Below, piece by piece: positions 1-55,582 of a stretch of 55,582 bases of DNA. The position numbers and the translations under genes were made by a program. This stretch comes from Obrimoposthia wandeli. Lineage: Eukaryota. The notes under the pieces are model-generated. The model was not told where the DNA came from. It saw nothing but the letters and a program-made list of their open reading frames with translations, and searched no databases. How positions within the stretch are numbered: the stretch's first letter is position 1; the number at the start of each line of letters is the position of its first letter. Location: positions 62,001 through 117,582 of the forward strand of contig CDROCS010000229.1 of assembly GCA_977020255.1 (NCBI GenBank). Direction: 5' to 3'.

Positions 1-1549
1 GATGATTTTATTTCGAAATTATGAAGAATTTGGTATATTTTGGACTTTAAAATTTTATTTTCTAGAAATATTGTGAAATTAAAAGCTAGTCTTGTCAGCA
101 TGTATTTTCTAATATTTCTAATAATTTTTCTTCTCTCAAGTTGATTTATGTTGAAATTTTAGACAAATATTAACAACATAACAGTAAGTTTGGCAACTCT
201 ACACATTTATTTAGAAATTTGTTATTAAATTTTAAATCAGTATTTTCTGTCTAAAAATTTTTCTTTTTATCTTTACAACAAAAATGTATATTTAATAATT
301 TAAGAAAATTTGAAAAACTAAATAATAACGTACTTTGATTTATGCGCTCTTTCATAATAGGACTTGTTCCAAAATTCTTAATGTAAATTTTTAAAAGTAA
401 ATAGAGTAAAATAAATGTAGATTCATAAAATTTCAAAGATACAAACATTTTGAATAACAAAAGTCAATTATGTTAGAAAATGAGACTGAACAATTATTTG
501 ATTTCAATTCATCTTAATAAAAGTTTCATTACGTTCAATTTTCAGTAAACTCATTAAATGACGTTTTATAATAAAAAAGTTTTGGAAAGTTTTATCGTTA
601 TAAATAAATGTAAAGTTAAAAAGATAATCACTTTTAATTCTAGATATGGTGAACTGTGTACAGTCAATGATCTCAAATCTGTTAATTGGATTGACAACGA
701 AATACGTCATAGTGAGCAGTGCAATTCAATCAAAGCATATTAGTAGGAGGATGTGTTCAGTTTAATCCACCTCCCTTCACCGCTCTCATTCACACCATGC
801 CAGTATAGCCACCGGTGACCTAGAGGTTCTGAAGGCTTTCTGAATAACACACTTATCAGATTTTTGTTGCTTTTGCATAAACTGCATTTTAATACAATAC
901 TATAGAGCTATAGTGGCAATGGAATCGTACACTTTGTAAACGTGGGGAATGCTGTCAACAAGTTACGTAATTAACGTGTATGACATTTCAAAAGCTATTC
1001 AAACTCTTGATAAGCCAGACAAAACAGTCCCTTGCTCGTACCCACTTTTTATAGAATTCAAATATCGCATCCTTTTGATCTTACACTACTGGTCTTAGAC
1101 CTTGGCCACAGTATCATTCACTACCAGTAAACTGATCTTCAGTGGTTGAAAGAATTATATATGTTTGAGTTTGAAATTTTTAGACATTCATGCAATTTGA
1201 CAATCAGTCACGTACATACAATATCACGCCATACACAAATACAGGAATTTTTACTTCCCACACACATGCACAGTTTCACAGGACAGATGCTTGTCTAGCC
1301 CTTCCATTCCCGAAATGTTGAGATTAGCCCAGACGCGTATACATACTCATATCAATTACACAATTCAAACATTCATTCAATATTTGAGAAAAGCCATTTT
1401 AATGTATTTAAATCTATGTTTACTGTATTTTAGACAAAAACATTCAACATGTTTGTCTTACTCCAATTTTATGAAACTAAGCATGAAAGACAAAAACATT
1501 CTTTTAATATACCAAGCGCTCTATGGGGATAAAAACCAACTTTAACAAT

Positions 1550-1648
1550 TTGGTTACGTTTGTAAGAAAATTAGTCGTAGTAACCGGCAATTTAACCACT
1601 GTTTTTTTTACTTGCAAGACGCGCATTCTACCATGAAACTGTCAAAAA
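1550..1648 (-). mobile_element. tRNA-derived SINE-like copy (degenerate)
   Basis: Homologous to 9255-9353. The minus strand has a decayed A-box (CATGGTAGAAT), a B-box-like GTGGTTAAATTGCC, and a shared non-tRNA tail CGACTAATTTTCT. Confidence 0.55.
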
Positions 1649-2609
1649 CCCAAATAAATTATGCATAAAATATATATTTTATCTATAAGTTATTGCATTC
1701 TGCTTCAGTCTATTAATTTAAATAAATGTAATTTTTATCAAGTTCAAGCAAATCAAACAAATGAAAAAAAATATTTTAAAAAGGATGAAAAGTAGTATAT
1801 AGTGTTGATACAACGCCAACTAAACCAATAATAATAGGACCCCATTGATTTTGTTGGCATTGTATCAACACTATAGTGCTTAAAATATTTAAAATCTATA
1901 TATGGTCAATTTTAGTCAAAATGTCGTTAAAATGGCCTAAAATCCAGCATACTACGCCAGTACCCCTGTACTTTATTTTTGGTAACAGTTTTCTTAGTGG
2001 TACTAATCGTCTTGTTGGTTCGAAATTGCTGAGTATCAACAACAAGTACATGCATTTGTTCTTTGAATAAACATTTGAAATTATTACATTTGCATTTCAT
2101 AAAACAGATATTTACAAATTTATAGAGAAAACATTAAAATGTTATACATTATGGAAAATATTATTTTTCCTTGAATATAAATCAAAATTTAATTATTAGA
2201 TGATTTTACTTTAATATAATTCAATGTTAGTTTAAAAAATCCATAATAAACCAATACAAATTACCATTTTGAGCTTCTTTATCTTACGTTGTTCAATCTG
2301 AATTAAAATAATATTTTATATTTTGCTTCATATCAGGGATAAATGTTAGTTATTAACTCACAAACTAATTTTATATTTCAAATATTTTAACCGATAATAC
2401 TTCATTTAATTTTTTAAAAAATACAATTAATTAATTAGACAAAAGTAAAAGTTGTATATTACTTATTAAAGTACAATAGAAATGCATTGTAAAATTTACT
2501 AAATTAACAGGGGATCTCTAAAAATGGACAGTATTTATATTTCCAATGCCAATAGACAACATTTATTAACAAAACGTGTGTTATTATATGAAACAGTTAG
2601 TTATTCAAC

Positions 2610-3990
2610 TAAAACAAGAATCTGAACATTGATCTTTCACCTTTCTTAGCATTTTTTAACTTTCCCAATAATTTCTTAAATATACTCTTTGTTCAACTTA
2701 CCATTTTAGTTTTCGAGCAGATTAAAGTATTTTATTAGTCTTGTTTGATATACCTGCAATTTAGGGATACCCCAGAAGTTCTCAATGGGTTTCATGTAGG
2801 ATTGTATTCCTTAACAACAAACACGATCTCCAATTGACTTCAATGTTTCAAATGTGGGGTTTGCATAAAGTGAGGAAGCTAAATCGGCCAAAAGAGCAAA
2901 TTATATCAGTGCTATTTTTGTATAAATAGGATAAGTCTTTCAGACATTCTATTGGCATCAATTTCCTTATTGTTAGTGGCGAATGATGAAGCCCTAAAAA
3001 GAGATGACATTCCAGATGGAGTGATTTCCAAACTAACCAAGACTATTGCTTCAAATTTCTTCTTTACATTTCCATTTAGTGTTCTTTACACTGTACTTTC
3101 AAAAATATTTAGTTCTTTGATGTACTCTCAACGGCATAACGACTCTTACCAAGATGGCTCTCATAACTTTCTGCCAGATGCACATTGTGTTAATGAAATA
3201 TCCAATTAATGATTTAAGGGTTGGTTATGCCATGTGATTAATGCTTTTTGAGAATATTATTTAAAAAATTCAAGCCCTTTTTTAATACAAACACGGTAAT
3301 CATACATGTTTATTGTCAATGTTAGATATCGCATGTGATGTGAAAATGTATAACATTAGACTAGAAATTTTCAATTTTAGATAACAGTAAATCTTTCTAA
3401 CATTTTTTTGAATTGTTTTTCTTTTTAACAATGTTTCTGTATCTGAAATTAAACATATATGCAATTTTCACATTATCAATCTAAGATAATTTAGCTAAAT
3501 TCACAAATCGGGATATTCTTACAAATAAATCATATTCAATTTTTTTTAAAGTATGTGCACCAAAACAGCTGTCATTTTTAGATTTATCAAATACCATTTT
3601 TCAAAGTTTTGTGACAAATATTCACAAAAATAGTTTAAATAAATTATGATTTAATTTAGAAACTATTTTGTGGAAATTTGATTTAAATATGTTTAAATTT
3701 GTCAAGATTTAACTTTTAAAAACTCCAAAAAGATGTAAGATAAATAATATTTTTTAAGTTACTTCATACATTCAAATTTTTATATATTATATTTTACAAT
3801 TTAAAATATCAAAATTTGAATCTAGCTATCCCATTGTTTAATGTAAATGAAAGCAGCTTACCCACGTTTGGTTTGTCAGGAGTTATTTCAATTCCTTCTT
3901 TTGTATATTGAAAGTTAATATTTTGTTTTGTAAGATTTCCATTCATTGATTCGGTTTTCGGGAAAGTATAGATTCCTTTTTTATAATCCG
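2610..3990 (-). pseudogene. Decayed protein-coding remnant of unknown family (possible exon ~3860-3995 plus a long stop-interrupted frame ~2610-3350)
   Basis: Short open segment GSDYKKGIYTFPKTESMNGNLTKQNINFQYTKEGIEITPDKPNV, bounded by an AG acceptor and a G|GTAAG donor. Downstream is a protein-like frame (…FEAIVLVSLEITPSGMSSLFRASSFATNNKEIDANRMSE…) with many stops. No recognisable domain. Confidence 0.3.
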
Positions 3991-4318
3991 AACCCTTAAT
4001 ATAAAATCCAAAAATAAATATTTTAGATTATTAATAAAATTTCTAATTTAGTTTATATGTATTGGAAAAAACAAAATTTTCATCAACTTTAAATATTTAT
4101 CTTAATTTTATTTTAATAGTTTAATAGTAAAAATATCATGGGTTGAAAATTTATTGCTGATTAAACAGATTAGTTTAATCAGCAATTAATAGGAATTGGC
4201 AAATACGATTCCATGTCGTATTATGCACTTTAAAAAAAGTGTTGATTATTCAGGAGGTAACAGAAACAAATCAGTAGAGGTTGTAGCAGTTGTCAACACA
4301 TATGGTAGAAGTAGTGCC

Positions 4319-4565
4319 TGTGACAAAAGACAAAAGTGATGGAAAAGTATATCATAATGGAAAATGCTAAAATGAAATAAAATTATATTTATTTTTATGA
4401 TTCTAGAATGTTTGTAAGATAGAGTGAATCATATGCTCAATAATTGAATTATCCCATGATATCCTAAGTCGAAGGTCAAGGATGAAGGAAGAAAGAAGAA
4501 CTTCTGGGGTTTTGTTTCAATATAAATTGGTGATATACATATATTGACACGAAACAAATCTAACA
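4319..4565 (+). repeat. 5' LTR of Gypsy A
   Basis: TGTGACA…AATCTAACA, homologous to 7747-7992 (shared CATGATATCCT…GGTCAAGG…TATAAATTGGTGATATA). The 5' boundary is approximate. Confidence 0.75.
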
Positions 4566-4575
4566 TGGCGTCCAC
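4566..4575 (+). promoter_or_regulatory. Primer-binding site
   Basis: TGGCGTCCAC immediately follows the LTR-terminal CA. Confidence 0.7.
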
Positions 4576-5254
4576 ATTACTGCAATTTGTCGAGCCACCA
4601 TAGAGGTTCAAAATGGGAGAGAATATAAAATGTCCTATAGAAGTATTCAAATATTCAGAGATTTACGAAAATAGAAGAAGCAAGATTCATCACATTTCAG
4701 TGCGAGCGTTTTTATCAAAATAAGTAACGAAAATTAGACTCGGTAGAACCAAATAAGATTTATCAAGAAAGTCTTATTCATATTTTTAAGTAGAAAACAA
4801 CATTAGCACTATATTTTAAAGATGCATTACAGTTTAAGCAAAATTCGTTGTCGGTGTCAGAATTTTTTAAAGAAATTGACAAGTTGAAAGAAAGAAAGAG
4901 TTCCAAAATAAATTTAACAAAGAAAGCGTCAAAATATTTCTTATTAATAATTCTCTTAATAATTATGAGGTGAAACAATACCTAAAACTGCAGAATATTG
5001 AAGATAAAGAAGCTATGAAAGACCACTCTCAAGATAAGAATAAATAAGGAAAAACTGGAAAATAAATGCAATTAAGCCCAATTATAGCGAAATGGTGGCA
5101 ATAAATAAAATTCAGTTTAGTAAAAGGTCACAAGGTAAGGATTAATTTAAGTTATCTAAAACCAAATTTCCGGAATAAAAATACGATTTCGATGTTAAAA
5201 GCAACAATATGAATTGCAAACTTGAAGAAATCATAATAATTAAAAGATGCTAGG

Positions 5255-5305
5255 CATGTCGAAAAGAAGGACACATACGAAACGAATGTCCCAACATAAA
5301 ATGAT
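5255..5305 (+). pseudogene. gag: gag CCHC zinc knuckle remnant
   Basis: C*ACRKEGHIRNEC matches CX2CX4HX4C. Confidence 0.75.
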
Positions 5306-5699
5306 ATCATTGTAAAAAATCACAATTCAATTATCACTGTTATAAAGAATTTTCAGCATGAAGAAGAAAATAAGAAGGAGTAATTGACGTAGACCACAAA
5401 GAAACAGAATAATACCACGAAGATGATAGTGATTTAAACTGCAGAACTCCACCACGAGATTAGGTGATCCAAGCATTACTAATTTTGTGGGTGATTCTTT
5501 TGTGGAAAATTGTATAATTGAAAATCAGTTGTGTAAAAAATTTAATAAAATTAATAATTGCATATTTGATTATGATTGTGGATGTATTGTTTGATGATAT
5601 TGTTAATAATTTATCTACAAAAAGTCAAATTACTTATATTAGTATATCAGTTCGTAGTATAAATAGCAATAATAATAAAGGGGGAAAATTATAACATAT

Positions 5700-7700
5700 G
5701 ATTCGATGAGAAATAGGCCTAGTGTTTCAATAGGAGTAGATGATAATTATTACCGGTGCAAAACATAATGTAGTTGGAAAGTAGTTTATTGAGTGATCAA
5801 CAACTAAAAACGATGAAGTATAATGACTTGAAAGTAAAATGTGCTAATGAAAGTATATAAGCTATTTTAGAACATTTTAAATTATCAGTGGAGATGAAAA
5901 GCATCGATTGGTGGCACAAACTTTTTAAATTTGTTTAATTACAATATTGACATTTTTAAATAAAACTATACCTAATGATATACTTGATTTTGAGATACAT
6001 TTTAATGACGGTGAGATACAAAGGCTAGTCGAGAAGTACGATATAATATTAATGAAACCTAAGTTGGATGCTGGAAAAAGAATATTTTAACGAACTTAAA
6101 ACTCATCCTAACTCACATAACACGTAAAATTGAAAATAATATAATAGAAATGAAATATATTGAAATTAAAGGAGAATGCGAATCTACATGGACCTCTCCA
6201 TTAATATATATAAAAGAGATACTGATTATGTAAGGAAGGGGTTAGATTTTTGATTATTAATCGAAGTTACAGAGAGACCTGTATTTCCTGTATTGATGAA
6301 ATTTTGAATGGCCTTCAAGGCATGAGATGTTTTTTGACAATTGATCTCGGAAATGAATACTATTTTCATATGTTATAATGAATACTCACAACTTAAAACA
6401 GCTTTTTCCAAATAAGCATACACAATAATATTTTACTATAGTGTCTTTTGGATTTGCAGCGGCTCCAGCTTCCTTTCAACGGTTGATGAATAAGGTTCTC
6501 GTAATATTAATTGGAAATCTTATATTGCATATCTATGCGATATTTTAGTTTATTCAAGACATTGTCAGATCATTACAAAAACAAAGAGGAAGTGTTTTCA
6601 GGAATACACGAATACCGTCTCAAGATAAGCACTTAAAAGTGTAATTTCCAAATGATGCCAGTTAAATTTCTAGGTCATATTTTAGACGAAATTGGTTCAA
6701 GAACAAATACCGAAAAGATTGATGATATTAGAAAGTTTAGTAGCCCTAAGTATATTAAAAAGCTAAGAAGGTGTTGGGTCTGGCAAATTATTACCGAAAG
6801 TTTATAAACAGTTATACGAAATACTCGAAGGCATAAGGCTGTTTTTGCTTTTAATAATAATAAAAAGCATATTTGAACAATTGATTGAAAGACGCTTTGT
6901 AAAAATAAACGCAAAATTATGTGAAGCTCCTGTGTTGGTGTTTCCAGATTATACGAAGCCAGTTATCCTAGATACAGATAGAAGTTTTGATTAATTAGGT
7001 ACTGTATTATCACAATTAGATGAAAATAATAAATAAATATTTATTGCTTATGGAGCTCATGCTGTGTTTCAACATGAGATTGGATACTGTATTACAAAAA
7101 AAGGAATTACAGGCGGTTTATATTTTACTAATAATGTTGGGCACTATTAATACGGAAAAATATTTACTTTTATAAAAGCAATTTTCATAAAGCAATATCA
7201 TTTATGATTAAATCCAAGGAGCCAAAAACTGCACAATTCCGGACGAGGATAAATTATTTAAGTAGAAAAGAGAGTTTGAATTTCAATATTGGAAAAGAGA
7301 AAGCAACATAAATGCTGATTCATTGTCAAAAAGTGAATGTTTAACGTGTTTAACGCCAGACAGTTCATCAAAACCAAAGTTATCTCGTTTGACAAGAATA
7401 TTTGCTTTAGTAGCAAAAAATGGAGGTGAACAACGGAAACAAGATAGTGACGGAATTATTCAAACAATTAATAGAATCTGTGAAAGATTAGATATTTTAG
7501 CGATAAAAATGGGTACAGGAAAAAGAAACAATATATTTTGAATTAACAGAAAGAAGTATGTCATGTAAGTACTGTAAAAGTACAGAAATATTTCGAAGAC
7601 CATTTTGATATGAAAATTTGAGAAATTCAATAAAACAAGTAACCAAAAGCTGTGAAAAATATCTACAGGCCAAACTAAAAAAAAACTAAAGAAGCCACAT
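5700..7700 (+). pseudogene. pol: pol remnant (protease, RT, RNase H), frameshifted; integrase largely missing
   Basis: Motifs WTSPL, FLTIDLGNEYY, KTAF, FGFAAAPASFQRLMNKVL, YL(C)DILVYS, KCNF…VKFLGHI, APVLVFPDYTKPVILDTD, IAYG, YCITKKELQAV, HINADSLS. Confidence 0.9.
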
Positions 7701-7746
7701 AATTTTAATATTTTGGAATCGAATTTTGTAGAGTTTTGTAGACTAT

Positions 7747-7992
7747 TGTGACAGCGTTAAATAATAATAAAAAATAAGCTATTATATATCAGGCCAGCAA
7801 ATATATAGTTATTTATATGATGCTAGTTTGTTATTGAATGAATGTATGACATGTTCAATTACTGAATTAATCATGATATCCTCAGTCAAAGGTCAAGGTT
7901 GAAAGAAGAAACAAGAACTATATGCTGTGTGTTTTTGGGTTTGAATATAAATTGGTGATATAAATGTATTGATACGAAACGAATCTAATACA
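7747..7992 (+). repeat. 3' LTR of Gypsy A
   Basis: TGTGACA…AATCTAATACA, homologous to 4319-4565. Confidence 0.75.
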
Positions 7993-8019
7993 CGTTAAAA
8001 TGAGTGAATAAGGAAAATG

Positions 8020-8440
8020 GCCATAAGTTAGAATATTTAATTTATGTTTTGGCGAATACCGTTTCACGAGAGTGGCTAAAGAGTTTGTGGAAGGGAAGGA
8101 TATGGTAAGACCAATATGTCGTTTGTTTCGCTTGACGTGTTAGATGAACGGTTTTCTTGTGGTTTGGAAATGTATAAGAGGGCTCTGAATTTTGTGGTTG
8201 CTTTCGCGATTATTTGTTTATTTGGTCTTGGTTAATGAGTAGGTCTGATCATAGAGGGGGTATTTTGATCATTTATTTCTGATTAAGTAAATTTGCATAA
8301 AATAAAAAAGGTACACGTGTTTGTGAGGTTTCTCTTACTGTGTCGAGGTCAATACAAGTGTGTACAAGTGATATTTAAAATGATGAATGTGAAGTCAGCC
8401 ATTTGTTGATGAATTTGAATATAATGATAGTTTGTAGTAT
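8020..8440 (-). pseudogene. Non-LTR (LINE) RT C-terminal fragment
   Basis: The minus strand gives KYP…YDQTYSLTK and then KQIIAKATTKFRALLYI, resembling the LINE 'KYLG..D..L….HI..I..KA…L' segment. Confidence 0.4.
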
Positions 8441-9254
8441 GTTCGAGTTTGAAAGAAGAAATAATACATATTATCGCTACATTATCTTATAACTTTTTAA
8501 TTTTTTTCGGAAATTTCTTGCATCATCCATTCAACACTTTATATTATTATCAAACTATTTCACATATTCAGGAGCTCGTTATTTTATGATATTGGAATTC
8601 ACTAATTGTTTTTGTTTAAGATTTTTTTATGTATTCACATTTTTATTTTCATTTTTTGCCAAATAAAACTTTCATTTTTAAATTTAGTTTTTTAAAAAAA
8701 GTTTAACTCAATTTTTAACGCTTTTAAGAATACATTGCAGTAATTACAAGTCGTAAGTTATTGTAAGTTACCTTTATCTTATATTGTTATTTTTAATAAT
8801 AGTTAATATTTTTGTATTCTTTATTGATTTTCTTTGATTTGAAAAATAAAGATAAATGGTACTGAAATTAGCAAGGAATTAGAAACAAGATGGATTGTTC
8901 CTTTGGGAAATTAGTATCAGACTAACAAGAAAGCATACTTCAGCGATAATGACTAATTTAATTTATATTGGTTTCACATGTAAAGAATATTTAAATTACA
9001 AGGATATAATGTTATTTTCCTTTTATATGTCTAATAAAGCAAAAAAACTTGCTTTAAATTTATTTATTCCAAAATTAATTATAAACAAAAAATTAGTTAT
9101 CAGTAATTCAGAATTAAAAAATAGTTTTATATGATTTATTCAAATTATTAAAACTTTTATTTTTAAATTTTAATTAACAATATTTGGGAAGTTTTCTTAA
9201 TTAAGATTACTTTTTAATACATGTGCATAAAATTCGTGTATATTTTACCTACAT

Positions 9255-9353
9255 TTTGTTAGGTTTGTGAGAAAATTAGTCGCCGCAACTGGAAATTGAA
9301 CCACGGATTTCACTACTTGTAAGTTGCATATTCTACCACTGAACTATCGAGGC
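9255..9353 (-). mobile_element. tRNA-derived SINE-like copy (tRNA-like part 9282-9353)
   Basis: Minus strand GCCTCGATAGTTCAGTGGTAGAAT…CCGTGGTTCAATTTCCAGTTGCGGC has A and B boxes and a 6/7-paired acceptor stem, but broken anticodon and T stems. The tail is shared with the 1550-1648 copy. Confidence 0.65.
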
Positions 9354-12300
9354 TTGTAATTTCTGCCGATAACCAAACTAAAAATGTGAATGGAGATGTT
9401 TCATTTTTGATTTGTAAGTAGCAGAATTTTGTCAAACAGTTATCTTATAATTTACATAATATATCATGAAATTGAATCAAAGTCAACAAAGACGGCACAT
9501 AATAATATAACATAAATTAAAAATCCATGAGAAGCAAAGGAACCAATAAACAAAACTATAACCCTGCTTAACCGAAATAATAACATCAAACTTACGTATA
9601 CTACAGATGTATGAGGAAACAAATTAATGCAATATAATTTTAAAGATTCTCATGACCATACGAGTTATTTGTTTAAGTCTTTGTTTTCTCTTTGGGTTTG
9701 TCAATCAAATAACATTGCTATTTTTATTTAAAAAAAACATTTATTAATTGTACCGTAAACAGCTCTTCGTCCTCTAAACTTCACCGTTGAACACGAATGC
9801 CACCACCCAAGTTTTGAAAAATGTTTCCGTTTGATAACCTTTCTTTGATTGTTATTGAAAAGAAGTTGCTAGAACATATCATTGCAGTCCTATAGGATTA
9901 TGTGCATATTTTTTCTTGGTAATGAACCTTCAAGAATCGGATAAGGTCAGAGCTTATTAGTGAAGATTATAAACTGAACAGAGAAATTAATTCGTTAAAG
10001 TCGGAAGTTTGTTGTAAGCATGCTTTGTTATAATGAAATTAATGTTACTGTTCTTGTTCCTCAGTTCGACGCTGCAGAAATCCAGAAGTTTAATAATACA
10101 TTTGGAAATGGTCTAAACTAAAACTTTTTACATTTAAAAATTAAAATGCTTTCTATTTATTAAAATATTATTTAATTATTGACAGATTTTAATATCAATG
10201 TAACTTGTGAACTGGACAATAACTTATAATTGTAAATTCTGAAAGTAAGGAAATATTGTGATGAGTACATTAACCAATCTTCAATCATCATTATACCTTT
10301 CATGCAATAGGACTTTCACAAATAAGGCAATGAAAAAGGAACAAAGCACTCCTATAATAACACTATCTTACTCTATTATTTAAAACGATTGATTTGAAAG
10401 AGCAAAACTACAAAGGGTGAACAAAATCGAAGTTTTCTGGTCATTTATAAAGTGGGTTGTTTATTGTAAAATCATTTTGTAATATTTTCGATGAAATAAG
10501 TGCTATTAATTAAATTTTTTCATGCTTTTCTTCTGTTTAAATACTTTTTATGAGCTTGTACAGGAAAATAATTTACAATCATCTATTTATATGCAAAATT
10601 TCTTTAAATTGCGCGTGTAAGAATGAAGCTGTCTCATGTCAGGTCGACAATATCATGTGTTGGTGCTTATAAAGAAATAACACAGCCTTATTGTTTTAAA
10701 GAGTCACTAAAGGCACTATAGATTATTTAATTAATTTTAAAAATATCTATTTATAATTTTTGTCATTACACATTAGTTTAATTTATTGTAAATAATAAAA
10801 ATTTGGATTATTTTTTACTAATAAAAGGTTATATTAATACTTACGTAATTAGCGGGGATTGACATGTTTTCATATATCAGGTAAAGTTCATCTGGATATA
10901 CTGAAAAATAATTTAATGTAATTATTCTTTCTAAATCAATAAATGAATTAAATTCAACAAATATTCTAGCAACTTATCGTTTAATTTATCTAGTAAATCC
11001 TTCACCATCATTGTCACATGAAATAGCTGAGTCAGTTAAGGCTATGGCGAAGAGTTACGGCTCAGTGAAAAATTGGGACATTACAAAAATAAAATTGAAT
11101 TCCATAGATATAAAGTTGAATTCCATAACCTATAGTAAAATGAAATTAATAATTAACACACTAATAAAAACTTACCATTCAACATAAATGTATAACATGG
11201 CTGCAAAATCAAATCCATAAATATATGGACGCATACATACACTAACATGCATGGGTAGAAAAAAAGTTGATATGTGATTTTAATACATAGGACAATGAAA
11301 CAAAGTAAATACCATAAAAGAAAATGACCTAAACTCAGTTTTTTATGTGTTTTTTTGAAGTTTAGAACGAATTTATGGGCATGTAAAGGTAATTTAAGCA
11401 ATATATTTTTAATTTTTAATCATAAATATTGCAGAAAATAAATTAGAAGGTACGGTTGAAATATTCACATTTCGTGAAAAAAATTAGGTTTAGGGTATTT
11501 TTTGCTTAGATCAATGAATTTAGGTACTCTTTAAGGGATAAACCAATACTAGTGGACGCCTAAATGAATTAGTAGAAATATTTAACGACAATAAAGAAAA
11601 AATAAACAATTTGAGAGATTTTTCGTATTCAAACATATAAAAAAAAAGATTGTAAGAGATCCGCGAGGCAGTTCAAAACTAGAAAATCACAGCGGCAGCA
11701 TGAAACTTGCGAATGCTTGAATTAGATAAATATTAGTAAACTTTCTAGAGGCTCAGTCAGTCCGGTGTACGCCAATGACTATGTATGGGAAAATGGTTAG
11801 TTTCTAACTTAACAATTACACAGAAAGCAGCATATAACGATGTAGGAAAAAAGTTTAACAAAATAAGGGTTTACTATCCAATTAATAAATTACTATTTTT
11901 GTTACTTCTGCCTTGGATTTGACTTGAAAATTTCATAAAATAAATCCAAATTATTCTAATAATCATATAAATAGCAGCACATCCAGCTTGTAGACAACTT
12001 TTGGCCATCTTGTAGCCATCTTGTAGCCATTTTACATCCAGTCATTGGTATTCAGCTTTACAATTGAGCTAACCAATTTGATTGGGTGTACTAGTGAAAC
12101 GGGCCTTGGTGTTGCACCAGTAAACAATATTTTGCCCGAAAAACGCTCGCCATTATGAGTTAATTTTAAGATTTTTATTTTCAATATTAGATATATATGA
12201 TCGATAAAGATTATTTACAGTTGAAAATATGATTTCTATCCAAATTTAAATATTAACAAAAAATATAATTTTAGGAAATAAAATAAATACAAATATGAAT

Positions 12301-12849
12301 AATAATTAAATTATTTAGATCTGAGAAAAAAGATTTACTAATTTCACATATTTTTGATTTAAATTTGAAACTTGAACAATTTATGTAGATATAAATTAAA
12401 TTCAGAAAATATTACCAACGTTATCAATGTGTCCTCTGATCCACTTTCTAATTTCATATTCAATTTTACTTTTTTGTTATTAAAAATATTATAAAAAAGA
12501 TTTGATAATTGAAACATTTTCTTTTAAATTGGTTATAAATTGATTAAGTTAAGAAGGTAAAATGTATTTTTAATATTAAATATGAATGCTTATTATTATT
12601 TTTCCAATGTTATATAATGTTAATTCAATAAAAATGATCAAGAGTTAGAAAAAATTAGTGATCTAAATCCGATTCTATCTGTGATGAAGAGTTTTAATAA
12701 GCAATTGGTGTGTTGAATTGATAAAACAGTATGGGGCTTCAGAAACTCATACTGACTGAATAAAGTGTATTAAGACTACAAATATCATAACATAATCTTC
12801 TTTTTACAACATTGCAACGGGCTTATATAAACAATATTAACCACTTCAA

Positions 12850-14400
12850 CAAAAAACTTTTAAATTGGTAATCACACGCCGACAAAACAACAAGTACTCT
12901 AAAGTGCAAGATTCTTTACTATGGTTGTCCCAATTCAGTTTTTTGAATTTGCATATGAAAAAATGTTGATTAAGCAAATGACTCAGTCGGCAATTAGTCA
13001 GCAACATACCCCCACCGTGTGCAGACCTAATCATTAATTAAAACAACAACCATGACCGACTTCAAGAAATCCTCTCAACTATGCAACAACAAAAAGCGAC
13101 TGCAAGATTCGGGGCCCTACTGTACTACTTTCAAATCACCAGAAAACATTTCATCTACCACATAAACTGCCAGAAGTAGTTTATATGTTCCATGTTGTTT
13201 GATCTACAAATATATCTTTCATCAACTCTTACTTGGATACACATCCCTGACACACCACACAGCACCGCAATCATCCTATCTCGGAATTCAGCAAGTCTTC
13301 AAGTCAAGTAACTTTGCAATTTGGGCCCACAATGAATCATGTCCTCAAAGGTCCTCATGTAATTTTTCTATTTCGTGTAAATCTATATGGAAATTTTTTA
13401 TTCCTTATTTCTCCAACTCAAAAGCCATTTGCAATAGTTTGTTTAGCTCTTCCTTTACCTTTAAATAATTGTCATCATAAGTCTCAAGCTTTATATAAAC
13501 TTCTTTGTGAGCTTCAAATACTCGTGAGCTTCCTTTTCTTACCCCTCTTATTCGTTTCGCCATTTAATTGTAGCCTCACGTAGATTCTGCTTTCTCGCAT
13601 TATTCAATCTACGGTCAAAACAAGATTATCTTGGAATACCCAACTTTCAAAACTAAATCAATGTTTATATGATAGAATACCTTTCTTGTCATAAATATTT
13701 GCTTGAAGACTGTCAATATACTCATTTGACTAGACCCATAATGTGGTTTTCTTGCCAGAAAGCGTTTTCACAAATATTGTGTGTTCCTATTGAACATTTT
13801 AAAAATCAAATAGGTTTTCAAATATATATTATTAATTTCTTTAATCAGAACATCTCAAAACAACCCTCACATTCAAACCTTCTTAAACAACATTTGTCCC
13901 ACATACTCCCTGATCAATTTCCTAGCTTTACTAAATAACCAACATGCTATGGATATTTCTATAAATCTTTGCACTACTATTTATATTATTTTTTTTGTTT
14001 ACGAAACCTCGGACTAGAACGCAACTCATTATTGCAAAGCTGAATATCAATTCAGTTTTTTAAGGTATTTACTGATTTGCCGTAAATTGTATTATTGTAA
14101 AGTTTATTGTTTGAAATGCATAATAAATTCGAATACTGGTAAAAGTTCTATTTTGGTAACACAATAAAACTTTATCATAGGAAGTCAGATGTCTTGAAAC
14201 GCATGCAATCACTTTTTCGTTTCTCATTTCATCCAGTTGGCTCAAGACTGCCCCAATCGCACCAAAGCTTGATTCTGTATCAATTATAAATTTTCTATTT
14301 CGTCTGAGAAAATCTAATATGGGAGCTTGCCAATTTTGAACTAAAGGCTGTTTTTGGTTGAGACACATTCTCTACATCTACCTGGTAATAAGCATATCAG
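12850..14400 (-). pseudogene. pol: Gypsy pol remnant (RNase H and integrase region), element B
   Basis: ORF 14069-14368 reads APILDF…KFIIDTESSFGAIGAVLSQLDE…EKVIACVSRHLT. An H2C2-like remnant (HEDL…HCG…) lies near 13250-13370. Boundaries are approximate. Confidence 0.8.
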
Positions 14401-14879
14401 TAGGTTGATATGTCCGGTCTAATCCACCCCTTCCCCCAGTTTACTGGCAGTGGATGGTACGGTGGTCAAAGTGGAGAAATTAAATTTGAAAATTAAGCGC
14501 ATGGGATACTTGAATTCCGTCAAGAGCGAATTTTAAGCAGGTCCCTGCGATTCCTGGCTTACCATTGCCTTCTAAATTCATCAATTTGTCCGCCCGCCCG
14601 TCCCTATACATGACTTTATGAATTATATAAAGCAACGTATACGTTTTTTCTATCTACCCCTAACACCCTAAAAATATTAATTAGCCCTATTTAACACCCT
14701 TTAAATTCAAAATCTCATAGTGCTCCCACATAGTCAGGAAGTGCCTGAGAAGCCATCTATGGGCCAACGCGTGCCCTTCGGTCCCGCGGTTGCCCGACGA
14801 GCAATATATATATATATATATATACAGGGTCCCGCCAGAATACAGAAGCTGTAGCAGCAAGGAGATCCAATCTCTTTGA

Positions 14880-16430
14880 CACTTTACAGGCGGCAATCAA
14901 ACGCCCAGGAAATTAATCCCGCTGTCTCAGCCGGAGATAGTCCTCCACCGGACTCTGATGAGGAGTTATTCAGTGATGAGGTACCGTCGGATGGGTAGGA
15001 TGATTTGACTCCATTTATCGCCGAATGGATACAGCCAAGTATCGAAGCCCCAGCTACAAACGAGTCAATGGTGGTAGAATTGAACGAGGACGAGTGGCGG
15101 CTGTTCACTGACGAATGAGATGATCTCACTCCAACTCCGATAGCAGACAATACGGTGCCTGAACCATTCAGAAGGCCACAATCTCCGATTAATTTATTTA
15201 AAATGTTTTATAATTTCATTTTCAGAAACTTCAACTAGATTTGGCACCGTCAGTGACCACGGTGGAGAGGCTCATAGAACCGCAGTACTTTTGCGAGTCA
15301 ATGCAGCCATGAGTATCCAATGAGTGAGCACCAATAGATAACGACTCCGGATAATATCAAGGTAAATTATTTTAAATTAGCTACTAATTTTAATTATTCC
15401 CATAGGAAGCCGACTTGATGAAGGAAATTTTGGAGGAGGCAACTCACAACCTACCCGTCGATAGGAAGCAGGGGAAGTGAGGAAACCGCGACGACATCGG
15501 GTCAAAACCCAGACGATGCATCGGAAGAAGGCCAAGTTTGTGAAACAGGCAAACGTGCCTGTAATTGAGGTAAATTACTAATATACTTAAATTTTATTGA
15601 TGTTCTTTTAGCAGGAACCTGCAACACTTATTGAAGAAGAGCTGAGAGAGGCCACTACAATTCCAGGGATGTGGAAGCAGAGGGCGATGGTGCGCAAAAC
15701 CAATGCTCTACAGTCTACCGAGGCATCAATGGAGCATCAGGATAAACTTCCTTATCCTATTATTGAGGTAAATTTTAAAATTTTTAATTATATTTTATTA
15801 ATTATATTTTTTTTTAATATTTACTAATATTTTTTTATGCAGGGTCCTTCAAAGGTAACTGTCGAGACTTGGGGAGAAATTTCTCATTTCCGGCGGAAAC
15901 GGATGATACGAGCAGAGGTTCAGAAGCTGAAGCTGAAGAGAAAATGTCGCACCACATTGCTGAATTCTTCTGAGGCGGTGATTGGTCAACAGGATATTCT
16001 CCCATTTCCTGTGGATGACGAGCCAATTTTATACGAGAGGATACTATTCTCTTTGATCGAGATTAGTCCGCATCCCAGTCCATGACGCATGCAGGAGAAG
16101 GCACCGACTTCATTGAGTATAAGGCAAAATTTGGCTAGGGCTTGGTAGACTGATTCTCCTCGTCCAACAGCCAGCCAGAACTTGAAGACGGTCTAAGATG
16201 AAGCTGGATTGGACGAATTCCTGGCGGAACTGGATACTCCCCAACCGGCAATGCTTCCAGATTCACGAGGACAGCAGGATGCCGTCTCACGCTAGCTTCA
16301 GCGTGAGAAGGAGGAGAAATTGAAGAAAGCTCCGCGGATGATGAAGGCTACAACTTCTTCGTCAGGGCCATCAACATCAGCTGCACATCCTGCCAAAATA
16401 TTGCGGAAACTACTGCCAAAACCTTAGGAA
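14880..16430 (+). pseudogene. Multi-exon acidic/low-complexity accessory gene remnant
   Basis: GC-richer exons are separated by AT-rich introns at 15362-15405, 15570-15611/15614 and 15768-15842, each with an AG|GTAAAT donor. Exons carry stops and frameshifts. Confidence 0.6.
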
Positions 16431-17425
16431 AGTCCAACTGCTGCACAACCACCGGTGCAGCCGAAAAAGAAGCCAGGGCAACCAAAGAAATATAAGGAGC
16501 CAGTGCCGCTTACTCTTATACTACTCAGTATTTGAATGTGATTGGATTAATTAGGAATAATATAATTCTACATGTCTTTAAATTTCTTTAATTTCAAAAA
16601 CATAAGTTTAAAATTTATATAGAAATGCAATGATTAGTTATACATTTTTTTAAATTATAAACTGTAAAATATATATTTTTTTGTTGTAAAAAATGTTGAA
16701 TGTGATTGGATTAAAAAATTCAAATTTATATAAATAAGTTCAAATTTATTTAACTTTTCACAAATAAAAAATTGAGTTTACTTAAATGCAAAGTTTTGTG
16801 ACGAAAATAGAAGAAAACATCAGAAGAAATGAGAAGAAGGGAGATTTAAGAAAGAGGGTCCTCAATCAGAATCGGTACCTGCTGTCGGAAAGTAGAATTT
16901 GAGCAAAGGCAACTGGCTGAAGAAAGAAGAGTGGAGATGGAGGACAATTGGCGAGCCACAAAAAAGAGAATCCTCCAGATTAAACCTGAAGAGGGTCCTT
17001 CTTCTAAAAAATAAAAATTTGACAATTATTTTTCTTTTGATTTTATTGATATTTTTTGTTACATGATTGACTAAATATTTTACATAAGCATACTAAATAT
17101 AAACAATATTATATATAATATTTTTTATAAGATGGATGATAAAATGAATTGGAATAAATTATACATTAAATTATCTCCAGATTTAATGGAAGATTATGAA
17201 AAAAAAAAATTTCAAAAAATGATACACCGGAAATTGTTGCAGATAAAATATGTAATTTACTTTCAAAATATTTAGGTAGGTTTACATTTTATATAATTTA
17301 TTTTAATATTCATAGAAGAATTAAAAATATGTACCAATCTTAATGAGAAAATATGAATATGTACTTTATTTCGTTATAAACAAAGGGATTGGCTACATAT
17401 TTGGGTAATTATGCAGGAATAAATC

Positions 17426-17801
17426 ATGGACTTTGAAGCTTTCATTGACAAAAATGGAGATTATATTATAAAAGAATTATGTATTATGGATATATGCGAC
17501 GTCTTCCATCCTTTGCATTACATATCCCGTTAAAGAGTTTAGATTATAAGACAAAATTTACTAATTTATATCTCACTAATTATTTTCAATTATGGAAATT
17601 TTTATGTTTTAGATAAACTGGATGGCAAAAAGTGTAGACTTAAAAAAAAATTCAAAATTGAGATTGAATACCTTAAATATTTCACATGATCATCTATTAA
17701 AAATTCCATGAAATATTTAATGTCCATATCGGGATCATGGTGACCATTGCGCATATAAAAAAGGTTTAAGTCTATCTTACTATTACTTGACATGTAGATA
17801 A
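17426..17801 (+). pseudogene. DnaQ-like (DEDD) exonuclease-type small gene remnant
   Basis: N-terminus MDFEAFIDKNGDYIIKELCIMD (D-x-E motif followed by KEL) and C-terminus CPYRDHGDHCAYKKGL, a pattern I recognise from Polinton accessory exonuclease-like proteins. Frameshifted. Confidence 0.55.
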
Positions 17802-18051
17802 ACAATACTTATAATATTTACAAAATAAAATTTTCAACCAATAACAAAATACCTAAATTACAAATAAACAATCCTTTTCATTGGAGGAAATTTTTAAAAA
17901 ATTAATATTATCAACAAATAACAGATAAACAATCGTTCTAATTGGAGGAATAAATTAGAAATTTCATCCAATAAAAAAAGAGCATGTGTGCATAAAATTT
18001 AGTATGTAAGAAAACACTTTTTTTTCATTTCAATCTTCGATTTTTGAAATA

Positions 18052-18800
18052 ATGAATAAGGTAAGAACCTTTATTTTTTTATTCTTTATTAATATTTATT
18101 ATTTCAGATTACGTGTAACCTCTTTCCAGCCTATTGAGGTGCTTCGGCTCCGCATCGAGGACATTCGTGTATGGCAATAATGTCCGCCTACTAAAAGACA
18201 AAGTCTCATGGGCGGGTATTCTTCTTCTGCCCATTCTGCAGAACTATGGAGAACAAGGAGTTTTGAGACTTCTTCAATGAACATCGAAACCACTTGTCCT
18301 GCTTCACGGTCAACAACAAAAAGAGGGCTATCGTGAAATTGGTGCACGATTCGCAGGTCGCTCCAGCTCCAGTTCCTGTTCCAGTTGCAGCCTTTCAACC
18401 TGTTTACGGTTCTGCGATTGGCCCTTCTCTCTCGTCTCTCGATTCTGTAGCTGCCTCATCCACTCAAATGACTAACAACTCTCGAACAATGACAGGATGG
18501 AAAATATCACCCAGTCAGATTTCGAGATGGAGCAACCTCAGTGGAGCGACAACAGCTAGTTGGAGGACATCGAGGAATCCGATTTCGTCGAGTTAACATA
18601 CGACAGCTGGATGGATGCTGTCAACGAAGAGGACTTCCAACTAGCTACAGTTGGATTGCCTTCATTAGGTATTTTTTATTACGTTTATTCTTATGATTTT
18701 TCAAAATTGTAATTACATATTTTTATTTGTTTTTTTAAAATTTTTAATCAGGAAATTCTTTTAGACAAGCGTTACCGTCGTCGAATGTGTAACCATGTCT
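18052..18800 (+). pseudogene. Spliced accessory gene remnant with a Cys/His (GRF-like) motif
   Basis: ATG AAT AAG, then intron 18061-18107, then in frame ITCNLFPAY*…HSC…KTKSHGRVFFFCPFCRTMENKEF*DFFNEHRNHLSCFTVNNKKRAIVKLV…. A second intron lies at 18669-18751. Confidence 0.55.
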
Positions 18801-19261
18801 CTTCCATCGCGAGTACTACATCGATGTTAATCATTAATAATTATGATGTAATAATTTAAATAAATTTGTTCTAACAAAGTTCACTGACATGATATATCTT
18901 TCGGGGAGTTCATACATTTCTTCACCTAAATCTCTTCAACTTTCACGTTTCATTGTTAACGTACAAAACAGTGATAACCTTTGATTTCTGTATAGCGTGT
19001 TGGCCATCCTCAAAAGGGATATATTTACTGAGCACAGAGAGCGTGTCAGTAAATATACCCATTTTAGATGAATTTCCAAACGCATTTCCATCGTGTTTCA
19101 TAATCTCAAAGGATATGATTTGCATTATATACTTAAATACGCGTTGGGTACATTAAGTTCTTGGGAAATTTCTTGTATATCTCAAACTTCAGAGAAATAG
19201 TTTATCTTAAACTGCATATACTGAATTCTGCAGTTTAAGATTTATAGATTCTCTGTAGTTT

Positions 19262-19807
19262 TTGAGTGGTTACTCGAGTTATATAGGTCAAACGGTTTTA
19301 GACATTTCCAAACTCAGAATGTACGAGCTTCAATACATAGAATTGGAGAAATATCGACAAGAATTTTATTGTGAGATCAAAATCGCAGCTGGGGACACTG
19401 ATTCTTTATTTTTAGAATGTAGGAATGTTAGTTTAAATAATCAATTATTACCAGCAATGTTTAGGGACAACTTACTAGATACCCATAAATATCCTACTAA
19501 CCATCCTCTACACTCTATGAGTTTAAAGGACATTATCGGGAAATTTAAGGATGAAAGCGAGGGACACGTTTCGTATGATGATTGTATTTTCCTACGCCCT
19601 AAATGCTACAGTTTACATGCATCTAATAATACATGTTCAATGAGAGCAAAGGGTGTGGGAAGAAACAATCTTACACATGAGGCCTACCGGAAAGTTTATG
19701 ATACTGGGCGTATTGAAAGCGTTGAGCAAACTAGATTTATTTCAAGAGCTAAATGTATTCCCATAAAATCAACCAAAATTATAGTAATTATAGAAAAGTC
19801 AATTTAG
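19262..19807 (+). pseudogene. Protein-primed family B DNA polymerase, C-terminal fragment (Polinton type)
   Basis: YIGQTVLDISKLRMYE…GDTDSLF…LDTHKYPTNHPL…IGKFKDESEG…FLRPKCYS…RAKGV matches the Polinton pPolB palm/thumb. Truncated at both ends. Confidence 0.9.
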
Positions 19808-20384
19808 AATTTAAACGACAGTTTTTAAACCCTATTTGACTTACTTTTTATTTCATCAACCTTTACGGTAATTCTGACCCAACCAAATATGAGTGATGAA
19901 TGACATATCCCAGTATTTCAGATATTAACTTACACAGCTATGGATTTCGTCAAATTTATTCCAGCTCAACTTGATTGTCTTCATTAGGTATTTTTTATTA
20001 TTATTTTTAAATTATATATTTTATTTTATATATATTTTTATTTTTGTTTACAAAATGTCAATCGGCATTTCTACAACAGAATGTCCACCATAGTAATCGA
20101 TGTTAGCAGAAATAATAATTTTATATACTCAACAGAAAAAACAGCCGCTTTCTTCACGGCAAGGTCATTTCAACATCAGCTAAAACATCGGCAATAAAAT
20201 AGCTTAATAGTGCAATTGCCTCAACATTGTCCAATATTTGAAATATAACTATTGTCTTCCGTTCAATTATATGCAGTCGGTGAGGTACACAGAGCTACTA
20301 ACTTTATAGTTATTAAAATACTAGGTTAGATTCATAGAAAATTTTTAAGGTTAAAAAGACAGTCACTTGATAAAATAACAATAA

Positions 20385-21735
20385 CGTATGTTTACAAAGT
20401 AAATTTATTGTAAACGATAGTAAACTATCAATGACTTTTTTATGTAATGCAAATATTAGAGTATTAACTTACAATATATTAAACTGAATATGTTTTTACA
20501 AGATCTTTTATTATACAAAAACATTAAAATTATGATTAATAAGTAAACTACTTTGAAGTTTTTGTTGTAAAATTATAATAAAGTAACTTACAACGTATTA
20601 AAGTGAATATATGAATAAATAAATATATTAAAAATATCACTAATTTTATGTAGACTTACAAGTAATCTGTAGGATAAAACGATAGTAAAATATCAATGCA
20701 TACTTTTTTATGTAATGGAATATTACAGTAATAATTTACAACGTATTAAATGAATATGCACAATGTTAAAATTATGTTTACAAGTTAATTTATTGATCAA
20801 ATCATTAAAAATTATGATTATTAAGTAAAGTACTTGAGTTGTTTGTTGTAAATTATATTAAAGTAATAACTTACAACATATTAAATTGAAAATATACAAA
20901 AATATACTATGTTTACAAGTCAATGTATTGTACAAAACATTAATATTATGATTATTAAGTAAACTACATGAAGTTTTTGTAGTAAATTATATTACAGTAA
21001 TAACTTACAACATTTTAAACTGTATATATGCAACAACAAATAAATATTGTAGTTTACAAGTAAATTTGTTTTTGTTGTAAATTATATTAAAGTAATAATC
21101 TTACACCATATTAAATTGAAAATATACCAAAATAAATTATGTTTACAAGTCAATTTATTGACAAAACATTAAACTTATGATTAATAAGTAAACTACTTGA
21201 AGTTTTTGTTGAAAATTATATTAAAGTAATAAGTTACAACATATTAAAGTTAATATATGCATAAATATATTATGTTTACAAAGTCAATTTATAGTAAACG
21301 ACAGTAAAATATCAATACTTTTTTTATGTAATGGAATATTACAGCACATAATTTTACAACGTATTAAACTAAATATATGCAAAATAAATTATGTTTACAA
21401 GTCAATTTATTGTAAACGACAGTAAACTATGAATTACTTTTCATGTAATGAAATATTACAGTATTAACTTACAATATATTAAATGAATATGCACAATAAA
21501 TTATGTTTACAAGTCAATTTATTGTACAAATCCTTAAATTATGATTAATATGTAAACTACTTGAAGTTTGTTGTAAATATTTTATGTTTACAAGTCAATT
21601 TATCGTACAAATCATTAATATTAAGATTATTAAGTAAATTACTTGAAGTTTAGGTTGTAAATTATATTAAAGTAATAACTTACAACATATTAAAGTGAAT
21701 ATATGCAAAATTATAATATTATATTTACAAGTCAA
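20385..21735. repeat. AT-rich satellite (satellite 2 family), older and more diverged copy
   Basis: Units such as TTATGTTTACAAGTCAATTTATTGTACAAAACATT…AAGTAATAACTTACAACATATTAAA, the same family as 36540-39615. Confidence 0.9.
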
Positions 21736-22661
21736 TTTTCGAATGTCTAGTAAACAAAATTAAATAACTCGAAAAAACATTTACTATTTGAAATAATAAA
21801 CCTAATAGTACTTTATATTTGAAATTTATATTATATGCAGTCGGTGAGGTACAGCTACTAACTTTATAATTAAAATATTTTTTATAGTTTAAGGTTAGAA
21901 TCACTTGATAAAAACTACAATAATGTGATAAAGAAATATTATTTAACATATAAAAATGAATTTTTGAAGAAATAAATTGAATATTCATATTATATTAATA
22001 AGACAATGACAAAAATATCAAGTAATTAAAAAATAAAATTGTTTGTTGAGTTAATTTACTAAATTTGTATATAAATATATTTTCGAATAGTTAAAAAGAG
22101 AAATGAATATTGATAATTTCAATTATATTTACGAATATAAATTTATAATCAAGTTATTTAAAAATAAAGAATTTAAATTTATCTAATTATTTAAAATATT
22201 TCAATTAAGGAATTTTATCAAACGAGATAAGACATTTTAATTATTTAATTGCATGAGTATGTATGAAAGGTTAACTTTAATATGGAGGTAAACTATGTGA
22301 AAATATGAAAGTTCGCATCTTAATTATTATAACTTCATCATAACTTACATCATCTTCATTGATTGATAGTATTAATTTAATAATTAGCTAGTACTCACTT
22401 GCAGTTTAAGATTCACTTGCAGTTTAAGATTCACTTGCAAAGATTCTTACTTGTATTTGCATTCATATTTGCATTCACTTACATTCATACTTGCATTCAC
22501 TTACATTCATTCTAACTCTCATATATTTAAACTAACATTCAAATTCATTAATATATTTACTAATTTTCATTCATAATTGACATTCGTACTTGCATATTGC
22601 GTATTCTTTCTTACTTGTACTTGACCCTGCATTCATACTTGCATTCATTTACATTCAATCT

Positions 22662-23185
22662 AACTGTAATTTATTCAAACTATCATTCAAATACATTTAA
22701 ATACATTAATATTTTACTAATTTTCATTCATACTGTCAAATTTGGTGTTGTTTTCTATTAATCTTGCCATAACTTAGTCGTTCTAATTTTTAACATACTT
22801 CAATATCACTGCTTCTTATAGTTGCTTACTTGTTATTAATTTACTGTAACTTAACATAACTTTATTCATACGAAAACTCTATTTTAATTTACTTATAGTC
22901 TAAATTACACACACATTCAATCAAACTGTAATTTATTCAAACTATCATTCAAATACATTCAAATACATTAATATTTTACTAATTTTCATTCATACTGTCA
23001 AATTTGGTGTTGTTTTCTATTAATCTTGCCATAACTTAGTCGTTCTAATTTTTAACATACTTCAATATCACTGCTTCTTATAGTTGCTTACTTGTTATTA
23101 ATTTACTGTAACTTAACATAACTTTATTCATACGAAAACTCTATTTTAATTTACTTATAGTCTAAATTACACACACATTCAATCA
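22662..23185. repeat. ~262-bp tandem duplication related to the reverse complement of satellite 1
   Basis: AACTGTAATTTATTCAAACTATC begins at 22662 and again at 22924, and the two copies are near-identical. Confidence 0.9.
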
Positions 23186-24259
23186 AACTATCGACACTCT
23201 TATTTTTAAATTACATTCACTTACTAAGACACTTACTTGTATTTGCATTCATTTGCATTCATACTTGTATTCATTTACATTCAATCTAACTCTCATTTTT
23301 TTTTTCAAACTTTCATTCAAATATTCAAATAAATTAATATTTTACTAATTTTCATTCATAGCGTTAAACTTAGTGTTGTTGTTTTGTTTTTTTCTTTTTC
23401 TATTAATTCCGTTGTAACTTAGTTGTTAAATCGGAAAGAATGTATAAAGAATGGATTTTCTTACTTTACAAATGTTATTCACTTAAGTTTGAAGATGATA
23501 TTATGAAATTACATAATAAATATGTTTAATTTTGTATTATTCTCTGACTTCTTTCTTATTTTATTTTTTTTTATTTTAATATATAATTTAAGTTATTTAA
23601 AGAAATTTTATCATAATTCTATAAATGTATAAGCCTAGGAAAAAAATTTTGATCTAAACTTTCACATAGAATAGTGTGTGTGTTAAAAACCACATTCCTT
23701 AACTGATAAGAGTGAACTTTAGCCTTGATTTTCACATAGAATAGTGTGTGTGTTAAAAACCACATTCCTTAACTGATAAGAGTGAACTTTAGCCTTGATT
23801 TTCACATAGAATAGTGTGTGTATTATTACGTAATACATTCCTTAACTTTTAAGTGTGAACTTTCACATGATCTTAATTATACCTTCAAAGTTTCAAGTCA
23901 AAACTGACCTTGACCCTTTTATTTATGGACGATCATAGTGGTATATCAAAGAAGGGTGGAGACTAGATCACTTGACTCTTTGAATTATGGACGATCATAG
24001 TGGTATACCAAAGAAGGGTGGAGACTAGACCACTTGACTCTTTGAATTATGGACGAACATAGTGGTTAGCCAAAAGAAGGGTGGAGACTAGACCACAAAA
24101 AGAAGGGTGGAGACTAGACCACTTGACCCTTTGAATTATGGACGATCATAGTGGTTAGCCAAAAAGAAGGGTGGAGACTAGACCACAAAAAGAAGGGTGG
24201 AGACTAAGCCACTTGACCCTTTCATAGTGGTATATCAAAGAAGGATGGAGTCTAGATCA
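23181..24259 (+). repeat. Truncated right TIR of Polinton copy A, with 70-bp and ~55-60-bp internal tandem repeats
   Basis: Collinear with 39924-40890. It stops after …GAAGGATGGAGTCTAGATCA. Confidence 0.9.
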
Positions 24260-24633
24260 TTTTGCAAATATTGTTCCTTCAACTTTCTTATGTTTGCTTA
24301 TACTATTTTTTTGCTTCTTTTACGTTTAAATCCACTATCTTCTTGGCTTTCATTTGATTTACCTTTACTAATCAAATTAGCAACGTCAGGTAAAACATTA
24401 TCAAGTTCATTAAGTGCATGATTCTTAAAAATTGGTGGTAGTTTATTGTACTTAGATGAAAAGTAATCCTTTCCTAAATTTGATACAAACCGCCTGAGTC
24501 TCTTCAAAAGAGGAAAGGCAAATCTACCTAATGTTCTAAGCCAGCCGGATTCATATTGTTTACCAACAAAATATGATAATTCTCCACCTTGTTGGCTTTG
24601 ACTATAAACTTCAATTATTGCCGAATTCGCCAT
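24260..24633 (-). pseudogene. Small basic Polinton protein (QxGG…GWLRTLGRFAFPLLK amphipathic N-terminus; basic C-terminus)
   Basis: ORF 24298-24633. It resembles the conserved small gene that follows the minor capsid protein in Polintons. A -1 frame near the end gives KRSKKNSISKHKKVEGTIFAK*. Confidence 0.7.
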
Positions 24634-25646
24634 TTTGTTTTCTTAAATGTATTGTTAAACTTGTCTTGGCTCCGTACGTGAAATATATTAGTTGTCCGGA
24701 ATCATCTCTAATATTTACTTCAACATTGTTTATAGAAAAGAGAGCAACTGGAAGATACATTGGTTGATCTATACGAATACCGATAACGTCCCCAACTTTA
24801 GTTTGACTTTGAGATATCCATATTGTTCTCAAAAGTGGAACTTGTAGACTTCCTACAAACGTTGGTTCTATTAAATTAGTATAAATATATTAACTATTTA
24901 TAGCATTTATAGCATTTAGAAGTTTTGCCCTATTTTTCTGTAATGGTTTTTATTTAATGGGTTTTAAAGGTATTTCGGGTTAAACCGAGGTTTTTAGCAA
25001 CTTTATCATTAAATGGAACCCGTTTTTCATTGCTATTTACTGTAATTGTCAATTTACCATTTTTTAATGTTATATAATTATCCAAATATTCACTTAATTA
25101 TCTATTTTATAATCTGTTGAAAATATTTTCAGTTCCACAACATCCTTTACTCTCGTTTCAAGTAACAACACTCTTGCTTCTCTCCAGGAACATTTCTAAC
25201 CGATTTAGATGAGACTATATTCCATCTATTATGAGCTACTGTTTGTTCACTATCAAAACCAAATTGAAGAGCTTATTTTTCAGATTCAAATGTAATTTAA
25301 ATAAATTTAATAAAATTTAATCGATTTTTAAATCTGACTTTGTTATTTTCATATATTACTTTCACTTCTTTATATATACAATTTTAATAGAATTGTCCTT
25401 TACTATCAAACCCGATCACAACTTTATTTGTTTTTTCATAATTAAATTATTTTGTAAACGAAATATGTTAGTTTTTTTCTGATAGTAATTAGAGAATAAT
25501 AAAAAAGAAAATTCAGTTAAAGCCGCTTCCCATTCTCCTTGGAGATTTATATGAGTTTACCAATCGATAATAAAGCTATTAGCATCATTATCCGGTTGAG
25601 TCTTCGAGCATCCGTTACTAGGTAAAACCATATACATAGACTTCAT
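24611..25646 (-). pseudogene. Polinton minor capsid protein (penton)
   Basis: N-terminus MKSMYMVLPSNGCSKTQPDNDANSFIIDW*THINLQGEWEAALTEF. C-terminus YIYTNLIEPTFVGSLQVPLLRTIW…PMYLPVALFSINNVEVNIRDDSGQLIYF…LTIHLRK. Internal stops. Confidence 0.85.
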
Positions 25647-25770
25647 ATTATATTAGATGCTGATATCCAAGTTGGATCTGAATAACCATGCCAGTTAACA
25701 AAGTATCTTCTAAATCTTGACTAATTTCTCCTACTTCTTATGTTATACAAAATACTCTTAAAGTTTAATG
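25643..25770 (-). pseudogene. Chromodomain, probably the C-terminus of a Polinton integrase
   Basis: IL…RSRR…RYFVNWHGYSDPTWISASNII*. Its stop overlaps the minor-capsid ATG (ATGA). Confidence 0.7.
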
Positions 25771-25779
25771 TGTTTTTAA

Positions 25780-26096
25780 AAAAAAGGAGCTGTTGAAATC
25801 GTGACCTTCTTTTCTGCAAATCAAACATTTGTGATTGAGAATACATTGATTTCGGAAACATGCTCTTGGCTGAAGTTCTTCACTAAGTTATGTTATCTTT
25901 TAGTTATTTGTTTTAAGTAAAACCTTGGTATTGGTCTCATATTATTTTGATTTTGGGCGTCTCTATTTATGTATATTTTTTCTTCATTAACATAATTTAT
26001 TTGTTCCTGATGTACTGGCACTGGTACTGATAGTGGGTGTTTCTTTGTATTGTTTGAGAAATTTCGGTTGTATTCCTTTTGTTTCTGTATTTGCAT
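25780..26096 (-). pseudogene. Retrotransposon gag fragment with a decayed zinc knuckle
   Basis: CLICRKEGHDFNSS fits CX2CX4HX4C with the last Cys changed to Ser. Confidence 0.5.
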
Positions 26097-26099
26097 ACT

Positions 26100-27654
26100 T
26101 ATTCTGAGACAAGTAAGAGCAAAAATGTATGTTTGTCTATTTGCTTGTCTACAGACTCGAGCAGTTCATTTGAAGATGGCATATGGTTTGGACACTGATG
26201 CATTCGTCAGAGCGTTTAAAAGGTTCATAGGAAGGATAGGAAAGCCAACATTAATGTTGTCAGATAACGGTTTGAATTTTGTGGGAACAGCAAATTAATA
26301 GAATAAGTTAAGTTCGATATTTATGCACTTAAACAGAGTTTGTAAAGAAATCTATTAGATGGATTTTCAATCCGCCAGGTAGTCCTCACGGGTTGGGTAC
26401 AACTCATCACTGCCATCTCATCTCATTACTGCCTTCTCATCTCCAGCCCAACTCCTCACCAGCGATGAAAATGTTATTATGTTTATGATTTCATATTTGA
26501 AAGGAAAACAATATTTTTTCGTTATTTTTTCATTTTAACGAAAATATACGGTAATGGAATTTTATTACATTTTAAGTACAGTTCAATGAAAAGGATAGTC
26601 ACAGAAAATATAAACTTTCAGAAATTGGAGGTTGATTAATGAAATTCAGTGGATATTAAAAACATCTTTATTCAGATTCAAAGTATGACACTTTCTTGAT
26701 GCTAAAAATAGATTAAATCCTAAATAATTAAAATCCTAATGGGTTTACTGGCAGAATTTAAAATAAATAAAGAATTTAAAATAAATACAAACGTTGTTTG
26801 TTTACAAGTAGTTGAGTTTGTAATTGAGTAATTGTTGACTAATGTTTGCTTACAAGTAGTTAAGTTGGTAATTGATTCTGTGACTATCCTTTTCATTGAA
26901 CTGTACTTAAAAAGTAATAAAATTCCATTACAGTATATTTTCGTTAAAATGAAAAAATAACGAAAAAAGGTTGTTTTCCTTTCAAATATGAAATCATAAA
27001 CATATAAAATCATGAGTTGGGCCGGCGATGAGAAGGCCAGATATGGATTGGGCTGGCGATGATATGGCGGCGATGAGTTGGGCTGGTGATGAGATGGTGG
27101 CAATGAGTTGTCCCATTCCCGTCCTCATTTTAGTGGTGTATTTGAGATAATGGTAAAATCAGTAAAAGGGTGATGAAAAGAGTGATGGAGAGTGCGGAAT
27201 TGATGGATGAAGAATTTGATACGATGTTAATTGAAGTTGAGAGTCTTGTAAATTCTAGGCCATTGAGTTATGTGTGTCTAGATAATAAGGAAATTACTTC
27301 ATTGACGTCAAATTTTTGTTGATACCTGTAGATACGGTAAATTGCGAACTGACCGCGAATAATGTAAAATTTCGGTGGAAGTTGCTACAAGGTCTGGTGG
27401 AGCAATTATGGAAAAGATGGATGGAGGAGATCGTGCTGATGTGGACAGTTAGACAGAAGTGGTGGGAAACGAAAGAGCCATTAAAAGTAGACAATGTCGT
27501 GTTGGTATTGGAGAAGAAAAATGAGCGAGGAAAATGGCCATTGGCGAGAATACTAGAATTAATAAAAGGACAAGATGGATTGGTACGGGTAGCAAAATTG
27601 ATGGTAGAAGGAAAGAAGACGAAGTCTGTCGGAAATTTATATAGGGTATTGTGA
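26100..27654 (+). pseudogene. pol: BEL/Pao integrase and C-terminal domain, interrupted by a MITE
   Basis: [17 protein letters not shown]…FKRFIGR.GKP…[19 protein letters not shown]|F.GVFE.MVK…EVESLVNSRPLSY, and LWKRW…RQKW…RGKWPLARI…GQDGLVRVA. Confidence 0.92.
26390..27120. mobile_element. 731-bp non-autonomous DNA transposon (MITE), GGG…CCC termini, ~220-bp TIRs
   Basis: Long imperfect inverted repeats with subterminal GATGAGTTG-type repeats. 8-bp TSD GTCCTCAC (26382-26389) / GTCCTCAT (27121-27128). Removing it restores the integrase PPGSPHF motif. Superfamily undetermined (MULE- or Merlin-like). Confidence 0.88.
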
Positions 27655-27756
27655 GAAAAAGAGTTCTTATTTTAAGCAGCTTTATTTTTGTCCAGGTAGC
27701 ATTTTCTTTGTGACATACTCTTGTTGTATTGTTGATTAGGGTTTAATCGAGGGGTA

Positions 27757-28098
27757 TGTTGCAATATACATTGCATTTCAAAAAGAAAATTAAATAAAGA
27801 AAACTGCGGAAGTGCATTTTGTTTAAATGTATTACCGTACTTCCGCAGTTTCAGAAAACATAAATACTAAATAATAATGAAATTTAAATAAACATTAAAA
27901 AAATATTTTATATTCAATTTAGACAAGTTTCAAATTTCGTTTTCGAGTAGAGTTCAGAGTATCGGGTTTCATTGGAAAATTTCGGAATGTAGTGTCGTGA
28001 TCGAGAAATCAGTATTATTTTAATGAATGCAAATAAATGTTCAAGTTATGCGATGGAGTTCGACTTTTTTACTGTTAATGTCAAAATGGAAACAAACA
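27757..28098 (+). repeat. 3' LTR of the BEL/Pao element
   Basis: Purine tract GAGGGG, then TGTTGC…AATAAA…AAACAAACA. The 3' end is inferred. Confidence 0.6.
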
Positions 28099-29744
28099 AG
28101 AAGTTTACCTTTATTTGAAACAGCAGTACCCATCCTATTTATTGATGACTGATGCATCAAATCACAAACTTCATAAGTTATCAATTTTGTCGTACATTAA
28201 TTCTAATAATAGATGGCAACCCAATGGGAATTTATCATAATTTTCTACTAAAGCAGAATTTTTACTCAAAATCTTTAAAACCAAAAAATCATCTATTAGC
28301 AAATGTAGTTTTTTTTAAATGACTGAAAATAATCACGTATTGTACAAACTCAAAGCTAGGGCGACAGTTGAATTAGTGACAAATTTGTAAAACTCGAGCT
28401 TTTTTTCAATTTCCAAAACTTTTGATTTCAATGTTTTTTGAACAGAAATAAAAAGTAAATCTAGCATTCATAAAGTGTTATGGAATCTTTATGGAATCAT
28501 CAGATATTTCGAATTAATATCATTTTAATAATCACAACTTTGTATCCGAATGTGAAAAACTAAATAATTCAAATTTATTTAAAGTTACAGAATGTAAGGA
28601 CACAGAAAGTTAAATTTTTTAAATTTTCTGAATTCCGACTCCAAATTGTCTTCTTGCTTCTTGATTCCATGCTTAGAAACTTTCTTTGCTTCAGATTTAA
28701 GTATACTTATTGATTTTTGTTTTAATGTTCTAGTGTCTATGTTCTCTAAATTATAAATAATATAAATTGCAAGGAAATAAGTCATCAAATAGACAATAAA
28801 ACTACTTACAGGATAACCGCTTAACGAGGTGAATATTCAATTCCTTATCCGTATATTCAATTTTCTTTATTAATGACTTAGTTTGGATATTCGATCCTGG
28901 AATATCAAATAAATAACATGAAAATACTAAGAAATATTTTATCCAACTTTAACTCAATATAAATTATGCCCCGCAGTGTTGTAATATTTCATTATATCAC
29001 CACTCAAAATTGTTTTGCTACGATGATATTAATCTAAATACTCCATATTTGAGTTAAATAAAGTTGGATGAAGTTCAGACTCAGTTGGTTACACTACGAC
29101 ACCTAGATTCTATTTTGTACACTCGGCTGCGCTCTATTTCTAACAAAATGTTTCCGTGTTACAGAATTTACGCCATTTTCGTTGAATAATAAGAAACAAA
29201 CAAAATAAATGGAACAGCCTCATCGACTCAAATGTGAAACAATCCGACTAAAAATTACATTTAGTAAAATAGTGAGATATGTTTGAGATATATATTGAGT
29301 TGAATTCTAGATAATTGAATGTTTAAAACGTGATGATTCTCGACTTAATAATCTAAAATGACACCTAATGTTATCAGTCATATGGATATCACATTTGAAA
29401 TTCACCATGACACATTACATAACATACAAAAGCTATTAAGTGATTACTAGAAATAACGAGCTATCATGATATGAAACGCTTTTAACTGTCTGAAAAACAA
29501 GACAAGCAATTCAACTGGACAACGAAATCGCAGTTTATTTGTGTAATTTTTATAAATCTGACTAACTAGACATCTTTCTATGCTCATTCAAGAAAAGCCA
29601 CTTATGTGCATCACATCCATTTTTCTCAATACACAAACTATTTATACAATACAATCAATTTTAAATAGTAAAATATTTTCTTTGTGATTGTTTGTAGCTG
29701 ATTGGGAAACATCTCGTTGTAAATTCCAACAGTAATCAGACATC

Positions 29745-30560
29745 ATATTGCAATTCCATCACTCTTGGGAGCGTCTTTACATTTATGGAAACGTTCAACA
29801 TGTTCAACGGACTACAATAACATTAAAACTTTCAGAATCATGCGTAAAGTATTTTGGATGTGCGATAGGAGACCAAGATAAAAAATAATTTGAAAGTCAA
29901 TTTTTTTTTCTCATAGAAATCTAAAGGTCCTGGAATGTTTTTATTAGTGTATTTGAATAAGTGTAAAATACCTCTAAAATATTTTTCGTATCTATTTAGG
30001 ATTGTCAGGCTGCAGAAAACTTAATTAATGTTTCTATACCTTAAAAAATCCATATAACTAACCTTTGTTTCGAATCATGTTTGAGTAAATGGTATAACTT
30101 AGTTGACCATTTATAACAATTGACACTTCAAGTTGCCCATCAGAGCGGGCTCTTGCTGAAAATTTGGTACATAATTAACAATTTCATGAAATATTCTAGA
30201 AAATGGATTGGGGTATTTTAATTTCACGAATTTCTGTTTCTTAAATTGCTCATAAACAAAGTGATCAAAAGAGAAACCAATGGTCTAGAATTTCTACAAT
30301 ATTTATGTACATTCATGGTTATTTTAACATTATTAAGTATTTTAATGCTTTGGCTGCTCTACTGATCACTTTTGACATTTCAATCATGATTGATTAACAG
30401 ATGCAACTTCCTTTTTCAGACACTTTTCACATTCTAGATTTTTATTTCTATGGCCCAATCTTTGCCTTTGACTCTTAAAACAATATAAGCAAACGAGTTT
30501 TCATGTTTCTTTTGTGTTGTATGACTAAACTCTCGGTCATGTACGCATTGTGAATTTGAA
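29745..30560 (+). pseudogene. Decayed DNA transposase fragment
   Basis: ERLYIYGNVQHVQRTTIT…KYFGCAIGDQDKK, and downstream FSCFFCVV*, match the CYICG…QRR.IT…YFG..GDQDK and PCFLC.W motifs of a widespread invertebrate transposase family. I cannot name the superfamily securely. Confidence 0.5.
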
Positions 30561-30934
30561 TTAGGCCAAACTCTTCAAAATTGAGAAACAATTACATATT
30601 TAGATTTTCTTTCTATATAGAACTCTCTCTTATTTTTTTCAACTCGTATTGCCATTAACCTTCAATAATTTCTAATATGTCTACTAAAAAGTAATTCAAA
30701 TGTACCGCTAACTTCAATAAATGTCGAATCACAGTAATTCACCTCTTAGCAGACACGTCTGAATCAGTCAGGTCAAAATTCCATTGACGACAGACATTGC
30801 GATTCACAACGCAACATTCAGAATTAAGCACAGATAAACCCAGTCCAAGCAATAATAATTACGGCATAATATATAGATATAGATCTTATGAATTAGCGAC
30901 ATAGCTTAGTGCAGTCCATTCTACAAGACAGAGC

Positions 30935-31165
30935 TAGACACAAACTAGGCTTAGTCAAACAAGTTGAATTGATAAAGAAAGACGATATCAGTTCTTAAAC
31001 GTTGGCCGAAGAAATTAAAATGAACAAAACACAAGCCTGCTCAATACTGAAACCCGTGAGCTGTAAGAAACAACTGCTGTCATTTTCTTAACCACACGAA
31101 GATCTGGACCAATGATGCGAGAGCAGGCAAAATTGTACGCCAAGCAGTTGAACATTCAATACTCC
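30935..31165 (+). pseudogene. pogo/Tigger transposase N-terminal HTH fragment
   Basis: RHKLGLVKQVELIK…LAEEIKMNKTQACSILK followed by SGPMMREQAKLYAKQL. Confidence 0.6.
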
Positions 31166-33701
31166 ACGGTCAGTAAAGTTCGTTCAGCAGGTTTTAGTTT
31201 TGTTGCAGTTAGAGCAACCGTGGACACTGAGACTATTAACGACTGGAAACAATAACTCTTCTTATATACTTGCATTGCTGTACTACGGATTTATTTAGTT
31301 GTCTTGACTTCTTTATAGGTAAATATTCTCTATTGTTGGGAAATCAAAACTAACAAAGCGATTTTCTGTAATTTGAAAATGTAAAATCGATAACCAATTA
31401 ATATATGATGTGCATAAACTCAAAGTTGTGGCCACCCCCAAAAATGGCCAGTTTACTTGAGTATGTTTCACGGTCACGTTTCAGAGGTTTCATACTAATA
31501 AAGTCTGAAATTACATTTTCATCTTGCATTTCTTGCGAAACGTCTTTTGTAACATTTTAGGCGTTAACAGTTCAGGATTAATAACAATGACACTTAAATC
31601 ATTACATTAAATTTATTAAACCTTTGGGGCCATTTCAAGGTTATGTAAATATATTTCAATATTACCTCTATTAAACTTATCCATTTGATTTAGTCCTGTT
31701 GATCCGAAATCTTCACCTATTAAAATAAAACAGCGTCAATATGAAATAACTTCTTATCACTTTAAAAATGTTTGAGAAATTTTGATATTGAAATTAAAAA
31801 ATGTATTTAAGTCATATCCAAAATTACCACCACAACACGACAACATAAGTAGGGAGATTTAATGTCATAACATAATGTCTAAATCTGTGCTTATATAAGG
31901 TTTTCTTACATGTAACTTTATTGCAAATAGAAATAATATCATTTTCCCATGTTATATCAAATGAGTTGTGCTAAATTAACCTTCAGTCAGTATTAACCGG
32001 AATGGAGCCGCATTGCTACAAATATGGTTAATTCAAAATAACAAACAAACTGTATTTGGTGAATTACTAGGAATTGCAGCTGCTACAAACATGGTTATAA
32101 ATAACAAATTACAATTTTCAATGGTGATGTTAACTTTTGAGGCTCGCAAAATGATACAATAGTTAGGTTAAACTTCATCATTTATAAACTAGATTTATTT
32201 TCCAAAATATATCTGAAATTGAGGACAATTTGAATTTGTTTAACTACAGTTAACTTCAGTCAATGCCTAACCAACATAGACCTAAGCGAAAATTTAGAAA
32301 TTCAACTTAAATATATGAAATTTTAATTAATTGTAAATGAAAAATATCAAAACACAAAATGAAATTTGTAAAACTGACAAGAGCCTTACACTAATCAAAG
32401 AATAGTCATAAATCAATACTAAAAATGTCTATTTGTGGTTATCATTCAATTCAGACCACGATAGTGAAATCAAAGTCCGTTTTTTTCTTTCCAGGCTCTC
32501 ACCGGGTGGTCAGCAATGTCTAATACGTTTATTTATTTCGACATTTGTTACCATTTACAAAAAACACATTGATTTTATTTTAATCTGTTTTGTTCAATAA
32601 TGGTGAATTTTGTCATATAATTTTTTGATGAAATCCTGATTAAAATATCATTGAAAATGCAACAAGAAATATAGAGTAAACAAAACAAGTTAGAACAAAA
32701 GTTTTTTATATACTTTAAACTTGAGTTCTTCAAAAGTTTAGCGGTTCACCGTTCATGAGAACTGGATACTTAACGTGTATATTATTATTGTAAAAATGAG
32801 TTGCCTTCACCATACAGTGGCACAATACTAAAATTAGTCATAAGTCTAAATGCTTGACGACTGGAGGCATGGTGGCTCAAAAACGAACAGGCTAATATAG
32901 CCAGACACCGAAACTCAAATATCTTTAAAGTGCAACAATCCCTCGACCTCGATTAGCCAATCCACACACACACCCCCGACGCAAATACGTTATTCAGCCA
33001 CTGCTCATTCACATAATTTGTACTCTTTTAATTAAGTAATTTTTATTTTTTTTACAGTTTCCTATAGTGTTTATCTACCATGTTTATTAAATAACATTTT
33101 CTATCAATATGGACAAAGTGTAGATTGGACGTTTCCTGATTTGTTGACATCTAGTTCAGCCAGACAAATTCGAAACAGTTTTTTCAATTTCTAGTAAAAT
33201 ATATGTTAATTAACTCTTTCATTTTGAATCGAATTAGATTTAACAAGTGTTGGAGAAAACAATAAAAATACACTTATAAATGATTTACTGAATGGATATA
33301 AATTAAAATTTTAAAATGATTTAATATTTTTTTAATGTCCATAAATAAATATTCAAATCTAATATTGCTTATGGCAATAGCAAGGATTTCCATATATCTA
33401 AAAGTATTTTAACATTATTTATCTTTTAAATATAAAATAAAAAGTATACTCAATAACGGATAAAAGTAATAAATAGTCAATAAACAGGTACCAGACATAT
33501 TAAACGACTAAATTGAATACTCACTATTATTCTTTTTTTGAACCTTCAATGATGGCCACAGCAAGAAACTTTAATCTAAAATATATGAATAATTTATAAA
33601 TTACTTATAAGAGTCAAACATGTCTAAAATAAATACAAGGATTTTAATGAGAATTTTCTGCAGAAAATAGAAAATTAGCGGATCCAGAAACTAGAGTAGG
33701 T

Positions 33702-33922
33702 GGAAGGATGGAGTCTAGATCACTTGACCCCCCCCCCCTAAAGGGTGTCACTCCATAAGGATGTCACACCATAAAAGGTGTCTTGCCACACCATAAGGGT
33801 ATATGTTGCCTCACCTCTGGTAACATATACCCGCTTATGGTAATGTCATTGCCTGGTAATGACTACTATGGTGTGACACCTTTAGGGAGAGAAGGAAGGG
33901 TCAAGTGATGCAGACTCCATCC
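33702..33922. other. Left terminal palindrome (~220 bp, imperfect)
   Basis: GGATGGAGTCTAGATCACTTGACCC…TAAAGGGTGTCAC pairs with GTGACACCTTTAGGG…GGGTCAAGTGATGCAGACTCCATCC. Centre ~33817. Confidence 0.85.
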
Positions 33923-33974
33923 CATGATATACTATGGTCGTCCATAGTTTAAAGGGTCAAGTGGCTTAGTCCAC

Positions 33975-34275
33975 CCCATCTTTTTGTGATCTAGTCTCCA
34001 CCCATCTTTTTTTGTGATCTAGTCTCCACCCATCTTTTTTGTGATCTAGTCTCCACCCATCTTTTTTGTGATCTAGTCTCCACCCTTCTTTTAGTGATCT
34101 AGTCTCCATCCTTATTTTAGTGATCTAGTCTCCACCCATCTTTTAGTGATCTAGTCTCCACCCTTCTTTTAGTGATCTAGTCTCCACCCTTCTTTTAGTG
34201 ATCTAGTCTCCACCCATCTTTTTGGCTAACTACTAATTCAAAGGATCAAGTGGCTTAGTCTCCACCCTTATTTTT
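33975..34275. repeat. 26-27-bp tandem array in the left TIR (~10 copies)
   Basis: Repeats of GTGATCTAGTCTCCACCC(A/T)TCTTTT. Confidence 0.95.
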
Positions 34276-34829
34276 TTGTGATCTAGTTCATAAGCGAAAT
34301 TTATGATAAAGTTTTATAACAATTAAGAATGTATGACGTAATCATACACACTATTCTATGTGAAAATTTAGGCTAAAAGTTCACTCTTATAAGTTAATGA
34401 ATGTATTACGTAATCACACACATACTATTTTATGTGAAATTTAGATCAAAGTTTTTCCCTAGGCTTTCACATTTATAGGAGTATGATAAAATTTCTTTAA
34501 ATAACTTCAATTATATATTAAAATAAAAAAATAAAATAAGAAAGAAGTCAGAAAATAATACAAAATTAAACACATTTATTATGTAATTTCATAATATCAT
34601 CTTCAAACTTAAGTGAATAACATTTACAAAGTAAGAAAGTCCATTCTTTATACATTCTTTTCGTTTCAACGACTAAGTTACAACAAGGAATTAATAGAAA
34701 ATTAGTAAAAATATTAATTTATTTGAATATTTGAATGAGTTTGAATTAATGAGAGGAGTAGAATGAATGTAAATGAATAAGAATTATGCATGCACAAGTA
34801 TGAATGTCATTTACAAGTAAGAGTCTTAG

Positions 34830-36478
34830 CAAGTGAATGTAATTTTAAAATAAGAGTGTCGATAGTTTGATTGAATACAAGTGTAATTTAGACTATAAGT
34901 AAATTAAAATAGAGTTTTTTGTTGAATAAATTATAGTTAGATTGAATGCAAATATGTTGAGCAAGTGATTGATAGTTTGAATTTTCAATTACAAGTAAGT
35001 GGAGTTTAGCAAGTGAATGTAATTTTTAAAAATAAGAGTGTCGATAGTTTGATTGAATGCAAGTGTAATTTAGACTATAAGTAAATTAAAATAGAGTTTT
35101 TGTTGAATAAATTATAGTTAGATTGAATGCAAGTATGACGAGCAAGTGATTGATAGTTTGAATTTTCAATACAAGTAAGTGGGTTTAGCAAGTGAATGTA
35201 ATTTTTAAAAATAAAATTAATCGATGGATTTGATTGAATGCAAGTGTAATTTAGACTATATGTAAATTAAAATAGAGATTTTGTTGAATAAATTATAGTT
35301 AGATTGAATGCAAGTATGACGAGAGCAAGTGATTGAAGCCAGTTTTGAGATTTTTCAATATTACAAGTAAAGTGGGTTTAGCAAGTGAATGTAATTTTAA
35401 AAATAAGAGTGTCATTGGTTTTGATTGAATGCAAGTGTAATTTGGAGCTATAATTAAATTAAAAAAAATTTTTGTTGAATAAATTATAGTTAGATTGAAT
35501 GCAAGTATGACGAGCAAGTGATTGATAGTTTGAATTTTCAATACAAGTAAGTGGAGTTTAGCAAGTGAAGATAATTTTAAAAATAAAGTGTCGATAGTTT
35601 GATTGAATGCAAGGGAATGTAATTTAGACTATATTAAATTAAAATAGAGTTTTGTTGAATGTTAGATTGAATACAAGTATGACGAGCAAGTGATTGATAG
35701 TTTGAATTTTCAATGATACAAGTAAGTGAGTTGCTGGATAATTTTAAAAATAAGAGTGTCGATAGTTTGATTGAATGCAAGTGTAATTTAGACTATAAAT
35801 ACCAAATTAAAATAGAGTTTTTGTTGAATAAATTATAGTTAGATTGAATGCAAGTATGACGAGCAAGTGATTGATAGTTTGAATTTTCAATACAAGCAGG
35901 AGGGTGTAGAAAGTGAATGTAATTGTAAAAATAAGAGTGTCGATAGTTTGATTGAATGCAAGTGTAATTTAGACTATAAGTAAATTAAAATAGAGTTTTT
36001 TGTTGAATAAATTATAGTTTAGATTGAATGCATATGACGAGCAAGTGATTGATAGTTTGAATTTTCAATACAAGTAAGTGGGTTTAGCAAGTGAATGTAA
36101 TTTTAAAAATAAGAGTGTCGATAGTTTGATTGAATGCAAGTGTAATTTAGACTATAAGTAAATTAAAATAGAGTTTTTGTTGAATAAATTATAGTTAGAT
36201 TGAATGCAAGTATGACGAGCAAGTGCTTGATAGTTTGAATTTTCAATACAAGTAAGTGGGTTTAGCAAGTGAATGTAATTTTTAAAAATAAGAGTGTCGA
36301 TAGTTTGATTGAATGCAAGTGTAATTTAGACTATAAGTAAATTAAAATAGAGTTTTTGTTGAATAAATTATAGTTAGATTGAATGCAAGTATGACGAGCA
36401 AGGATTGATAGTATGAATTTCAATACAAGTAAGTGGGTTTAGCAAGTGAAAGATGTAATTTTAAAAATAAGAGTGTCA
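34830..36478. repeat. Satellite 1, ~179-bp unit, ~9 copies
   Basis: AAGAGTGTCG recurs at ~34852, 35034, … 35932, 36111, 36290, 36470. Confidence 0.95.
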
Positions 36479-36539
36479 ATGTTATATAATAGTTTAATAA
36501 AGTTAATCATTGAATACAAGAACACAAATTCTAATAACT

Positions 36540-39500
36540 TAAAACGTATTAAAGTGAATAATGCATAAATATATTATGTTTACAAGTAAATTTATAGTAA
36601 ACGACAGTAAACTATGAATTACTTTTTATGTAATGAAATATTACAGTATTAACTTACAATATATTAAATTGAAAATATGCAAATTATATTATGTTTACAA
36701 GTCAATTTATTGATCAAATCATTAAATTATGATTATTAAGTAAATTTCTTGAAGTTTTGGTTGTAAATTATATTAAAGTAATAACTTACAACATATAAAT
36801 TGAAAATATACCAAAATAAATTATGTTTACAAGTCAATTTATTGTACAAAACATTAAACTTATGATTAATAAGTAAACTACTTGAAGTTTTTTGTTGAAA
36901 ATTATAATAAAGTAATAACTTACAACATATTAAAGTGAATATATGCATAAATATATTATGTTTACAAGTCAATTTATTGTAAACGATAGTAAACTATCAA
37001 TTACTTTTTTATGTAATGTGTTATTATAGTAATAACTTACAATATATTAAATTGAAAATATACAATTATATTATGTTTACAAGTCAATTTATTAATCAAA
37101 TCATTAATATTATGTTTAATAAGTAAACTACTTGAAGTTTTTTGTTGAAAATTATAATAAAGTAATAACTTACAACATATTAAAGTGAATATATGCATAA
37201 ATTTATTGTAAACGATAGTAAACTATCAATTACTTTTTATATAATGAAATATTATAGTAATAACTTACAATATATTATATTGAAAATATGCAAATTATAT
37301 TATGTTTACAAGTCAATTATTGATCAAATCATTAAAATTATGATTAATAAGTAAATTACTTGAATATTTGGTTGTAAATTATATTAAAGTATTAACTTAC
37401 AACATTTTAAACTGAATATATACAACAACAAATAAATATTGTAGTTTACAAGTAAATTACTTGAAGTTTTGTTGTAAATTATATTAAAGTAATAACTTAC
37501 AACATATTAAATTGAAAATATACCAAAATAAATTATGTTTACAAGTCAATTTATTGTACAAAACATTAAACTTATGTTTAATAAGTAAACTACTTGAAGT
37601 TTTTGTTGAAAATTATAATAAAGTAATAACTTACAACATATTAAAGTGAATATATGCATAAATTTATTGTAAACGATAGTAAACTATCAATTACTTTTTA
37701 TGTAATGTAATATTATAGTAATAACTTACAATATATTAAATTGAAAATATGCAAATTATATTATGTTTACAAGTCAATTTATTGATCAAATCATTAATAT
37801 TATGATTATTAAGTAAATTACTTGAAGATTTGGTTGTAAATTATATTAAAGTATTAACTTACAACATTTTAAACTGAATATATACAACAACAAAATAAAT
37901 ATTGTAGTTTATAAGTAAATTACTTGAAGTTTTGTTGTAAATTATATTAAAGTAATAACTTACAACATATTAAATTGAAAATATACCAAAATAAATTATG
38001 TTTACAAGTCAAATTATTGTACAAAACATTAAACTTATGATTAATAAGTAAACTACTTGAAGTTTTTGTTGAAAATTATATTAAAGTAATAAGTTACAAC
38101 ATATTAAAGTTAATATATGCATAAATATATTATGTTAACAAGTCAATTTATTGTACAAAACATTAAACTTATGTTTAATAAGTAAACTACTCGAAGTTTT
38201 TGTTGAAAATTATATTAAAGTAATAACTAACAACATTTTAAACTCAATATATACAACAACAAATAAATATTAGCTCATAAGTAAAATAATTGAAGTTTTT
38301 GTTGTAAATTATATTAAAGTAATAACTTACAACATATTAAATTGAAAATATATCAAAATAAATTATGTTTACAAGTCAATTTATTGTACAAAACATTAAA
38401 CTTATGTTTAATAAGTAAACAACTTGAAGTTTTTGTTGTAAATTATATTAAAGTAATAACTTACAACATATTAAATTGAAAATATATCAAAATAAATTAT
38501 GTTTACAAGTCAATTTATTGTACAAAACAATAAACTTATGTTTAATAAGTAAACTACTTGAAGTTTTTTGTTGAAAATTATATTAAAGTAATAACTTACA
38601 ACATTTTAAACTAAATATATACAACAACAAATAAATATTGTAGTTTACAAGTAAATTACTTGAAGTTTTTGTTGTAAATTATATTAAAGTAATAACTTAC
38701 AACATATTAAATTGAAAAATATATCAAAATAAATTATGTTTACAAGTCAATTTATTGTACAAAACATTAAACTTATGTTTAATAAGTAAACTACTTGAAG
38801 TTTTGTTGTAAATTATATTAAAGTAATAACTTACAACATATTAAATTGAAAATATATCAAAATAAATTATGTTTACAAGTCAATTTATTGTACAAAACAT
38901 TAAACTTATGTTTAATAAGTAAACTACTTGAATATTTGGTTGAAAATTATATTAAAGTAATAACTTACAACATTTTAAACTAAATATATACAACAACAAA
39001 TAAATATTGTAGTTTACAAGTAAATTACTTGAAGTTTTTGTTGTAAATTATATTAAAGTAATAACTTACAACATATTAAATTGAAAATATATCAAAATAA
39101 ATTATGTTTACAAGTCAATTTATTGTACAAACATTAAACTTATGTTTAATAAGTAAACTACTTGAAGTTTTTGTTGTAAATTATATTAAAGTAATAACTT
39201 ACAACATATTAAATTGAAAATATATCAAAATAAATTATGTTTACAAGTCAATTTATTGTACAAAACATTAAACTTATGTTTAATAAGTAAACTACTTGAA
39301 TATTTGGTTGAAAATTATATTAAAGTAATAACTTACAACATTTTAAACTAAATATATACAACAACAAATAAATATTGTAGTTTACAAGTAAATTACTTGA
39401 AGTTTTTGTTGTAAATTATATTAAAGTAATAACTTACAACATATTAAATTGAAAATATATCAAAATAAATTATGTTTACAAGTCAATTTATTGTACAAAA

Positions 39501-39615
39501 CATTAAACTTATGTTTAATAAGTAACCATTTGAAGTTTTTGTTGTAAATTATATTAAAAGTAATAACTTACAACATATTAAACTAAATATATACAACAAC
39601 AAATAAATATTGTAG
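36540..39615. repeat. Satellite 2 with higher-order structure (134-134-101 bp, ~369-bp HOR in the distal half)
   Basis: The marker ATATTAAAGT falls at 38311, 38445, 38580, 38681, 38815, 38949, 39050, 39183, 39317, 39418, 39551. Confidence 0.93.
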
Positions 39616-39923
39616 TCAGTAAATTTTCGAATGTCTAGTAAACAAAATTAAATAACTCGAAAAAACATTTACTATTCGAAATAATAAACTTAATAGTACT
39701 TTATATTTGAAATTTATGTTATATGCAGTGGGCGGGGTACAGCAACTAACTTTATAATTAAAATATTTTTATAGTTTAAGGTTAAAATCACTTGATAAAA
39801 ACCACAATAATGTGATAAAGAATATTATTTAACATATAAAATGAATTTTTGAAGAAATAAATTGAATATTCATATTATATTAAACGGACAATGGCAAAAA
39901 AAAATATCAAGTAATTTAAAAAA

Positions 39924-41107
39924 AATCAAACTATCGACACTCTTATTTTTAAAATTACATTCACTTGCTAAGACTCTTACTTGTAAATGACATTCATACT
40001 TGCATGCATAATTTTATTCATTTACATTCATTCTACCTCTCATTAATTCAAACTCTCATTCAAATATTCAAATAAATTAATATTTTTACTAATTTTCTAT
40101 TAATTCCGTTGTAACTTAGTCGTTGAAACGAAAAGAATGTATAAAGAATGGACTTTCTTACTTTGTAAATGTTATTCACTTAAGTTTGAAGATGATATTA
40201 TGAAATTACATAATAAATGTGTTTAATTTTGTATTATTCTCTGACTTCTTTCTTATTTTATTTTTTATTTTAATATATAATTGAAGTTATTTAAAGAAAT
40301 TTTATCATAATTCTATAAATGTGAAAGCCTAGGAAAAACTTTGATCTAAATTTCACATAAAATAGTATGTGTGTGATGCAATACATTCATTAACTTATAA
40401 GAGTGAACTTTAGCCTAAATTTTCACATAGAATAGTGTGTGTATGATTACGTCATACATTCTTAATTGTTAAGTGTGAACTTTATCATAAATTTTCATTA
40501 TGAACTAGATCACAAAAAAAAATAAGGGTGGAGACTAAGCCACTTGATCCTTTGAATTAGTAGTTAGCCAAAAAGATGGGTGGAGACTAGATCACTAAAA
40601 GAAGGGTGGAGACTAGATCACTAAAAGAAGGGTGGAGACTAGATCACTAAAAGATGGGTGGAGACTAGATCACTAAAATAAGGATGGAGACTAGATCACT
40701 AAAAGAAGGGTGGAGACTAGATCACAAAAAAGATGGGTGGAGACTAGATCACAAAAAAGATGGGTGGAGACTAGATCACAAAAAGATGGGTGGAGACTAG
40801 ATCACAAAAAGATGGGTGGAGACTAAGCCACTTGACCCTTTAAACTATGGACGACCATAGTAGTATATCAAGGAAGGATGGAGTCTAGATCACTTGACCC
40901 CCCTCCTTTCCTCCCCTAAAGGGTGTCACACCATAAGGGTGTCACACCATAAAGGTGTCTTGCCACACCATAAGGGTATATGTTGCCTCACCAGGGTGAG
41001 GCAACATATACCCTTATGGTGTGCAAGCACCTGGTGTGACATCCTATGGAGTGACACCCTTTAGGGGGGGGGGGTCAAGTGATCTAGACTCCATCCTTCC
41101 ACCTACT
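39924..41107 (-). repeat. Right TIR of copy B, including the 26-27-bp array at ~40520-40830
   Basis: Reverse complement of 33695-34872. Confidence 0.93.
40872..41100. other. Right terminal palindrome (229 bp, imperfect)
   Basis: Arms 40872-40992 and 40995-41100, centred on CCTCACC-AG-GGTGAGG. Confidence 0.92.
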
Positions 41108-41299
41108 AACTAGATATAATACAGCATATATCACTGTAATTGCTCGATTTATTCGATTTCAAATAACTTGGTTATTTAACTGAAATAATTATGCATAATA
41201 TGCTGGAAAGGAGCTGAATTTATTTAAACGTACTTTCTTTTGCGCAAACAATCTGTTATAATTGATACCGCTGTCTCAGACCCTGAATATTTAAAATAA

Positions 41300-41420
41300 G
41301 CGATTTCCTCAGGGAACCAAACTTGGTCTGATCCTATTTTTGATTTATATTTCATTATTAAGAAATCAAATATTAATCTCAACCTTTATGCTGATGATAC
41401 ACAACTTTATGTTGATTTAC
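41300..41420 (+). pseudogene. Non-LTR (CR1/L2-like) RT fragment
   Basis: PQGTKLGLILF…NLNLYADDTQLY. Confidence 0.75.
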
Positions 41421-41974
41421 ACAATAAGCTCTAGGTTTATCCCATCATTTTCAAAATCTTTTTTTTCTCGAATCACTGAACCTCCCTACTGGTCGACTTA
41501 ATGCCTTTAAATAATTTGAAAACGGCCTGATAAACCTGGACCTTACTGCGTAGGCCCAACTTTCAACATACAAAATATAAAAAATATAAAATTTTCAATT
41601 TCTAAAAAACAAAAGATTTATTAAAAAAACCATTTTCTTTTTAAAATATGAATAATACGAATATTGCTCTCTCCTCGACAATAGCCAGCCAAATATAATT
41701 CCCTCTGAATGGCAAGCTACCAATAATATTTTACCTTTTCACGAACATATTTTTGATGATAACTTCTCAATTTATCTAATTTTAAAAGGCTTTTTAGTAA
41801 TTAGCAAAATATTAATTTGAAATAACCAAAACGCTTGAGCTACGCTGAACTCACATTATGATGTGTTGATTATTGGCTATAATGCACGTTGGCTGTTTAG
41901 TTGCTTAATCATTAATAATATTTTTAAATATTTCATTATTTATTTGTATTAAATTAAGATAGTTTTTATATAAA

Positions 41975-42145
41975 ATGGATCAAATTCAGAAGATAGAAGA
42001 GATTATTCTTCTCTCAGCATCTATTTGTGATGTAGAACGTGCGGAAATAAATGCATTACTCCACAATGTCAAGGAATCTATCAATTCAACTATGGAGCTA
42101 TCGCAACAATTTGAAGAAATGATTATTAATGATGTTGATAAATAA
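41975..42145 (+). CDS. Orphan 56-aa ORF (uncertain)
   Basis: An open ATG-to-TAA frame, MDQIQKIEEIILLSASICDVERAEINALLHNVKESINSTMELSQQFEEMIINDVDK, looks helical and protein-like in an otherwise stop-rich context. Confidence 0.3.
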   Translation: MDQIQKIEEIILLSASICDVERAEINALLHNVKESINSTMELSQQFEEMIINDVDK

Positions 42146-43529
42146 GATATCACAGCAATTGATAAAAAACTGTGGAAGATATTGTTAACATTATTTCAAC
42201 TTCAATAATATGAATAGTTATTCACGAAGAAGGTACTTTTGAATATGTTACTTTTCCTTCTCGCTTACCATCAATTAACAATTAGATTTAATCATAAAAT
42301 CACTGAATAAAAAATCTTTATTACTATGCTGAATTAGATTTTTAAAAATTCTAAAATAAAAAATTCAGTTGACATTAATTATATAAAATTAATACATAAA
42401 AATTTATGCGTTATCTTTAAATATAGAAATTTATATTAAATAAATATATTTATTTTAAATTTATGCCGTTTTACAATACAATTTACAATAAACAATTTAA
42501 TTTCAAATTATTAAATTAATAAAATAGGTGACCTATTTCATTTTATTTCTATTAAAAAAATAAAAATTCACTGAGGAATACTGTCGAATTCTGCCATTAA
42601 TTCCAAATAGTTTTTAAAATGAATTAATCTTTTGACACCTAATTGATGCGTTAAAACAATATTTAATATTATAATATTTAAATAAAAAGTTCGCGTGATA
42701 AATAATAACCTTTATATTTTGATCTTTATAAATTATGTTTGTATTAGTTTTGATTAAATATGTTGCTGAGTTATATCCTTTAATGTTTCTAGAAACATGT
42801 CATCAACTCTCATTATTTAATAAACGATGAGATATTACATATTGATAATCAATTTATTATCGATTCTTATAATTTGATTACTTTCGTATTTATTTCAGCT
42901 ATACTAATAATCTATCTATATACTTACTCATATATACTTAATACAATAAAGCGATTTTTATACAATGATCTTCATAATCTATACCAAGTTTTGTAAGAAA
43001 TTTCATCATATACCGTTTATGATCGAAATATTGATTAAACCCCGCTTGTTTGTAAGATAGTTTGAATGGTATATTCTCATTGTTTTGTCTCATATTGTAT
43101 ATACGGATGCGTGTGTTCCGAAAATAGTGACCAATAATAAATTATATTAAAATTATACCCTTGAAAAGTATGTGTCTGTATCAACAGGGATTTTCATATA
43201 TCCTGATTATATTATGTTAAAGTCAATCTTCAAAAATTATTATATATGGATTTTACATCAATCATTTCTACTAGCTGACAATCAATTCTCTTGTGTAAGT
43301 GTTATTGATTTTTAATTATATTCCATTAATGTAATCTAACATAGGTTTTTGTAATACTTTTCTTGACTGCATACATATTTTTGTAAGTAATACCTTGTTC
43401 ATATTTTGTAAATAATATATTTCACCCAAATTTTCGTAAGTATTGCATAATCCTCATATATTAATGTACACCAAATTACATTCATCTACATACATAGTTT
43501 CAATAAAACAGTGTCCCAAATTTTTATTA

Positions 43530-45666
43530 CAGTAATACTCCTAACAGTGCGGGTAATTCGTGCCAGATTTGTCCCGCACTGTTTGATGCATTATATAATG
43601 GGTTTAATAGTAATACATTCCGGACTGAATAAATATCGATACGTACATACGATAATTAATTAAAAGTTATTAAATTCATTAAAATCGAGCATTAACAGAG
43701 ATAATGAAACAAGATTAAATATTTATTGAAACAAAAAGAATATTGGAAGGTTTTTATTGTTTAGAAAAATATTTAAGCAAAGAAGTTTGATCTGATTTCT
43801 TCTTCTTTTTTGTGGCATAAAGTTCTCTGTTGCATTGAATACTGTGTTTACTGTCAACAATGTTTCGGACTTGGATGCTGTGTTCGACATTTGGGTATCC
43901 ATTCATAATAATTTTGGAAGCTTCATCATAAACTGAAAATAATTTGTCCATGCTAAATTATTTAATTTCAACTGGATCATCATTTGATTCTTTTTCTTCC
44001 TCTTCTTCATATGTTCGTTGCTAATCAATTTCTACGAGAGTTTCATTATCGAGCTCACCAGATTCACGCACATTAGCATTGTCTACATTATTAAATCCAA
44101 GCACTTTCCCGATCTGAACCATATTTTCTACAACAGTTTTAACTTTAGGTTCAAAACCACCAAAATAATTTGCGCAGTGAGGCAAAAGCTTTTCCCAGCT
44201 CTCATGTAACTTCACGCCATGCTGAATCAATATTTGCAGTTGATATTTTGATATTATAGTTCTTCCAAAAATCAGTTAATGAAATGGCATTTTCTCCTAC
44301 CGTAACTTTAATTGCTTAAGAAAAAGCTTGTCTCATATAATAAGCCTTGAATGTTGCAATCACTCCTTGGTCCATCGACTCTAATAACAAAGTTGTGTTC
44401 GGCGGTAAAAATACAATTGTACCATTGTTATTTAAATCACCAAGTGCAGGTGATGTCCTGGTCCGCTATCTAATAACAAAAGAATTTTAAATTCCATGTC
44501 ATTTCCTTTGCAATATCGTTCAGTTGCGGGACAAATATAATTTGGGAACCAGTCTTCAAATAAATCTCTCGTAACCCACGCCGTTCGATTCGATCGCCAA
44601 AATACTGAGAGAGTATTTTTGGCATAACCTTTAAAAGCTCTTGGATTGTTTGCTCGGTAAACAACCATAGACTTCAATTTAAATTCACCAGACGCATTTT
44701 CACCAAACAAAAGAGTCAGACTATCGTTTGCAATTTTATACCCTGATGCTTCTTCTTTTTCAGCTAAATATGTTCGAGGAGTAATTTTCTTCCAAAACAA
44801 TCCTGTTTCATCCACATTAAATATTTGATGATCACTGTAATTACCATTTTCAATAATTTTTTCTAATTTATCAGGATATTTTGCGCTGCTTCTACATCAA
44901 CACATGCACTTTCACCAACAATTCTAACATTATGAATTTTTGTACGTTCTTTAAAGCTATTGAACCAACCGCGGCTAGGATTAAAAGATTTTTCTTCATT
45001 TGTTTCTTCATTTGTAGTCGTAGAGGTCTCCCCTTCATTTTCATTTTGAGTGGTAACTGCGCTAAAAAGACTTCATGCTTTTTCTTGAATAAAAGGCTGA
45101 CTGAGTGGAATTCTTTCTTCATTACAATATTCAATCAACATTAATAAAAGTCGCTCCATATTCAACAAATTTGTGTATATATATTTTTTGCAATTCTTTT
45201 TGACATGTACGATGCAGTAGCAAATCCATGATCTTTATATTGTTGTTTCTTCTTTACAATGGCACGCACATATGACTCATTTATTTTATAATCACGTGCA
45301 ATTTTAGCAAATGATGCACCATCTTCATGAAACTTTATAACATCCAGTTTATTTTCTAATGTTAGCCACTGTCGTTTGTTTGAACCAACATTGTCTATGC
45401 TTCCTTCTGTTTGACTTGACATTTCAATACAATCTGTTTTAATAATAGTAATCTGCAATATTGACTCGGAAAAATATCAGATGAAAGAATAATTTCTAAA
45501 ATGTGAGTTCAAGAATATTATATATAGATCTTGAAATCAATATTGATATTTTTAAAGGTTTAAGAATAGTTTCTTTCTATATTTTATTTATTTACTAATA
45601 TTTTACGATATCTGCACTTTAGTTAAACCCGCATTGTTTGAAACCGCATTGTTCGGGCTATTACTG
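43530..45666 (-). mobile_element. pogo/Tigger DNA transposon, full length but decayed (2137 bp)
   Basis: Imperfect TIRs CAGTAATA…AACA(G/A)TGCGG, with TA on both flanks. Confidence 0.9.
43754..45422 (-). pseudogene. Tigger transposase (frameshifted)
   Basis: HTH KRQWLTLENKLDVIK, followed by NVDETGLFWK, LLLLDSGPGH, FLPPNTT…MDQGVIATFKAYY, and C-terminal QTSLLKYF. Confidence 0.92.
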
Positions 45667-46418
45667 TATTTACTTTCCATTGGATTTCAGACTATATCAG
45701 CAATACTTTGATGCATCAAGGTCTAGTGCTATTCCGACTACTCGCCCTACTACTTTCGTTGATGATATGTTTACTGTATATTTAGTTATACTTAAAGATC
45801 CCGTTCATGGTACTGCTACGATAAGCATACATTAGTGCCTATGTTTACTCCTCTTTGCTTTGAAGATTTCAGAAAAGAATAGAGGAAAATATATTGATAA
45901 TTTAATAGATTAGTTTGATAAAATCCTTAAATTTGAAAGTTTAACAATATTTAAAATAATCAAGTAATATCTTTATGGAATCAATATTTTAATATCATTA
46001 CAATATTGGGGAAACTAATGATTTTTACTTCAATTATGAAAATAATATTTCTATTCACATTAAACTACTATTAGTAACTAATCTACCCGTGGTTACACAC
46101 ATTGTCATAAATACTGACTATCATTGTATTTCAATTGACTTATCGAGTAAACTGGTAACTAAGCTTCGCACAGTTACTAACACACATATTGTAATAATAT
46201 AATGACTATCATTGTATTTCAATTGACTTATACGGAAAATTAGTATTGAGAACTAATTTTCTCAATGTTTCAAACACACATGCACATAAATACATTAAGT
46301 AATACGTTTTTGCAATACATAACCGTCTTTGCTACATTCACCTTTGTAAACAAACGTACATATAGTTGCAAAGTTTGTTGTTGTAATACGTGATCACCTT
46401 TGTTACATATATGTGTCA

Positions 46419-48421
46419 AGGGTGTCAAGTAGGTTCTCAAAAAGTTTCGTCAGTAATATAATTTATTTTATATAATAATTTTATATATCCATACAAAAAA
46501 TTATATCAAAATGTTCATCCGTTCAGTTACGTTCAACGATTGAAATTAATCGCATTTTATTCAATTCATTTTAAACAAAAATATCCTAAGGGTATTGAAA
46601 AGTGTTTTACTACATCATAATAGTATAAAATTATTAAATATAATTTAAATATCACAATGGTAATATTTATATACTTAATATTTAATTTCGAATTTAAGAA
46701 AGTATGATTTTGCAGTTCAGTCATATTTCAATTTTGAGTTTAATCCTAATAAACTTCCTACAAATGAACAAATTTTGAAGCGTTTGTTATTTTTAAAGAG
46801 TGAAAAGAAAGACTATCCTTTTAGAGTCTGTGCAAATGAAATATTAGAAATATATAAAAAATCAGGTTTAAATAATGGATCCCAAAATTCAATTGAATTT
46901 AAAATTAGAAGACTATTTCAAGAGCATCGGATTGTTTATCGAAATCAAGATACGGAAAGATGCAATATATTTTTAGTTTCTCTTAATAATCTTTTCAAAT
47001 TGGCCAAGTTGGTTCAATCAAAGTTATTAAAAGGGGACATAGAATTTCTTGGTTTACAGAGAGAAATAAATGGTATCATGGCTGGACCTTCAGATGTAAG
47101 GCATGCCTATGGATTTAAATATAAAATTCCTGAAAAATCAAAGTTAATAACAATAAATTGGATAGAGAAACGGACTGTTATTCTGCTAAAGACTACATAA
47201 ATCCTTCCGATAGTACAGATTCTGAATATGAAGACAATTCTAAAAAGTTGAGAATTTGTGATAGGCGTTGTATATATCTTAGAGTAGCTTCAGGTTTATT
47301 GGATATATCTCATGAAACAATACGACTAAGGCGAAAAAAACAGAGAGAATCTGTCTATATTAAAATTCAAAAAATTGTTGAGAATGTGTTAAATGTCGTA
47401 GTTCATTTTGATTGTAAGAAGTGCGATGGAGTAGAAAGAATAGCAGTTGTTATTGTTGATATAAATAATAATGGAATGGAGTACATATTAGGCGTCTGTT
47501 TCAATCGATGGACGAGGAATAACAACTGTGTTTGGGTTATTGACTCGCTGGAATATTATTAATCGAGTTATAGGTTTGTGTTTTTGATACTACAGACTCA
47601 AACACTGGTATCACAACCGGAAGTGTAGCATTGTTGCAACAAAAAATCCCAAAATGTAATTGAATTGCAATGTCATCATATATTGGAATTAATAATTGGT
47701 AACGTTTCTAAACATTCATTCGGATATTCAAATCAACCCAATATCGGAGTAATTAAGTTTGTTGCTGATGTACGTTCTATGTATAATAAAAATTATGACA
47801 AATACTCTAAAGTGCACTATCCTAAACCCTTAGATATGGGTAATTTAGTTATTGAATTTTTAATAAAAATTGTTCAAGATAGTAAAATTATTCGTAGAGA
47901 TGATTATAAGGAATGTTGTAATATAATTCTGGGTACACCAGTGAAACTACTAAAAATCATCCCAGTTTCAAATGCAAGATGGATGTGCAAAATAAGCTAT
48001 TGCATAAATTTATTTGATGAAAATTAAATAGGTTTTTAATTTTTATTGTTTATTGGATATACTATTGTATTATATTTTAAGTTAGATGCAAGAAATGCTG
48101 AAAGAGCATCAGATAATACAAATTAATGCTCAAAAATTGAACCTCTCAGATTGATGAAGCGTATGACAATAATTATCGACGCTGCAGTTGATAAATTTTA
48201 AAAAAATTATAACTTATTCGATTTATGTTTATGAGTTTAATTGAATAATATTTAAATATGACCATCTTTTAAATATAATTGTACTTTTTAAATACTTTGA
48301 CACAAACTGATCTAATGAATTAAAATAAAAATAAACACATCACCATTCATAATTTTAAATTATTTCTAAAACTCCAACTGAAGAAATTAGATTGGTAAAA
48401 AATTAAAAACATTGACACCCT
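46419..48421 (+). mobile_element. Decayed hAT-superfamily transposon (hATm-like)
   Basis: Short inverted termini AGGGTGTCAA / TTGACACCCT enclose a transposase remnant. No clear TSD. Confidence 0.6.
46775..48200 (+). pseudogene. hAT-like transposase remnant
   Basis: LNNLFKLA…DIEFLGLQRE, VVVHFDCK…ERIAV, FDTTDSNTG (47583-47609), CHHILELI, RRDDYKEC, ARWMCK. Confidence 0.75.
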
Positions 48422-50330
48422 AATGTACACTAAGACATATCAAGTTTAATATCTAACTAATATTTTAAATAAATAACTACTTTCAAAGATATGATTCTTA
48501 TCTACCTTTCACCAAGGAAGAATGTCTAATTAGAAATGGCGCCCACTTAATCTTCAATTAGGGAACCTATATAGCTATAGGCCTGAATGCACCATGTTAT
48601 ACCAAGAATTGAAAAAAACTGATGACGTCTTTAAAAGAAATAATTGAGGAACAAGTAATATCTGGGAAACTGGAAGCACTTTTGAGTAGTCAACCATGGA
48701 TTTATTACATATTGGAGCAATAATAAATATAATTGTTCACCATTTTAGCGTAATAAAACTCACGTAATCAGCAAAAAATGTTAAAAGTAAAACTTATTAC
48801 AGCAATTCTATAAGATTATTTGTAAAATGTATGTGATATTTACGTTTGGTGGCATGGTAATTGAAAAATAATTTCTTGTTTGTACAGACTCATTGCTTAC
48901 CCAACATTAAATAGAAGCTCAATCTGAGTGCATTGATGTTCCTCAATATATAAAAATTACGTCTACATAACCTAGTATATATTGTAATGTAAGTCATTTT
49001 CTTTACTTAACACGTCCTTTCAATGAACCTAATGGGAGAAAAAAATTATAGAAATCAATTATTCAAAAATGCAATTTAAATTACATAAATTTTTAACTCA
49101 CTTTTGGCACAAATAGGTTTTATTTTTGCTTATTTTTATCGTAACATTTTCATCAGTAAAATTTTTATTATCTGGATCAAATACTCTGAAATATTTAGTG
49201 AGTGTTTATTGTGCATATGCACCATTTTAAGAGCAAGTTCAATTTGATCTTCTGGATCAATTTCCTAAATGAAAATATTTTAGAAATCATACTAAAATTA
49301 CTTCACAGGATAGCGTTAAGTGTTGTAGCTTAGCATAATTTCCAGTATTTAAGTCACATTGGTTTCGGAATCTAATAAAAATATTATTTCCTTCGATAAC
49401 AAATATATTAGACATTATAAAATGGTTAAGACTCTAATGAGTTTATTATATAACTTAAAATTTATTAGGAATTGGTATCAGGACTCGAGTTTTCACTGGA
49501 AAAAATGATTAGTCTAAATTAAAACCACATGATAATATAGATAAACTAGATATACATATACAAATATCTTTATAAATACACATATTTAAAACATATAATG
49601 CTCAGAACACTTGTCCCATACTAGCCAATTATAATAAAACTATTTGCATTTGATATAACAGAAACCTTAAGGAGATATTCCGTTCCAAAGTGAACTTTAC
49701 CATTTATTTTTCCTAAAAAAAGATATATTTCTAAATTTTTATCATATAGATCTCAGAATATCTCTATAAATAAACACATTTAAACTATAAAATGCTCAGA
49801 AATCATCCTGTCTGATTAGATGATTCCAATAAAACTATTTGCACTTGATATTTCACAAAAGGTACGGATATATTCTTTTCCAACGCGGTTCTATCATTAA
49901 TTTGACCAAAGATTTAATATATTTTCAGATTTTTCATCATATAGATCTCAATATAAAAAATTCAGTCTCTTTCTGTTAGTTTTATTTTGAATTTTATCCA
50001 AAAGTTAATAGAGGAGACGTTTTATAATATAAATACACAAATATTTTTGCGAATTCTGGTTTAGCCCTCACAATTAAGGATTTCATTTTAGATAAAATTT
50101 CATACGGCGATCAATAACAATTAGTATCCAATTTATTATTATGGGTAATTCTCAAATATAGATTCTCGCCGGATCAATAACAATTAGTATCCAATTTATT
50201 ATTATGGGTAATTCACAAATATAGATTCTCGAATATAGATTCAAATTTCACCACTTTATTAAACAGTTTAACTTTTTGGGATCAGATAATTTTTGTGCCT
50301 GTTTTCATATCATCCAACTGTTTTATACCA

Positions 50331-50903
50331 TGTATCAATAAGAGTGGGCAGAAACATCACAAAAACACATTCACGGAATCTGCTAACAAACACACGCACA
50401 CACAGAAACTGAAAAGGGCGATACACAATAATAATAATAAAATGGACACACACACACTGCATCGATAAAATTTGGGCACACACACATATAATGTCAGCAA
50501 TCCGGGGAAAAAATGGGCAGCGGAAAGAGAGGATTGTATGTCCAACTGTGCATGCACATCTCTGCCTTGGTAGCCACCATCCGAAGACGGTCGATCAGGA
50601 TGACGGGAAAACGATGGAGAAGGATGGCGGCAGAGAGTGTGCAGCCGGGATCCGCTGACCGTTGCCGACTGAACGAATGCCGACGGCGATCTGCCGCCAG
50701 GCTGGGAGACTGGGCGGAAAATTTTTCCATAAATCAATCTTATCTACATGCCGCCTTCCTGACGAGCCCGGCAGGGCGAAACGGGACCACCCCGTCGGAG
50801 GCTGAATTTGATAAACCTCCCTAATTGTGGGCACTTTAGATAATTTTATAAAATGTCAATTTAAATTGACTTTCTTAATTAATTATTAATTAATAACCCA
50901 ACA
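50331..50903 (+). mobile_element. LTR-like hammerhead-bearing module 1
   Basis: GC-richer block starting TGTATC and ending TAACCCAACA. Homologous to 53656-~54570 (minus) from ~50710 to its 3' end. The left boundary is inferred and no TSD was found. Confidence 0.5.
50753..50802 (+). ncRNA. Type I hammerhead ribozyme
   Basis: Stem I GCCUUC/GGAGGC, core CUGACGA, stem II GCCC-GGCA-GGGC, GAAA, stem III CGGG-ACCAC-CCCG. Predicted GUC cleavage after 50796. Confidence 0.93.
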
Positions 50904-53655
50904 ATCGTACAACCTGGAATCCGAAGACAACAACACTGGGTACTTCACGAGAAGCAAATCAACGGACGACAGAGGACAACCTCATAGAAATCGATCAATA
51001 TTGAACAAGGTTACAAGACCCGGCATTGGATAAAATACTCCAGCTATTGCATGGCATGGACATGTCCGACGTTTACCGGAGTGACGTTCGAAAATATATA
51101 ATTTATTTAATAAATAGTTTAATTTTAAATTCTAATAACAACTAAAGTAAATGTCAAAATAATTTTCAAGAAAACATCATGTTATATCAATTATCAGACA
51201 TTTTCTATAAATATAATCTTAAATTGAATCAAAAAATAATCTTTCAATAATTTTAGAAATGGCTTTTGATGGCGTTCACATGTTATGAACAATATAATGT
51301 ATTTATGTATGAAAAGTAAACTATTTAGTTCAGAAGGATTTTTATAGGTTAGATTACAGATTTAATATTATATGAAAAGTTTAATATTAAATTATTAATG
51401 TTTGCTAATATATTATATATTTTATTTATAATAAATGTTGTTTTAACTGCTTATTTGTATCTCAATTTTTGTTTTAAAAATAATTAAATTATACAAATAA
51501 TTTTGATTAACAATTGTTACATTTTTATTCTAAATATTTTAAAATATGTCAACTTTAATAAATTAAAATAAAATAATATTCATATGATAATCGATTTTTT
51601 GGTCTTAATATTAATATGACCGATTTCACATCAAAAGGTTGTCAGTGAAAACTCGAGTCCTTGTTGGTATAAATGTTCAACCTCAGCAGTTTTTTAAAAT
51701 TCTTAAAATTTGTATTTGAAATAAAACAATAAAAAATAAATAACCCTCACATGATATATATAATTTTGTAATACATAAATTGTATTTTTGGATATTTAAG
51801 AGGAGATGAATTAAACAACTCATGGATTTAGAAAATTTAACAACTAAGCAAAGAAAATATCTTTTTTATTAAAACTTTTTTTTTTCTTTTATTTACATAT
51901 TTTAGTAATTTTTGAATTTTTATCCTATTTTATTTAATTTCATAACTCTACTGACGATTAAACATTATGTGTAAGATGATTACTATTATTATTCATTTGA
52001 GAATTGCATCTCAAAAAGTATTTTATCAAAAATAAATTCATCAAAAAATCTTATATTTCTTCTATTTTCTATAAAAGGAATAAGCATGTTTTGTTTTCAA
52101 TGATTTAATTAAGATGATTATTTTAAGTTAGTGATATTGAAGCTCAAAATATTGAAAATGCTTATGAATCAAAGATTTAAAAAATCTATTCTTATTATTG
52201 TTTAAAAATTATAAATAACAATGATTCAACAATAATTTTTGTCTTTTCTTTTAGTTGTAAGTCCATTCATTTATATATTAGAGTAAATTGTATTGCAACT
52301 AAACTAATACGATATTTTACTTTCAATTAGACATTAGTTTAATACATGTATATGATTTCCAAATCCTTATGAGTCATTTTTAAATCATAGCACCTTTTTT
52401 TATTCAATGTGTTTTAATTTATTTTTCTCAAAACCTTATTTTGTATATATTTTTAATGATTTGTAATATACCAATAAGGTGAATTCATACAAAGAAAATG
52501 AGAGGACAATAAAAAAATCACATTTTATAAAACTTAACTTAAAATGTCAGAGAAAAAGGGTAAAAACTGAAACACTTTTTTCATTATAATATTGTAATCT
52601 TATTTATAATTTCTTTTAATGATAAATTTCATTCAGTACTTAAACACTCCATCACAGTTTATAGAAAAATACTGATATTATACTTTTACTTTTGGATCTA
52701 TTGTAAATGTAAGATATTTATTTTAAATGTTTTTTATTCAAATTAATGTTTTGCATTAAAATAAATTTTTCTATATTTTAATAAATCTCATTTTGTTTAA
52801 TCTTTGAAAATTAGTATTAATTTCAATAAGATATTTAACTAAATATAAAACTGTTTCATTTGATGATGGTCAGTAAACATCAGTTACCAAAATACATAGG
52901 TATGAAGTTGTTTACTATTTTCATAAAAAACAGTCATATAAAACAAATAATACTTCAAAATTGTTATATTTTTTTATTTCAATGTTAAGGAAAATTGAGA
53001 AATTGAAAATAAAATAAAATGTAACGTTACTTACTCAGTACTTATCATGTCACTTTTAATTAAATAAACAGATTTATCAATTACATATATTAAGAAATTG
53101 ACATATTGTGGAGAAAATATTATCATAACTACTCAGATGTTTTATGCATTATATGTAGATTTTTGTATTTTATGAAATCGTAGTTTATCATTTATTCTCT
53201 TTGTCAGCTACTCCTCATATCAAATAAACAGAAAAAATATGACTTTATTTGGCTTACAATTCAAACTGAGACATGATAATTGGGACCAGGCAGTGAAGAT
53301 AATTTATTTTGATAGATTTTTATAAAAATTATGAAGCCTAAACTGATGTGATGAAGATTTCTACACAAATATTTTATTTCAAATTCAACATTAAATGATT
53401 ATAATGGATTTATGGGATGAAACACCTAACACTGACTTAAATTTAAATAAGTTAGTAACAAAGCCGTACTCTTAAAAGTGCTAGGATTGTTTAAAAAAAC
53501 AAATCTAGGATTTGATTTCTATTGTATCTTTAATTATCTTTATATTATTAATTCAAAATTTATTTTTGCTGGTTTATTATTTAAATTAATCGTTTTATAT
53601 TTTAGACTTTTAAAATTTCTTATTAATATATTTTTTATCATAAAAAATATAAATA

Positions 53656-54570
53656 TGTTGGGTTTAGAATTTAATAAATTAGTCAATTTAAATTGACATT
53701 TAAAAAATTAATCTAAAGTGCCCACAATTAGGGAGAAATTCCATTTTAGCCTCCGACGGGGTAAAACCCCCGTTTCGCCCTACCGAGCTCATCAGGGAGG
53801 CGGCAGAACAAATGCATAAAAGAGAAAAGATAAGGAAGTACCTTTAGTTGAAAATTACCGCCCAGTAGCAGCGGTCTATCATCTCAGCCTTACTCCATCA
53901 TCATCCGGAGAAGGCATCAGCTTCATCATCGTCAACATCATCATCAACATCATGTGCGCACCATCTCAACTACAGCAGTGGCTGTAGTGACAGCAGCATC
54001 AATCGATCGTGTGATGTTGACTTGCTTCCATGTAGCTGTCTCGCTGTGGATTTTTTTTGTTTCGCATTTCAGCGAATGTGAATGTGTGCACGCTTTGCAC
54101 CGTTTCCCTCAGCTGCACATGTGTGTGGGCCGTGGATTATCGGTTTTCCCCATCTTCCCAAATTCTCTCTATCAGAGAAAATCACTCGGCCACACACTCA
54201 CCTGCCCAGTCCCCGCCTGTCTGTGCTAGACCTCCGAATCGTGACCTTATCTCGCTGGCATAGTTTCCGGCTGCATTTAACAGTACAGTCGTCTCCCAAT
54301 GGGTTTGGAGTTATCTCTGGACATGACGTCCTACTCGATCGGTTCCAGTGTATTAACAAATCCAGATCAGCAACAACTTCCAATAATGCCTGACACAATT
54401 ATTATCATATCTGACCCATTCAGCGTTGCCCTGACAAATCGATTTTACAATGTGTGTGTCTCTCTTTCTCGCTGGAATTCTGGATTGCCTGTGTTGTGTC
54501 TGCACTTGTACATTTTTATATATGCCACTGCCACAATAATTATGATCACAAAAAAAGAAAAAAGTTTATT
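53656..54570 (-). mobile_element. LTR-like hammerhead-bearing module 2
   Basis: Ends (minus strand) in AAACCCAACA at 53656 and shares the hammerhead and ~100 nt downstream with module 1. The far boundary is uncertain. Confidence 0.5.
53749..53801 (-). ncRNA. Type I hammerhead ribozyme
   Basis: Stem I GCCUCC/GGAGGC, core CUGAUGA, stem II GCUC-GGUA-GGGC, GAAA, stem III CGGGG-GUUUUA-CCCCG. Predicted GUC cleavage between 53755 and 53754. Confidence 0.93.
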
Positions 54571-54619
54571 TTGGATTTTGTACATTGCGTTTGGATCAAT
54601 TTGAGGAAAATATATATTG

Positions 54620-54770
54620 GAATCTATTTTTAAATCTATAAGAAATTTACAAGAAATCTACAAAAAGAATTTACTTTTCATTTATAACAATTTTAGAATC
54701 TATTTTAAATCTACAAGAAATTTACAAGAAATCTACAAAAAAAGAATTTATATTTCATTTATTAACAAAT
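54620..54770. repeat. ~75-bp tandem duplication
   Basis: GAATCTATTTT…AAGAAATTTACAAGAAATCTACAAAAA…GAATTTA occurs twice. Confidence 0.8.
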
Positions 54771-55582
54771 ATCAAACTTAAAAGTTTTCTGTAATTTAGT
54801 AAAATTACACTTTAAAAATATTCTTTTAAAATGAATTCTAAAGATATAATTATACTATTAACGATGGTTAGAATTGAACATCAACCGATAAGAATATATT
54901 ATTGTATATTAAACAATTATGAAATAAAATGATAATAGCAATTATATATTTAATATACGAATATTATATTTTAAATTTATGAATTATTATACATAATCAA
55001 AATAGTAAAATTTATTAATAAAGACTTTTAAAATTGAATTTAAATTGCTAGTCTAAATAACTTATAGGCGTTATAAATATTGAGATAATTGCTTAATTTT
55101 AATTAAAGATAGACGCCTTTATGAATAATAAAATCATGCAAAATGTGTAAGTGGCTTTTCAAAATTAATAAAACATGTTTATAAAATATTTATTCAACAA
55201 ATTATTTCTGTTTGTGAAAAAATAAGATATTTAAAATTCTATATTTTTAACGAGTTTCAGATGATGCCCGGACGTTTCGAACACGGACGTTAGGAATTCC
55301 TACGTGTACTACTGATCTTCTTTAAAAGTAGGACGTTTCGGTCTTTTCAGATTTTGTTAGAAATTGGTGTCCATTCTAATAGTTTTTAAGTCAATTTAAA
55401 AGAAAAAGTTAGTTTTCAAAAAATTTAAATGTGATTCAATATAAAAATAAGATTTGAGTCAAAATTGAAAATTTCATTTTTTATACAACTAAAAGTAACT
55501 CAAATATATTTTTTAAAATTAACTATTTCTTATAAATTGACTCAAATCTATTTTCATCATTTTAAATTGACTCCAATCTAAT

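Follow-up and report, generated by a model that had tools for sequence, protein, structure and literature searches.

The window, the whole 55,582-nt stretch of Obrimoposthia wandeli DNA analysed here, holds at 33695-41107 a gene-less element of apparent Polinton type, flanked by perfectly matching copies of the hexamer AACTAG (33689..33694 and 41108..41113; unstranded). The probability of this hexamer at a given site by chance is 3.4e-4, and both the 6-bp target-site duplication (TSD) and the element span described in a first-pass annotation are confirmed. Both ends read AGTAGGT inward, on the + strand at 33695..33701 and on the − strand at 41101..41107, and the first 26 nt as printed are identical left and right. 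The TIRs (left, 33695..34872, +; right, 39924..41107, −) are ~1.18 kb long, with 1129 of 1216 columns identical. Each carries a subterminal 26-bp array on the + strand, of 9.5 copies on the left (33970..34222) and 9.7 on the right (40571..40825), whose 18-nt core is found again at the base of each palindrome arm.

The interior of the element is non-coding satellite. Its + strand presents a 178-bp tandem array (34812..36477; 9.3 copies), an AT-rich array of ~134-bp units with higher-order periods of 228-463 bp (36638..39616) and a unique segment (39618..39925); the last two have counterparts in a second copy, copy A, namely a related array at 20720-21660 and a segment of 92.6% identity at 21730-22036. 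The canonical end motif also occurs inverted, as an internal AGTAGT (40859..40864, +) that lies 7 nt inside the right hairpin base and is intact neither at the left end nor in copy A. Scanning 33695-41107 revealed no start-to-stop ORF of at least 100 aa, tblastn with 971 ORFs of fetched polymerase loci gave no match in this span, and an Rfam scan of 33400-41400 returned 0 matches.

Terminal palindromes of the element

Each TIR terminates in a real palindrome of ~230 bp. The right one (40872..41100, −; 229 bp, centre near 40994) folds at -115.4 kcal/mol (z -22.5) and the left one (about 33702..33922, +; ~221 bp, centre near 33816) at -64 kcal/mol (z -10.2); in both cases 0 of 200 shuffles folded as well, in agreement with the ~220-230-bp palindromes first noticed at these ends. 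The left palindrome is much less perfect, with an intact outer but a degraded inner arm: the two arms match in 84/114 columns, as against 104/121 on the right. Seven unpaired terminal nt had been described for either end. This holds for the MFE fold of the right end, whereas that of the left end leaves 11 nt unpaired. The right end motif, outside the palindrome like its left counterpart, is predicted to form a single-stranded 3′ tail once the + strand folds, with pairing probabilities of 0.04-0.17 per base over the last 7 nt of the 3′ strand. In the MFE and centroid folds the left inner arm alone branches into a small side stem (33845..33863, +), which may be either a true variant or a base-calling error.

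Outer-specific and inner-specific arm differences are the same at both ends, and so is arm orientation; hence there is no flip/flop within this copy, a count that covers two ends only. At both ends, the second arm in + strand reading order is the shorter and noisier one (left inner arm, 104 versus 114 nt; right outer arm, 106 versus 121 nt). This extra damage looks like nanopore error, since inverted duplications are reported to show a noisier second arm when sequenced by nanopore (PMC7229812). Because the same arm asymmetries occur at both ends, a read chimera is unlikely.

Copy A, Polinton remnants and described palindromes

Copy A (20267..24259, +) comprises related satellites and a right TIR (89% identity over 373 nt). 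It is broken off ~21 nt into the inner arm (24239-24259), lacks the outer arm, end motif and TSD, and shows no fold at its end (z -0.45). The first-pass annotation had taken the retained start of the inner arm to make the palindrome a family trait; the arm start is indeed there, but by its sequence it speaks for common ancestry of the inner arm, not of a palindrome. An AGTAGGT at 14399 was considered as a hairpin-less left end of copy A and rejected, as 180 of 1000 shuffles scored equally and TIR homology was absent there.

Copy A sits between remnants of Polinton genes, and it is this position that ties the element to Polintons. On one side lies a protein-primed family B polymerase (pPolB) remnant (18865..19807, +), three pieces with large internal deletions; no other replicase remnant was identified in the window. 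Its best matches (49-64% identity, E down to 1e-51) carry PF03175 and some also PF02945, an endonuclease VII domain being often present in its close relatives. On the other side, a core-protein-like gene (24304..24636, −) adjoins the copy A break and is followed by a broken minor capsid (penton)-like gene (24629..25646, −). The former matches, at E 7e-15, the gene beside the minor-capsid-like gene of a fetched polymerase locus, L025, and has 21 homologues without a name and a weak Atlas lead; the latter matches the L025 protein itself (E 2e-20 and 3e-11), its nearest named Atlas cluster being PF21507 V18-19 (on 52% of members). The two remnants stand in the same order as in L025. Pfam gave no name to any Polinton remnant and named only retrotransposon and pogo-like pieces, in 5 of 28 frames.

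The 6-bp TSD, the AG...CT ends, the TIR length and these gene remnants together support a Polinton-type identity, if indirectly, as initially proposed. Of the Maverick end motifs (AGT)2, (AG)3 and (AC)3A, AGTAGG matches the first at 5 of 6 positions, and the TIRs fall within the range for Polintons/Mavericks (about 50-1500 bp; 46-1447 bp in PMC8097293 and 10.1101/2023.08.22.554363), whose genes the surroundings of copy A also recall. Unlike Polintons/Mavericks as described there, the element ends in AGTAGG rather than AGTAGT, has a 229-bp palindrome within each TIR and contains none of the usual gene set (pPolB, rve integrase, ATPase, protease, capsid). Having no coding capacity, it is a non-autonomous derivative and not an autonomous member. 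The exact 25-nt arm motif had 0 matches in a collection of genome contigs, not a eukaryotic one, and a polymerase homologue had none in a phage collection.

The first-pass annotation did not recognize such ends from described Polintons. A term search found no palindrome passage in PMC8097293, 10.1101/2023.08.22.554363, PMC8502044 or PMC11131425, and the literature searched contained no report of terminal palindromes for pPolB-type Polintons. However, a July 2026 preprint (bioRxiv 10.64898/2026.07.28.741278) describes terminal palindromes beside the TSD in protist virophages as well as Polinton-like viruses (PLVs), namely endogenous virophages of Halocafeteria seosinensis (subtypes 1, 2, 5 and 6) and PLV subtype 4, proposes hairpin priming and calls for a global survey. 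These palindromes likewise lie within TIRs adjoining the TSD, but the example given has 52 nt rather than ~230 nt, the 7-nt motif outside the stem is particular to our element, and they go mainly with replication genes other than pPolB. The architecture thus has precedent in protist virophages and PLVs, and its occurrence with pPolB-type elements is new. Other mentions of hairpins were rejected as precedents: those shown in 10.1101/2022.05.25.493380 are protein beta-hairpins, and the ones in PMC12747079 and PMC11296320 concern giant viruses and poxvirus telomeres respectively.

Hairpins at other polymerase loci

Folding the termini of other Polintons had been suggested as a check, and 3 of 63 fetched pPolB loci gave a positive answer. 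L003 (contig CBDAUV010000066.1), L056 (CBDCEV010000242.1) and L057 carry homologous hairpins of 123-159 nt upstream of the polymerase (z -22.3, -15.1 and -10.8 respectively). These start at ACACACA, a published Maverick end motif (PMC8097293), and have unrelated upstream flanks and homologous downstream sequence; they are probably termini, as judged from one end each and with no TSD. The hairpins have been kept in loci whose genes share only 66-79% identity. Of the arm substitutions within the first 34 bp, 9/9, 8/8 and 11/11 have a mirror image in the other arm, which arm-to-arm copying without selection could also yield, and L003 and L056 share the position of a 1-nt bulge and the orientation of the arms. 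In all three the end motif lies within the stem, which pairs almost to the last base and leaves little or no free tail. They have no detectable sequence in common with the window hairpin. Recurrence of hairpins is thus suggested by three distant Polinton loci, not by copy A.

Conversely, 18 of 21 upstream regions showed no hairpin, and the candidate AGTAGT ends at L002:1088 (z 0.70) and L025:600 (z 0.67) did not fold. As the genes of L002 are 80-90% identical to those of L056, a polymerase of this type can do without the hairpin. Run against the 63 loci and the window, a profile built on the three comparator hairpins found no more copies apart from one 31-nt match at E 0.022. A longest-stem screen of 76 flanks from 45 of the 63 loci, the 18 others dropping out mostly for short upstream flanks although some had usable downstream sequence, flagged L003, L056 and L057 only; the bulged hairpins of the window themselves score just 25 and 36 in it, so that similar ones can escape. 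Self-BLAST across all 63 loci recovered the bulged hairpins. Hairpins at L003:8256, L034:4288, L043:1400, L054:428 and L056:719 and several in L027 appeared MITE-like by eye and were not counted as ends.

In the polymerase family, a Ser within a G-S-x-W loop is invariant, and so are a Cys and a His after it (S220, C272 and H381 of P0006); the motif was present in 13 of 20 full-length homologues. By motif and position this arrangement fits the terminal-protein and vOTU layout described in 10.1101/2024.03.18.585575, an assignment that is putative; the terminal-protein/vOTU motif is retained in L003, L056 and L057. An endonuclease VII motif was found in 14 of the 20 full-length homologues and in 37 of the 63 loci, including the hairpin-less L025.

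Possible roles of the folded ends

The reading that we favour, tentatively and at just short of an even chance, is that of a non-autonomous Polinton/Maverick derivative that replicates in the manner of Streptomyces telomeres, with protein priming on a free 7-nt tail next to the folded end. A helper, suggested by the remnants beside copy A and supplying an rve integrase as well as a protein-primed polymerase, would move the element in trans. On a displaced or excised strand, the end would snap back at once into a duplex of ~110 bp from which the 7 terminal nt protrude as a free 3′ tail, and on this tail the terminal-protein domain of the polymerase would prime; the AG-T-AG repeat in the tail would still permit a jump-back start. 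The stem would shield the end and display, in both orientations, the 18-nt array motif, which may serve as a binding site. The product of replication would be a linear duplex in which both palindromes are extended and the end motif is intact; its insertion by the integrase would give the 6-bp duplication. The hairpin would then be a structural part of the protein-primed origin, not the primer itself. Streptomyces linear replicon telomeres appear to be the closest working analogy, combining terminal-protein priming on the last bases of the 3′ strand with palindromic hairpins (PMC4513846). They differ from the element in being bacterial and not integrating, in that their palindromes are several and short, and in that Tap/Tpg patch the ends once initiation has taken place internally; we claim no homology.

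We count in favour of protein priming that the integrated form has the whole palindrome and an intact outer end motif at both ends, that the 3′ tail is predicted unpaired, that the Ser/Cys/His motif is conserved in the family of the neighbouring polymerase, that arm differences agree between the ends, and that hairpins recur at three loci. Against it we count the single complete copy, a polymerase link that consists in adjacency to copy A, possibly a nested insertion, and the unfolded ends and hairpin-free upstream regions of the comparison set. The comparator hairpins, in turn, are unrelated in sequence to that of the window and known from one end without TSD, their mirrored substitutions are explicable without selection, and their nearly tail-less ends better fit self-priming.

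It is possible, if somewhat unlikely, that the hairpin is a neutral by-product: a template switch at a folded-back linear end would have duplicated the last subterminal unit, TIR-to-TIR copying would have spread the hairpin, and ordinary protein priming would ignore it. Accidental annealing is offered as an alternative by the Halocafeteria preprint (bioRxiv 10.64898/2026.07.28.741278). At their base the arms carry a variant of the core of the 26-bp array, the inverted end motif at 40859-40864 is placed, barely inside the base of the hairpin, where an origin by fold-back would put it, and hairpin presence varies between the close relatives L056 and L002, copy A having lost its own. Long palindromes, however, are prone to deletion, and homologous hairpins nevertheless survive with matched arms and a common bulge position in the diverged comparator loci.

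The first-pass annotation had suggested that the ends may fold back for self-priming or end protection. Parvoviruses have a long imperfect palindrome at each end, replicate by a rolling hairpin and resemble the element in the size and position of these palindromes, perhaps also in a side branch at its left end. Here the 3′ end would fold and prime after trimming of the tail or its realignment on the internal AGTAG (its last 5 nt are complementary to 40859-40863), and the end would be restored by nicking, possibly the work of the polymerase's endonuclease VII domain. Hairpin priming has been proposed for virophage and PLV palindromes (bioRxiv 10.64898/2026.07.28.741278), and the comparators are paired almost to the last base. 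In the element, on the other hand, the tail is mostly unpaired by prediction rather than a base-paired 3′ end able to prime, both the left end and copy A lack an intact internal AGTAG, and the endonuclease motif occurs in the hairpin-less L025 too. The shared arm orientation, also seen in L003/L056, is a weak objection, expected at about 0.25 by chance under free flip/flop. Further differences from parvoviruses are the 6-bp TSD and the absence of an HUH/NS1-type, Rep or SF3 helicase gene among the 28 of 70 stop-to-stop window frames compared with Pfam. Bidnaviruses use a Polinton polymerase, and their TIRs form no hairpins of the parvovirus type (PMC4061559). Given the predicted unpaired 3′ tail, we consider parvovirus-like self-priming unlikely, and less likely than protein priming on the free tail; protein priming at palindromic ends is also precedented in Streptomyces (PMC4513846). 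A wider proposal, in which pPolB Polintons recurrently bear long terminal palindromes as an end type that has been overlooked, the folded end primes replication and the polymerase's endonuclease VII domain makes the resolving nick, seems improbable as a whole; if true, it would reveal an integrase-dependent dsDNA element with parvovirus-like replication and give a function to an unexplained nuclease insert.

Very unlikely is an excision signal, in which each palindrome, while in the chromosome, would be extruded 7 bp away from the host junction to form a cruciform that the polymerase's endonuclease VII domain, or else a junction nuclease of the host, cuts or binds. The geometry of the ends, PF02945 in close homologues of the adjacent polymerase and the copy A break just inside the stem base would suit it, but endonuclease VII is not tied to hairpin presence, such inserts are taken as probable intein or homing remnants in 10.1101/2024.03.18.585575, and none of the literature searched joins Polintons, palindromes and cruciforms. 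An assembly artefact from fold-back reads, named at the outset as a possible refutation, is hardly credible: the poorer second-read arms resemble nanopore inverted duplications (PMC7229812), but such error presupposes a true inverted repeat in the molecule, and the arm differences shared by both ends, the perfect TSD beyond and the same inner-arm start in copy A all oppose it.

How Polintons leave the chromosome and start replication has so far been inferred, not shown; elements of this kind may begin replication from folded ends. A non-coding copy with a perfect TSD holds the cis ends recognized by a helper and therefore offers a small test substrate. Foldback-type transposons differ from the element in TSD lengths and end motifs, and no cut-and-paste transposase is linked to it, but some, such as Galileo (PMC3573991), share its long, internally repetitive TIRs and scarce coding sequence. 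To judge by the element and the three distant loci, palindromes occur with pPolB as well, and here they are several times the length of those in the Halocafeteria preprint. Hairpin ends are easily missed, because TIR searches such as that in PMC11131425 seek end-to-end repeats across long gaps and because second arms degrade in nanopore reads (PMC7229812).

Palindromic termini and a broken-off relative

The first-pass annotation had placed AGTAGGT and a palindrome of ~220-230 bp at both ends of a Polinton-type element inside a perfect 6-bp target-site duplication (TSD), and this was borne out. Copies of AACTAG (chance 3.4e-4 per site by composition) flank the element at 33695-41107 on both sides, and each of its terminal inverted repeats (TIRs; 33695-34872 and 39924-41107, identical in 1129/1216 columns) opens with AGTAGGT, directly followed by the palindrome. 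The right palindrome (40872-41100, 229 bp) folds with -115.4 kcal/mol (z -22.5) and the left one (about 33702-33922) with -64 kcal/mol (z -10.2), 0/200 shuffles being as good at either end. By self-BLAST, these are the sole palindromes >100 bp with moderate GC in the window; one further palindrome, at 55385, has 15% GC and is 70% matched. In the interior there are subterminal arrays with 26-bp units, one array of 178-bp units and AT-rich arrays with units of about 134 bp; it contains no start-to-stop ORF of 100 aa, and an Rfam search gave no match. The palindromic ends are real, and are carried by a non-autonomous Polinton-type element. Inside the arms lie 16-bp units with an internal dyad (33744-33775 and 40922-40953), which is flawless in the right inner arm, while in both outer arms a single base disrupts it in every unit.

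The two arms of a palindrome are not mirror copies of each other. In the outer arms, nearer the element end, the C run is plain and two substitutions are present; in the inner arms this run contains a purine/pyrimidine bulge, which is exact in the right palindrome and degraded in the left one. The same asymmetry recurs at both ends of an element with a perfect TSD, which a read folded back on itself would not yield; the assembly artefact that had been named as a possible refutation is very unlikely. The fine sequence of the arms is suspect: the arms that come first when the + strand is read (left outer and right inner) agree in 111/122 columns; in the right outer arm 8 nt are missing, in 4 events, without any mismatch; and the inner arms are only 70.7% identical to each other, where the 26-bp array reaches 99.2% and sequence further in 94.6%. 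Missed and miscalled bases past the centre of inverted duplications are described as a nanopore effect in PMC7229812; from two hairpins we infer that the second-read arms may have been damaged in this way, if nanopore reads were used. A small side stem seen at the left end only (33845-33863) may represent true variation.

Copy A, a related copy at 20267..24259 (+), has satellites in common with the element and is 92.6% identical in the unique segment and 89% in the inner TIR. After some 21 nt of the inner arm it breaks off, keeping the two bases that distinguish arm from array units; the outer arm is absent, and the end of the copy does not fold (z -0.45). Copy A therefore dates the inner arm and gives no palindrome: its retained arm start stood, as claimed, and the 'family trait' drawn from it did not. 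To its left lies a polymerase gene broken into three pieces (18865-19807), the best 35 of whose 44 matches are 49-64% identical, mostly with PF03175 and several with PF02945. The break is followed immediately on its right by a core-protein-like gene and then by a minor-capsid-like gene that is itself broken, ordered as in L025, a contig locus with a Polinton-type polymerase; their Atlas matches are leads whose recognition scores are low. Copy A thus either represents the terminal part of a decayed Polinton or is inserted within one, and satellites and a TIR seem to have taken the place of the middle of a converging Polinton here. The break (24259-24304) falls at the end of the core-protein gene, where the L025 order leads one to expect the start of the major capsid gene.

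Hairpins beside polymerase genes in other contigs

Genome contigs scanned with an alignment of 20 homologues of the copy A-adjacent polymerase yielded 63 loci with Polinton-type polymerases. All are filed under bacterial and archaeal MAG records, and are probably eukaryotic or viral contigs mis-binned into MAGs; L057 is chimeric, its bacterial genes ending just ahead of a hairpin and joined directly to a Polinton-type element. The loci are distant relatives of the window polymerase, which is 32% identical to L003 and groups with database homologues (support 0.97) in a FastTree tree of 46 sequences, covering the C-terminal part only and leaving out L002, L056 and L057. In none of the loci were two ends with a TSD seen.

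Strong folding is seen in three out of the 21 regions taken from ahead of the polymerase (L003:9593-9751, z -22.3; L056:2065-2206, z -15.1; L057:9522-9646, z -10.8). These hairpins are mutually homologous and all open with ACACACA, (AC)3A being a published Maverick end motif (PMC8097293). Homology continues downstream into the polymerase gene, and the 300 nt upstream give alignments that do not surpass those of shuffled sequence in any of the three pairs. Within the first 34 bp all substitutions are mirrored (9/9, 8/8 and 11/11), and an inner bulge of 1 nt, at 19 bp from the end, is common to L003 and L056. No hairpin has a TSD of its own around it, and none shares detectable sequence with the window hairpin. 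Judged from one end only, they are probable left element termini. GCTCGC repeats lie near their loops and, we presume, recall AAV Rep-binding repeats.

Folding of other Polinton ends, which the first-pass annotation had proposed as a check, gave a divided answer. Three distant loci suggest that long hairpin ends recur with protein-primed family B polymerases (pPolB); 18 of the 21 regions do not fold (z -3.6 or weaker), nor do the candidate AGTAGT ends in L002 and L025, which counts against hairpin ends being general. L002 appears to end in a plain AGTAGT at 1088 and L056 in a hairpin at 2065, although their genes are 80-90% identical, and such close relatives with differing ends suggest an exchange of end modules. 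Downstream of the polymerase, a 63-nt hairpin occurs at L016:13527-13589 and L041:13673-13735, with a paired inner-stem change between both. Inverted duplications of 1.5-1.9 kb start just past the polymerase gene in L039:3820-12839 and L043:13432-23225, and on our reading of the translation would include an integrase-like ORF.

Precedents and proposed replication of the hairpin end

The end architecture had also been put forward as unlike described Polintons. In the accessible text on vertebrate Mavericks, nematode Polintons, adintoviruses and coral polintoviruses we found no mention of palindromes or DNA hairpins, and an earlier mention in Repbase or the original descriptions is possible; one figure legend of 10.64898/2026.10.13.758929 points to a palindromic repeat, with no discussion found in its accessible parts. 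To that extent the claim holds, but our literature search found one direct precedent, bioRxiv 10.64898/2026.07.28.741278, whose accessible portion reports, for four subtypes of virophages and a single PLV subtype from one protist, palindromes within TIRs beside the TSD, mainly with non-pPolB replicases, gives an example of 52 nt and draws a hairpin-priming model. The element's ends are a variant of this recently described type; they differ from it, and are new, in their length (several times greater), free end motif and link to pPolB.

Polintons are established to use an rve-type integrase on an open linear duplex, and from the TSD we infer the same for the element, with both palindromes extended. 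Once a strand is displaced, its 3' end would fold back with 7 nt left free (predicted pairing probability 0.04-0.17), a tail that would be unable to prime as such, yet could serve as template for a terminal protein. Streptomyces telomeres are a working example of protein priming at the final bases of a 3' strand that is palindromic (PMC4513846). In the 20-homologue alignment of the polymerase family, an invariant Ser in G-S-x-W is followed by an invariant Cys and His, in agreement with the terminal-protein/vOTU layout of 10.1101/2024.03.18.585575, and this motif is matched in 13/20 long homologues and all three hairpin loci. Of the readings considered, a folded, protein-primed end is the likeliest for the hairpin end, and we adopt it tentatively. 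A neutral fold-back origin of the hairpin ends, to which the derivation of the arm from an array unit and the existence of hairpin-less relatives point, appears rather unlikely. Parvovirus-like self-priming, suggested by the first-pass annotation, is somewhat less probable still: an AGTAGT in inverted orientation, lying 7 nt inward of the base of the right hairpin, full pairing of the three comparator hairpins and an endonuclease VII motif in 37/63 polymerase loci speak for it, but that motif is also present in L025 with its non-folding candidate end, the 3' tail is predicted to be free, and no flip/flop arm variants are seen in the two available ends of this single element. By its testable features, the element is not a parvovirus-type replicon.

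Further remnants in the window

The stretches 14400-18860 and 19900-20120 are GC-richer and contain short, AT-rich gaps that look like GT-AG introns, and no scanned frame matched Pfam; as 19900-20120 is similar to 18560-18850, the polymerase remnant lies between two copies of a degenerate repeat. A second AGTAGGT at 14399, followed by TGATAT, was rejected as a hairpin-less end (180/1000 shuffles as good, not significant). DUF5641 and RT-RNase H remnants are also present, the former presumably marking BEL/Pao elements, and would point to an animal host. A MITE-like inverted repeat pair (26431-27037; 176 nt, 88%, around about 270 nt) splits BEL/Pao-like remnants at 26011-27654, and a broken pogo/Tigger-like transposase (DDE_1, CENP-B_N) and a second broken, unnamed coding region occupy 44024-45476 and 46679-48027.

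Follow-up and report, generated by a model that had tools for sequence, protein, structure and literature searches.

Does the pair of hammerhead ribozymes that face each other about 3 kb apart in a contig of Obrimoposthia wandeli represent a functional unit of an animal LTR element, and what could a self-cleaving RNA be doing there? We examined a window of 55,582 nucleotides (assembly GCA_977020255.1, contig CDROCS010000229.1, positions 62,001 to 117,582), in which a preliminary description had noted two intact, diverged and convergent type I hammerheads in LTR-like modules. Positions below are those of the window, and the features are as follows.

50113-50903, - strand (coding orientation): truncated LTR of the main "ACCAC" subfamily, with an intact U3 terminus TGTTGGGTT at 50903-50895; the U5 end and the rest of the element are missing.
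50753-50802, + strand: type I hammerhead ribozyme, with predicted cleavage between C50796 and G50797.
50855-50870, no strand: perfect 16-nt palindrome GTCAATTTAAATTGAC between the ribozyme and the LTR edge, conserved in both copies and present in most of the genome copies that we listed.
50895-50903, + strand: LTR terminus AACCCAACA (TGTTGGGTT on the coding strand), the integrase-type end.
50904-51080, no strand: flank belonging to an unrelated repeat, which we call X (at least 215 candidate places), into which the left LTR inserted; X continues on the other side at 49479-50112.
53656-54481, + strand (coding orientation): truncated LTR of a second subfamily, starting with TGTTGGGTT at 53656; homology to family copies stops at 54481 and no primer-binding site (PBS) follows.
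53682-53697, no strand: the same 16-nt palindrome in the right LTR.
53749-53801, - strand: type I hammerhead ribozyme, with predicted cleavage between C53755 and G53754.

The observation itself is confirmed. In the left motif, helix I is GCCUUC/GGAGGC (6 bp, one U-G), the core is CUGACGA, helix II is GCCC-GGCA-GGGC followed by GAA, and helix III is ACGGG/CCCGU (5 bp counting A15.1-U16.1). In the right motif, read from 53801 to 53749, helix I is GCCUCC/GGAGGC, the core is CUGAUGA, helix II is GCUC-GGUA-GGGC (one U-G), and helix III is 6 bp. All conserved positions of the hammerhead core (C3-U4-G5-A6-N7-G8-A9, G12-A13-A14, A15.1-U16.1 and cleavage after H17) are present in both copies, helix I is open while helices II and III are capped by loops, and every difference between the copies keeps the fold. 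Each of the differences listed in the preliminary description is correct, and its helix III lengths of 4 and 5 bp equal our 5 and 6 if the A15.1-U16.1 pair is not counted. The minimum-energy fold of the right copy is the canonical three-way junction.

The Rfam Hammerhead_1 model (RF00163) aligns to both copies over its whole length (model positions 1-45), but at 25.3 bits (left) and 22.7 bits (right), which is below the gathering score of 34. Scans at the gathering threshold and at E up to 10 over 4.3 kb found no hammerhead, and only scans of 101 nt did. The Rfam alignments show 9 and 12 nt at the helix III loop, where the model has 2. Other hammerheads in this genome reach 38.5 bits, and the genome also has a U-rich-loop family. 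A model that we built scored the left and right copies at 80.3 and 87.2 bits, and a strict motif finder of our own found exactly these two in the window, against 0.01 expected in 300 block shuffles.

The two copies are 81% identical in the ribozyme and 73% in the ~100 nt downstream, up to AACCCAACA (50895-50903; complement at 53656-53664), which lies 107 and 99 nt past the cleavage sites, while upstream of the ribozyme the identity is at background (52%). The cleavage sites are 2,958 bp apart and the ribozymes point at each other. However, BLAST of the left copy to the LTRs of six full-length elements covers only 50109-50903, and the left junction lies inside repeat X at a short GATC microhomology. 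We considered whether the window copies might be complete or solo LTRs and rejected this, because both lack the U5 terminus and a PBS. They are truncated LTRs of two subfamilies that inserted independently, head to head, so the convergent pair is not a functional unit and its layout is coincidence.

To find what kind of element these LTRs come from, we looked at copies elsewhere in the 1.35-Gb genome. The boundary (TGTTGGG on the other strand) is a true integrase-type LTR terminus, and the same boundary with unrelated flanks was found in all copies examined. The module flanks 13-15-kb elements as direct repeats of 760-1290 bp that are 97.9-99.7% identical and 13-14 kb apart, with TGTT...AACA termini and perfect 4-bp target duplications in 5 of 5 elements. 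A tRNA primer-binding site, TGGTGAGCCCGATCC, lies directly after ...ATATAACA(T), that is, 0-1 nt after the LTR end, in 15 loci; a search for a corresponding tRNA found no tRNA gene in the window. One ORF of 2,039 aa contains Retrotrans_gag, Monjiviricetes_fusion (PF24664, residues 546-944), aspartyl protease, RVT_1, RNase H and integrase, so the domain order is PR-RT-RNaseH-IN with an envelope-like fusion glycoprotein in frame between gag and protease. The glycoprotein is also present in a second copy and in relatives. We conclude that these are Ty3/gypsy elements of the "Burro" type known from planarians, in a young and very abundant family. The Burro giant Gypsy elements (Grohme et al. 2018; Arkhipova & Yushenova 2019, PMC6431247) likewise have a mononegavirus-like fusion glycoprotein in frame between gag and pol and occur in thousands of copies in an AT-rich genome, but the copies here are shorter, and no hammerhead in Burro LTRs is mentioned in that paper or in any paper that our searches returned.

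The known animal homes of type I hammerheads are Penelope-like elements (PLEs) and tandem non-LTR retrozymes. PLEs and Terminons with hammerheads in pseudo-LTRs (Cervera & de la Pena 2014, cited in PMC7761336 and PMC6431247) are also animal retroelements with type I hammerheads of unknown role in their terminal repeats. However, PLEs encode an RT with or without GIY-YIG, lack integrase-type LTR ends and a PBS, and carry minimal hammerheads lacking helix III that act as dimers. Here, Pfam finds RVT_1 with RNase H and an rve integrase and no GIY-YIG domain, the repeats are true LTRs, and the ribozyme is monomeric with a stable helix III of 5-6 bp, unlike the minimal PLE form (PMC7761336). Metazoan non-LTR retrozymes (Cervera & de la Pena 2020, PMC7229834; bioRxiv 10.64898/2026.07.22.740005) share the canonical type I hammerhead with a closed helix III and a high copy number in an invertebrate genome, but they are head-to-tail tandem repeats of 150-400 bp without LTR, PBS or PPT and are linked to PLEs. 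Here there is a single ribozyme per LTR in dispersed elements, and no tandem arrays were seen in the loci examined or among the first 100 genome hits. Both alternatives are refuted for the copies examined.

In the six elements with full sequence, all long ORFs lie on the strand opposite the ribozyme, which sits about 100 nt inside the U3 edge. The same antisense orientation holds at 911 LTR-internal junctions, where 378 ACCAC-type and 533 CUAACAA-type ribozymes are followed at 90-120 nt by the same internal 3' end. This orientation bears on the interpretation in the preliminary description, that this may be an animal family of ribozyme-bearing LTR elements whose RNA ends, or circles, are defined by self-cleavage. 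That interpretation is only partly supported. It is an animal family of true LTR elements whose LTRs carry a hammerhead, and the conditions set beforehand to refute it did not hold: the CCCAACA boundary is fixed, copies occur as paired direct LTRs with 4-bp duplications, and there is no link to Penelope RT/GIY-YIG ORFs or tandem retrozyme arrays. Definition of RNA ends or circles is not supported, since a ribozyme on the strand opposite the genes and the PBS cannot define the ends of the element's genomic RNA or make retrozyme-like template circles, and the two window copies are not one unit.

The system closest to that reading is the plant LTR retrozymes (Cervera et al. 2016, PMC4918200; review PMC7761336), which also have a hammerhead in each of two direct LTRs, 4-bp target duplications, a PBS and a link to Ty3/gypsy. 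The plant elements, however, are small, non-coding and non-autonomous, carry type III hammerheads in sense with the PBS/PPT, and give circular RNAs of 600-1000 nt. In our elements, which are 13-15 kb and coding, the hammerhead is type I and antisense, and RNA excised between two LTR ribozymes would be a 13-14-kb antisense molecule that the tRNA cannot prime. Among the first 100 genome hits, no same-strand pair is closer than 6.7 kb and 18 of 22 pairs lie 11.8-14.2 kb apart, so small non-coding retrozyme-like units were not seen, and the window pair is convergent rather than direct. We consider a retrozyme-like system, in which a unit-length RNA or a circle made from it serves retrotransposition, to be very unlikely.

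Is the ribozyme maintained? The genome holds 2,319 exact matches to the intact motif, against 0 for the reversed control. Across six LTR types the hammerhead is the only LTR segment that is conserved, keeping 61-81% identity (shuffled maximum 60%), while the 150 nt upstream and the 100 nt downstream mostly drop to about the shuffled level (0.53-0.60), except downstream among the closest types. Changes on both sides are seen in 10 of 16 pairs, with compensatory changes in all three helices, and 94.6% of cells are paired, against 37-54% when partners are slid, although the alignment was fitted to the model and the copies are related, so the shuffle control overstates significance. G-U pairs, which are tolerated only on the ribozyme strand, outnumber A-C pairs 16 to 8.

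One alternative is that the hammerhead is a passenger or fossil, captured once into the ancestral LTR, for instance from a PLE or a retrozyme, and persisting because it overlaps DNA-level U3 signals (integrase att region, enhancer). In its favor, the evidence for activity is from sequence alone, the adjacent box and palindrome (and the 100 nt next to the ribozyme generally) are also conserved among the closer subfamilies, so that DNA-level constraints in U3 could contribute, and two copies of a more diverged type carry C in place of U4 in the core, so either the core tolerates this or the fold persists without activity. In addition, related elements with 54-61% pol identity in five contigs from other assemblies show no hammerhead by our model or motif finder, although their LTRs are only partly covered, so the feature is lineage-specific. 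Against this, core nucleotides are invariant in the 2,319 copies of several loop types, the ribozyme remains a conserved island where both flanks have fallen to background, and a DNA-level signal would not preserve base pairing. We regard the passenger explanation as possible but unlikely. Exact-core scans of metagenome and viral contigs returned only GC-rich bacterial or phage hammerheads that share the same helix II, with no LTR context.

We also considered whether the ribozyme matures a functional antisense RNA, made from an antisense promoter in the LTR, with its 5' end set by self-cleavage, giving a regulatory RNA or an antisense-encoded protein. This would be comparable in layout to the antisense genes of some retroviruses, or to the 5' processing of non-LTR retrotransposon RNA by HDV-like ribozymes. 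The ribozyme does sit at a fixed distance from the LTR edge in several LTR types, and an antisense ORF of 145 aa, of the same length, is present in 3 of 6 elements. However, that ORF has no family match, overlaps the sense glycoprotein frame and is broken in the other three copies, and no conserved antisense ORF lies near the cleavage site, so in the absence of RNA evidence this explanation is doubtful. ORFs inside the LTRs are low-complexity and occur in several frames and on both strands, and one of 123 aa has no Pfam match, so we rejected them as genes. A possible post-cleavage hairpin between the helix I 3' strand and a downstream CCUCC box is predicted in only some types and is not better than shuffles, and we give it no weight.

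What the sequences establish is that each motif is an intact type I hammerhead about 100 nt inside the U3 edge of an LTR, that these LTRs belong to the Burro-like family described above, that the ribozyme is antisense to the genes, and that the window copies inserted independently. Transcription of the antisense strand, cleavage and any benefit to the element are inferred. We believe that the most likely explanation, at a probability of roughly 50%, is that the ribozyme is kept by selection acting on RNA of the antisense strand and self-cleaves antisense transcripts, whether these start in the GC-rich part of the LTR or read in from flanking DNA. In this view, the cut in a 3' LTR would fall about 100 nt before such a transcript enters the body of the element, and in a 5' LTR about 100 nt before it leaves into host DNA, and would separate the capped 5' part from an uncapped 5'-OH antisense RNA. 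The most plausible benefit would be less stable or exportable antisense RNA that could pair with the genomic RNA. This benefit is uncertain, because the 5'-OH left by a hammerhead cut is a poor substrate for 5'-3' exonucleases.

A more far-reaching possibility, which we hold only tentatively, is that an autonomous, envelope-bearing endogenous retrovirus-like family of an animal has kept an active type I hammerhead on the antisense strand of U3 for its own benefit, as a built-in cutter that severs antisense or read-in transcripts at the LTR border and so blunts dsRNA- or piRNA-based silencing. That would be a new biological use of a self-cleaving ribozyme and the first ribozyme-armed autonomous LTR element. 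We found no published description, for any animal, of hammerheads in the LTRs of a retrovirus-like element on the strand opposite its genes.

The biological roles of most genomic hammerheads are still unknown, and the known retroelement cases are non-autonomous plant retrozymes, PLEs and tandem animal retrozymes. Here, thousands of intact ribozymes sit at a fixed place in the LTRs of autonomous, retrovirus-like elements, on the strand that does not encode the element. This gives a large natural set of variants, with several loop and helix versions, and a clear prediction that antisense LTR RNA ends exactly at C17|G1.1. If cleavage occurs, it would link self-cleaving ribozymes to the control of antisense transcription of retroviruses and transposons.

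In the sequence we identified two complete hammerheads, which lie in modules that also contain a perfect 16-nt palindrome. We refer to the following features:

50753-50802, + strand, left hammerhead: helix I GCCUUC, core CUGACGA, helix II GCCC-GGCA-GGGC, GAA, helix III ACGGG-loop-CCCGU, C17, then GGAGGC closing helix I; predicted cleavage after C50796.
53801-53749, - strand, right hammerhead: the same plan with helix I GCCUCC, core CUGAUGA, helix II GCUC-GGUA-GGGC, and one more pair in helix III; predicted cleavage after C53755.
50855-50870 and 53682-53697, palindrome GTCAATTTAAATTGAC between the ribozyme and the LTR edge.

The predicted cleavage sites are 2,958 bp apart and the two ribozymes point at each other. 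The Rfam Hammerhead_1 model aligns to both over its whole length, at 25.3 bits for the left copy and 22.7 bits for the right, in both cases below the gathering score of 34, and the alignments show 9 and 12 nt at the helix III loop, where the model has 2. Scans of the whole window with Rfam missed both copies. In contrast, a strict motif finder of our own (core, three helices, GUH) finds exactly these two in both strands of the window, against a mean of 0.01 in 300 block shuffles. The minimum-energy fold of the right copy is the canonical junction, while the left copy has a near-isoenergetic alternative. Alignment of the two modules confirms homology from the ribozyme to AACCCAACA and none upstream, so the preliminary description, which reported two intact, convergent hammerheads in modules that end at the same sequence, was correct in what it observed. 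The palindrome and a GGGCACTTTAGAT box are conserved between the ribozyme and the LTR edge in most genome copies, and could be U3 protein-binding sites. We also noted that in the 3' cleavage product of several LTR types (window 50797-50822) the helix I 3' strand (GGAGG) could pair instead with a conserved CCUCC about 15 nt downstream, and the types at loci L028 and L056 of our set have matching variants, but the predicted hairpin is weak and not better than shuffles.

The 181-nt left module has at least 2,555 candidate places in this 1.35-Gb genome. The best hits come as same-strand pairs 12.5-19.3 kb apart, five of six of them at 12.5-13.9 kb, and we examined six such pairs. Each is flanked by direct repeats of 760-1,290 bp that are 97.9-99.7% identical. 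In the orientation of the ribozyme every repeat ends at AACCCAACA and starts with TGTTAT, so that on the other strand the repeat reads TGTTGGG...ATAACA, the usual inverted LTR termini. Five of five elements with both ends resolved have a perfect 4-bp target duplication (AATA, TATA, TTAT, TTAT, and TATA). Directly after ...ATATAACA(T) comes TGGTGAGCCCGATCC, whose complement ends in CCA as a tRNA does; this is a primer-binding site (PBS), seen in 15 loci.

All long ORFs lie on the strand opposite the ribozyme. In one copy a single 2,039-aa ORF carries Retrotrans_gag, a Monjiviricetes-type fusion glycoprotein, aspartyl protease, RVT_1, RNase H and integrase, in that order. The glycoprotein is also present in a second copy, as well as in the closest database relatives, which have the same architecture at 54-61% pol identity. 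In the polyprotein of this family the mononegavirus-type fusion glycoprotein domain (PF24664) lies in frame between gag and protease (locus L044, 2878-8994, + strand; also locus L038, 787-2100, - strand), and a glycoprotein in frame between gag and pol is the hallmark already reported for the giant Burro Gypsy elements of planarians (PMC6431247). The host is therefore probably a triclad flatworm, an inference from the element type alone. On two contigs of an ENA assembly (L065 and L067), Burro-like gag-env-pol ORFs sit next to genes with bacterial-type domains (luciferase-like, Mnh antiporter, ABC transporter); these contigs may be chimeric.

The coding strand and the PBS both define the genomic-RNA strand, so the ribozyme is antisense. 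In coding orientation its complement occupies about positions 100-155 of U3. A TATAAA lies about 570 nt into the 760-nt LTR of one copy, which would place the sense start far downstream of the ribozyme, although this U3/R assignment is inference only.

An exact pattern for the intact motif, with helices II and III fixed and the loop free, matches 2,319 times in the genome, while the reversed control matches 0 times. Several helix III loop types occur: ACCAC, CUAACAA, CUUUUUU and GUUUUUA. Among the first 100 hits listed, 22 same-strand, same-type pairs lie 6.7-15.5 kb apart, 18 of them at 11.8-14.2 kb, and none is closer, so small retrozyme-like units and tandem arrays were not seen among these hits. 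On one contig (C46), two same-type pairs (6215/12925 and 30313/37024) are each spaced 6.71 kb apart, which could be a shorter derivative of the element or a local duplication. We found that 378 ACCAC-type and 533 CUAACAA-type ribozymes are followed at 90-120 nt by the same internal 3' end (ATCCTATGGG), again with 0 control matches, giving at least 911 3' LTRs in the same antisense arrangement. The CUUUUUU type lacks this junction and must belong to a family with a different interior. Six hammerheads in this genome, at C851:288413-288464 and five other places, pass the Rfam gathering score (35.8-38.5 bits).

The two copies in the window and their surroundings are arranged as follows:

50109-50903, left LTR; the only part that matches family LTRs.
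49479-50112 and 50901-51661, an unrelated dispersed repeat (X, at least 215 candidate places) with long and internally deleted forms; the target of the left LTR insertion.
53656-54481, right LTR; starts precisely at TGTTGGG (53656) and loses homology at 54481.
53436-54237, an 802-bp stretch holding the right ribozyme and 220 bp of flank.

The TGTTGGG end of the left LTR abuts repeat X. In other copies of X, about 97 nt stand where the window has the 790-nt LTR fragment, and the left junction sits at a GATC microhomology. This is an integration followed by a deletion that removed the rest of the element. The right LTR has unrelated flanks at its start in seven family copies, and no PBS follows it. 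The 802-bp stretch is absent from a second contig of this assembly (C5129, locus L051), probably the other haplotype, and one contig of a public DNA run shows the same joint (53434 to 54238); it is probably an indel between haplotypes. Both window copies are therefore truncated LTRs of two subfamilies, placed head to head by chance, and the pair is not a unit.

Several lines of evidence support selection on the ribozyme. Across six LTR types, ribozyme identity is 61-81% (shuffled maximum 60%), while the 150 nt upstream and the 100 nt downstream mostly fall to about the shuffled level (0.53-0.60), except downstream among the closest types. On 21 distinct sequences found with a covariance model, 10 of 16 pairs change on both sides, and paired cells make up 94.6%, against 37-54% for slid partners; the alignment was fitted to the model and the sequences are related, so we consider this supportive rather than conclusive. 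Clear examples can be seen by eye: helix I GCCUCC/GGAGGC against AUCUCC/GGAGAU, helix II CCC/GGG against CUU/AAG, and helix III CGGG/CCCG against CCGG/CCGG. G-U pairs, which fit only the ribozyme strand, outnumber A-C pairs 16 to 8. The main rival explanation is a neutral passenger overlapping U3 DNA signals, and some observations do count against selection. Two copies of a distant, more diverged hammerhead-like type, at loci L006 (2773-2833, - strand) and L056 (988-1047, - strand), have C in place of core U4; this type keeps all three helices through compensatory changes, but its activity is doubtful; in L056 it lies about 75 nt from a CCCCAACA LTR-like end. In addition, five contigs with related elements from other assemblies carry no hammerhead.

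Reviews and recent work place hammerheads in plant LTR retrozymes (type III, sense, non-coding), in Penelope-like elements and Terminons (minimal type I), and in tandem animal retrozymes, and state that animal retrozymes lack LTR, PBS and PPT (PMC7761336; bioRxiv 10.64898/2026.07.22.740005). Literature searches on hammerheads in combination with LTR retrotransposons, antisense orientation, gypsy elements or planarians returned no description of the arrangement seen here, within the incomplete body of papers that we could search. In metagenome and viral contigs (loci L070-L088), GC-rich bacterial or phage hammerheads (types I and III by eye) share the identical 24-nt core plus helix II (CUGAUGAG-CCCGGCAGGG-CGAAAC) with the animal LTR ribozyme, which is probably convergence on a favoured helix II.

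The preliminary description had inferred an animal family of ribozyme-bearing LTR elements in which self-cleavage defines the RNA ends or circles, and our results bear this out only in part. Hammerhead-bearing LTR retroelements are already known, but here they are in an animal, autonomous, and carry a hammerhead that is type I and antisense. The retrozyme or circle reading is disfavoured because the excised RNA would be antisense and could not be primed by the tRNA. While the anatomy, the orientation, the copy number and the conservation pattern are established by our analysis, the function of the ribozyme, including cleavage itself, is inferred from DNA sequence alone. A role in maturing a functional antisense RNA is a third possibility, besides the neutral passenger. 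In the reading that we prefer, the ribozyme acts on antisense LTR transcripts: in a 3' LTR it would cut about 100 nt before antisense RNA enters the body of the element, in a 5' LTR it would cut about 100 nt before the RNA leaves into host DNA, and the cut would uncouple the capped leader from a 5'-OH body. We think that the most likely value to the element would be in limiting stable antisense RNA.
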